A stretch of DNA of 64,000 nucleotides from the NCBI GenBank assembly GCA_040954595.2, contig CM082576.2:2206760-2270759 (forward strand). Direction: 5' to 3'. Within the stretch, counting starts at the first letter, position 1, and each line of letters begins with the position of its first letter. Source of the stretch: Balanoglossus misakiensis. Its lineage: Eukaryota > Animalia > Hemichordata. The notes under the pieces were generated by a model that saw only the letters and a list, made by a program, of their open reading frames with translations, was not told the DNA's origin and searched no databases. Position numbers and translations under genes: made by a program. This document shows, piece by piece, positions 1-64,000 of this stretch.

Positions 1-1578
1 AATTGACCTGAACTTTAATTGGCTGAAGAGGTTGATCACGAAATATGACAGCCCACCCACGCGACATGCGGCGCGCAAATCCCCCTGGAAAGTGGCAATA
101 ACATCACCAGGTGTAAATTGTTTTTATATGATAAATTTGTGCGATTAAGCTGCCAGTCAAATTAAATCTGTTTTTTATTGGACCTGACATGCATTATAAA
201 AAGGGTGGTCTTTCTGTGTGCCTGGTGAAGTCAAGCCTGAAAATCTTGTGACTGAAATATGCATGCAGCTGGTTGATATTATCGAGGGGAAGTTTTGAAT
301 TCTGTCAGTATGACACTATGAAGTGACCATGGCAAGCCAGCAAACACACTCTGTGAAAACCGAAATGTCAACCCCACTGAAATGTCGCCCTAAAGAAGAA
401 TTTCAGTGGTCTACTTTATTCCATTTTAATGGCTGCAAGATACTTTGTGTTAAACAACCTCTGTATTGAAAGTAGGTTGAATGCCGATTTGCCAATTTGA
501 ACTCAAAGCATTCATTTGGAGATAGCTTCTCATTTTTCCCACCCATACATGTATCTCTTAACATTAGTAACTTATGACCATTTTTTATCATCTTGAAATT
601 GAGATCTGGGTTTACAAGAAAGTATCATAAATTTGTAAGCGAGTCCAGACATAAAAGAATACAACAGTGGGGAAGATTGAAGTCTGTGGCCTACAGTAAA
701 TGCTGTTCTCCATAAAATGGTTGCTGGAACACCATTGATTTCATTGTAATTGTATCTTACAATTGCTCCCAAAATCCAGTCTGGTTCTGCTTCATTAAAT
801 GGGATCTAAGTCGGCACTGGGTGTAGACCCATTAATACGAATCTGGACTTGTAGACATCAAGGCTTTGCACAATTTGCTAACTGTACAAGGGAGTAAATG
901 TCACACATTCTTCTATTCTTTGGGGAGCTTAATGTTTTCCCATAAAGTCAAGTACTTAGGGACTTTGAAGTTGCAGACGTGTGACATACAGCAACTTTGA
1001 CCTTGTTTGTGTACAGTCCTGTTTGTCTGTCAGGCGACTATCATAAATGACCATTTTATTTCATTTTTGATAATTTTCTGAAAATTTGCTTGCATTTTGT
1101 CATTTTTTACATGCAAAAGTTGCAGAACTGTTTTCAAACAGAATAAATGACAGCATTTGAAGGAATTCTTTGTGAAAAGTGGCGGTAGGCCAGACACTTT
1201 CAATAATGGCTGCAGACTACTCAATGCATTGTGATGATAACACGTGTAAAACAAATCCTAATGGTAAAAGTCACTCTAGCATGTTATAAGAGAACTGTGC
1301 CATGCTCACTGAAGTATCTGAAAACTAATCCAACGAGGATTTTTAGTTTCATCAATATTTTATACGTCAATGATGACTCTCCTGGAAAAATTATGAAAAC
1401 AGAATCAGATATTCAAAGTGTTTTAGCTCCTGTGTTCACACCATGAGTGCGTGTAGTTTTTACAGTAAATTGACAACACTAAAGCTCATTATAATCAACA
1501 TGAAATATATGGTTTGAGGGGGTTCGATTCTCAAACACAGGCTGGGATTAAAAGCCGATTGTAGTTTTTCTATCTCAC

Positions 1579-4500
1579 CTTGAAGTCCTATGTCCAACGC
1601 ATAGTCAATATGTTCATAGCACAAGTTCTCCACGAGAATGTAGAAAATGCTTGTAGCATTATTTGGCAGTTCTGATTGGCTGGACAACTGCAAAGAGGTG
1701 AAATCAGTTTATGACATTTGCACAATCACCTTTTTTATACAATTAATACTTGCCAAAATTTTTGGAGCTAAAATTTTCTTCTATAATTTGCACAATGTTC
1801 TCAGGTTTCTAAAAAAACACACACACACAACTTTTAGTGGAAAACAAGCAAAATCTAATGCTGCTTTTAATAACAAGAAAGCAGATATAATTATGGAAGT
1901 ACTAGTAACCATAATCCTTGGCTGTTCAGATTCATACCTGGTTGTTGAATGATTTGATTGCTTTTGCAATAAATTATTTATTTCTTAATCATAAGTATGA
2001 TTGTAATGGATATTTCCTGAGGCAAATAGTTAATATGGCTTATTGACAAGTTACAGCTGACGCCACAGATACTGGAGTCTGCATGCATGCGGCATTTGGA
2101 TCCGGTGATGTTCATATATGTGCAGACATTCCCAAATCTAGTTTTGAATGCATAATGTGGCATTAGCCTGCCACCTTGTGATGTCTTGTGAAAATACTTT
2201 TGTTTACATTGTGGCTTCCTCATCCCATGGATTTCAGAGTTTCAGATCTGATTTTTCCTGGCAGCACAAAACTCTAAGATAATGTTTGACTCACCAGTTG
2301 ACACCGTGTCAAGGCCTGTTTTGACTCATTGAGTAAACTGAGTGCCAGACTCTGTGATAGGAAAATCTCACCGCCGTAGTCGATCACCGATGTCGGCCCG
2401 ATGTTGATATTGATGTTTGTTTTGTTTCTGATGCGTGCTTGCAGATCATGTAGGCTACAGGTAAATAAGAATGAAAGACATCACTGAGAATAGCTGCATT
2501 TCAGGGAATATTCTACACAGGATTTTGTCATTTTTAGCAAAGTGTATAAAAACAATTTTAATCAGTTATTAGGAATATGACCAGATCTGCTTACCCTCCA
2601 GTTTGAATCTGCTTTTTCTGATGATTCAACGACGCGTAGTAACCATCTAGCATGGCCGCCATCTTTTCTTTCAAATAATTAGTTTCCATGTTGATGTACT
2701 TGTCTAAGTAATTCTTGAAACACTCTTTGGTGAGTCTGGACAGGAAGCTTGCATCAGAACCAAGTTTGTACTCGGAAAGTTCTGTAGACAACTGGGTTGT
2801 GCTGAAACAAATACAGTATTTGTGTCAATGGGTGTGTGACTGAAAGTGATGTTAGGTTGTTGTGACGCCCTCACTGGCAAAAGAAAAATAGATTTGCTCG
2901 TTGACGGCTGTTGTATTTGTCAAGCCATATTACCAATTTGGTACACTTCTCTCAAGCTGCTCTTAATTATCAAAAGATTATTGGTCTACTTACTTCTTGT
3001 AAAGTTCATACAGATTTCTGAGATAAACTTCTGGATCAGACTGGTCATGTAATGTGGTACTGATGTGGGCCTGAAATATATCAGTTAAGAATGATTAAAT
3101 ACCAGGTATAATACATGTAATGTGATTTTTGTTGAAAAAAAGTTGAATCTCAGTGGAACGTGTGTTGTAGTAGGTGTATGAAGAAAGATATTAGTTAAGA
3201 GTGGGAAAATGGTAGATATCACATACCTGTAGCTTTTTCTGGTAGATATCGGTCACAAATTTTCCCATGACTGTCTCTGGGGCACTGATAAACACTTCCT
3301 GACAGAGTTTATTGACCTGAAAAAGACGCCACATGTGTTGACTGTGAAGCATCACAGGATAAAACCAGATAGCACAGCATCATCTCACATAGTTTTGAGG
3401 ATTTCTAAATGCATTCAACCACAAAGCCTGTGTGAGTTGGCAAAGACTACACTTACCTCTTGACACAACTTTGTCAGGTCAGCAAACAGATTTCTGGACC
3501 ACTGTAATGGCTGAAATAAAAACAATGGCAAAATCATTACACACATAAAGGTAATTAAAGTTTAAATTATATCAGGAGAATCAAAGAAGGATGCCTATTT
3601 TGGTCATCTTTATTGCTCTTTTTGTTCGAATATTATGATTTATCAAGAGCAACTGGGTTAGTGGTTATATTATGTTTCAATTACAGTGTAACAAACAAAC
3701 AAACAAACAAACAGTCTTACCTGTTGACTCATTTCTATGAATCCATCAACACAATCCGTGTATCTCTGAAACACAGCAAAGAACAACTCACATTAGTAAT
3801 ACAATCTTTATACAAGCATGAATTGACTTTTTCAGTGATTGTGCACTCCAATAAACTGCATAAGGCTTTGCACTGGCTCCAACAGATTTAGGTGCAAGGA
3901 ATCTGACGCTGTGTCCATAGCTGTGACATTTCCAGGGGAAAAATGAGATAGGATAGGTTAGTCACTCCTTACCTTGAAGAGCAACAGGACAGTGGCCAGT
4001 TCTTTCATTCTCTGTTTGTCACCAGCATTGTGTGCCCCTTTGAATTCTGATATTAAATCATTCTCTATTTTGGCACATTTCTCTGAAAATGACAAATAGT
4101 ACAGGTCATAGATCTTATCTTTATTCCTAATGATATGGGTAATTAGCTTGCTGGTTTTAAGTACTGAACTTTTCAATGCAAATAATACCTATACTATAAA
4201 CAGCAATCTATGCATCAGTCACATGACAAATCTACACCAATCAAATATTGTCTGGTTGGATCAATTGTATCCATCTACTGAGCACTGATGTTTTCAATTT
4301 TAAAAGTCAGGTTAATATGTTCAGTGTCAAAGAATTTACAAATGGTGAAAATAAATCAAATGAACTTACCATCTATTCTGTTCTTAGCATCTTTAAATCT
4401 GAAACGAGTAAATAAGTGTCATTGAGATTTCAACATGTCTTACATCTAGAACATAACAGTTCACCTGGTTGTTGTTAGTGATATTTTTCTTACATGACAT

Positions 4501-6464
4501 ACCTTTCTGTTGGAAGCTCTTGTCCAATCAGCTGTAGTTTCTGAATGACATCAGCTGCTTCCTGTAGCTGTATTCACACAGCAAAACAAAATAGGAAATC
4601 ATCGTCAACACAATACACACACAGTGATCAAACATTGGCGGTTGACTGAAGGGAATTCCTCATTTTCAAAATACAACTGCAATTTCAAAATTCTACAGAC
4701 CAACCTGAAATGGATCAGTGAAAATGTCTGAGTGCTGCTCATCATCTGAGAGGAACTCTGAGAAGTACTGCATCAGTTTCTGTGCTTCTACCGCCCTCTG
4801 GCGGGGAATGTTGACTCCTTCAAGTTGATCGCCTAAATGAACTACTTTAGTGGCGACATTGTTGATGCGGTCATCTAACTTCTGGAACAGTGTGAATGCT
4901 CCCTGAGATAAACAAATATACAATAGTGTATGAACTTCATTTGTAATAGTAATGTTCTGAATGTACCCTCATTTGGGTTTTACATATATTTCAATCCTTT
5001 CTCCCTGTTTCTTGTTTCAGAGGTCCATGTTACACCAATGAACACACTGGTATTCTAAACCAAAGTATGTGCTGATAATGGGGAAAAAAGAATGGACTGC
5101 TACAACGTTGATGACTACAGCTGGTCAGATAAGAAGATATAACAGGCAAGTTACATCATGTGACCTTAGTCATTTCGAATTATAACACACCATGCAGCGA
5201 ACCCTCGATCGTGATTCGTCAATACGACATCACGTGACCTTAGTCATTTCGAACTGTTGCCTGGGGCATCAGTTCGATCAGTTTGGTGTGTTATAAAACA
5301 CATGATGGCTGACATATTCGGGCAACAGTGTATTTTTAATGACCTCGGGACGGCCAGTCACACCAAAACAGTCTGTTTTCCCTCGGGCTATGCCCTCGGG
5401 AAAACAAGACTGTTTTAGTTGTGACTAGCAGCACCCTCGGTCATCAAAATACACTGTTGCCCTCATTGTCAGTCATCATGTGTATACTGTTCCCTAGGAC
5501 ATCAGTTCGATCGGTTTCTGCCCGGTACTGTTGCCTGAATGTGGTGTGTGTCGTGTTTGGTATGTTATACAACACATGATGACTGACATATTTGGGCAAC
5601 AGTGTATTTTTGATGACCTCAAGACTGCCAGTCACACCAAAACAATACAGTTTTAGTTGTGACTAGCAGCGCCCTCGTTCATCAAAATACACTGTTGCCC
5701 TCATTGTCAGTCATCATGTGTATACTGCAATCTCTAAGTAATGGCGACTTTCAAAGATTCCCCCTTTACCTGCTGGTTTTGCTGGAGTTCTGCCAGTGTC
5801 TCTGCATGTCTGTTGTACTCTGTTTGTACAACTTGCTCCAATTTCTCAATCCGCTTCTCAGTCTTGTCGCTCAGTAGTTTCAACTCCTCTATTTTATTTT
5901 CAAATGAGAAGAGTAGTTTCTTGGGATCAAAAGATTCTGGCCCCCTCTCCGTTTTCCCACCTTGTACGTTCCATGCTAGTCTTTCTACATAGTCATCTGC
6001 ACTGAAAGGTTCCTGTAGAGATTCAAGATGGATATTCTGGGAACTGTTCAGTATTAAAGGACAGGTGGACAGTGCGACATCACCTAGCTTGAACCTGAGG
6101 CTGAGCAAAGACATTCGTATTTGAGTTTACAATGTTGACAGCTGAGTTGTAGCTGGACTGTACACCCTGTACACATCCAATTTCATAATGTTCGTTTGCT
6201 TGTTAGATTAGTTTATACTATGTCCTCCCATCGTGTGTGAATTTTGCTGTTTAATGCAGTAAAGAGTTTACTCGGTAGAAATATAAGGCTGATAGTGATG
6301 ATCGGTGGAACCTGAATGAATCTCCTGACAGTACTGCTCACTGGCAGTAACATACAGTCTACAGAAGACTATCCTTCGATCACGATCACCCGATATTTCG
6401 CATAATGTTACATTGCTAATCATAAACATGATCACCGCCTTACCTCAAAATCTTTCAAAGACAT
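1579..6464 (-). CDS. EXOC5: Exocyst complex component 5 (Sec10), multi-exon, 3' part runs off the left edge of the window
   Basis: Exon 1 6444-6464 (MSLKDFE|gtaag). Exon 2 5770-6012 (EPFSADDYVERLAW...FDPKKLL). Exon 3 about 4704-4903 (ATKVVHLGDQLEGVNIPRQRAVEAQKLMQYFSEFL). Further exons near 4500, 4370, 3970-4083, 3460, 3230-3320, 2595-2800, 2300-2450 and 1579-1688 (ENLCYEHIDYALDIGLQG). These peptides match recalled Sec10/EXOC5 sequence. Confidence 0.95.
5295..5726. mobile_element. Palindromic MITE-like repeat plus a tandem partial copy in EXOC5 intron 2
   Basis: ACACATGATGGCTGAC...GGCAACAGTGTATTTT is answered by AAAATACACTGTTGCC...GTCAGTCATCATGTGT (about 5298-5483). A shortened second copy lies at about 5570-5726. 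Confidence 0.65.
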
Positions 6465-6559
6465 GGTCCAACCGTTGAAACCCTCTACTGTGCGTAGTTT
6501 GTGGGCGATCGGATCATCGTTTGCTGTATTTTTTTCTCCAAATGTTTTCGATAGCAGTA

Positions 6560-6592
6560 TACCGGAAGTACAGACAGGCTACACTTCCGTAT
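6560..6592. promoter_or_regulatory. Paired ETS-type sites in the EXOC5 promoter
   Basis: CCGGAAGT at about 6562 and ACTTCCG at about 6583, roughly 100 bp upstream of the ATG in a CpG-containing stretch. Confidence 0.45.
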
Positions 6593-9161
6593 TCCCATGC
6601 TCCATAGCGAAAATTAAATGTCGATGTTCATTTGTTTGCTACTATTTGTGTCAAATCAAACATCGATGTAAATGACCGATTTCTGCACAAGTATAATAGA
6701 ACGTTCATTTTCGATATAGTTGCCTGACACCTTATATATTGGAGTTAACATACATAGCTTTTGGTAACATTTATCGAGAAAAAAACACATCGAAAAAAGG
6801 GTCAGAAAATAAAGCGGTCCCAGAAACGCCCGCAAAATGTGTTTGTTTCAGTGTTGGGTGACAAGCATGCTTGGCAAAGTTTAGGCAAAAGTTTTTGAGT
6901 ATGGTTTCTGTAGTGACCATGTTTTTGGAGACTATTTAATTGCATTGTTGGTAAACATAAACCCATGAGTTCCAGGACACTCCATATAAACAAAAACGTG
7001 CAAAGGATGAGGAAAGCTCTTCTATCACAAGAAATCAAACAAAGTTTTAAGGAAAAGAGTTTCTTTTATTTCTGGTAAATAATAAAGTACATTACCATTG
7101 TTTCTATAAAATAAATTTTAAGTATTGGAAAAATGTGATTTGTACAATATTACACTATATTTTAAAAGTATCCAGCTCAGGTTAAGTTCTTTTATTGCAA
7201 TAAAGTTATCTAATGGCAAGACTTGATTGCTCAGTCAGAGACTAGACTAAGTATACATGAAAAAAATTAATCCCCAAACTGGAAGAAGTCATAAAGGTTT
7301 TTTAGGTCAGGAGTAAAAATGAAATGATCTGTTAAAAATCTTAACTCTGACAAGAGTTTTGGACGCTGATCTTATTCTCTTAATACTAGTAATGAGATTG
7401 TTAAAATGTTGAACATGTTATCTTCAAAAACTGGGTGGGGCAGTAGATGTGGGACTATTTAAACTTTCTTTCAAAACCAATTTGTAAATTTAGTGATTTC
7501 AGCAAAGCTAGGGAGAACTCAGCACCACTCCAATTTACAGTCTGTTCTGATCATGAGAATGCAAATTGTAATGGATGGTCTGGTATCTGGTAAATTTTCT
7601 GATGTCCTTCACTTTTGTGTGGAAATCTTGAAACAAGTGTAAGCTAGTGGTGGAGTGTCTAAGGTGTCTCTTGATTGTTACTGCAGCGATGTACAAGACT
7701 AAAATTAATATTTGATTGAAATTTGCCCCTCACACAATAACATGACAGACAATTCCATTCGTTTGTACATATTTAAATACATTCTGAGTCTTGCAGGTAA
7801 ATGCATGAGCAAATCCTTAATCAGTCATTATTACATCTTAAAAACTCCACTAGTTGTGAGCTCTCAAATTGACAATTTTAATAATACAGTAACAAACACA
7901 ATGTTAGCAGCTCATTTGACACTGGTCCATGTGTAATATACACATGTAACATGTGACAAACATCACTTAATTATTGCTCTTTCATGATTCAAGATCAGTA
8001 CATACACTGCAAACATAGAAATTATCTATGGGAGTTGCATCTTGTTATATGTCATGGTATACATCATCCAGTTGAACATGATCAGGATTAAAAACATCAC
8101 AAACATCTTTTCAAAATACATGTGCACTTTGGAAATTTGTTGAGTAAAGCTTCGACTAGCAAATATATATGTCTGGATTTAAATTGTGCCTGATTTGAAG
8201 TTACATCAGTAATCTAACTTGTGTGCAGATGGATCCGAAACAAGAAATTAAGTTGTCTTAAATCTTATACATCACTTTTCACAAGTATTTCAGGAAAAAC
8301 AAGGAAAATCCTTTTTTCCAACAAAGACTAGAAGTGACAGTGATAGTAGTACCAAAATATTGAGAAAGCTTACTTACAACTACATGTATGTACAATATCA
8401 CAAACATATGGTAACTTAAAACTGACAAGAATAACCAAAGAGTGTCTGACAGGGGAAAAAAATAATCATATATAAATATATCTTCTAATACTATAATTAT
8501 TTTGACTCTCTACAAACTAGATAAAGTAATACTGAAAATGTTGCTTTATTCTAAATGAATTTGCTACATATTTAACTTTCATAATATATACACATTTATG
8601 TTTAGTTTAAAAAGGTATGTATAAAAAGCATGGATGATGTTATCATCTCTTTCAGTGTTCAAGTAGAAAGGATGAGCCTTACATAACATTGCATATCTTT
8701 TAAGGTAGAAATGTCACAGACAGACACATGCTGTGAGTGTACAAGGTCTTTCTCAAGTATCTAGAAGCCAGTCTGTGGACAGATTTTGGTCATCTTCATG
8801 GTTCCGATTCTCTGTAGCTTCCTGTTTCTGACGTTTCTCTTGTCTCTGCGGCTGGTGTCTGCAAAAGTCAATTAGTTTGCTCGGTTTAGAGGAATCTACA
8901 GGCTTCAGTTGTGCACATGAATTGTTTGGGGTTTTAACACCATCGCCAGAGGGCGCTATGATATAAGACAAGCCTTTGTGGTGGTCAATGTCAGATCATG
9001 ATCTGATGATGAAGTGAATATCTCTTAGAAGCCTATGATGTACTCAATGTTCTCATTTTTGAATAAACCTTTCATTTGTATACCTATAAGTAACATTGAT
9101 GTAACTGAAACAAAAGTGTCCATGTTGACCTCCAGAGCACTAATGATTGATTTCCAAATCT

Positions 9162-12100
9162 CTAAACGATACCTACCGGTGCCTTTTCTGCAGGTTTCTT
9201 TGAAGCCTTGGGTTTCTGCCCTGCTTTGTTTTCTCTCAGTGTTTGCATGATTGGATTATCAGCTGCCACCGTGGCTTTAGGGTTCTTGACCGGTGGTCTT
9301 CTGAGTGGCGTCCATTTAGGGGCAGCCCCCATCTTCACTGTCCCCGGTTTCTTCAGGTTACTTTGCTCATTCTGTGGAAGAATCAGTCCATAAGTTGTAT
9401 TTGTAAACATGTCAGTTGAAAATTAAACTGTGTCAAACAATCTGACAAGAACTCATTCATTCCCCGTCTTATTTATCAACATGGTTGCCATGCAGATGAT
9501 GAAATTCCAGTTTCACTGACATATCAAACAACCCCAAAAAACTGAATTCAAAACAAATCCATGCAGACCTGTGAATACTGGCTGTGTGTGGCAAGCGATT
9601 TTTTTAATAGACAAAGATACCAACGTCTCACTACTGCAAAACAATGCTCACCTGTTTTGGAGTAAATCCAGACACTTTGACCACTTCCATCAGTGCTTTC
9701 TTGTAACTTAGTTTACATTTACTTTCCACATCTTCCTCCAGTGTGTGACCGTAACGTTTCTTGTACAGTTTCTTTATTTGTGGAAGATCAACCTAAAACA
9801 GATCACAGAAACCACAGAATGAAATTCGAGCTGCCACTACCAGTCACTAAAATGACAAAAGAAAACACTGAACTTTTCCCCATTGTACTATTGCCACTTG
9901 TTTTGTGCGTGTCCCAGTATCGTTTGTTCGGAATCTACTATATAGCGCCCTCTACATTTAAAACTGGAAAAAAAACAAGTCTTTTGCGGGGATCAGGTAG
10001 AAAGAAAATGCTCCACATTGACAATGACACAAGTGTAAACATTAATGACAATTGTATCATTCAACCCTGTACACAATGTAGCAGAGAACTGGGCTTCATG
10101 ACAGTCTTGGGCAATTAATGAATTTGAACCAAATGAATATATTTCTCACCTCTGATCTTGTTACAAGAATCCTTGCAAGGGTTGTGTCATCGCCAGCACC
10201 TGTCAGACAGTCGCGTATTCGTGACGTCAGAAAACCAGGACAGTTTGAAAGACATTTTACTGCAACAAAATGTAAAAGAAATGAGTCTTTGTTTTAAATG
10301 GTTAGCACTAATGTCAGAAGTGAATGTCTACAATTTGTTCATATCAAGTCTCCCTCTGAACAGAATTTTAAAAAGTACTCAAAATCACTGCATTTTAACC
10401 CTCTGCACTAGCTGTTTGATATAAAGTCTGTAATGTGAAAATATTCTTAGAAGTTAACACTTTCCATTTTGTGTCAAATCTTGTTTATAATGAGCCAACT
10501 GCTATTGAAAATCTTTTTTGTATGAAAGGCAGCACCACTTACCTAAAGCGAGCATTGCATCTTGTATCTGACCTTCAAATTCCTCCATGAGAACATCAAT
10601 TAACTTTTGACTACTTGCCTGCAACATGAGACAAGATTGACCACAGTGGACATCAGTGCGTGTCATGCATTTCATAATATCATTCGACAAGAAGCTCTCT
10701 TATCCTCAAATACATGTTATAGAGTTAATGAATTAAACATTTCTTTTTTACTCACTTTTGCATATTCTTCTAAAACTGTTCTCAGCTGAGACAAACTGTA
10801 ATCTGTCAACATTTCCCCAAATTTCCCACCACTTGTTTTCCACCTTTCTCCTGCTTCAAGTTCCACCAACTCCTTGGCGTCTTCTTCTGCTTGTCCTTGA
10901 TCCACTGAGCCACCCTCATCTCTAATTCCCTGAAAATCAAATCAACATAATTACATTAGAGATTATATCAAAATAACCTTCACTGCTGTGACAGTGTCAC
11001 ATACATTCTTCCATCAATGCGGGAAATTTGAAATTTCTCTACCAATTAAACAACTAACAGCAATGGCTGGCATCATCACACAATTCAAAAATCCAAATAC
11101 AAGACTCGGGTCACATACCTTTACTAATGCCAATAGGAAATCTTTAAAAGCAGGGTCTGAAACATCACTAGCGATGTCTTCTGACAATTCCTTGTCGTAT
11201 TTGTCAGAATATGCCGATTTGATGGCACCTAGAGCCTGAGAAACAGAATAGAGTCTTCAGGAATTTTGAAACCGTAGGCAAAAAGATCAGTCATCTGAGC
11301 ACTTTAAAAAAATTCACTGTTAATACTGTACCAAAGAAATTTCTATTTTCTAAACAGCTAGTGTTTTTGAAAGCCCAAAACAATGATTCATGATTTTATT
11401 GATTTTATTTTATGAGATAAATAAAAATGACTTACTGTATTATTTCTGGTGCAGAGAATTTCAACCAAGGTAGCTTCCACATTTCCTATGCCCTATAACA
11501 AAACACAAGAGAAGTCACCTCATATGCTGACTTACAGAGGAAACAACAGTATAGAGTTGACTGAACTGCTTGTGATTTTTGGGGGAGAAAGCTTTTGTTT
11601 GTGGCTCCATGGTTACTGAAGTGTGTTTTTCTTTGTTCTGAAATCTGATCCTCTGGGCATTAATATTGAATGTCGTCTGGAACACTGAGTTTGAGGTTTT
11701 GAGTGTTAATTTTGGACTGGAACCATCAAGAAATGTCTAGCGCCCTCTACCAGATACGATCAAAACGTAAAACGCCCCACAACAATCTGGTCACTAACGA
11801 CAACTGCACAGGTGAAAGGTTGATCTCTTTCCAGTGAACCTTAAAAAGTACAAGCAAGTCATTTGGACATCAGACTTGTTTGGCGTAATAATACACAGTG
11901 ACAGTCACCACACCCACCATTAAAGCATGGTTTATGCACGTTGCGTCGTACTCTTCCCTTTCCAGAAGCAAAGCGTTCACCATTTCATCCCAGCTTCTGC
12001 CCAATTTCTTTTTCAGTTCCTCCATCAGGTTCTGAAAATTAAAGTAACAGCCCATATTGTGACTATGCAACTGAGAAATGGCTTCTCAATTGGTTGGATG

Positions 12101-15100
12101 CCACCCTCCAAAGAACAACAAAAACATGAATAAATCAATGATGAAATTGCGGCCACCATTATCACACTGAGATTAGGTCTTTGTCGGCAGTGCACACCAG
12201 ACCTTGAACAAAGGAACAAAATGCTGGATAGAGCATTCAATTTGTAATTTACAACACAGATGTATTGACACAGAAGTATACACATGTATCCAGCAATTCT
12301 TACCAGTTCATACTGGACTTCAAATCTCTGTTTTGTTCCCTGTCTTTGCTTGTATTTCCTCCTTGCCAGTCCCCTGACAATGGCGGATGGTGCATTGCCT
12401 GTTGGATGAGAAATTTGAAAGATGAGATAGATTTAAAGTTTAGAGTAATCCTTAGTATGAACGGTCATTTTTTATTTTACCTATAAAATGGTTCTTTGTA
12501 ATCTAATGAGAATTACCATAAACACATAATGTTTGGTAGCGATTACTGCCTTTTGCAGGTATAATGTACGAGTGATCTATGATTAAAGGGACCGATGGGT
12601 GACATGTTAAATAGACTGTATCAAGAGACAAGGTCGAGGTCACAAAATCATTGATGTGTGGTCAAAAATGAGTATACAGTGATTCAATGATGGCTGAACA
12701 TAATATTATGTGGAATATAAGTCTGCCCATGCACCCCCACGCCCCCATGGTGTGATCTTTCTACTGTACTTATCATTATGGGGAACATCACACTACCTGA
12801 TGATTCTTGGGGTGATAAGACATATGACAAGAGGGTGTAGATACATGGTAGATGGACTAATTTCTGAGCAGATTATGAGACCTAGAGCTAAAAGTAGCAA
12901 AGAGCTGTAATACCTGGATCTGTCAGGTTAGGAAGTAAACCTGTTGATGTGGCAAGCAGAGAAGATCAGAGCAAAGCAGAGGTGATAGAACATGCAAATC
13001 GCAGCAAAACAACACCACAGAGTTAAACGAAAGAAGAATATTATGAAAGCAGGCCGGAGTCAGGTCACTTTTAATAATGTTCGACAGACTACTTTTAATT
13101 TCATATGATGCCTCAATCAGACAGGTATTACCACATGTTGGTAGCAAACCCCATGAATTCAATTTCCAATTGATCAGACTTCTTGTCTTGACTGTAAGGA
13201 ACCAACGTCTTTCAATGTACACACACAGAGGAATGTTATTACCAACAATGCAGCACAGTGCCCCTAAGGTGTTTGAGTCACAACATTTACCACGGTGACG
13301 CCCCATCTAGCTGGCAGTCATTCTCAGATTATTTATAAGCTCATTTGTTTTGGGATTCGATTACTCAGCCTTACCCATTCCCTTTGTGGCCTTAAAAAGC
13401 AGTGCAGCATCCTCTTTTTCATCGTACTTCTGCCCTTTGTTGATTGCTGCGTCTTTCTGAAATGGTCATAAAAAAACAACAGAAAAGAATTACTCGGGCA
13501 GAAACTGTGGGTTCAAAGGTCAGGTCGGGTCAGTAAAACTTAACACAGTTACTACTGTACTGATCTCTTGGGTTGCATGACTTATTTCTTTTACCTTCTG
13601 TTTCTTTTCTTGTTGTACTCTCTTTGGACCCAGCAGAGGAAATCGACTATGTTGTTTCTTCAGCTCCCTGGGTTTGTCTTTCTTCTGTGGAAAAGGAAAA
13701 AAAGTATGCAAAATGAATATACGCCACGCCTAGGGAATAAAAAAATTCAAGTAATTTTTTATGTTTATTATTAATAATACATTCCATTAGTACAACTGAG
13801 GAGTACATGTTACCTGAGATGATGCTCCATCACCTTCATCTTCAGATTCTTCTCCTGATGACCCGTGTTTCTAAGGGGGAAAAATCAAATCATTGATTGA
13901 TAAATCTTGGAACAGTGAAATGAACTAATATTTGCCTATGGTGGAAACCTGTCCAGGCTGATACGGTCTCCCACAGAAACTAATCAATTTAAGGTCAGAG
14001 ATCCCTAAAGGCAGTTGTCTGAGTTTTTTGAGTTCCTGAGTCCATGCACTGGCGCTGCCTAGGATGACCGAAGAAAAACAAATATCTGGCTATCAATAAT
14101 GGAATACCATTTCATCTCAACGGAAGCACTGAAATGTACTTTCACTCATTGTTGCGACTTCACCTGCATTGACTTCCTTTATTCTATGTGTCGCCGCGCC
14201 CATGTCACAGCATCTAATTTGATTACAACGTTCAAATTAAATTGCCATGGCAACCTGCACACCACCTTGCAGTCCAAGAACCCTTGCCTAGGTTGAACAC
14301 TGTTATTAGAACATGACAGGGTCTCAGATGATGGATGGTTGCCTGGCAAGATGTCACGCTTCACTAGCACTTTCATGTCACTCTCTCCACACTGTAGACG
14401 CAGATTATCAAAACATGTGCTAATTGAAGCCCCTCACCTCTGACTTGGCATCTTCCTCTTCATAAAATTCTTCTAAGACGTCTTCTCTCGCTGCATAAAG
14501 CTCATAGTCCTTCGTTTCACTTGCTCGCAAGTTCATATAGTACTGATGAAGGATGTATTCGTCCTCCTGAAATGTATAAGGTTGTTTCATTTCATGTATT
14601 AATCTCAATTGGTAGTAGTGGTTTTGTGCATGGACTTGCTTGCTATGTGAGTTGGTGTGGTAGATCTGGCCTTGAACCTGTAAAATTCGAATTGATTCAC
14701 ACATGTCTATTTCAAACAAATCTATTTCACACTAATCTTTTCCAAACAAGTTATCAAAACGGAAAATGAAATTCAATGAGTGCATTCTAGAGATTAAATG
14801 AAATTGGCATACGTGTAATATAACATGGTGAATAGCTGTGTAAATGCATAAAGCAGGCGGATATCAACATTTTCAGATGAAAGGTAATTCAATTTCTGCT
14901 GAGTTGACAAAGGTTTCGTATTAAATATTGATTCCAGTTACAGTTACATTTCAGAACTGGTTCTCTTCATTTTGTAGTGTCTGGATTGACAAAAATTCAT
15001 GTGCTTAAATGACATAATTTTTAAATATTGTCTTAAGCAAGTCATTGTATAAATATAAAATTCACCTCAAACAATTCCGTTTAGGTGCATTAGCGGTAAC

Positions 15101-18100
15101 AGAATAGTAATGTTTGTATTATGTCAATACATTTCTTTGTCCTGATTTACATCAGGAGTCATTCTGAAAGAAATCCAATTGTCAGCCATGTTGCCATGGA
15201 AACTCAAGGTAACGCAAACAAATTAGAGGTAATTTGGCACAGAAGTTGTTTGCACTGTCCACACACGCCCTCTAATCACAGGAAAACCAAATTACTCTAT
15301 GCAAATCCACTTACCCATTTCTCTGGTTTATAATGAGATTTCACTTTTGTAAGTCTGGCCATGATCTCTTGATTTTCCTGTTCAATCTGATGCAGCTTTC
15401 GTTCGATGTGCGGACGGTTTAGACTGTAAAACAGAGGAAAAAAGATGGATGTTAGTCTGCATGTGTTTTTGTCTGCACTTTTATCTTGTGGCTTTAAACA
15501 GTGTCTGTTTTCCCTAGAACACTGCAGTATGCTAGGTAGTCAGTGGGCAACATTTTTATTCCAGAGTAGGCGTACTGCCTGACAGTTGATATTTACGGCA
15601 TCTTAATGGCAGCAATATCAATTTCTACATGCTATTTATTTTAACTCCATTCCCAAATACATTCTCAAGATCGATGCTTTTTAATTTCCTGTGCAGATCG
15701 ACTGAGAGACTCCCGTTGCAAGGCCAGATTTTATTACTAATGGTAATGACAAAAAGAGAAACGTTAAACCATAAAATGTCTGAGTTGCAAGTAGGAATAC
15801 AGAATGCAAATTAAGGTATGTTTGCCATGCTGTGACGAGCACACACTCACTGCGTCCATGTTACACTCAGAAATCAAATGCTGGTGATACTCAATGCTGA
15901 AGTGCCTATTAATGTTGTTTTCAAAACAGAAATGCATGTGACAGGGCAAGTACTTTTGTGACTCAAATGTATTTTCCATCGTTAAAAAGGGTTTGTAAAT
16001 TGCTTTTTAATATTTCAGCTCATATAGTAGACACATTTCTATGCCTTATAGTCCTGTTAATTGATGGCAATTTTCTGTTATTGGTGGGTGACAATACTGA
16101 CCTAGTCTGAAGATAAAAGAAGAAAACTTACAGTTTTATTAAGTTTTCATTGATACAAATATAACTTGAAACTATAAACTTGAAAGTCTGCTTGAGTCTT
16201 TACCTTTTGGGTTCATATTCCAAATTCCAGTTATCAACTTGACCATGGGATCTGAGAACTTGAGTTAACTTGGCCAGTAAAATTCTGTTTTCATGTTCTA
16301 TTGTCGCTTGTCTCTCCTCTTCAGCCTAAAGATGAAAAAAGAAATTGATGACTGCTCTTTATTTCTCAGATTTGGAAACACTTACCGTTGGGTTTTGCTA
16401 GTGGGGACATGAACTTCACACAGATACGCACAACATATACTGTTCTTGAATTTGTCAAGTAGTTTAAAACGTCTCAACAAAAAACTCAGCAGGTGGTGAG
16501 CCTAAAACTACAAATTTTGGGAAATTCAGACATTTCTTTTCAGAGGTAATTGGATTAGCATTTTATTTCTAACTAGAAGTGTACGGTAATCAATGAGGTG
16601 TGAAACAAGTCAATGGTTGCCATGTCAACCCCTGAGTACAGAATCACCCATGTTGCTATGGCAACACTTGTGTTACCATGCCCGGGGCTCTCACCTGGAT
16701 CTTCTTGAGCCTGAGTTGAAGATGTAAATAATTTTGTGGAGTTTTGTTGTCTATGCCTGATCTCATGCCTCTCATCTGAAAATGAAAAAAAAGCAAGAGC
16801 CTTCAGAAGTAGAACAAATCATGACCACTTTGTCACAGGTGGTCATATAACATGCTGTAAGTTACTTGTATGGAAAATTTCCCTAATTTTTAAATGCACT
16901 ATTAGCACTGACAGCAGCTGTCAATTTTTTCACTCGCAGGTGGTTATTTAAAGTGACTGATGGCCACTTTCTATATCCCTGACCAGTTACCATGCAAGTC
17001 AGACTGCATACGCAAATACCACCCATGAAATAGGGTTAATTTCCAGGTTGACCTAATTTCTATGTCCACTCTCACAGTAGCTGACCCTGCAGACCAACAC
17101 AAAGACAGCTGTACACTGATACCCATGTGTAGATACCACACTTGGCCAGTTAACCTATGCTGCTAACACAATAGTTGAAGTGGTCGCTATTTGTTCTGGT
17201 AAGATTACACTGGTAAATCCCCCTCCCAGCACAGATACAGTTACACACAGGCAGCAAACACACTTATAAAGCTCTTACACAATGGTCAAATTCCTAATTA
17301 CAGTTTTATTTGCTACACCAAACTTGGCAAATCCATACACCTAGAGGTATTTACAAATTAACCAAGGCAACTTCAGAAACTTTGTTTTCCCACTTGGACT
17401 GGCAAGATAAGTTTTCAAGATAAGTCCTACTCAGTATGATACCAGCATAACACAGATTTATTAAAGCATGCACTTAATTCATATTATAGTCCAGACACAG
17501 TAACAGACACTGAGCTTGTTTACATGGTTGTCATGGTAACCTTTCCGCCATGTTGCAGTTAGCTTCAGCACCCCAGTTTTGTTTGATGTATGGTTGAATT
17601 CTGAAAATTCTCTTGAAGAAAAATAATATTTGGACATTGAAGTCAGATTTTTGAATGTTTGAAGTAATGTTGAGAGGGTGAGAGTTTTTATTCTAACGAA
17701 TGCTGCATTGAAAAAAAATTTACGTCCGTGGATGGTACGATTGGCAGACTTGTCAGCAAATATCTGAGAAGTGACATTTCTGACTGCATTGGAGAACCCA
17801 AATGAACAGAAAAAACTGCCATATTGATATAATTCTCGTGACTTGCATTTGTTGTTAGTGATTACACTGGCAACAGAAAGTGGAGAGCAGTTCATGACCT
17901 GTCTGGGCACAAGTTACATAAAAAAAAGCAATAAAAAGTGACCGAAAAGCACTTGCCATCTGAATCTTGGTGCTGAAAATAATGTGCTAATTCACGAAGT
18001 TTCCCACTGTTTTTGTTTGTTTGAATTTGGCCTTGCAACAATGGCATTGGCTCAACAGTTCAGCAACAACTGCAGTTTGAAGTTAATTTACCAGTTTAGT

Positions 18101-21100
18101 ATCAATCTTATGTCCTCGCTAAAGTTTATAGTCATGTAACAGTAACGTCCACATTTGAATTTTGACTAGGTCATTATTTTATACTCCTTACAATTAAAGG
18201 CTGGCCAAGTGTCAAATTGCGTTCCCCATGAATAGCAAAAAGCAGGCCACATAACTGTTGAAGAGTGTTCCTGAATGAATTAATTTGTTTTGGCGAGAAC
18301 GGTCATAGATACATAACAATGGTTCCGATTTCATGACTGCCATTTCTCTTTTGTCACGTTCACAAAACAAATACTTACAACAGACTTCACTTGAGTTTAC
18401 AAGTTTTTTTCCATTGAATTTATTGTCAGGCAAAGTGTGATTCCTGGCTCACCTTACCACATCAGATGAATCCTTTCAGGAGAAAAATCTGCCCTCCAAA
18501 AATAATTTCTGCAAGTCTGGGCAAAGAAAATATTTTCTTTGCCAGGCATGATTTGCTATAGCGATACAATTGACTGTACACACACATGAAATCCTCCTTT
18601 TATTGTTTGACTTCGACAATAATTCTGTCCATCAGAAACAAAGAAGCATTGTAAAGTTGTCAACAAGTGCTTACCAGGGCAAATAATCATTTTATTAACA
18701 TACCACATACCTACAGAACAATGTGGGATCAATTTCACGGCAAAGTTCTCGTCAGCAATGGAATTACATTGCATAACTGATACCGATAGTCTGGGGTAAT
18801 CTGGAGACAATTAGCACAAGAGTCTGATTCTATATAATTTTGTTGTACCTTATGTAATGGTTTGTTTCTACATTTTAGTGAAAAAAAGAATGTGTTTTTT
18901 CAGAATTTCTTTCTGTTTTTATCAAATTCAAATTCAATTGATTACAAATACGAAAAAACTGAGACATCATTGTTGCGTGGTTTTTCATGAATGATATCTT
19001 GTAATTCTCACAGAGCTGAATTTGCCAACAGCTATTTCACCGTAATCTTGGTCCAGGCAGTGAAGCTTACATGCTGAGGTAACACAATCACCATTCAATG
19101 TTTATAGAAGTTGCTGTAGGCTACAATAATACCTGTATCACTCCGTAGCAGCTACCAAAGGTTAAGCTTGTTAAATTGCCATGACAACCTTAAGTAGGGG
19201 GGCATTCCCATGCACTGGTAATTCCCTCTTACTGTGGTTTCCACTTCCAGGGCAAAATACTGCATTGCTCACTCTGTTTGCAGAGAAACACAATTTTGAG
19301 TTGCTACACACACTGTAATGCACTGAATCATTTTGACATGAATGACGGCTACTTACACGATAATCTGACGATAATATTGATCACATTGACTTCAAACTGA
19401 CTGATATCTAACTGATACTTATGTCACGACTAGAAAGTTTTGAATGGGCCTGTGATCAGTGGTCAAAAATGTAAATTCAGCGCTATATATCTATGCAGAT
19501 GCCATTTCTTTATGTGAAGGGATGTATATCACTGCTAGAGATCAATGGTCAGTTCATACTGACATATTGACATGCAACCCCAATATGGTCAGTGAATAAA
19601 TTGACTTTTATCTGAATTAGAAACTGACTTGTAAAATGTCACACTGCCATGCTATTGTACGGCTTGTATAGTGAAGCAACTATGCTGCATTCAATGTGGA
19701 TTAAATGCCAATTCCCCCCCCCCCCCCCCACTTTGTGTTTGTATCACGTATTGACGATAATTTCATAGTTTAGAGACTATGACCTAGGAAATCACAGCTA
19801 GGCAGCCAGGCGAGACAAGCAGCTGCCGACATATTAACATTATTACCGTTTTATGAAGTTATTAGTTCAATTTAAAAACAGGTAGAACTTACAAGAATTT
19901 TCGACTAGTTTTATCATAAAATATACATAAAATAGATTTTTTTCTACTCCCAATATTTAGTATGTTACTGTAAATACCCAGTATTTGTTGTACATGTGAA
20001 ACAGACGTTTATTTTAGTAATAAATGAATTCAAATTGTCAACAATAGCAATTAACAGATGTCATATATGCTGTGTTGACAGGTTGAATACTGAGTAGAGC
20101 AAAACGTTGACATTGATAAACTGGAAAATGTTAGTCAAAACATTGTCTCAAGAGTTAAGAGTTACAGGTATAGTATGTACTTCTACAGACAGAGTGCAGG
20201 TAACAACCCCATCAAGTCTGATTACTAGTAAGAGATAAATAAACAGAATCCTTTAAATTGATAAGCTAAGCCACTAGTAGTTTAACCTTTGCTCACAACA
20301 TGAAAAGGGGCAACACAGCCATTTTTTGTTCTGGGTAATTAAGATAATCAGATTGAAATCTAAACAAATATCTACTGTTATCAGTTAAAGAGATTTGCTC
20401 CCTTGTGCCAGGGAGTTCATTTATAACAACTTATCTGTCTCTTGTACTTTAGTTGCCATCTATCTGATGTCCAGCCCCAGGAGAGTTCACAAATTAAAAT
20501 TACCTTCTCTTGTATTCAATACAACATATTGCCTAACAGGGATTCACTCTTCTTGAATATTTTCTATCATTGAGGTTGGGTTTTTTTTTACATAAAATTT
20601 ATTATTTGGCATTTTGAGTTTTGCTTAACATTTACTTAAATTTTTACAGCTGATTTTATATTTCTAATCCAATCCATTTTATTTAACTTGTCAACGAGGA
20701 ATTTAATCGAACTTGCAATGATGTATTGTAAACCAATTTCCAGGATTCGGCTCAAGGGATTTATAATAAGGACAGTAAATTTAAATCTGTAGAGTTGCGG
20801 ATACACTATAAAATGTCCGACCATGGATGGCCTTGTATTATAATGCAACAGTGGAAACGATTTGTGTGAGAAAATACCGTGGCAGCCCGCATGATCAGCT
20901 GTCACAGTTTTTTAAGTGTTAACGATCTACATTTGCATTGCTTGCGGGTCAGGGCTAAGTTTATATGTCACACACGCACAAATGTATATTTCATGCGATG
21001 GACAGTTGTACCATTTGGTCACACTGTTATCAACATGTTTGCTTGTTGTTCCATTCTACCAAACTAACACATTTAAAACATCCTGGGGTGTCAAACAGAC

Positions 21101-21316
21101 AAACCGATCAATAGTGTCCTCAAGAAACACCGCGTGTGCGATCGCGACCGCGGCGACTAATTTACACCTGAAACAATGGTTGATTGATAAAGGGACCGCG
21201 TCCGTCCCCACTTATCGAGTTCTCACCTTCTGAACGTGTTGCCTGTACGCTCTCTTGTCCCATCTTTTCTGTAACAACTTGTTTCCAGTCGCAAAAGTGT
21301 GAGGAGGCCGCGGCAT
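9162..21316 (-). CDS. CFAP97/KIAA1430-domain plus annexin fusion protein, 17 exons, about 617 aa
   Basis: Phase-compatible GT-AG exons: 21227-21316, 16695-16775, 16204-16325, 15315-15423, 14438-14566, 13814-13870, 13595-13684, 13375-13456, 12304-12398, 11918-12031, 11436-11492, 11119-11235, 10756-10929, 10543-10618, 10150-10259, 9652-9792, 9162-9371. The N-terminus (GNKLLQKRWDKRAYRQH...IDNKTPQNYLHLQLRLKKIQAEEERQATIEHENRILLAKL...SLNRPHIERKLHQIEQENQEIMARL) resembles CFAP97D1/2. The C-terminal half has annexin repeats (DAALLFKATKGMG; GIGNVEATLVEILCTRNN; DDTTLARILVTRSEVDLPQIKKLYKKRYGHTLEEDV). Confidence 0.8.
16616..16665. promoter_or_regulatory. Two RFX X-box-like palindromes in intron 2 of the CFAP97-annexin gene
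   Basis: GTTGCCATGTCAAC 16616-16629 and GTTGCTATGGCAAC 16652-16665. Further copies at 15190-15203 and 17527-17540. Confidence 0.45.
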
Positions 21317-23874
21317 CTTCTCTGTTGAACTCATAGGTAGATGTGTTGCTGTTTGTTTTACTGTTCAAAAGAAAGGAGCACAGCTGAAGGGTGTCTTCAA
21401 CAACGATCACAGTACATGTACAGTTATCACAGTTAAAATAACACGTCGCGTCCCCCAGTCGTGTGGATTCCCGCGATCAACCACCTATGTTATGTACATA
21501 GTTTGACGATCATCTCAAAAACACTCGACTTTCTCGGTTTTGATCGTGTATAAGGGTATATTCCGTACTTCACAAGTATTCCACACAGCGGTAGTGACGC
21601 ATTGGATCGGCGCGGCTTTCACCGTTGTCTGTCAATATGTCCTTATTCATATGAACGACGCTTGTAACAAAGCTCTATGGTTACGGGGGCAGCTGATAAA
21701 CATTGGGGCGCTTCTGCAACTGCAATGGCTGACGTGAGCATAGCATTCGAAGACGCAAATTATTCCAAAACGATGCTTATCTAGAAGGCTCTGAAAATGG
21801 AAAACTGCGTCAAAATAAATGAACCCAACTTTCTGAATGAATTTATCAACAAAAAATCTAGGATAAAGTCTTTTCCAAAATTCCAGTGCCAAAACAATAG
21901 ACGCGCGTTTCCTACGTCGATGGGACAACAAATTATGCAAAGTTTAACTTTAAGTGCCCCGGAAGAAAGCTAAACAAGCTTGTTGACTCTTGTCGGATTT
22001 GCGTTCTAGTATTACTATATTGAATTTCCATAATAAGTCAGAGCTCAAAATTTAATCATTTCAGCTTTATACATGTTCAATCCACCAAATCTGCGAAAAT
22101 GAAAAAGAAGGAATTGGCTGCACTAAGACAGAAACATGTTTTGGATAAAATGTTCTGGAGCCATGTGTATAGATTTGGTAAATAAATGTGTAAAAACTCC
22201 AAATCAAACAAAAAGGCCATATTCAGGCAAACATTTTATTTATCAAAAGTTAAAATTGATAAACTTAACAGTATCTTGACAGGTTTGAATGCCAACTTCA
22301 GTCTGTTTAAAATAATTTCAATTAGATGGTATTGCATTAGTGCGTTGTGTATACATGTAAATGAAAGCACACAATTTTAACATCCTCCCCAGCGTCAATT
22401 AGAGTTACAAAATCATAAAATGCTGCATTGTAAAAATGAGAAATGCTTTAATTATAAAAAAAAGTATTTTGGGACACAATGTGATGTGACACAAAGTTTG
22501 GTCCATTGAAATCTAGCTCTGTGCTGAAAAAAATCTCAACATACAGTATATTTAATTTATGGCTCTTGGGGGCGCTATACTGAATCTACTTTATTTTTGC
22601 TTGCTTCCAAATTAGCCAAAAAAAGCAAATAATACCAAAATAAACAGTATCAAAGCTAAGAATAGTAAATTAAATTCTGAGTTGTGTTGGAAAATGGAAT
22701 ACATGTTATAGGAGAACACAATATTTGAATAATATACACGGTAAAAATATATTGTACTGAATAAATGTATGATATGGAACTGGCAAAGAGCTTGAGGGAA
22801 CTCCTTGTCATGGTAACTGTTTCATGACAATTAAAAATAGCTTAAAAGTAACCTCCAAAGCACTGGTAGCTGCAAAGTATTGGAAAAATGCTGTGGAATA
22901 TTTACAGTATATCGACTTGGCATGAGAAATGATAATTCACTTTGAAGAGCAAAGAAAGTCTGGATTATTCTATCAGCCTAGCTGCCAAAAAGTACATTTA
23001 AACACGTCACACCACACAAGAGTAACCGTGATTTGAAATAACAGTTAAAACTGACTTGCAAAATTAACAGGTGGGGCACCCATGTGTAAAATCTTACAGT
23101 GCGATTGTTTTCTGTAATTTCGGCCTCTGAAATATTCAAAGCCTCCAAACGCTGTCAATTTCATTCAGTTAAAATGAAAATTTGCAGAACTGCACAAATG
23201 ACTGTAAAGAATAAAGATAACTACATTGTCAAAAACATATACAAACAGAAAACTCTTCAGAGTTTACAAAATGACAAATTGCATTTGAGTTGTATGGATG
23301 ATATAGTCTATGCTAGGGAATGTAACATGTATCTGCTCATTAAGTTTTAACAGTTAAGTTTTGAAATTTCCGGGAATTGGGTGTATGCTTGGAGCCATGA
23401 TTATTTATATGCATACACTGTTGCATTTTCAATGATTTTGCAAAATCATTCTCCATAGCAACCAATACCCAGCGGTTTGAATCATGGTACCACCCTGGTC
23501 TCTTGAATATGCAAAGTCCATGTAGAAATTAGTTTTGTATAAATATCAATCCTATAGGAATACATAAGGTCACTCTGGTTTGAAATGACTTCAGCCTTTG
23601 TCATTTACTTCAGCCCTTGTCTATGTACAAAATATACACAGGACTAGACAAGGAGGAACTGAATAAGCAAACCTCTACATACTACCATTTTAATCAGACT
23701 GAAATGTCTCTCACATTATGTATTGGTCCATACAAAATGAATAAATCTGGGAAAGTTACTCACGAAATTCTTCAAGGTATTTACAATGTATAATCTACAT
23801 GACATGTTAATTGACACACGTCCCTACTCCACACATGCATTTGCAATCTGCTTGTACTCCTTTTTTGTCTTTGA

Positions 23875-26800
23875 TCATATGCACCACCTGACGTCTAAAA
23901 TGCACTTTTCTCGGAACCATAACATCATAATTTGGTTGGTTTCAGTCATCTTTTCATCCGTGGATATGTCATAATTGAGAGCCTCCTCTTGAGTCTGAAA
24001 TAAAATTACCAGATGGTTACGAAAAAAACCCCACTCCAACCATGGATGATCTCTTTCAAGTCGAACTGCCTTACAGGCCAGAATGTTAAAAATGTCAAAC
24101 GCTTAAAACACAAACATACATTTTCAAGTTCTATGTGTCATTTGCATTATTCATTGTGGTATTTGTTTAAATTCTGTTTTCCCCCTTACCATAGTTGGCG
24201 GATAAAGTCTTTTCATGTTTCGTCTGTTGAGATGTTCCAAGAAGGCTTTCTTCAGAAAATCCACTTGATTGGTTGAAAGGCACTTTCTGCAAATTCTGCA
24301 TTCCTGCAACACAATTAGGTGATGTTTACTATCAAATACGGAAATGAGACTACACAGAGCTGCATGCCACGTGCAGTACACTTGGACGCCATTTTGTCGG
24401 GAATAGAACTAATGCCAATGCCTTAACATTGTCAGGAAAGCATTTTGAAAAGCTGACACTTGAACTTGATTGAGAAATCTACCTTTTGATGACACGTCTG
24501 GCATTCATCACTTGCACACCTGTCACCTGACACTTCGATGTCTCTGTCACTGACGAGCATATTATTTTCATCTGATGTGCTGAAAAAATAAGATAATTCT
24601 TACTGTTTTTACAGAGATGATTGAGACATGTGAATAAGTGGAGATATGGAATTGTTGAAAAGTCATAAACGTCAAAATGTAATCAAAGGACAAAAGAACA
24701 AAAGATAAAGCCACACACCTATACTTGACACTGGTGGGCACCGGCCTGGCAGCGCCTACAAGGTTTAAGGCATTATAGATCACTTGCTCATACATCAGTT
24801 TGTTCGGAGGAAAGTGTTTTGAAGACAAATTTGGTGACATGTTAACCTGTAAGAAATATAGAAATAGCACGACATTAGCTGACGCTTTTTCCCCAATAAA
24901 ATGACGTGATAAATTTAACTTCTGGTAAAAAGTGTCAAGAGAAAATTCTCTCATAACAGCTGCAGAGTAGAAATGACCTGTAGTTCTCACCTCCATCAAA
25001 TAGATGTTCAAATCTTCGTCTAGGACAAAATCAAATCGAACTAGTTCAAAGAAATTCCTAATGAAAAAGAATTAAGAAAAAAAAGTTAAACTTTTAATAC
25101 TTTTGTTAATGTCTGTAAGGTAAAATTGCTTACTTTTTGGAACTGAATGATAATATAATTTTGCTATGCTGAAAGTTACACATGTAAGAAATACCAGTTT
25201 CTATGACAACTGCTTACCTGACAGAGCTGTATTTGCTGGCAGAACTCACCATTTTGGGTTCAAAATGTGTGACTACCTGAGTGATGGATTCATACATTTG
25301 GTCCCAGATGTGCTGTGAATCTTGGCCTGAAGGGGAATAATAATGCCGTGGTGATTTGCCACAATCTCTAAAAATATGGATTTCAGGACACGGCTGAATA
25401 AATATTTTATTTTGCCTTAAATGTTACGATCATGATTATTTCTCTCTCGGCTAGATACAGATGGGACTTAACCTCAGTAATGAAGTTGAGATGTAGCGAT
25501 CTTCACGGTCGCAAAAAATAGATCAGCTGTCATAGATGCACATTGTGAAATATTTCACTCTGACATTATTGCTAGAGTATGGCACCAGAGCTTGATTAGA
25601 TAATGGTTGCATTCTGATCGTTGTGCTCTCAAATTGCCCATTAAAGTTCTGCTGTTAGCCTAAAGATACATTCAGAGCAAGACCAGATGGCTGGCTGGAA
25701 ACAGTGTATTCTCTGAACATCATAACACAACTCGTACATAAGCTTGATTTATGGACCAGATGAAAATTGACATTTTACATCAAAAGCTGTTTTAAAGGTC
25801 TGTGTTCTTTGATGTGGTAGACACAAGATCTAGGTTATGAGCCAGAAAGGAAGGGAGTGGAGAAGAGAGAAGAGAGAGGAGAGAGAGAGAGAGGCAGACA
25901 CATAGCAAGTTAAACCCCAGGGTGTCTTCGTACCTTGTTGCCTGATGTAGATGTTAAGTGTTTCTTTGTGACTGTACTTCATGTTATTGTAAATGTCTTG
26001 TAATGATGGCATCTGTGGGAAGAGAAACAAACAGCTTTTGTTTTGTTTTAATCATAAATAAAACCAAAAAAACATATTACTAATGATCCCATCCCAAAAC
26101 ATCTCAACGGAGGAACACCAAAATCAAAATCAAACCAACCTTCCATGTTGGAGTGTAGTCATCCCCAACTACATACTTGTCAACATCTTCAAAATCTATG
26201 GGGTGGTAGTCTTTGCTGCAGAATCTAATAAGGGTCTCCTCTTCATAGACATACAGTCGGAGCGGGTCAATGGAGGCTATGACTGTGTACACGCCAATGT
26301 CGAATTTCCTGCCGTCTATGAGGTAAGGTTTCTGAATGTACTCTTGAATGAAAGTCTTGTCCGTGTCCAAGTCCAACTCTGTGTTGCAGAAAGATGGAAA
26401 CCCATGAACTGACATATATTATAAAAGAATTGCAGGTTCGAAATAAAACCTCTCCAGATGACACCATTACACCCACTCCAGGGTCAATGATTACACTGCA
26501 GCTTTTACAAAAGAGTTTTCTGAATTCTGTTAAATGCTCGGTCACTCCCCCTTCCCTTCCCATGACTATTTCTCTATAAAGAGCAGTTTTGGAGTCAACT
26601 TGTTGAGAATTACAAGAATTTTGATGTTGGTTCTCACCATCATTTTTTTTCACACGGATGCCTCGATGACTGTTGCTCTTCTGAACCCACAGCATGTCAG
26701 GGTTTTCTTCACTCTACAACAAAATCAGATATTTTTAATAGCCACATGCCATTTTCACTATTTCGGAGACAAAGAAGATGCTGGTTTAACCCTGGTTTCT

Positions 26801-29800
26801 TGTGCTGGACCATAAAACTGTTTCACTTTTATACTTGCCTTTTTCAAGAAATCCTCCTTCTGGGTGGGCATTTCAAATGCTAAGGGAATGTAGTCAAGGC
26901 CTGATGTGGCCAGGTAGACTTTATTTGTGATGTATCCAATCCCCGGGAAATGGTTGAGCTGAAAGATACAGAAATGAACAGCATAACTCATGTATAAGTG
27001 AAGATATAGGTTCAACAGGCAGGACTGAAAAGATGTTGGAGATAATTCAATATCTCAAAGCAAAAACTAATGCATTAATGTAGCTACTTGAGAATTAGTC
27101 AATCCTTGCATTCTGCATCTCTGTAAGTGCCACATCTGCATTTTTTTCTAACATAACATCATTTTGTATAAGAAAAATTGCATAATTTATAATCCTATTT
27201 TCCAAGATGCATCAGGTACATCAACTGATAAGATCACCTAAGATATCTTTGCACCAATTGATGCTTTTAACAATAATTCTTTTGACATTTTAATATCAAA
27301 CCTACGACACAGCCTATATTTATACATTTTTTGCCTTTTACCAAGATGAAAATTTAAAATTTACAGCACAAAGTGCAGTGAGATTAAATATTCATATTGG
27401 CAATTCGCGCCTGGTGACAAGGATCACACATCATTCAGAATATTGGTGTCAGACAGGTTTCTCAAGGTAGTGGCGGCCAAACCATAAAACTTACCCTCTG
27501 GTGTGGTTTCATTCGCATAATGTGCCTTGAGAGCTCCCCAAACGGGTAGTCATGCGCCCACAGGACATCCCATTCGGAATCAGAATCACCACGCAAGAAA
27601 CCAAGTCGGTCAAACACCGCGATGACGTGATCCAAGTAACCACTTTCGATCTGTGAAGCACAAGTAGAAGGAAACTATCAAGCATTGATGTGCAAATTAA
27701 AAAATGAACAATTTATATTAATAGAGTCAGTGAGCCGGAGCAGGTTGATATTATGTTGAAATTAAAAACTGAAATTATTTGGTTATCTTTCCAGCTGATA
27801 GACCAATGAAAAGTGAAATGGGTGTGATGATAGTATAGATGACTATTGTAGCCTTGGAAAGCTTAATTTTCTAATGGATTGAGAAATTATCAAAGCCCAA
27901 TACTAGCCTACCTAAGCTACTGCTAAAATGTTTATTTGAAAATTGGGTCCGCCAGTTGCAAGCATGCTCAATCAATTACATGGATAATTTAATTGGATGG
28001 GTATACATTTTTAATATTAAAGACCGCAATAATTGATGAATTGGTTTTGCAATATAACATAAGGCAGTGGTGACACAATGGTACCATACCAGTTTTTCAG
28101 GAAAAAGAATCAACCACCAAAAATTTGTTATCAGTGAAAAAAGACTCAATCTGAATGTTCAATGAATACCAGCATTGAAAAATTGCTATTCAGAAAAAAA
28201 AATGTAAATAGGTTTTCACTTTTGAGGGCCTGAATGCTTGATTTGATAAAAACTGCAGTGAAACCAACTCTGCCGTGGCAACCAAATTCAATGGAAGTCA
28301 ATTTTATTACCATTGTTTTATTACCTACACACTAAACATGATTCCCTGCGATAGCTTTCATGAAAATTCAATTTTGTGGTCAGAAGGGATTGTGATGGCT
28401 TGAGTACATTCACACCAGCACATCATAGAATTACATACAGCTGAGTAGACGCACACTGAACAGATTGTGTGCATCGGTGAATTTTTCAAACGACAATTTC
28501 CTGTCAATAAAAAAAGATGTGCCATACTTCCAATACATTCTCTCCCACATAGCAATTATAACTGATAAATCAAGCAACAAGCCATGTGGAGAAATCAAGA
28601 ATTAACAACAGATGGCTAAACTTGTATTCAGAAAACCATTTGGCTGTATTTAAATTAAAATTGAGACTCTCACAATAATGGGGTATATTCATTCGATATC
28701 ACAGGCAATTCAAGACATCACTTGCTGACTTCTCCCTCCACACAAGCAAACATCCTTGACACATTGACTGTCTACATTATTCCTAGTACCACCAACCACA
28801 CACCTTTGTGCACAGTTTGAAACTTTCCCCCCAGGGGGGCAGGCCGATAACAATGGCACAACATCAAAGGGTTATTTGACCTCAAACAACAGCAATGTAG
28901 GCTAAGCCTTACAATCATTGTCAGTACTGGGGCAACTGACTCAATAGCTGAACTGCTTTCAACGTGGCAGCTTTTCAACGTGGAAAGTTCAGTCAAGCAG
29001 TCATTTCATTATTTTGGTGCCAGGATTCTGGTTCAAATTCCAAAATCGTGTACTGTTGTTCCAAGCTGTCCCTTATTTCTTTGATATGAATATAGACATG
29101 TTTATGGTATGAATATCACTAGCACCATCTCCAAATTTTTCCTGTGTTTTGTCTATATACAGGGTGTGAGTTGAAAGAGGTTAGCAAAAGTTCAGGCGGT
29201 ATGTCAGACTCAGTATCATTGTAATGTCACGAAATGCCTTCAGTTGTGTACATCTAGTAAACTCAATGAGACATGCATAGAAAATAATCCTCATTAAAAA
29301 AAACGAGACCGAAATGTCATGTCAAATACAACAATGTTTTACAACAAATGCCAGCTGAAATTGATCACACAGCTGGCCATCTCTTAATAAGCTCGTGGTC
29401 GTTTTTGATATCTTTGCCAATTATCCTATAATCCTATAAAAGGATGATGACAATCCCACAACCCCATGCCAGTAAATCACGTGCAGCCGGAGTAATTGCA
29501 CAACTGCTGACATTATCAGACAGATTTAATGCAAGTCCTGTTTAGAGAGAGATAGAAAAAACTCCATGGTTACTATCTCCATGGGTACAATCTCCATCAT
29601 GGTTACGATCTAAGTCTTCCATTTCCTTGACAAGTCTTAAGATTTCAACAATCGTCAAGTGAGCAAGACAGAGAATGAACCCATCAATGTAATCCCAACA
29701 AATGTAATGGGAAAGTCAAATGCACTGAGCTTTTCTCATGTCTAAGATCCCTCAAGGATGCACGACTGTACTGTAGAGATAATAAGGTTAAGCATCATCC

Positions 29801-31491
29801 CAGTGGAAACGCGAGTGGAACAAATAAGTTTAGAATTCTTTTGCAAATGTTCAGATGCATTTTTATTATGGACTTTGACATATAAGAAAAATTCAAATTT
29901 GTTTTTTTCTTCTGTCCAAGGCCGTTTCTTTTGGAATTGGCGTAAGGACTGTGTACTCAAGGATGCAAGAAATTTATTTTGCAGTGCACTGCAGTTTATC
30001 AGATGACTGATATTTCCAAAAATTAGTTGGCAATAAGTTGTTTAAAATGACATTTGACCTGCAGTGCACTGCAAAATAAATTTTTTGCATCCTTGAGTAC
30101 ACAGTCCTTACGCCAATTCCAAAAGAAACGGCCTTGGACAGAAGAAAAAAACAAATTTGAATTTTTCTTATATGTCAAAGTCCATAATAAAAATGCATCT
30201 GATTGCTTGCAAGGCACTGTGTTCCAAAGTGGGACCTCTTGTGTCTGGCATGACAGTAATATTGTTGGAATGTACGACCGCAATTAATCTCAGATCCCAC
30301 AGGAAATCCACCAACTGAGGGAATAATTGCTTACAACCCACTGAGAAACATGGTGGAGATATATTATAGATTTTTTTCTCATCAACTGTCACGAGGGAGC
30401 AGCCGGGAGGAGAAAAAACGATAAACGGTTGAAGAGAAAAGGAGAGCGTAAAATTGGCTAAGCATGTTTGATAGATGTCTGTCTGTCTGCTGTACTGTTC
30501 CACATCTACGGTGAGTGGTGCTTGCGACACTTGTCCGGGATACAAAATTGGTTAAAGTTGCATCAATTTTGTCGGCCAATAAAAAAAAGCCTCACAAACA
30601 AAAAATTCTCAGATTATAAAATTTCAACCATTTTAATCAGTTGGATTAGGCTGGAGTTTTGTGCCAAATGTCTTTGTCAGTTTTTCCGTCATGTGACTGT
30701 GTCTTGGATTGTCTCCCTCCGTGACGTCAGCTGAGAACAAAATCAGGCATTACAATCTCTCATAGTTCTATTCTTGTAAATCCTTCCAGACAAAGCAGGC
30801 AATCCTGTGAAAGCACTTGGCACTAAAGAGAATCTTTTACAACATGTTCGTGTCTACTCAGACAAGCTTTCAAGGTGTTTCACAGCTACAAGGGCCATCT
30901 GTTATCACCTTGTGGATATCTCTGACAGTCACTGGCGAGACACAAACACATCTCCTTGGTCTAGTCTAGGTGAAAACATCTGGCAGATTAGAATCTTGCT
31001 TGTATCATCTGCACAAGCTACTAACGCATTAATTATTTCTGATCTGCATGTAAATTTAATTTTCATTAGTCAGTTAGAATGAGCAATTACTGAAATAAGA
31101 GCGTCAATAAATTGATAAAATTTATCATTCAATTTGCTGCAAATGCATAGTTTTCATGAAGAGATGTCACTTTCATAGTTTCGCACTAAAGTCACACATC
31201 AAACAGAAAAGATGTATATTGTGCAAAAGGGGTGAAACTTACTCTTTTGGCATGGAGCCAGAGTACCGGTCTAGTCGTAGCCAACCTTGAACTTTGGGCC
31301 TCGGCATCCGGGGAGTATCCATGAAATGCCGCCATGTGAGAATCCTGCATGCGTCTCAGTTCGTAAACATTCAGTGCCGTGAGGCTTAGTCCAACGAACA
31401 ACACCACAACAGTCACAAGAAACACACGATTGGTCCAGATCCCACGTCCCTTTGGGCCTCTTCCGCTACCAGTAAACCTCGATGAATACAT
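23875..31491 (-). CDS. Tubulin-tyrosine-ligase-like (TTLL15/ttll-15-type) ATP-grasp protein with an N-terminal transmembrane anchor
   Basis: First coding exon 31243-31491 contains VFLVTVVVLFVGLSLTALNVY. Later exons carry TTL motifs: WDVLWAHDYPF, LNHFPGIGYITNK, FIQEYIQKPYLIDGRKFDIGVY, FELVRFDFVLDEDLNIYLMEVNMSPNL. A Cys-rich tail ends WFREKCILDVRWCI* (stop 23875). A probable non-coding first exon has its donor at about 33013. Confidence 0.88.
29851..30202. repeat. Long near-perfect inverted repeat (144-bp arms, 64-bp spacer) in a TTLL intron
   Basis: 29851-29994 is the reverse complement of 30059-30202, with one mismatch seen. The mirrored ORF translations in the track agree. Confidence 0.93.
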
Positions 31492-33013
31492 CCTTCTCCT
31501 CCTCTTCTTCCTCTTCCTCCTCTCTGTTCAAATTGTGAGGCAATCACATCAATATGTCTCTGCAAGATAAACCACAAATATAGCAGTTATTTTAAACACA
31601 CAAGTAATTTACCAGACACTTATCACAATCATGACTAACACTTGGCACTGGTGACAGTCTCATACATTGTAAAGTAAACTCTTCCAAAAGTGAAATGTAA
31701 AATCCATCAAAAACAATGGGTCGAACATACTGCACAGAAACTCATTACATGATCTGAAGTTGGTTGCTTGACGCGGCATGAGAAAGCAGTCCAACAGGCA
31801 TTCTACAGATCCCACATCAACGCACTGTATTGAGATCACTTGCATACAACTCAGCAGCTCATTTTGACATCAGATGTTGTGCTCATATTAGACCGAGAAC
31901 ACTCGCTGTATATAATATCCTGTCATGATTAGGTCCCCCTAGGTGTGTGCAGAGAGCGTTCGTGCATGAAGCCGAATCCTTAATGGGCTGCCATTCATAA
32001 TGTTGAATTGATTTCAGATTTGTGATATGCAAATAACGAACTTGCATATTGAACCTGAAGAGAATACAAGGCCATGTCTGTATAGACATGAAATGATTTA
32101 TCATGTGAAAGTTGAGCGATAGAATTCTGATTGTCTTCTGTAACACTTATGGTGCTAGTATTATAATAGTATCTAAATGTCATTTTTTATTCATTTTTCA
32201 AAAAATGCTATGTAAATACTGAGTGATGTCTGTATCTGAATTTACTGAAAAGTCACATGTTTCTTTTTCGTCTATTTCTTGGCTAATCTACCCATCTATC
32301 ATTATTTCCCAATAATTCTTACTAAAATTTATGAGTCTGCTGCATTTCATTATGGTTTGCTTGTATGGCTCAGTGAAATCTCACCGCTTTATGACCACGC
32401 TTGACGCTCACACTCAAGCTCTCTAAAACCTCTCCATTTATGTTATCACAGATGTATTCAGTCATTTGAGTAGCACTCAGATACACGTTATGAACACACA
32501 GCAAAATCAATACATTGTCAAATAGTGTTATGTCAATGGCCCATCAAGATGTGGTTTTGATCAAGAAGTCAGTTGCACCTTTTAATTCTGACTGGGCTGA
32601 CAATTTTTACAATGATTAATAAAAAGCAAAGTTTATGATTATGATGAACAAGAGGAATGTGTCAAAGGTGTAATTTTCTTAATTAAATACCAAACAATAA
32701 TTGTGGAAAACGTACCGATATTTTATTGCAATGTTTCCAACAAGCTTCATGTAGTAAACACTATTTAATCATCCATTGATTACAGTGTGGTGTTTGAGTG
32801 CTTCAAATAAAGCGTAAGTAATATACTACCTCTGAAACGCCCTGGGGGAAAATGCCATTATGCAGAGCTACAGTGTTGCCTGCTCTAGTGCTATGTGCTG
32901 GAGAAATGTTTTTAAAACAAAATTAACACAAATTTGTCACTTTGGATAATTACATTTCCCACATCGGATCAGCTGTCCTTGACAGTTAGCTTTCAGGTCA
33001 TGACAATCCTTAC

Positions 33014-33589
33014 CTGAAAACTGAAGACTGCAAAGGTCAATGAGACACACCTGTAACTTTGTGTATGAAATCGAACCCTCAGCTGCAAGAGCAAAACTGT
33101 AGTTCCACCTTTAACCGATTTTTCGTGTGGACTTTTAAAATCATTCATTCAGTTATTCTATAAGACTATTCCCAGACGATCGCGGAAACACACGAACGGC
33201 AAGAAGCTAGAGCGAGTGCCAATGCACCAAAGAAGCGCCCACTTGAAGTCCCAACCAAGTGAATGTTGTTGACTGTAACCCGGGACAGTCAACGTTCGTT
33301 GGCAATCAAACCTTGATCTGCGAATCGCAGCTTCAAAATCGTTAACTGCAAGTCAGGTTAGCGCTACAGATCGTAGATCGGACGGCATTTGAGCTGGTGT
33401 CGAGCCCGCAAAGTCGACCTGAATATTGCGATCGTGAGCTCCACGCCCGGCATTTAGCTTCCGTGCACGCGTCCGTGTTTGTTTACGTGCTAGTGCCGCC
33501 CTCTGTGGTAGCATCGTCCAAACCTTTTTGTCGGTGAAAACAAAAGTTTTTATGTCCCTGCGTTTGGGCGCAAAAGGCAGGGAGCAAAG
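33014..33589. promoter_or_regulatory. Probable bidirectional promoter shared by the TTLL-like gene and NOP53
   Basis: CpG-rich stretch between a minus-strand splice donor (about 33013) and the NOP53 ATG, which sits in a YY1-like AAGATGGCG context. Confidence 0.55.
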
Positions 33590-36500
33590 ATGGCGGACAC
33601 CATGACGGGGAAGAGGCGAACACATGGCAGTAAAAATAAGAAGAAAGCTTGGAAGAAAACTGACATAAAGGACATAGAAGAACATTTAGAAGATGAAAGG
33701 TTACAGTTAAGAACGGGGTGAGTATGAAACATTTGATTATCAGTCACTCAGAGAATGTATACACGTACGTGGATATATTGGTGATGTTGATAACGTGGTC
33801 CACATACGGATATTTTGTGGCTTCAAAGTTCAGAAGACTAGAATCGACGAGGCTACGTGATGCCAGTCGTGCGTTCCGATCGCGCCACGTCAGGAACGTA
33901 CGTAGAGAATAGGGGAGGAACCAAATCACCGACAGGTCCAGGTATGTTAACTCAATGAAGCTAACAATGTCTCATTTTATCTGTGCACTACCAGGGGCCT
34001 TGTGGCTGAGAAGACTGATGAACAACTTTTCTTTGTTGAAAAAAACACAGAAGACAAAACCAGTGGTAAGATAACAATCAACTTCGAGAAAATTAATGTC
34101 AACTTTTGCATTCTTTTAGCCTACATCAATTCCGTCTAAACACTTGTTCTTTCACAATCCATTTTGTGTGGGTTTTAAATCACAGCTGGATTGTAAAGCA
34201 ACTGCACAAGTCATATGTTGAACATTGTGTCACGGTCCATCGTGTAATAAACTTTATTTGTAATGTCATCATTCTTGCAGACACGCAGGGGATTGGTAAA
34301 AAGAAAGCAGACAAACCATTGAGATGTTACCAGCATCTGAATCCAAATCCCCACATTAAACCAGTACCAAAGTAAGTCCTTAAATATAACTCTTCTCAAG
34401 ATTGTTGCTTTTCGTGGCTCGGTAGCAATATTGGCATCTGAGATGAAAGCCTTAAAATGCACTGTTTGGAAATTGCAAAAGTGTTCAGTACAGACACCGA
34501 GATAATTAATTTCATTTCTAATCACCGCATCTCTTGAACAGGCCTACATTGAGAGAACCGAAACAGAAAAGCAAAAGGGTTTTAGAAATCGAAGAAAAGG
34601 AAAAAGAAGGTATTTACACCAAGTCCAAGAAAAGGAAGATGGATGAGGCTAATGCTTTCAAGAAAAAACAGGCGGAAGAAAAGGAACGTAGTAAAGAAGC
34701 AGAGAAGAAGTCGTTTGATTTATGGGGAGATGATGGTAAGGCAGATGCATATGTATCAGTGTGTATACTTGTATTTTCTCCTGGTTAGAGCCCAGGGGTC
34801 TGTACATCTACAATTTAGAAAAAAACTAGGGGGACACACCTTAGTATGAATGAAAATTGCAATATGGCAGAATAGCTGAAAGACACAGACTAAAGAATGG
34901 GACTTGTATACATACCCAATGTATAAGATGACAAGAAACTGTTGCCTATGTCACATGCAGTGTTTTAGTGATGTGGGACGAAATGAATGACACCAGTAAT
35001 GAACGAGGTGGAGTCTTTATAACATATCCCTCTATAAACTTTGTCAATATTTTTCCTTTTTTGTTCTCTACAAAGATATTTTGGTTCCTAAAGAAGTGAA
35101 TAAGAAAACCAAAGCTGAACCCAATGAACATTTCTTGAAAGTTACAAAGAAAACTCGTAAAAAGGTGAGTTGCACAGTCTGTTGTTGGACGTATAAGATA
35201 TACCAAAAGGTTTTAATATGGGTTTATTGACATGGTTTTCCTATCCACACTTTTCTACTGACTTTCATCTCGATTTTTTCCCAGACACACAAGTTATACC
35301 ACCAGAAACCCTCAGGAAGACCAGCAGTAGAAGTCGTAGCGTCAGGGGCATCGTACAATCCAACTTACGAAGACCATCAGGTAATGTCAACAGTACATGT
35401 GATTCCCTTTCGTGCTACTGTGACCTTAACATATCACCACACTACCAATGTCATAAATTATTGTAATTAACCCATATTAATTTTCACGTCATTTCTCAGG
35501 CTCTGCTTTTGGAGGCACACAAAGCAGAAATGAAAAGATTGGATTCTGAAAGAGATTTGAACAAGCAGACAAGTGTTCCTCATGTTGACAGGAGAGTCTT
35601 GCAGGTAAAACTGTTCCTTTTAAGTTGAGTTGAAATTGATGCTTATCTCCATGCTTGTCCCAAAATTTCCGTGTCCCAGTTTTGCTGTCAGATTTTTGGT
35701 TGAAACTGAAATTGATGTCCAGATTCTGAAACGCAAGGGAAAGACAAGTGTGTATATAATACAGTGGCAGTGTTACACGACATCTTCACAAACAGCGATG
35801 ACATTTGATGAAATGACTATTCTGTGAAAATGATTGGGTGCATCGAGTAAAATAAATCACGTATTGTTTTTCTTCTTGAATAGGCATCCTATTTACAGGA
35901 AATGTCGGCTGGTCTGTTCAATGATGGTGATGATGATGATGATGATGATAATGATGATGATGACAGTGACGGTAGAGAGGAGAGAAACAGTGAAGATGAG
36001 GATTCCAGTGACAATGCAAGGCCTCCCAATCCACCAGTCAGATCCGATGGGAGGAAAACATTGAAACAAAGACGTAAAGAAAAAGCCAGGAAAGAAGAAG
36101 TAAGTTTACATGAGTCACAATTTGTGAATGAATATGGATCAAATGTACTCATTTGCAATTTCAGTACTGTGACTAAATGTTTGTTATTTGGATTCTTTTT
36201 TGTATGTAAAATTAAACTGCTTGTCATCATTCCCCATTCAGGAAAAGCAACTGCTGAATGAAAAAAATGAAAAAAGGAGGCTCAAAGATGTCTACAGGCT
36301 ACGAAGTCTGAAATCCGAAATCAACAAAAAAGAGGCACAGAGTGAAATAAAGACACGGAAAAGATTTGAGAAGAGAAATGATCCCAACAGAGTTAAGAAG
36401 ATTGGCAGACAGAAGTATCCTTTTGTCCATTTTATAATTTTTGGCTTCTTGTGTTGGCAGTCACCTGGTATTTTAATTGTAAACACGCAATGAACCATTT

Positions 36501-37152
36501 GTATTCCTTGACTGCTTTTGCCAGATATCAAGCTCCTTTTCTAGAGATCAAACTAAGCAACGAACTTGTACCCAATCTTCGGAAACTAAAGGTGTGTATA
36601 CAAATATTAGTTTTAAAATTACCATGGAAATGAAACGGATAACAATATTTATTGGTATATAGTTCCAGATTTGTCAATGGGAAATCTAGTAGCAAATTTA
36701 TGTTGTCATGTTGTATGGCTGACTGTGCAATGTGCATATACTGATAATTCACCAATATGAACAATGTATTTTTTGTTATCAGCCGGAAGGTAATCTCATG
36801 GATGACAGATTCAAAAGTTTTCAAAGAAGAAACATGATACCAGCGTCAGTTCCTATGAAGTAAGTCAAACTTGCCACAAGCTCTGTTAACGTTTGTCTAC
36901 TTTTTCAGTGTTTTGTTTTCTATATCAACTGCAATTTTTTTGTACCAATCCTAAAATATCACACACCTAGGATTTTGCAATAGTCAGGGGAATTTCAAGC
37001 GTGCATGTTACTGGTAATTAAATATTCATAATCAGCAGTGCTTTGACATTGTATTTCCTGCATAGTAATGCTCTTTATCTTTTCTTTCCAGGCGGAAACG
37101 AAAGTATAAATTGAAAATGGTGGAAAAGAGGAGTCATCGAGAGTTTAAGTGA
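33590..37152 (+). CDS. NOP53: Ribosome biogenesis factor NOP53 (GLTSCR2), multi-exon
   Basis: MADTMTGKRRTHGSKNKKKAWKKTDIKDIEEHLEDERLQLRTG, then LFFVEK, VEVVASGASYNPTYEDHQ, an acidic tract, KYQAPFLEIKLSNELVPNLRKLK, PEGNLMDDRFKSFQRRNMI, and RKRKYKLKMVEKRSHREFK*. Confidence 0.95.
36415..36524 (+). other. U12-type (minor spliceosome) GT-AG intron in NOP53
   Basis: 5' splice site GTATCCTTT. Branch site TTCCTTGAC at 36504-36512, 12 nt before the 3' end. Splicing restores RQK-YQAP. Confidence 0.9.
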
Positions 37153-38306
37153 ATGGTGAGCTGAGAGTGGATTTACCCATCCATTATGCAGACATACTTT
37201 AGAATTGTAGGTTTCTGTGCTTTGAGATCAGTATACTCTTGCAGTGTACTAGAAATGGGGGTTGTAATGAAAGTATTCTAGTTTCTGAAATGACCTATAT
37301 AACAGAACTGTTTCTTTTGTATTGCAGATACAAGTGGTTCATATGATTGTATGAAGCTTGGAGGTCATTTGTGGCATCTGTCAAATATCTCTGTAAAAGA
37401 TGCTCAAATGTATATAAGATTACTTTTTACATTGAAGTGAAATAAATCTTATATCAGTATTTAGCAATGATGCAATGTTTTGTTACGGAAACCAGGAATG
37501 ACATCAAAATGGCCATAACAATATTCCTTTACTTTCTGCGTCCTATGAGGGCGCACTTCCCCCGGGACTGAGCTCACGTTTACAGCTCACACGGGTCCGT
37601 TGACCAGCCTCACTATTTTTTGGAGAAAGGCCTTAGCGGGCGAAGATGCGCGAGATTTGTTTTTGTCGGCGCGTTATTTGTGATCATATTGATATGGGAA
37701 AAGGGGTTATGCAAACTCTCCGGTCGGAAGAGCATCGTGGCAAACCACGACCTCTGCAAGTCTGAGTCTTCTCTCGGGGAAGTAGGACTGGCTCGCGAGA
37801 ATGATGAAGAGGAAATCTGAGGAATCTCTTTTTGTTGTCTAAAGACTAAACCTCGCGCGCATTTAGCAGTGTCGCCCATATGTTTTCAATGTCATAACTG
37901 TCACCAGTGTTAACCATGCATGAAAAATGCTTAATCAGATAATACACACGGAAACAAAATAGTTCAAGAAAAAAAAAAACGGTTTAATACATTTTTCGAA
38001 AACAAGATATAGGCCATATGTATTTACAAAATCTCTAACATAACATCTACGAATCTCTCGAAAACACAAAGATGGACAGAACTAGTATTAAAACTTCATA
38101 TTTCTAGTCTAAAACAAGATGTGTATTTACAATATCTATAAAATGAACTACAAAACGTTCACATAAACGAGAAAGAAAACATGGAAAGTAAAAACGAGTA
38201 AAAAATGTTTGACAAGCAGAGAGGCAAAGAATGACACGAGACACGACGGAAACTGGTCTTGAGCAACACGCGATGAGCAGGTTGAGATGTTCTGCTTGGA
38301 TGACTT

Positions 38307-39325
38307 TCAACAGCTTCTTAGTAGACCGAGATTGCGGGAGGTACAAGTGGTTGACTGTGGCCCGTTGACGAAAAGGCGGCGTCTGGCGCTTGATCTGTCG
38401 TCACGGTCTTCACCAGGGGTGAACACACTCTGCAAAAAAAAAGGCAGGAAGATCGGTGAGGTGAACGCGAGCTATTTTTCACATAGTTTTACATAGGAGT
38501 ACAGGAGTCACATATTCGTCTGGTTTGTGAGCACAAAATAAAAAGCTCGTAGCTCACTCTACGGTCTCTGGTCAAATGACGCGTTCGGCCACTGTCACGG
38601 TCATTCCACGATGTGATGAACGAAATCTAGTCGCATCTATCGAAAGAGTGAAGACTATAAACGGTTATTACAACGGGGATGCACTGTGTACTTACATTCG
38701 CGGTGACGAAAGTCGACATCGGAACAACACGAGCACGGAATTGCCCAGTGACCACACTTGTGTCTTCGTCATCATCATCGGAAGCCGTGTCGGCCACGGT
38801 CGGGCTGCCTGCTGTCTTGCCTTCCTCGCTGGGTCCGCTTGTTTGGTCTCCGTGAATCTCATTGGGGATAATGGTTTCGAGAAAATCTGAAATAGCCAAG
38901 TCAGAATGACAGTGAATGCAAAACTGCTCCAAATGCTCTAAAAAATACCTAGATTTCGCTATGAATCCAAGTTGGTCCATTAAAAGTTACAGTATAACAT
39001 GTAAAGAGCCCCGTAACGAACCGTGGGCTGTGAGAGAGTCCAGGTCGGAAGGGGCTATTCGTTCGAAAAATAATAATTTTCACTTACCAAGTAATGACTG
39101 TCGTTCCTCACAGCTGTCCTCACTGCAACAGCTACACGGCCACCAGTCGTCTTCGTTTTCAGAGCGCCCTGGGGATGGGGGCGCGCCACCGTCCAAGTCG
39201 TCAGCTTCATTTTCGGGCAGCCGGAAAAGCGGGATGTCGGTTGACAGGAACTGGACGCTAAGGTCTGGCAGAGACTGCAAGCTAGAAAGAAAGTCGAAAA
39301 CATCGTTGGAAGTCTGGAAAGACAT
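38307..39325 (-). CDS. Homeobox-cluster paralog A, homeodomain largely deleted, about 183 aa
   Basis: Exons 39088-39325, 38696-38886, 38307-38429 (intron phases 1, 0), open frame. Exon 1 (MSFQTSNDVFDFLSSLQSLPDLSVQFLSTDIPLFRLPE) is homologous to paralog B and has the same length (238 nt). The last exon SVFT...ARRRLFVNG aligns with B's NWFT...VRRRLRFSEKNG. TATA box (TATATAAA on the minus strand) at about 39426-39433. Confidence 0.75.
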
Positions 39326-41443
39326 GGTTATAGAATTTTGATGCGATGATATCTGGAATGCGTCGTGAGTTGCGATCAGGATGGAAGCTAACTCGCTGTG
39401 TGATGACAGGGAGCTAAGGGGTGGGTTTATATACCGTAAAAACAATAGAAATATATACATTCACACTTTTTCAAACAAAACTGACGTTCCGATGGCCTTA
39501 TCACGGATCAAGTATAATGGAATGTGCACCGAATGGAGGGATTACATATGTGTTATTATTGTCGGGAAACTTTTATGTTGGACGAATTCACACCTTTAAT
39601 TAAACAATGCTCCACATAAACACCAGTACCAGCAGACATGGCGACGCCAAGCTCCTGTTCTCGGAATCTCAAGGTGGGCGTGTCCCCAAGATCCGTCACA
39701 ACATGGACGAACGAAGAAGACTCCACAACATGGAAGTTGAGAACTGTCACGACTGGAAGTTGTCTCTGTAGTATATATCACGATTTCCTTCGTATTTCTC
39801 GATCCTGAGTAGGCCCATACTCTGCAGTGGATAAGACGAGAAGGAAGGCGCGTGTAGCACATGGATGAAAACATGAGCAGCGCAACCACGTGTCCAAATA
39901 AACACCTTTGTCCAGAAAAACGTGTCAGACAAAACCTGACTGACAAACAAACAAACAAACAAACAAGTCAAGCCTGTTCTTCTCCAGACGGACCGAGGTG
40001 TGGACTGCTTTCTCACGCCACAGTGGCGCTGTTCTGGAATTCCCTGCAGGAAAAAGACACCTGTTCTGCATCCAGGTACTTCATGTTGCATCAACCACGA
40101 TCGACGTCCGGCGTCCCTCGAGTGAACGGAGGGCGATCACGTGAATCACTAGACAAGCGAGCCCAGTAGTTGCTTGATGTTTACTCATCAAGGGGGGCGA
40201 TCTAAATAAGGGTTAATTTTGAAGGTCAGAGATACTAAGATGGGTTAAATTTTTCGCTTAAAACTTATATATCAGTTTCCATCTCTCAATTTCGATGGTT
40301 TGTGATGTATATTTTGATACAGGCTCACAAAACTCTTCATTCGTGTAATGCTGTCTTTTTGTTATTGTTTACATTCCTGGATCTGGGGAATTCCCGAGAT
40401 TTATAGTTGGAGGTGTCAACCACAATCCTCTTGGTTGCTAATCCTTTGACATCGAGTCGTGTTTTCCTTCGCGGTTTCCCACGCCAAACTGGCTCTCTCT
40501 CTCTCTCCTGCGTAGGACCTCCCCTGTAGAAAAAGCCCCTCCCTGCTGGCCCCAACCCATTCCCCACATGTTATTGCCACGGCTGTAACTATTGAAATAT
40601 ATCTAACTGTCCTAGATTTCGTAAATAAGAAGGTGTTCTTTGGTCTAAATTTCTCCCATATCTAACACAAGGATGTCCTTTTTGTTGAGAAGTCCTGGAA
40701 AAAGTGGCATAGCATCTTACAATTTTGCGGAGCAAGCAAGGATGCTCACTTTCCATGTGTGCGCCACCAGCCGGACTGTTGGGCAAATAATCAAATGCCC
40801 AGCCCTCATAGGCAGAAACGAGCTTTATGTGTTGTGTTCTCAATGCATAAGAATACATGGTTGTGCCTAGCTGTGATGAGACCATGTTTTGATTGAAGTT
40901 CTGAGCATAGGTGCTCCTGAAATGAACTTGTTCGGGGCTGCGGGCTGGTTGAAGAATGGCAAACTATCACACAGAATATGATGGGCTGGGGCCCTGACAT
41001 TTGAAATAAAGAAGGGTGGCAGCGAACCAGAATTTGGGAGATTCATTTTTTCTTCAAATGTCTGGCAGAATGTTCATGTTGTTACCTGCATTCGTGGGTC
41101 TGATCACGATGTATTGCTAAAGGATAAATGAAACAAACGATAACGAGTTTTTTCCAACTGAACAAAATATTTTAATACATACAACAAAACTTCAAAATAT
41201 AACACATTTCTGTACACAATGTGATCTTTCTGATTCGAAGGAAGAGACTACAGACAATTAAACGCGAAAAAAATATTTACAATATTTCATGTAAGTTAAA
41301 AAAATATCGAAGTGTTCAGACGCAGTCAAAGAAGTTTAAGCAGTAAAAGAACAGGATTCCAGAGAAAAACGTTCGTGTGTAAACTCGCATGAAAAAAAAA
41401 TGAAATTGTCTGTTGTCGGAGAAGGGTGACGCGAAGGTTAAAC

Positions 41444-42618
41444 CATGGACGTAAAAAGAGAAGGACTTAGGACTGCAGCTTAAGCCCATTCACACCTATT
41501 GTATTCGCTTTGTCTACGCTGTTCTTTGACGTCGGGTGACCGTTGCCGAAGTCAACGTACACAGTGACACACCCACTCTGGTGCTCTCAGCAGTACTCAC
41601 GAAAACTTGCTGTTTAAGTCACAAAGAAGTGGTAAATTACTGTAAAATTATCACCTTTTTTTGTCTCGATGTAACGGAAATAAAGAAGTGAAAACAGAAA
41701 AAATCGACGCATATTTGACCAAATGGCGAACCGATCTTTATAAGCATGCTAAAAAAACAAGACATTTTAAAATCACTCTCACTTTAAAAGTTCAAGGGTC
41801 CTACGTCTAATTTTTGCATTTTAGAGGAGACGAAGCAATAAACTTTCAGAAAATGTGCGTCTTATATGCAGGAGCACATGGCCATTTTCGCTATCCACGT
41901 TCGGGTTTTGACAATTTTCGCGAAGTGCGGTTACTCTATCGCCATAGGATTACACGTAAACCATCAAAGCATTTTCAAAAACAAGACATTTTAAAATCAC
42001 TCTCACGTTAAAAGTACAAGGGTCCTACGTCTAATTTTTGCAGTAAAGTGGAGACGAAGCAATAAACTTTCAGAGAATGTGCGTCTTATAGGCAGAAACA
42101 CATGGCCATTTTCGTTATCCACGTTCGGATTTTGCCATTTTTCGCGATGTGCGGTTACTTTATCGCCATAGGATTACACGTTAAATGATCGCGTCCACAA
42201 TCGTCGACTTCGAGTGGAATTGCCGGTAAACCAAACGGTGCCTACAATATCTGTTCGATCGGCATAAAACCTTAAATGTATGTTGTAATTTGTGGACTAC
42301 ATGACAAGAGCTACCAGCTTGGCCAAAGATGCAATTCATGTTTTTTTCAGCGTAGATTTGGTGCATACGGGCCAAATCTCCTCGATGGTTCAAAGTCAAA
42401 GGTCACGCACATGCGCATTCCATGCAGCCTGGTGTTTATAAACAGACGGAAACACCCGAACAGTACCAAATATACTACCCGAACCCACTCTTGAATAAAT
42501 TACGGAAGTAATCGGATTAAAGTATTACGGAGTATTAGGCGATAACGGAGCGGCGGCAACGATCACCTGAACAATAGCTCAAAGGACAGTCCGAAGTCCT
42601 TCTCTTTTTACGTCCATG
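41444..42618. mobile_element. Non-autonomous DNA transposon, P-element-superfamily-like, 1175 bp
   Basis: Terminal inverted repeats CATGGACGTAAAAAGAGAAGGACTT(a/c)GGACTG at both ends. A 7-bp target-site duplication GTTAAAC at 41437-41443 and 42619-42625. No transposase ORF. Confidence 0.88.
41755..42181. repeat. Internal tandem duplication (period about 224 bp) inside the transposon
   Basis: AAAACAAGACATTTTAAAATCACTCTCAC...GCCATAGGATTACACGT occurs twice (GACATTTT at 41761 and 41985). Confidence 0.9.
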
Positions 42619-42628
42619 GTTAAACGGT

Positions 42629-43869
42629 TTAGCTGCTCCTATTGACTCCGTTCTTCTCGGAGAAACGAAGACGGCGCCTGACTCTTCGCTCTGCAATGCG
42701 ACGAATGGTGAACCAATTCTGTCAAAGAAAAAAATACCAATTGTGTTATATAAAGGCCGTGATCTACAAGAAAATGAAAATATATAATTTTTCGCATATA
42801 GAAATAAACTTTGACGGTGCGATTGCAGTGGCTATTTTTTTCATTACAAGATGCTGTCAAGATATACAGCGTAGTCCTAACCGTGCCATCGACCACACAC
42901 AAACAAATGAGGTGTGTACTACGACTATTAGCGGGCGGGTGGGCATTAGCAGCTATTAGCCATGAATATAGCGATACAAACAACGAAAACAAACATGGAA
43001 GTGTGACGAAAACATGAGAAACTACTGTAGAAAAACGACATTTGGCAGATACAGTTGTACTTACATTCACTCTCGCATATGAGAGACCTGTGAGGGTCGA
43101 CAGTTCTCGCTTCTCTTCGTGGGTTGGGTGCGGAGTCGTCAGTTTCCTGAACGCTTCCTCCAAGATCTCGCCTTGCCTGGGGGTTGTTGCCGGCGGCCGG
43201 AGTCTGTTGACAGGTGTCCTGACTGTCACCGGGATGGACATCGGAGAGCGACTGACCCGGAAATGGCCAGTGATCGCATCCGTGTCACCATCGTCGCCAG
43301 AACTGCTGTCGTCACTGCCTGCCCAGCCGCCATCACCCCAGTCTCCGTCACTGCGTCCCCTGGTCGTGTCCCACTGTTCGTCCGTGGCGAGATCTGACAC
43401 GGACACTGTTCGAATTCTGTCGTCGTTAGCGCCGCCGTCGAAGTCGCCAGGCGTCATGGTCGCGAGAATATCTGCAAAACAACACCAACAACAACAACAA
43501 CAACAACACATAAATCACAGTTCGTCAAATATGAAGAAAAAAGAGAATGTGTCTGTTTTATTGTCCATCTACGTTCACACATCACTGATTGAATGAGAGC
43601 GAACGTGGAGCTACATGTGATTGAAACTTACCGAATAGATTTTGTTCTAAATCAAAGTCTTCGTCAACAATGCCAAGGGACTGTGTGCTGTCACTTTCGG
43701 AGCGTTGCGGGAGCGATGAGGGCACGACAGCTTCATCATTGAAGTCGTCATCTTCGGCCAATCGAAACGGTGGAATGTCTGTTGTGACGAACTGCACGCG
43801 GATCTCTGACAGGGACTGCAGTCGAAAAGGGATGAACTCGAAGCTTTCGTCGGAAATCTGGAAATTCAT
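42629..43869 (-). CDS. Divergent homeobox gene, paralog B, about 244 aa
   Basis: Exons 43632-43869, 43065-43471, 42629-42718. Spliced homeodomain: RPPATTPRQGEILEEAFRKLTTPHPTHEEKRELSTLTGLSYARVN|NWFTIRRIAERRVRRR, with L16, F20, W48, F49 and R53 conserved. Confidence 0.85.
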
Positions 43870-46800
43870 GGCTGAAGGATGAAAATTTCGATGCGAGGAA
43901 TCGACGCTGTGGTGGTTTTAGCTTTGGGTGGATAGCTGAAAACGTTGTGTGATGACAGGAAGGAGGCACGGGCTATTTAAACCATCGAAACAAAAGAGAA
44001 TGCAAACATTATTACTTTCATAACAAACCCGACATCATATAACACCAGTGAGCGACGTTTTGTTATGATACACCGGTAGACTTTTATGTTTGGATCAAGA
44101 AAGGTGTGAAATACACACAAACAAATGGGATGACGTGAGAATGCCACTCACACTTGTAAACACTACCGACATAAACAAAGGCAGACACGGCGACGCCAGG
44201 CGCTCCTTCTCGGAATCTGGCCCAGGCCATGCAGAAAAAAACATACATGTAATACATGCAGTACTGTACATGTATTGGTTGTTCAGCCAAACCTGTGTAT
44301 TTCATATCAGGTTCAAAATATACTGCTGAGGTTTCAAACAAGTTGCAGGTCTACGGGGCCTGGAACGAAACAGGGTCTTTCCACTCGTAAACAAACATGT
44401 GCGTCCAGACAAACAAACCATTATCAATTACACTTCCTATTTAGACAAATCTGACAAACAAATTTGACAATCGCATCAAGTTTGTGCTTCTTTCCCCCGT
44501 GGTGATCAAAGATCTGCTTTCTCACGCCAGTGTGGCGTTGTTGAAGTACCCACCCAACCCGAAGACGGACCATCCGCCAGTCACCATGACAATGTGTTTT
44601 AGATAGACTGTCACACAGGCTATAACACACTGGGTATGGAGACCAGGCTAAACGCGTATTGGCAAGCAAACACTAACAAAAAGCGTTTGCTTGTCGTGTG
44701 GGCTTTGTTTCAGGAATTCAAGGAATTTTTGGAACACCCCCAGGATTACTCTTTTTAAAAGGTGTGAACGACAATCGTATTAGACATTGATCCCTTGTGT
44801 ACGCTGACCGACGTTTTTTTTTCAAAATTCCCACGCCAGGTGGCGTTCTTGTGTGTCAGCAACAGACCCTCGGCCTATGTTTTCCACCTCTGTCCATCAA
44901 GTGAGGCCTGAAATACTTGTTTTTCACCACAAGCATTTGAATCTCCTCCTATCATAAGAACGTGAAGGGCGCCACCCAAATAACAAAAATCCCAACAAAA
45001 GTGTGTCGTTAGTTTATCGACAGGTGAGGTCGCTGCTGATACTCGCGACAAGTCGGCGAGAACAAATCTCACTCGGTCGGCCGAAACGAGGAAGCATACA
45101 TTTTACCACCGCTGGTGAAAAAGTTTTCGTGTACGCACAACAGGTTGTTTTGGGATCATTTTCTCCAACATTTCTCACAGGGGGTATTTTTGTTGGAAAA
45201 AAATCCCAGAAATGGGTACAATTAACTTGATTTTTTTTTGCTGAACGATCGAGCACGGATACCATTCTCCTCTGAGTGCCACCACCGGTTGAGGGATTGT
45301 TTTACATCCTGTCAAAACAGGTGGAAAAGAGATCATGGTCTAGATAGCCGGACCCCCCTCCCCGAGGAACCCCCCCCCGGGGTCCCAGTCTGACGCAACA
45401 GCGCCACTCAGGCGTGAGAAAGAGAAGCCCTGTGCGCAGACTCATCATGGATCGCCCAAGCTGGCCCAAACCCTAGATAAAGATTCACACCTTGTGGAAC
45501 GCCAGCTGTTCCGTAACTAAGGAAGTCACGCTTCTTCTCATTGTTTATCCCCAGTAAAGTTTAATTGTAAAAAAAAATAATCATATGTGCACCTACGTCA
45601 TCTGTTACAATAGCATTTGAATGACCGATGGAAGTAATATGAAACTCAAGCACTTCATCCGGGTCCTCGCAGTCGAATAAAATCACATAAGCACCAGTTT
45701 ACCTGTAATAAAAACATATGGATTTGAAGAAAGTACTGTAGGCCAACGTACAGACTATGAACATGGTTTACGAATGATTTCTTCATAACATCATGTAGGA
45801 TTGCATTTTTTCGCAAAAATATATTCCTGCTGCCAGGAATGACGTGCGCTGTGTTAGAGGACGGCTTGACCTTCGTGTAAAATATACCTGAGTTTGGCAC
45901 GTACGTTGCGAATTGTATACGTCACAATTAGGAACCTGTGCAAATACTATTCTACATTCTTGTAGCATCGGTTGACGCCCTAAAATGACCCATTTTGTGT
46001 ATGTACTTCGAGGTCGCTCAGTGTGATGTTTTCACACCAACCTATTCAACACTGTTCAAAGAAACTTAGTAAATAGGAGTCTGATCTTTCCAGTGAGGGG
46101 TTATCGAACTCTGCTTAAAGCCACTTTCGTATAGGCTAATGTCCATAACTAATCCCAATCTCGAGAGCTAAGCAGACTACAATCTGCAGGAAGCGTTTCA
46201 ACCGCTATATCATAGGTGTGTCACAGACGTCCTAACCTTTCCGTACACATCACGAAGACCACAGCGGGACTATGTGTATTGAATATAGATCCTCGTTTCA
46301 CCAGAACCTTGAAAATGTATTTGCTTTTGTGTGGATGTTCGTTGGCAATCTGTTATAGCCTTGCTTTCAATCACACGCAGCAGGGACAATATGCTCCATT
46401 TACTTGTCCGGGCCACGGACACTAAACAAACGTCACCATACAAGTGAATGAAGTTGTCAGAACATCACCTGATAGCAAGTCTTTAGTCGCCACCGCGATT
46501 GGCTCTCTGTCCATTCACTCGTCGACAGCGGAGAAAACATTTTCTCGATAAAATTTGTCAAGTATTTCTGGTCAGCTGCGTCCTAAGTTTCGACCATTTC
46601 GACAAGTTTCTGTTATTTGAAAGAATTTTCATGGCTAAACTTACACGCTGCACTTTTGAGCAATGAGGCAACGTATAAACAACTTGATATCGCCACACCA
46701 AGATTTAAATCCACACCACATAAAACAGTCTTCAGAAAATGACCATCGAAAGTGCCCACTCAAGAAAATACGCCTTTATTTCCGACAAGAAGATTTATTT

Positions 46801-47368
46801 TACCTTTACAAACAATTATAAGTAGCACATGCGAAGTGCGATACAATACTACATCCAACAAAACTAATACAACTCACTGACAATTGAACTATTTACAAAA
46901 TAAATGTCAAAATATATGTACAGAAAATACGTACAGAGTAAAATTAGCAGCAAGGCAAGTAAATGAACTGGAGAGAGGGAGCTCAGTACAGAAGAAATTT
47001 GTTTCCAGATACTGTTTGATTTGTAAGTTAGGAATATATTGCTGTTTACTATCGTCAAATTACACCGTGTAACTGCTGGAGTATGATATAAATGGCAGAT
47101 TGATTGGGCCTCGAAAGCGTCCATCCGTCGGAATTGGCGTGTAGTGATATCAGAAGGACTTGGTTATCCGATTCATTTATGTCGTAGATAGTGACACGGC
47201 AATTATGGAGTGACAAAGTCTAGTGTCTAGCTGTGTTTGTCTGCTTTACTCCTAAAACTAAATGACAATGTCCTAGGAGAAGAGGCGTTCGCTGATGAAA
47301 CGAGTGTCTGTAGGCGTGTTTGATGTTCACACTGCTTGTCCAGTGGAGACTGCAGGGTACTGCACACC

Positions 47369-48716
47369 CTATACCGGTCCCGCGTATCCAGGCGCCGGAG
47401 CAACTTGAGCATCTGAAAAGTATATCGGAAACAGTGGTACGTATGTTGACTCCGACCTATGAATATAAGCATCGCGATAGGCAAATTTTGTACCCTAACA
47501 CTACGTTGCTTTACATGTAAACATACGGAATATTGTGTAGTTACTTGGATTACTACCATGAAACATAGCATGGCTTACCAAACCCCACCACCTGTCCAAA
47601 ATAGCTTAATTTTGAACTTACGTGTGACGGTGGTGGTCTTACCAGCGCCACCAGCGGCGCCTGCAGCCGCTCCGCAGCAACAACAGCAGCAAATGACGAC
47701 GAGGATGATGATCAGCACAATGAAACCAACGACGCAGCATACGGCAATTATGATTATGTTCTGCCTATTAAAGAAAAAAAGGAAGGAAAAAAAACATGAT
47801 AAAAACAACTTTTGTCAGGAGAGAAAACACCACAAAATTTATGTTATCAAACCACGTTGCGGATTGCGGAAGACCTGCAGTCAGACAGAGCGGAACGGGA
47901 AGGAGAACGAGAGTTGCCGACACTTACATTGACGAGAGAATACCACCAGCGGCACTACCGCTGCCGCTGAGATAAGTGTTGTAATCGCAACACGTGTTGC
48001 CAGAACAGCAATAGGTATCCGGATATGTGATACACGTTGGGCTGCATATATCCTGGCTTTGTACAGCTGGGGGAGAGAAGAAAACGGTAATGACGTACAA
48101 AGTTTGTGAACTAACACAAGAACTCTTGGCGCTCAAACAGTCGAATGCAGAAGTTTTTAGGGGAAAATGGAGTCGATTTTGGCGATATCGAAACATTCTA
48201 ATTGCTACACACATGTTGCTAAAGCAATGAAGACGTAATGTGTTTGTTTACGTGAAGACGACCATGATAGCTGAATGTCTTGACCATAAAGTTACTGGCC
48301 AATGGCACGAAAATTGTGTCTGGTTCGGTCTGTATGGTCATGAGGTCTTTCTGTATCAAACCTGTTGACATTTCTCCTTAGCAACCGTTGGCTAGAAATT
48401 TGGAGCCTGGGTATATCCTTTAATTATTTCCACTGTACAGCAATATTTGAATTTTAACAACCTTTTAAAATTTAAATTGTCGTGTGTAAATCAATCCACA
48501 ACTGTGAGTTCTGCATGATAAAGTATCTTTTCGCGGCCCACCCGCAGTAACTCTACTGGGAATAGCCTGCTTGCAGTTGAATGTCATCGTGGTATAAGCG
48601 GCTATCAAACCCACAGAACGTTTCGGGGGAGAAAAGAAATACGGGTACTCACCAGCAATAAAGAATACCAAGAAACATAATATACGGATGATTAGGGAAG
48701 CAGTTATTTTACCCAT
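47369..48716 (-). CDS. Small single-pass membrane protein of the Shisa-like/CYYR1/WBP1 type
   Basis: Signal-peptide exon about 48653-48716 (MGKITASLIIRILCFLVFFIA). Six-Cys ectodomain exon about 47928-48067 (DICSPTCITYPDTYCCSGNTCCDY). Transmembrane plus poly-Cys exon about 47621-47764 (IIIIAVCCVVGFIVLIIILVVICCCCCCG). Last exon 47369-47412 (AQVAPAPGYAGPV*). Confidence 0.8.
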
Positions 48717-49828
48717 CTTGACTTTCACGCCAGAAGTCCGTTATGCTTAACAAGTCGTTGCCGCGCGCCGTCAGCCTGGTGTATAACTTGGCAATACAGT
48801 CAGTCAGTTATGTTGCACGGTGCCATAGCAACTTCCACAAAGAAAAACCTTAACTCTCTCTTCAGCACGTCTATTCTCCGCGGTTCAACTTAGCACAATA
48901 GCCCATTGTGATACGAAGAATTCCTTTGCTTTTTTTTCATTCCAAATGAAAGGTCGCGTTCATTTTAGCATTGATACCAACTCTAAATTTGGGTGGCGTT
49001 GATAACTCCTAAACGACCTAGTTCTTGGCGGGCAGGCTAGAAAAATAACTTTCTGTTTTGGAGACTAATTTTGTTGTTAAGGTCTGATGAAATCTATTTA
49101 GGTGCATCAGCTGGTGTTTTCGTCACTGTCCCGCCACCACGCTGAGAGACTAGCGTGCACTGTGGGGGCGCTGTGGTGCGCTTACGGAACAAGACTGTGT
49201 GTGAAGACATCTGCGCACCCACGTGTACAACATCGCAGTAGACAGTCGAATGGCTATGATCGCAGGCGATAAATAAAGACAGAAGAAAATTCGAACGTAC
49301 AAACTAGAAGATTTACACAATGAGGAGGGACTGTAGTAAGTATTAATAAAGGGTTTACGCCACGGGGACAAATGAATGGGGTCACATAAAAGAGGAAATT
49401 CATTGTCTGTGCTGACATGCATCCTAATTTGTTTACCCATGATACATCGGAGCAGATGGCTTTTCTCCGGGAAGCGAGCAACGTTTCCAAATCTTCTCAT
49501 AATAAACCCTTTATTTACTTTTAGTGAGAGCAGCTCACCATGTAAACTGCCAGGTCGGCAGCCTTTACGGTTCTTTACGGTGACAGCCCAGTTATCGTTT
49601 ATAGGAGATTAGCCAACCGCCAACCAATGGCCACTTCGACTGTTTATTACAAAACAAACACAAACACTGAGGGCTTGTATCGCGGCATCGCCTCAACACA
49701 GTGGCTAAATAGTTTCTTTTGTTTTACCGCCGTGAGTTTACATCAAACATCCGCAACAGAACCGACGCGGTTTCGCCACACAGCGGAACTCACAGTCCCC
49801 GGCTAGTATCGAAATCGCCGAATCCGCC

Positions 49829-51089
49829 ATGGACGTCCACCTTGCCGAATTCCTCTGCCAGCCTCTCGACTTCGTCCTCTACAACCGTCAGTCGCTTGAC
49901 ATGGAAGTTGCCATGATAACCACAGGCGTACCTTGGTTTCATCACATCAGCGAACCAATCATCGGCAACAACGATGATGGCGGTAGTGCCGTTGCTGCTG
50001 ATGACGATGACGACGACGACGCTGTAACGGTGTCTTCCCCTGGAGATTCCCGTCGCTCTCAGACACTGCCCTCACAATCAGAGTCAGAAGACACCGACCA
50101 AGTGGTACCAGAAGGTTTCTGTGCGGGTAAGCGCTACACATTTTACTTGTGTTCCACCACATTTCTTCGAATCTATGAGTCCCTCTCGCATTTTCATGGA
50201 TTACATCACTGGGAGCGTCTGGATCATAGACGATTGGACGACATTGGAAAATGTGACAGGGGTCGTTGACTACTAGTATATTCGAAGGACTTTGTTGCTC
50301 ATTTTTCGACTAGTGAAATTGTGTTCTTTGTTTTGTTTTGCAGAAACGCCAAAAGCCTGTCTTCGTCATGTTTACAGACCAAACGACTCTGATCATGACG
50401 TTGTATTGTCCCCGCCTCCGACACCGACCATGGATGCAGAGAACCACACTTCTCCTGTGTCTTTCAGTGTCCATGTGCCGATTCAGAGCAGTGAAGTGTC
50501 CAGTTCTTCGAGTACAACGCATGCGCCAAGCAGTGCGTCTCTTGACTGCGTTGCTACGAAAGAAGAGCCGTCGTCACCAAGGGAGAGAAATAGTCGGTGC
50601 CCACCTCGGTTGTCTTTAATCCCGTCTCAAGAAATAATCCTGGAAGAAGAGTTCACGAACACGACGTTCCCTAACGCTGACGAGAGGCGGCAAATCGCGA
50701 GAAGATCCGGAATTTCGGACAAGACTGTCAGTGTAAGTATCATGTACATGTACATTTCAAAGTTGCCGGACATTCTTGCCTTACATTGTACTGTGATCAG
50801 CGTAGAGGATACATTTTTCGTTTTATCACTGAAATCACAGTCCATTGCCTGTGTTTATATAATAAAAAAATCCTTTCCCCCTTTACTTCGACAGCTTTGG
50901 TTTATATACCGACGTGCACTATCTAGAAATCGCAGACACCACTGGATCACCGCTACCGACTCCTTCATGCCGAGAGTCCAGCCAAGGAGCAGAAGTTATA
51001 GACAGCGCCACCACCGTCCAAATAACGTTTTTGGTATCAGTTCCATGTTATGTGTACCCGTTGGAATTTGCACATTTTGTATGTTTTGA
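49829..51089 (+). CDS. Divergent homeobox gene, paralog C
   Basis: Exons 49829-50126, 50344-50732, and 50895 onward (intron phases 1, 0). Homeodomain: CPPRLSLIPSQEIILEEEFTNTTFPNADERRQIARRSGISDKTVS|LWFIYRRALSRNRR. The N-terminus LDFVLYNRQSLDMEVAMITTGVPWF resembles that of A and B. The 3' end is uncertain: stop at 51089, or a short extra exon ending about 51131. Confidence 0.8.
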
Positions 51090-52533
51090 CATGTCGTTGT
51101 AACTATTAAACCCTTTTCAGAGACGTGGTGATACGGGTCGTGTTTCGAAGGACACGATCTCCAGTTGCGAATCTCCCTGATACTATCGGCGATCAAAATT
51201 CAATGCTCCACGGCTGTGGTGAGAAAAAGTCGCGTCGGATGACACACGATAAACTTCAAAACAGGAATTCTTATCAGACTGGAGAAATAGGTAACACAAT
51301 ATCAAATCTTTCCACGTCGACAAAACATGTTGGCATCGGTATCACACATAGGCCCCGATGCTTACCCGAGACGATGCTTTTCTAAGTCGAGATTTTCTGG
51401 CATGCCAAAAACAACGATGACGACGATGACAATATTTCGGCAATTTTATTACAGTTTTAAGTTTTCTTGACTATTAAGTAGGACACAGAGCACTTTGTGA
51501 TTTCTGAAGACACTATAGAGAGTCCAACTATGCGACCCTAACCAGGACAACATATCTGGCCGCAGGGGGTGCCACACTCGACTCCGGTCAGGGCTGATTC
51601 GAATTGACGCAGCAAGAGTCCACAACCTCAAGCAATCTGATCCAGTTATGTTATTTCAACTTTCTATTGCCGAAATAACACAGCTGTTTCATGCCTGCGT
51701 GCATACGTCGCATGACCTCCACGCAGATATGACACAGTCACATAGAAGATAATATTACGCACATTAAAATTGAAATTTTCTTGAGCGAAGGCTGGACGTT
51801 TTAAAGGCCTGGGGTAATTTTCGATCCCTGATACTGTCATTGGTTCTTGTAGACACTGAGTACTTGTATTTACGTTGTATAAATCCCCTTTCCACTGAAA
51901 CATTTTATCTAATATGTAAAGCCGAAATGGAAGTTGTGCCTTTAAAATGACCTCGGCACACCAGCACCACTGTACTGTAAAAGACCTTGGGAACTGTTTG
52001 TACTACACTCCATGCGGCATTTCAAGATGCCCCGAGTTGATTTCAGCTTCGTGTGAAAATTCACTGCATGATACACACAGGGTATTATGATCAATAAAAA
52101 AACGATTATTGTGGATTTAATAAGAAATCTGACGACATTACACTGTAATAGGCCACTTTCACATTACATACTGGTATTTTGCGGGTATGATATCATACAC
52201 CATTCAACGTTACATTCAATATTTATCTGTTCTTGCAACTGGCAAAATTCAAACTTTTTTTGTTCTAAGATGATTTAGAATCTGCAAATTCAGTAGTATG
52301 TTGATGGTTGCAAAGTTCACACTCGAATGGTAAACTGCCACCAACAAAATGCCAGAATGCATAGGTCATATATAGGGTCACGAAAGTGGCCTATAAATTG
52401 CTCACTTTCTAGAATACGTTACTTTGTTACTTGTAATTTGTTCCTAAATTTAACATTTTAGCTGTTAACAGGCTAGTAAAATACCAATGCTTACATTTTA
52501 CACAATGCAGAATATTCTTGGTGACGTTTCATT

Positions 52534-54051
52534 TTAGAATGATGGCAGGACAAACGATACCGACGAGTTCAAAAGTTGTTCTTGGCTCTCGGCTTTCCGG
52601 TAACCGAGAGTGTTCAGCAGATATGAACAATCGCCGGTGTTTTCAATTTTCTTCACAAGAGCGAACGATAATTTTTGGCGCCAAAATTGTGAAGTTTCTT
52701 TCGAGTTTCGCTTAGTCGCCCAGGCGTAATAGATGTCGCTGGCGTTGTTGTCCTGCTTCGTATTTTCGTCAATCCAACGTTTGACGTTATCATGAACCTC
52801 TACCCCGAGAAATTTGTAGACGTTTTGTATCGTGCCGATGGGATCTTCCGACAGGTCTTCATAACGGACGGCCATGTAGTTACCTTTTGGCAGTCTCACG
52901 GCGTGCTTGCTGATAAGTACATTTCTCAACATTGTAGTGCAATACAGATCGAGCCTCCGCAAGAGTTCCTCGTCGAATTGGGTTTCGTTGAGCTTTATGT
53001 CCACCTCAGATTTTTTCCTGGCTTGCCAGTTGCTTATATGTATAGGCATCACGGATGACATGACACCTCTTGGGTCGCGAATCAAATTGATGATGCGGAG
53101 ATTAACATCTGGGTCGTTCACAAGATGAAGGAGGGGAAACACGTCGTATACCCTAATCTCCTTGACAACAACCTTGTCGAAGATCCGGCAAGATTTCGAA
53201 GCTGCCTCTGGCGTCATAGGCACGCACTTAGCGAAAATCTTTCCCCTCGGATTCCAGCCAGAGCAGAATTCGTCGGTCACCCATGCCCGCACGACGTTTG
53301 TCTTGGCCAGGGGTGAAACCGGATTGTACAAATTGTCCAAGATGGTCCTCGCAATTCCCGAGTAGTTGCATTTGTAAATGTCGTGAAGCAGTTCCGCTCC
53401 TCTCACGGTCAGCATGGGGTCATAATCGTTCAAATAGAGTCCTTTCGGAGGTTCAAAAAAATACAAAAACTTCGGATGCCGATTGAACATCTCTCCGAAG
53501 AATGAAGACCCGGTTCGCATGCTGGCCATGACCAGAACGTTCAATCTCGATGTCACGTTGATTGCAGCATTTTCGGCGACTTTTCCAGGGAGCTGGGTCG
53601 GGACGAGAAAACTCTTTTCTTTGATCTGTTCTTTCAGAAGATTTTGACTTGAGGTCAGGTTTTGCATAAGTTTGTGCAGTATCTCCATACTACTGTCGTG
53701 GTTATTGCGAATAAGTTCGAAGAGGTCCATGACGTTGCGTTTCGGGTCGTTTGCCGCCAAATGCTCGACTACGGCGCGCAAAGACTCTTTGACATCGGTG
53801 AGATCTTCGTGCACCGGGTTGGGTTTGGGGGTACGATATGGATCCTCATAGCTCAGGCCGCCATACATGCGTTCGGAGATTTCGGGCCCGCCGCCGCGGT
53901 CTTCCAGAATCGGTTCACGTATCCACAAAAATATGAGGATGACGTTGAATGCGACGAGAACAAACAAAATCGTGGTCGTTTGTTGAGAACGCATACTGCC
54001 AATGCCCTGACCGACTGTCACAGAAACCCTCCACATAGGCTCCTGGTACAA
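52534..54051 (-). CDS. Golgi carbohydrate (GlcNAc/Gal-6-O) sulfotransferase, CHST1/3/5-like, intronless CDS
   Basis: 505-aa ORF with a type II transmembrane segment (ILFVLVAFNVILIFLWI), a 5'-PSB motif (NVLVMASMRTGSSFFGEMF), YFFEP, a 3'-PB motif (IINLIRDPRGVMSS) and VRYEDL. The exact start Met is uncertain. Confidence 0.93.
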   Translation of the reverse strand: MYQEPMWRVSVTVGQGIGSMRSQQTTTILFVLVAFNVILIFLWIREPILEDRGGGPEISERMYGGLSYEDPYRTPKPNPVHEDLTDVKESLRAVVEHLAANDPKRNVMDLFELIRNNHDSSMEILHKLMQNLTSSQNLLKEQIKEKSFLVPTQLPGKVAENAAINVTSRLNVLVMASMRTGSSFFGEMFNRHPKFLYFFEPPKGLYLNDYDPMLTVRGAELLHDIYKCNYSGIARTILDNLYNPVSPLAKTNVVRAWVTDEFCSGWNPRGKIFAKCVPMTPEAASKSCRIFDKVVVKEIRVYDVFPLLHLVNDPDVNLRIINLIRDPRGVMSSVMPIHISNWQARKKSEVDIKLNETQFDEELLRRLDLYCTTMLRNVLISKHAVRLPKGNYMAVRYEDLSEDPIGTIQNVYKFLGVEVHDNVKRWIDENTKQDNNASDIYYAWATKRNSKETSQFWRQKLSFALVKKIENTGDCSYLLNTLGYRKAESQEQLLNSSVSFVLPSF

Positions 54052-55247
54052 AACGAGTCTGCGCAGTTTAATATTAACTCAAGTGTCGTGTCGTGCACAA
54101 GAACGAGACTCGAGCAGGAATGTTTGAAATATATGTAAATGGATATACATACATGTATCATGTAGATAGATAGATGGTCGGTGTATTACTGCACTGTTAT
54201 GATTTGTAGGGCTTGGAGACCAAACCTACCAGACATGAAGCCCTATTGGTTTTGATACAGTTGTTCTTCTTCCCATTTTCTTCTTCCGCCAATTCTTGAA
54301 CAAATTCAGCCTGGAACTATAGAACCACATGATGCACACTTCTCAAACGTAACCAATCAGTACTTATGCGCCTAACTCTTGAATTTATGATCTTTTATTG
54401 CTTTCGATGGATTAGTATCTTTTATTAGTCAAATAACGTTAAGTCTTATAACTGACCCACATATAATATATATGCACGGGCATAAATACAAGTACATGTA
54501 CTGTATATCATTTCACAGCACGCCTTTTTAGACTAGCCCGCTAAGCAATGTTGTGCGTCACTTCGACGGTGCCAGTCAATTCCCCCAAAAACTGAAGACG
54601 AAAGGGCCTGTTTTTGAAACTGTGGACACGGATGGCGCACTACTGTACCCAAAAGCAACCCACTTGACAGAATAATTTTTCAGGCCCATATATTGTAATA
54701 TATGTGATTTAACCTAACCTAACCTTAACTTTTGTTAGATTTCATTGTATCAATGTTAATTAGTCAAAGACTTAACCAATTTCTATAACAGATTAATGTC
54801 ATAGGCACAACTGAAACATTTTAAATCTTACTACAATAACTAGTACGTTTTACAAAGCAAGAACTCAATGAGAACTCATGACAATAAAATATCAGAACGA
54901 ACAACAGACGGGAACAACATATTTTCCATCACTTCAAAAGTACAAAATCCCCCTTTATCGTCGGGACAAGGTGAGTTTGGGCGATATTGATGCATTATGA
55001 AGTGCGCTACTGTCAGCCCAAAAGAGCTTTTTTAAAAGTTGTTTTGGCAGCCAGGCCTTAGGCCTAGCTACTTTGGAATCGTCGGGAAACAATCTCAGGC
55101 GTCTGCTCTCACATCTAACTGGGTTAGCAATAATTTTCCCCAACCCTTTCTCGGGAAATAATTCGATAAACGTGAAAAGTTACTCGCAATTCGTCCTGCA
55201 CTTGCAAGAACTGCGTCGCCAAGTGAGAGCGTTGGTTCATAGATAAA

Positions 55248-55259
55248 TGCGCATGCGCA
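55248..55259. promoter_or_regulatory. NRF1-type palindrome in the SAMD15 promoter
   Basis: TGCGCATGCGCA about 30 bp upstream of the ATG. A similar ACGCATGCGCA lies at 58132-58142 before ACBD3. Confidence 0.6.
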
Positions 55260-55285
55260 CAATGCGATAGCAACCAAAAACAAAA

Positions 55286-56308
55286 ATGGCGCAGCAGATG
55301 GCCGAACCGAACTGTCTGCATTGGAGTTGTGACGATGTTGCAGACTGGATTGAGCAACTAGGTTTTCCACAGTATAGGGTAAGTATTAAGCTTAGTTTAG
55401 TGTAAGAAACCAACCCACATTAAAGTTAAACCGAAAATTAAATATTGAGTTTGTGCCTTTACCAAAACTTGTCCAACCACTGTGGTTCAAACACAGACAC
55501 CCGCAGCAGGGATGCAGATGGAAAACACACTTCCGTGTTACATGTTGCATTCATTTATTTGGCGTGAAATTCCGACCCAACTTGTCGCTCCCTATCTAGC
55601 CCTGCTCCACATCCTTTCTAATATGTATTGTCTTGGCACAGTCACTACAGTTTTCCCAAAGACAACTTCAACACTACACTACACTACACTACACTACACT
55701 ACACTACACTACACTACACTACACTACACTACACTACACTACACTACACTACACTACACTACACTACACTACACTACACTACACTGCACATGCTACTTTA
55801 TGCGACACAGAGTGTGTGTGTGTGTGTGGAAAGTGAAAGTAAAACAAGTACAGAGTTTTGGCATTTTCTTCATATTCGTCTTTCCAGGAGTGTTTCACCA
55901 GGAATCTGATAAACGGAAGAAAACTGATTATAGTTGACTGTTCACATTTGCCACTGCTTGGAATTACAGACTTTGAGCACATGAAGGTAAAGTAGCTCAG
56001 CATTCATTGCCTTTGCTGTGTGTTTGAGAGAGATTTTACTGCAATATGAAGTTTTTAATTTCACAGATTGAAGAGCAATGCAGATACCTTCAGTATCAGA
56101 CTGTTTATACCAGAGTTCAGTTGTACATCAAAACAGGCTGAGAAGAAGCATGGTACTGCCTTTTATGGAACCGCCAAATTTTCCACACAAACAGAACCGT
56201 GAAAAGTTACATGCAAGAAGAGCAGCCAGATGAACATTCTCTGTTGTTTCACTGTTGATCCTTGTTTCTCAAGACTCTCTTTTTCAAGGGGCTGTGATGG
56301 TCATGTAT

Positions 56309-56357
<49 letters not shown>

Positions 56358-56536
56358 TGTAGTTAATTGCACGAAGTGTAAGGGAATTACTGGGCATTGA
56401 AGATCCCTTCTGGAACCGAAGCATATCACTGCCGCCCAGAGAACCAATGGGAATGTTTCTAGACGCCAAAAGTATAACCGGACCAAAAGCGGACTCTCTA
56501 ACATACGCCAAGTTTCTCAAAGCGAATTACAAATGA
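55286..56536 (+). CDS. SAMD15: Sterile alpha motif domain-containing protein 15-like, 3 exons
   Basis: MAQQMAEPNCLHWSCDDVADWIEQLGFPQYR | ECFTRNLINGRKLIIVDCSHLPLLGITDFEHMK | LIARSVRELLGIEDPFWNRSISLPPREPMGMFLDAKSITGPKADSLTY...NYK*. Exons about 55286-55378, 55888-55986, 56362-56536. Confidence 0.88.
55670..55785. repeat. (ACACT)n pentanucleotide microsatellite
   Basis: About 23 perfect units in SAMD15 intron 1. Confidence 0.98.
56313..56355. repeat. (CT)n microsatellite forming the polypyrimidine tract of SAMD15 intron 2
   Basis: TC run directly before the ATTGTAG acceptor. Confidence 0.95.
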
Positions 56537-58176
56537 CCGCTCTAGATATTGTCTCTTGAAAACATCTATCTCAGAAAATTTTGTAAATATATTTCTAATT
56601 TATATGAATTTTTTGTCGGAGTCATTTGCCTTGAAGAATGTTTTTTCATGTCACAGTGATTAGTTTGATGCAGACACAGGTCATTACATTGCAGAAATGC
56701 AAGAACTCAGCAACAAGCACAAACAACCCAGTTAAATGACTACTGACCAAATATTAGATTTTCTTTTATCAATTCATTTATTTTACTGAAGCCAAAATAG
56801 TATATAGCATATGAATTCATAGAACAGTCAGGTATTAGTTCTTTCATATTTGTGCATAGAACCTTTGCCAACGTGTTATTCTCAGATCTAGTTGATTAAT
56901 GACACAAAAAATGAAGGATGTAAAATGATGATAATTCTAAAAAAAACATCTCAGATTACTTTCTAGTTTTCTTAAAGCCCTCCTGAATCTGTACTGATAT
57001 TTAGTCAAGCAAAGTAATTCTAAATGTGAACTTCCAGTTTTAATTGGTAACATTCTTGGAATTTCCATGTTCTTAAAATGTGGCAAAAAAAGTATTTTTA
57101 CTGGAATTATGGTGGGAGCTAGCAATCTTGTTGTCATATTCCAGTAATTTCAATAATGTACTTGACAGGTCACATGTCATGATGGATTTGTACAGAGGAA
57201 ATCTTGATATAAAACAGGAATGTGGCATGATCAAATGAACAGCCGATGCACCATTGAAAGACACTAGACATGATATGGTGTGTACGTTTAGGTCTAGTGA
57301 CTTTCTGAACACCTGTGTGTAGAACACTATGTCATTAACAGGTGATAAAGTAGCCCATGTTGGAAATCAACCCTAGAAATCAGTTGTGTGTGGATGGTAA
57401 TGGTGTGTTTATTTATGACCGAGTGATTTTTGCCCCAAGCCAAATGAATAGAGCCAAACACAGTTAAATTAGTATCTCTTGTCATGTATTGAATTTTATT
57501 CGCCAAAAGTCTCTGGAGTCTGTACCTAAAGAGACAAAGTTGCAATGAACAGAATAACATAAAAAGCCCATCAAGAGAAATAAAGTTGGCAACTTTGCTC
57601 CGTAATTATGTAGTTTCTTTCCTCTCTTCCATTGTTAACATTGCGTCTACTTTGTAAATACCATATATCAAATACATCAAATACATGTACATGTGAGTTT
57701 TGCCAAAATTGATGGCATCTTTTTTTAATAAACAGCATCATGTAGTAAGTGAACAGTTGTGTGTTATGTGCTTGACTCTTCACTGTTACAAGGTCCCCTG
57801 TCCCCCTTCCCGTATTTGGTGCCTGCACATACAAATTGATGCGAGCAAAATAAATTAAAATCAAGGTCTGGCCTTTTCTCTGGACAGATAATTACACTTC
57901 TATTTTTAAAATTGTCTGGAGACACTATTGGTTGAAATGACCAATGTGTATGTTTATGCAGAGGAAGTTTTCATTTTTCATAGATGAGAATGCATGCAAT
58001 ATTCTGAGTGAGTGGATTGTGGATTGGAAATATCGATCACAATTATTTTCTACTCGCAAAGAACTGTGGTCAGAGCCAATCCAGTCTTCGCTTCCTGGTT
58101 TTCGTAATTTATTTTAATGTGCTTGAGTGTTACGCATGCGCAGCCGGCCTTTTTACGTGGCTTCTCGAAAACCAAG

Positions 58177-61100
58177 ATGGCGAGCGATTTAGGAAGGCTT
58201 GAAGCTACTGTGGATGGTTTGACGTTGAATGTAGAAGAAGATCCTCCCTCAACCGGGAGCAGCAGTGCGCCGATGGACTCGGGGGACTTTGTAGAAACGT
58301 GGGGCTTCGGCGTGGATGAAATGTACAAGTTGGCACTTCAATTTTATAAAGGTAATGTACTCTAGTGAGGACACAGTCATTGACCAAGTGCTCAGCTGTT
58401 GGGATATACTGCATTACACAGTGCAGTGTCCACGATCACACGTTGGCACGGAAAACAACATTGCTTTTCCCGTCGGATTTATAATGAGGTACTTCACCTA
58501 TTGTGTTGGTGCCACAGAAAGTGTATCTAGTGTATTTTTGGTCGCTGCCATGCAGCCATTACTCAGTTTTCTCAAATATGCATCACCCATCACAACAGAA
58601 ATGCTCTGAGGTGTTGCCCCCCCCCCCCCCCTATAAGACTCTGCTCCAGGGTGATTTGGGAGCAGTATACTCTTGCCATTGAAATGAGACCATTCCACTC
58701 TCAACCGTTTGTGGTTTGGCGATAAAATCAACAACATTTGCCTTCCAGACATCTCCCCCCTCTATAATTTGCCTCTGATAAAAATTTTGAATGATAACCT
58801 TTAAATTCACTGCAATTGTGATTATAAGGTACATAATTTGTAATGGATGTAGGCTCACTTCAGCATTTCAGTGATTGCTGCAGTTTTCAGGTCAAAACAG
58901 TGATCTTTGTATTCACTATGGTTACTGATCAATATTTTGTTGTCTGCCCGTTGCAAAGATTGCCTCAGTCACTGAAAATACGGACCAATCAAATTCACTC
59001 CTTCAAGTCAAAGGAAAACTGAAGTAACGAGCTTTGCAAATTAAAAGTGGCAAAGATTTTCTGGATTGTGTGTAAAACTTTGACCTGGTTGAACTGTTGC
59101 ATTAAACAACTCAACTACTCTTGGATGGAGAAATTACTTCTTAATCTCCAGGTAACAACTGACGACATTCCCCCTTGGATTACGGCCATTAATTTCACTT
59201 TGAACAAGTCTGTAATGTACATGGATTACTGATATGTACTGATATGTGGCTGTGTACGAGATTATCTGTACAAACTTGTTAACATGTCAGTGTTAGTGTA
59301 ATGTCAAAGTTTCCTGTGAAGGCATGATAGTATTGAACAAGATGTCGTCTATGCATACATGTATGCATGGCACACGGAAAACCTATGGAAAGCATCTTCC
59401 ATTCAATGAACATCTTCTTTGGGATGCTGAACCATGCCCAGATTTGTACTGATGTGCATTTGTGTATTATTGTCAGTGATGGAAAGAGCACATCCAAAGT
59501 GCCCCCTCATGATGAGGATTCGGGACTAATGTATGTATACAAACTGGCAGTTCCTTTGCAATCCTTTGAAAATGCCAGTCCTGATCTACAAGAACTGGCT
59601 TCTTCAGTTTGCTTGTTGAAGCCTTGTGAACCCTAAATTCTGCATTAAATTCTTTATCTGGAGCATTTCCTTTCAGAGTAGGGCCTTTGAAAGGTTATGA
59701 ACGTCTACAGTATAGAGTAGCTCTCAATACTTGAAGAGTTGTCCCTCTCTAAGACTGTTCTGTCGACTCTTCAGCCGTAAATCGTGCGTGAAGGGTTCAT
59801 TGACATCCATGTACATTTGTAGCTCATAAATGGTTAAAATTAGCATGATTGATTCCAATCACGGTGCTCGTGGGTTATCATTTTATGAAAAGCACTAATT
59901 TGTTCCAGAGAAATTCCATGGGCAAGGCAGTGTCTTTTCATGAAATAATAAGAAGGGGAGAAGCGTCAATCAGGAAGTAATCAAGCTCACTTGAGACATC
60001 CACCCATGGGCGGTGCGCGGCGATGAAGTAGTAATTTTCTCGTGTGTGTTTTTGGAGATCTTAGTACAGTCTTAATGTACAAGAAACATTTGATGCTTGG
60101 TGACAGCAATTCCTTAGTTTGTTACTGCTTATTCAGATTCCCGTGTGGTCAGGTCTCGCATTTCAAAACCTGAAATTCCATTCCTTTGCTGTTGTGTGAT
60201 ACTCTTCTAAGTTTCTCACTGCAATATGCTACTGATTAGTGATTATGTCATTTCTGTGTAGTGACATTCAGAAAAAAAAATGATATCATGGTTTTATTTA
60301 AAATGTGTAGTAGTCTAGTATTTATAGAAATTGTGAGGAGTGTGGCTAGCCTATAACCGGTGTATCCGTTTTATACAGGCTCATAAAACTCGTCTGCAAC
60401 ATGAAGTCTCGCCCTAAAATAATCTTGTGTACATCAAAGGTATTGCAGACTATATTGAGTTGTGTGTGACTGAATACAAAAATAAGAAGGTTATTTCTAT
60501 GGGTGTCATCTTGTGAATAACAATGCATGGTGTACGCTTGTTCTCGTCGTTCAGGTCTTAAACAATCGTATTTCTTCCTGTTGTGTACATGCAGTGATTA
60601 TCAAGGATCAAAGGATTTTTTTTAAATGCATAAAGCATCTTCCAATCCCAAGTAGTGTGTGTTTGATGTTTCCAGCATTAGATTTTAGAATGTTAAGAAC
60701 GAAGAAAATTAAAAAGAATTATAATCTTAATTAGTGAAGTTGTAGGTCACCTTTGATGCAGTGGGAGAACCTCATTAATTAAACCTAATCTTAGCATCAG
60801 TGTACATGTAATATGTAGGAAGATTATAAAGAGACAGGGATCTTTTTCCAGTTGTATAATTGGTGTCTATAGACGTATATGAAGATAATACCTTCATGAA
60901 TTTTTATTTTGTAATTTTCTTACTCTTATATAAATAGAATGTTTGGCAATAATGTAAATTGTGGAATCTTTCAATAAATTATTCATCCTGACGGTGTAAT
61001 ATGTATTGCTGGAGATCTCTTGGGCAACGTCTTTGTAAGCGAGAGCCATGGAGAAATGTTGAAAATGCATGCTTGCCTTGGGCATTGCACTGTGTGAGAT

Positions 61101-64000
61101 CCACAATTTTAGTCTCGGGTTCTTCATTTCAAAAGGAGTGATTTATGCAAAAGGTGTGATTTGCCAGGTTGGAGTCAGACCTACAGCTATCGTATTTTAT
61201 CTGAACCAAACTATTATTCTGACGAATATTAAATTGATTCTCAAGTGATACTAGAATTTTCTGTAAACCAGGCACTTTTGATATTCTCATGATACATGTA
61301 TTAAACAACCCACTGTTAGCAAATTGGAAATGAATATTTGATCTGTGCTGTAGATGCTGTGATGCATTGTTGTGGTGTGTTCTCGAAATATTTTTATGGG
61401 GTGTGTGATTCTGATATAGGTGTGGTCATGTGACAGGCCCTCTGTCACATGATGGAGGGACTGATTGAAAAATTTCAGCTTCCCTTGAGCAAATTCATTT
61501 TCTTTCATAAAGTACTTGTAGGGATTCTCAACAGATATAATTTACATCAGGTAATTACAAATCAGAGACAGGCTTACTGAATTCAGTGTAGTAGGTGTAT
61601 CCTGTTTGATCTGTTTTGCCAATAGCATTGTAATGATAGAGAGTGATTGTGTTTTTGAGTCCAGCACACTGTTGTTACGGTACTCAACAAGTAAGAAATT
61701 CTCATTTTTCTGTGTTCTACGTCTTGCAGAGATGGAGGGTAAAGTGGTCCACCTTTCATACAAGGATAAACTTAAACTGGTGGCTTACTGCAAACAGGTC
61801 AGTCACGGCCGATACGATCCCACCAGCTCACCACCAGTTGGAGTCTTAGATGTCATAGGAAATGATAGGAGGTGAGTACGGATGAGATGCAGTTGTCTTT
61901 TGTATTGATGAATCAGTGTGATCATACACACACCACACACACATTCTCATGCATGCATGCACACCAAGCAAAAATAGCAAGCCAAAATAGCTATAAGATG
62001 CTGTGTCTGTACATGGATCCGTTCAGAATTTCTCATTCATTTGTTTTCATTTTTTATGATGATCAGGAAAGAGTGGCAAGCCCTGGGTGAGATGGACAGA
62101 GACACTGCCAAGCAAGCGTTCTGTAGTTTACTCGACAAAAGGTGTCCGACACTGAAACCGTGGGTAGAAGCACACAAAACAGAGAAGGAAGAACAGGAAA
62201 GGAAAAAGTAGGTCGCCTATGAATTCTACCAAATTAGTCGGCAATGTGTCACTGTCAGAGCTTTGGCTGAAAAATCAGATACAATAATCTTATACTAAAT
62301 ATCAAAATAGATTTTGGAAAATTCAACAAATATACTCTATGAGGCGATGCGATGCTTAGACTTAACATCGGCAAAATATTACTGGCAGAGAAGTCTCTGC
62401 TGGATGTGTGCTCGTGGTTGCTGGCTAGGTTTCCCTGGAAACAGAACAGCTGCAATTGAACAGTGAGTTATTGCAGTGCTGTAAGTGCAAATGCTATAAA
62501 ATTCCTCAGTTTATCCGCTGTGAATAGCTCCATTGTTGCTTTTGCAGGAAAGAAGAGGAAGACAGGCGGAGACATGAGGAGGAGGAAAGAGAAAGAGAGA
62601 CTTTAGAAGAAAACGCCAGAAAACAAGCAGAGGAAGAAAGGATACGACAAGAACAACAAAGGTGCAATGATTTTCTTGATGTCATGTCTGCTGATGTGGG
62701 TGTTTTTACTAATACCATAGATCATAGAATCATTATAGTCTCTTGTACATGATTAAGAACCCCTGCCCTGCTCCTGTCTTGCCCCTTGCCGATGATACAC
62801 CACCCTCTCACACTTCTGATCCTCCTCACCAACAGACAAAATAAATTGAATCACCTGGTCTGTCTTTCATTAACTGATATGTTCTACACCGATGCCAACC
62901 TTGGGATGTCTTCCTTTTTATTTCAGGTTACAAATCAAACAGATGCTAGACCAGCAGACATATCCACAGTTTGCGCAGTACGCAGCACAGCATTACCCAA
63001 ACAGTCCTGAACAGGTGAGTGTAATGTCATGACTGGTCTGCTGTTTTATTTATCCTTGGAGGAGGAAATTATCCAATCCATGTACATTATCACAAAATTC
63101 CTCTTCAACATCAGCTTAGTTAGATCAAATGCAAATTAATCATCGCTTTTTTTGAGTACAAAGAAAATAATTTACATTATTCTTGCGTGTGGTTTGTTTG
63201 CCTGTGAGCAACGATAACTCTGGTCTTTCCTGTACACTTGTTGCCATGGCAACTTATACATTATAAATGACACATTTCCATAGTAACGCCCACGTTATCC
63301 CCTTCAGTGCTCACACGTATACAGTATTATTTATTTTCATTTAATACCAATGCTAACGAGCCATAAATTGTTTCCTAGTCCAGCATATGGCTTCCTAATG
63401 ACCCATTATATGTTATTTTCTCACTTCTGGCAAGGAAGCAGATTTTTTGACCAGTGTTGTCGTCAAGTTGCTCATCCAAGTGTTTTCCTGGTTTTCGTTT
63501 TTTCCCCCCAGCAACAAACCTTGATAAAACAACTGCAAGACAATTATTTTGCGCAGTATATGCAGCAAGTCTATCAGCAGCAGTTACAGGCACAGCAACA
63601 GTTACAAGCTCAACCACAACAATTAACAGGTAAGCAGAGATTCGATCAAGGGCAGTGCTTTTAAGCCTACAGTCGTATCAGTGGTCATTTTGGAATTTGT
63701 ATCCTTCAGTCGTGTTAGTGGTCATCCATTTGATCCATGGCAAAATTTAAGCCTTTGGTCGTGTCAGTGGTCATTATGGAACTGGGTCTCCTTGTGTTTG
63801 CAGGTATGAATGGACAAGCTCAACCACCAATCGATCAACAACAACAACAACAACAACAACAACAAACACAACAGCAGCAACAGGAGTCACTTCCCCAACC
63901 GGAGGCGGCCCCGAAACCGGAAGAAATCGCCACGACAGTAGTGATGAACGGAGAGGAGAAGCCAAACCACGAAGGAGAGCAAGCTGTGATGGGGAACAGC
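58177..64000 (+). CDS. ACBD3: Golgi resident protein GCP60 / ACBD3, 5' part, continues beyond the window
   Basis: WGFGVDEMYKLALQFYK | EMEGKVVHLSYKDKLKLVAYCKQVSHGRYDP...GVLDVIGNDRR | KEWQALGEMDRDTAKQAF (ACB domain), a charged coiled coil, QIKQMLDQQTYPQFAQYAAQHYPNSPEQ, and QQTLIKQLQDNYFAQYMQQVYQQQL (Q domain). Confidence 0.95.
63837..63866 (+). repeat. (CAA)n repeat, probably coding poly-Gln in ACBD3
   Basis: CAA run inside the exon that starts at about 63804. Confidence 0.8.

Follow-up and report, generated by a model that had tools for sequence, protein, structure and literature searches.

Genes A, B and C lie within one 64-kb window (the whole stretch of acorn worm DNA analysed) and, judged from their spliced models, are duplicates of one homeobox gene. 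Together they appear to form a homeobox-derived family that evolves fast, has a narrow distribution and bears an N-terminal motif of its own that is under constraint. We tentatively prefer the reading that the three proteins may be nuclear cofactors acting via this motif and not by reading TAAT sites, with A and B under BMP/Smad and Notch/Su(H) control. Cofactor function is suggested because Asn51 is replaced in both surviving homeodomains by different residues, and because the motif is constrained in A and B while exon 3 is not; signal control is suggested by the conserved promoter elements that A and B have in common.

Lineage-specific homeobox expansions, known also from hemichordates, are usually assumed to encode DNA-binding transcription factors. 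Genes A, B and C form a short series, open to testing, where degeneration or deletion has affected the recognition helix while the new motif and the promoter elements are constrained. If confirmed, they would represent a route by which a homeobox gene becomes a cofactor or decoy, and add candidates for direct BMP-plus-Notch targets from a phylum of central importance for how deuterostome axes evolved. If they are ordinary divergent transcription factors, their value would lie in an undescribed family and its motif.

Gene structure and the N-terminal motif

The coordinates, strands, intron phases and motif sequences reported in an earlier note on this DNA were correct on re-splicing (Table 1). 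In the splice models, all three genes are intact and compact, with three exons, intron phases 1 and 0 and TATA-like promoters; no internal stops were found, and all six introns have GTAAG...CAG boundaries and pyrimidine tracts. Intron 2 of C (162 nt) is stop-free and in frame, and the predicted fold of the read-through stretch (pLDDT 47.5) was uninformative. B and C are separated by an unrelated gene for a membrane protein, which the earlier note did not mention, and no fourth copy was found within the window.

Table 1. Positions of the genes and their features within the window
Feature	Position	Strand	Details
Gene A	39088-39325, 38696-38886, 38307-38429 (span 38307..39325)	minus	183 aa, 3 exons; homeodomain-less duplicate of B
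Gene B	43632-43869, 43065-43471, 42629-42718 (span 42629..43869)	minus	244 aa, 3 exons
Gene C	49829-50126, 50344-50732, 50895-51089 (span 49829..51089)	plus	293 aa, 3 exons
A N-terminal motif	39212..39325	minus	codons 1-38, then acidic tract
B N-terminal motif	43753..43869	minus	codons 1-39
C N-terminal motif	49829..49951	plus	codons 1-41; most divergent copy
A exon 2 end, deletion site	38696..38710	minus	153 nt gone relative to B (about 43072-43224); DNA alignments
A exon 3	38307..38429	minus	degenerate recognition-helix remnant; Trp48 replaced, 2-codon insertion
B homeodomain, positions 1-46	43065..43208	minus	2-residue loop-1 insertion, Pro at position 5; Pfam PF00046 E 1.1e-4
B homeodomain, positions 47-60	42677..42718	minus	Trp48, Phe49, Thr50, Ile51, Arg53, Ala55
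C homeodomain, positions 1-46	50595..50732	plus	Arg5 kept, no insertion; Pfam PF00046 E 9.5e-5
C homeodomain, positions 47-60	50895..50936	plus	Trp48, Phe49, Ile50, Tyr51, Arg53, Leu55
C EH1-like heptapeptide	51030..51050	plus	residues 275-281; possible Groucho-binding motif, lead only
Strict BMP/Smad composite element, A	39633..39648	minus	GRCGNC-N5-GTCTG, about 310 bp upstream of start codon
Strict BMP/Smad composite element, B	44182..44197	minus	homologous to that of A, about 315 bp upstream of start codon
Conserved block upstream of A	40005..40033	minus	Su(H)-type site 40010-40017 adjoining GC-rich inverted repeat
Second Su(H)-type site upstream of A	40476-40483
B upstream region, five Su(H)-type sites (YGTGRGAA)	44134..45422		at 44134, 44519, 44828, 45172, 45413
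A core promoter, TATA-like and initiator-like	39394..39435	minus	matched in B at 43943-43981

The shared motif noticed earlier is similar among the copies above chance, with the observed score reached by 0 (A-B), 1 (B-C) and 13 (A-C) of 5000 shuffles. Instead of a dN/dS near 1, which the earlier note had said would, together with a lack of spliced transcripts, speak against its claim, the A/B motif has an omega of 0.26 (GY94, DNA-only alignment; p=0.0026) or 0.24 (NG86), indicating that purifying selection acts on it. Searches with the motif, for which the same note had proposed a profile, identified no relative in the libraries covered, namely Pfam (only DUF4435 at E 0.13), NCBIfam, PDB, the Atlas (best score 0.75), a 5.8-billion word search (0/104 candidates) and metagenome contigs (0/86 stretches). 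Two matches from a 1.84-billion profile search were rejected as repetitive proteins whose score was summed over six stretches. Because leave-one-out scores were 38.7, 25.0 and 20.4 bits (E 9e-5, 1.7 and 45), relatives as divergent as A or C could escape such searches, and blank results are therefore no proof of absence from other acorn worms. The idea of a lineage-specific family with its own motif stands as regards constraint and the lack of a match in these libraries, but divergence at the level of C would be missed.

An activation role, one of the two suggested for the motif in the earlier note, finds no support in the published rule for acidic activation domains, which none of the three proteins passes. 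That rule asks for a charge <= -9 and W+F+Y+L >= 7 within a tile of 39 aa lying above the diagonal, and the revised predictor of the paper has a true-positive rate of just 0.2-0.3 (PMC10550315). The best tiles (charge/W+F+Y+L) were -8/12 in A, one charge short, -12/6 in B and -4/10 in C. The predicted fold of the motif (pLDDT 62.5, pTM 0.18) was uninformative. No WRPW, CtBP, SIM, LxxLL, YPWM or OAR match was detected in the three proteins; the motifs of A and B contain LIR-like and F-(D/E)-F matches that are absent in C and are therefore not a feature common to all three.

Elements upstream of A and B

The promoters of A and B keep a predicted BMP/Smad element, each an exact match to the BMP-SE consensus GRCGNC-N5-GTCTG (PMC9508838). 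The strict element has two matches in the 64 kb versus 0.2 expected (15-nt form), one in each of these promoters, and the surrounding block is 84% identical between A and B versus a 54% background. The elements upstream of A and of B stem from one ancestor and therefore do not represent independent origins. A relaxed form occurs in intron 1 of C (three in the window versus 1.5 expected), and none of 12 tested motifs was found within 1.1 kb upstream of C.

Su(H)-type sites number five upstream of B versus 0.42 expected (0/200 shuffles), two upstream of A versus 0.26 expected (6/200 shuffles) and zero upstream of C. All of these promoter motifs were noticed post hoc, across 12 motifs and 6 regions. 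The window contains six CGTGRGAA sites, every one of them upstream of A or B; counted over the whole window, YGTGRGAA shows no enrichment (12 versus 9.8 expected). The conserved block of A has its homologue upstream of B at 44514-44542, and CGTGAGAA is the top 8-mer common to the two upstream regions. The core TNGCGTG, which we take to be AhR/ARNT-type, overlaps four of the Su(H)-type sites. TCF, IRF and CRE sites showed no enrichment upstream of the genes, and a single NF-kB-like palindrome was found upstream of A only. In C, a TATA-like site lies 124 bp ahead of the start codon. Within the window, the upstream blocks seem unlikely to derive from a transposon, being short, arranged collinearly in the two genes and free of flanking homology. 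Neither the BMP and Su(H)-type elements nor the prior report of hemichordate clusters discussed below featured in the earlier note.

Homeodomain divergence and class placement

As noted earlier, an intron splits the homeodomains of B and C between codons 46 and 47. An intron at this position counts as PRD-type (PMC2211742), being found in many PRD genes, though perhaps not in them alone. Pfam Homeodomain scores on exon 2 alone, a partial domain, are 22.4 bits for B and 22.6 bits for C (both E ~1e-4; cut-off 22.9), and the pattern x-W-F-x-x-basic-R in phase 0 after YAG picks out exon 3 of B and exon 3 of C alone among 3554 sites in the window. Both domains keep the hydrophobic core (Leu16, Phe20, Trp48, Phe49) and Arg53. 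Asn51, the adenine-reading residue without which homeodomains have very divergent motifs (PMC3371834), is Ile in B and Tyr in C. The net charge is still basic (+6 and +5), Arg52 and Arg53 are kept and C retains Arg5, which leaves room for DNA binding of a new specificity. The loss of Asn51, the loop-1 insertion of B and the homeobox deletion in A were absent from the earlier note.

The intron points to a PRD affinity, but the sequence matches are mixed. The best solved-structure matches of C are DUX4 and PRRX2 (weak, E 0.2-0.7), those of B are Meis/Pbx, all matches of B and C are weak (E 0.02-1.1), and the joint profile gave a mixed result. No Pfam match to a paired domain and, by pattern search, no N-terminal EH1 or OAR was detected in A, B or C. 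Many PRD-class members also lack a paired domain, EH1 or OAR. In place of the three-residue loop-1 extension of TALE proteins, B has two residues and C none; Pfam gave no MEIS or PBC match, and the conserved Meis intron set is absent. Consistent with the earlier note, no named family appears to fit, and a literature search judged by titles and abstract starts found no publication describing this one. Homeodomain searches yielded relatives in 0/373 candidates (weak evidence) and 0/598 metagenome stretches, and only generic homeodomain clusters in the Atlas (0.79-0.82). A search with exon 3 of B matched only designed repeat proteins and no relative.

A possible but rather doubtful alternative is that B and C belong to a rapidly evolving PRD-like expansion, comparable to Phb/Pmar1 or ETCHbox, and act in the early embryo as sequence-specific transcription factors of shifted specificity; the motif would then serve activation or cofactor binding, C would be an EH1 repressor, and A dominant-negative or dying. 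The intron, the intact core, the basic helix 3, the DUX4 and PRRX2 matches, the EH1-like peptide in the C tail and the compact genes with TATA-like promoters all fit, as do the tandem, early-expressed Phb expansions (10.1101/2023.10.30.564762) and a phb1-related sequence on record from Saccoglossus (PMC4709884). The EH1-like match, one of 11 motifs tried, also arises in 0.7-4% of whole-protein shuffles. Against such factors speak the loss of Asn51 in both domains and of Arg5 in B, Thr or Ile instead of Gln or His at position 50, the failed activation rule, the lack of upstream TCF enrichment and, weakly, the absence of close relatives among the 373 candidates.

Gene A, a copy of B, has lost its homeobox by in-frame deletion: it has no Pfam homeodomain match, and the 153 nt missing relative to B took nearly all of the exon-2 homeobox part and left the splice donor. 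Between A and B, omega in exon 3, encoding the recognition helix, is 0.93 and 2.3, with no sign of constraint, and significantly below 1 in exon 2. It would be improbable that A is a young pseudogene and that B and C drift without maintained function. The lost homeodomain, the overall A/B omega of 0.41-0.61, an A-branch omega not significantly below 1 (0.40, p=0.076 under a synonymous clock; no resolution without it), the 4-36% of simulations in which a neutral gene remains stop-free, and the Asn51 change taken as a possible pseudogene sign in human SEBOX (PMC2211742) would suit such decay, which has to contend with a frame still open in each gene and canonical boundaries at all six introns despite an A/B dS of about 0.9, with significant constraint on the motif and exon 2, and with conserved promoter blocks. 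Counted A/B indels are multiples of three in 7/7 coding versus 6/13 non-coding cases (Fisher p=0.044), and omega on the B branch is 0.11 (p=0.005 under a clock), both of which also argue against decay.

Similarly improbable is derivation from a TALE (Meis/Pbx-like) gene instead of a PRD gene, as a hemichordate counterpart of the TALE expansions in spiralians, for although 15/17 solved-structure matches of the B domain are TALE (best Meis2, 13/30 identical, E 0.021) and C has Ile50 as in MEIS and TGIF, the loop insertion and domains do not correspond, two introns compare with 10-11 conserved in Meis (PMC3140891), the B insertion itself skews local alignment toward TALE sequences, and loop insertions have originated repeatedly (PMC4901127).

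Proposed role and comparison with known systems

In the preferred cofactor reading, A, B and C would be expressed and the N-terminal motif would dock on a partner protein. Lacking Asn51, the homeodomains would have weak DNA binding or a changed specificity, and would chiefly provide a folded scaffold for contacts with proteins, as in HOPX. Gene A, which keeps the motif but not the homeodomain, would act as a competitor for this partner or as its buffer, and C may recruit Groucho via its C-terminal EH1-like peptide. BMP/Smad and Notch/Su(H) signals would control A and B, with a BMP effect that could be activating or repressing. A bolder proposal, which we regard as unlikely, is that function moved from the homeodomain to a new docking motif of 35-40 residues, with A and B as direct joint BMP and Notch targets that feed back on dorsal or neural patterning as decoys or cofactors. 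Here C, with a full domain that lacks Asn51 and an EH1 tail, B, with a distorted domain, and A, which retains the motif after deletion of the domain, would be snapshots of the process and, if true, a homeobox gene would have become a homeodomain-free regulator independently of HOPX.

Species-specific homeobox clusters of hemichordates are already on record: the legend of Extended Data Fig. 4 in PMC4729200 describes tandem clusters in Saccoglossus kowalevskii (10, 12 and 5 genes) and Ptychodera flava (7, 4, 8 and 10 genes). They share with A, B and C the phylum and the nature of lineage-restricted tandem duplicates; that legend mentions no N-terminal motif, Asn51 loss, homeodomain-less copy or promoter elements.

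HOPX, a divergent PRD-class cofactor with a 46/47 intron and a loop-1 insertion that does not bind DNA (PMC2211742), is the precedent on which the HOPX-like reading rests. The likeness extends to the degenerate recognition helix, and the insertion is of one residue in HOPX and two in B. HOPX consists of a homeodomain only (73 aa) and is single-copy in human, whereas B and C have a 170-180 aa N-terminal extension bearing the constrained motif, and one copy, A, has the motif without the homeodomain.

Echinoderm Phb/Pplx/Pmar1 (Micro1, Hbox12) genes are likewise ambulacrarian, paired-like, tandem and fast-evolving, a likeness in general features. EH1 motifs have been gained and lost among them; Pmar1 has two, compared with one EH1-like peptide in C and none in A or B. 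Position 50 is Gln in Pmar1 and His in Pplx, in contrast to Thr50 in B and Ile50 in C, both lacking Asn51. The eutherian ETCHbox genes (ARGFX, DPRX, LEUTX, TPRX, PARGFX) are also tandem, rapidly diverging and PRD-derived, LEUTX shares the 46/47 intron, and paralogues can act antagonistically. The comparison is one of analogy only, as they are duplicates of CRX confined to mammals and their first coding exon is very short, unlike the long exon 1 with its constrained motif in A, B and C. Homeodomain-less Meis/Hth isoforms similarly retain an N-terminal module, the Meis domain, through alternative splicing of one gene, whereas A is a separate paralogue that arose by genomic deletion and carries a motif without a Pfam match.

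Homeodomains of B and C

The gene models proposed in the earlier note for A, B and C (183, 244 and 293 aa, three exons each), with their intron phases (1, 0) and quoted N-terminal motif sequences, were all verified. All six introns are 160–346 nt long, with a GTAAG donor and a CAG acceptor. The homeodomain that the note had placed in B and C, split between codons 46 and 47, is likewise borne out: exon 2 of each matches the initial three quarters of the Pfam Homeodomain (E about 1e-4), and the rest opens exon 3 in a pattern preceded by only 2 of the 3554 YAG sites in the window.

Both domains keep Gln12, Leu16, Phe20, Pro26, Val45, Trp48, Phe49, Arg52 and Arg53. At positions 50, 51 and 55 they carry Thr, Ile and Ala in B and Ile, Tyr and Leu in C, Asn51 being absent from both; in B, moreover, position 5 is Pro and loop 1 is longer by two residues. 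Asn51 reads a conserved adenine, and domains without it recognize very divergent motifs (available text of PMC3371834); it is described as invariant across 346 homeodomains (PMC2211742, in part). Judged by these residues, the homeodomains of B and C are degenerate on the DNA-reading face.

We tentatively prefer to read the three proteins as signal-regulated nuclear cofactors working via the N-terminal motif. Signals would control the cofactor genes, the proteins would act through the motif, the homeodomain would be reduced to weak or non-specific DNA contact or to a protein surface, and A would compete as a motif-only protein. The net charge of the domains is still basic (B +6, C +5), which counts against a reading without DNA binding. 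The possibility that these are early-embryo transcription factors with shifted specificity, Phb/Pmar1- or ETCHbox-like, is somewhat less probable than the cofactor reading. An EH1-like heptapeptide occurs C-terminal of the homeodomain in C alone; 0.7% (strict pattern) or 4% (loose) of whole-protein shuffles contain one, with 11 motifs tried. Other proteins too carry EH1 motifs at the C-terminal end, and these evolve by convergence (PMC1310626, available text). Intron 2 of C is in frame and stop-free, so that exon 2, intron 2 and exon 3 form a single 270-codon ORF; were it retained, the recognition helix would be interrupted by 54 additional residues.

The homeobox-less copy and the N-terminal motif

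Alignment of A and B at the DNA level reveals homology through promoter, exons and splice sites. Relative to B, exon 2 of A has two in-frame deletions (63 nt and 153 nt), the larger of which takes nearly the whole exon-2 part of the homeobox and leaves the splice donor intact, and exon 3 holds the recognition helix in a decayed state. By this alignment, A is B minus the homeobox.

The dN/dS ratio (omega) of the motif, to which the earlier note had pointed, is low: between A and B, at a dS of about 0.9, GY94 on the DNA-only alignment gives 0.26 (37 codons, p=0.0026). Exon 2 stands at 0.34 (p=0.005), exon 3 at 2.3 (p=0.15) and the overall value at 0.61 (p=0.028); in the same order, NG86 on the codon alignment yields 0.24, 0.32, 0.93 and 0.41. 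Indel lengths are divisible by three in 7 of 7 coding cases, compared with 6 of 13 outside coding sequence (p=0.044), a count that left out one 15-nt exon-3 gap due to the unequal end-points chosen. Under a synonymous clock, the B branch has an omega of 0.11 (p=0.005) and the A branch one of 0.40 (p=0.076), neither being resolved without the clock; the C branch is saturated. Simulated neutral sequence stays stop-free in 4%, 15% or 36% of cases, by the distance assumed. A is probably functional on these estimates, and could be a recent pseudogene. Decay of the cluster is an improbable reading. It is surprising that the DNA-reading helix appears to have been lost by degrees while a new motif stays constrained.

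The motif (codons 1–38 in A, 1–39 in B and 1–41 in C) contains many hydrophobic residues and is followed by an acidic tract. Shuffled sequences reach the A–B likeness in 0, B–C in 1 and A–C in 13 of 5000 trials, and of the 47 columns in the motif alignment, 9 do not vary. Nothing credible was found in Pfam, NCBIfam, PDB, the Atlas, a 5.8-billion word search or metagenome contigs, with a profile of limited power (25 bits for left-out A, 20 bits for left-out C). Two matches from a 1.84-billion profile search were both repetitive proteins and were rejected. Fold prediction for the motif carries no information. An activation role, one of the two that the earlier note had considered for the motif, was not supported: none of the three proteins conforms to the acidic activation-domain rule in the available text of PMC10550315, A falling short by one charge. 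The titles and abstract openings surveyed in the literature contain no report of this family.

Upstream elements and genomic setting

The upstream regions of A and B, about 800 bp each, share 54% identity over 708 aligned positions, and identity rises to 84–90% in short blocks. Within a conserved block, at about −310 in both, lies a strict GRCGNC-N5-GTCTG sequence, the pMad/Medea (BMP) element, of which the fly genome holds 385 and which can repress or activate depending on context and in vertebrates activates (PMC9508838, available part). These two copies are the only strict ones in the window, against 0.2 expected for the 15-nt form, and 2 of 100 shuffles reach this. A second conserved block carries a Su(H)-type site (YGTGRGAA), located at 40010-40017 for A and 44519-44526 for B. 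Each of the six CGTGRGAA sites in the window falls in the 1.6 kb preceding A or B (cluster expectation 0.91; 0/200 shuffles), as do 7 of the window's 12 YGTGRGAA sites, a form whose window-wide count is not above chance; the promoter motifs were found post hoc, among 12 motifs in 6 regions, and the elements of A and B share descent. A GC-rich inverted repeat adjoins four Su(H)-type sites, and what we take to be an AhR/ARNT-type core overlaps four. A presumed GAS/STAT-like TTC-N3-GAA stands beside each BMP element in the conserved block, the motif having no overall enrichment, and a palindrome that we regard as NF-kB-like occurs upstream of A only. Repeats of TTGTTTGT upstream of both genes are possible Forkhead-type sites, or simple repeats.

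None of the 12 motifs tried is present in the 1.1 kb upstream of C, which has a relaxed BMP element in intron 1 only, at chance frequency. TATA-like and initiator-like sequences lie 80–125 bp ahead of each of the three start codons. A single fly enhancer with joint Notch and BMP input provides a precedent (10.1101/036038, available text). It is also surprising that the promoters of A and B have both the BMP and the Su(H)-type elements conserved.

Features of the cluster and its surroundings (window positions)
Feature	Position	Strand	Remarks
Gene A	38307-39325	-	
Gene B	42629-43869	-	
Gene C	49829-51089	+	
C intron 2	50733-50894	+	162 nt
BMP element, A	39633-39648	-	
BMP element, B	44182-44197	-	
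GAS/STAT-like motif, A	39658		
GAS/STAT-like motif, B	44207		
NF-kB-like palindrome	40385-40395		
TTGTTTGT repeats, A	about 39930-39970		5 copies
TTGTTTGT repeats, B	about 44390-44470		3 copies
High-CpG interval	36001-56000		GC up to about 44%
Carbohydrate sulfotransferase 1-like gene	52534-54078	-	single exon
Small gene between B and C	47300-48712	-	multi-exon, divergent from C
Inverted-repeat arms	41437-41475, 42587-42625		39 nt, 95%, 1.1 kb apart
Tandem duplication	41753-41960, 41977-42184		208 nt
Near-palindrome	29851-30202		352 nt, 90%
Duplicated palindromic element	5281-5727		
ACACT microsatellite	55671-55784		long, pentanucleotide

A six-frame search of the 64-kb window found no fourth copy of the family. 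Flanking genes encode Sec10_N, TTL, Nop53, sulfotransferase and ACBP domains (Pfam). CpG observed/expected is 0.89–1.06 across 36–56 kb and 0.33–0.68 elsewhere, in the flanking housekeeping-gene region; this jump suggests that the cluster sits in a 20-kb domain with little or no methylation in the germ line. The five best relatives of the sulfotransferase gene are all hemichordate, with Ptychodera flava (67% identity), Glandiceps talaboti (55%) and Saccoglossus kowalevskii (46%) at the top. By this one gene, the window probably belongs to an enteropneust of the Ptychoderidae, near P. flava and distinct from it. The small gene between B and C has a signal-peptide-like start, a Cys-rich extracellular part, a single transmembrane segment ending in a Cys run and a short Pro/Tyr tail; it resembles VOPP1/WBP1/Shisa-like proteins, and Pfam, searched with one exon, gave only weak unrelated matches. 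The inverted repeat begins directly past the B stop codon and, with the duplication that it encloses, is possibly a small mobile element. Both palindromic elements among the flanking genes are MITE-like.

Class of the genes and known clusters

The 46/47 intron occurs in many PRD genes, HOPX and LEUTX among them (available text of PMC2211742). Among solved structures, the top matches of C are DUX4 and PRRX2 (weak, E 0.2–0.7), and those of B are Meis and Pbx/Exd, with TALE proteins accounting for 15 of 17 matches (also weak, best E 0.021), a result favoured by its loop 1 insertion. B and C show no three-residue loop, no MEIS/PBC domain and no Meis intron set of the kind given in the available part of PMC3140891, and a TALE origin, partly compatible with the other readings, is improbable. 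A PRD-like origin is tentatively favoured for the family.

The cluster itself is real, a divergent and lineage-specific homeobox cluster as the earlier note proposed, and of a kind already known. Species-specific tandem homeobox clusters of 10, 12 and 5 genes in Saccoglossus, and of 7, 4, 8 and 10 genes in Ptychodera, are described in the available text of PMC4729200, whose gene table may list relatives of A, B and C.
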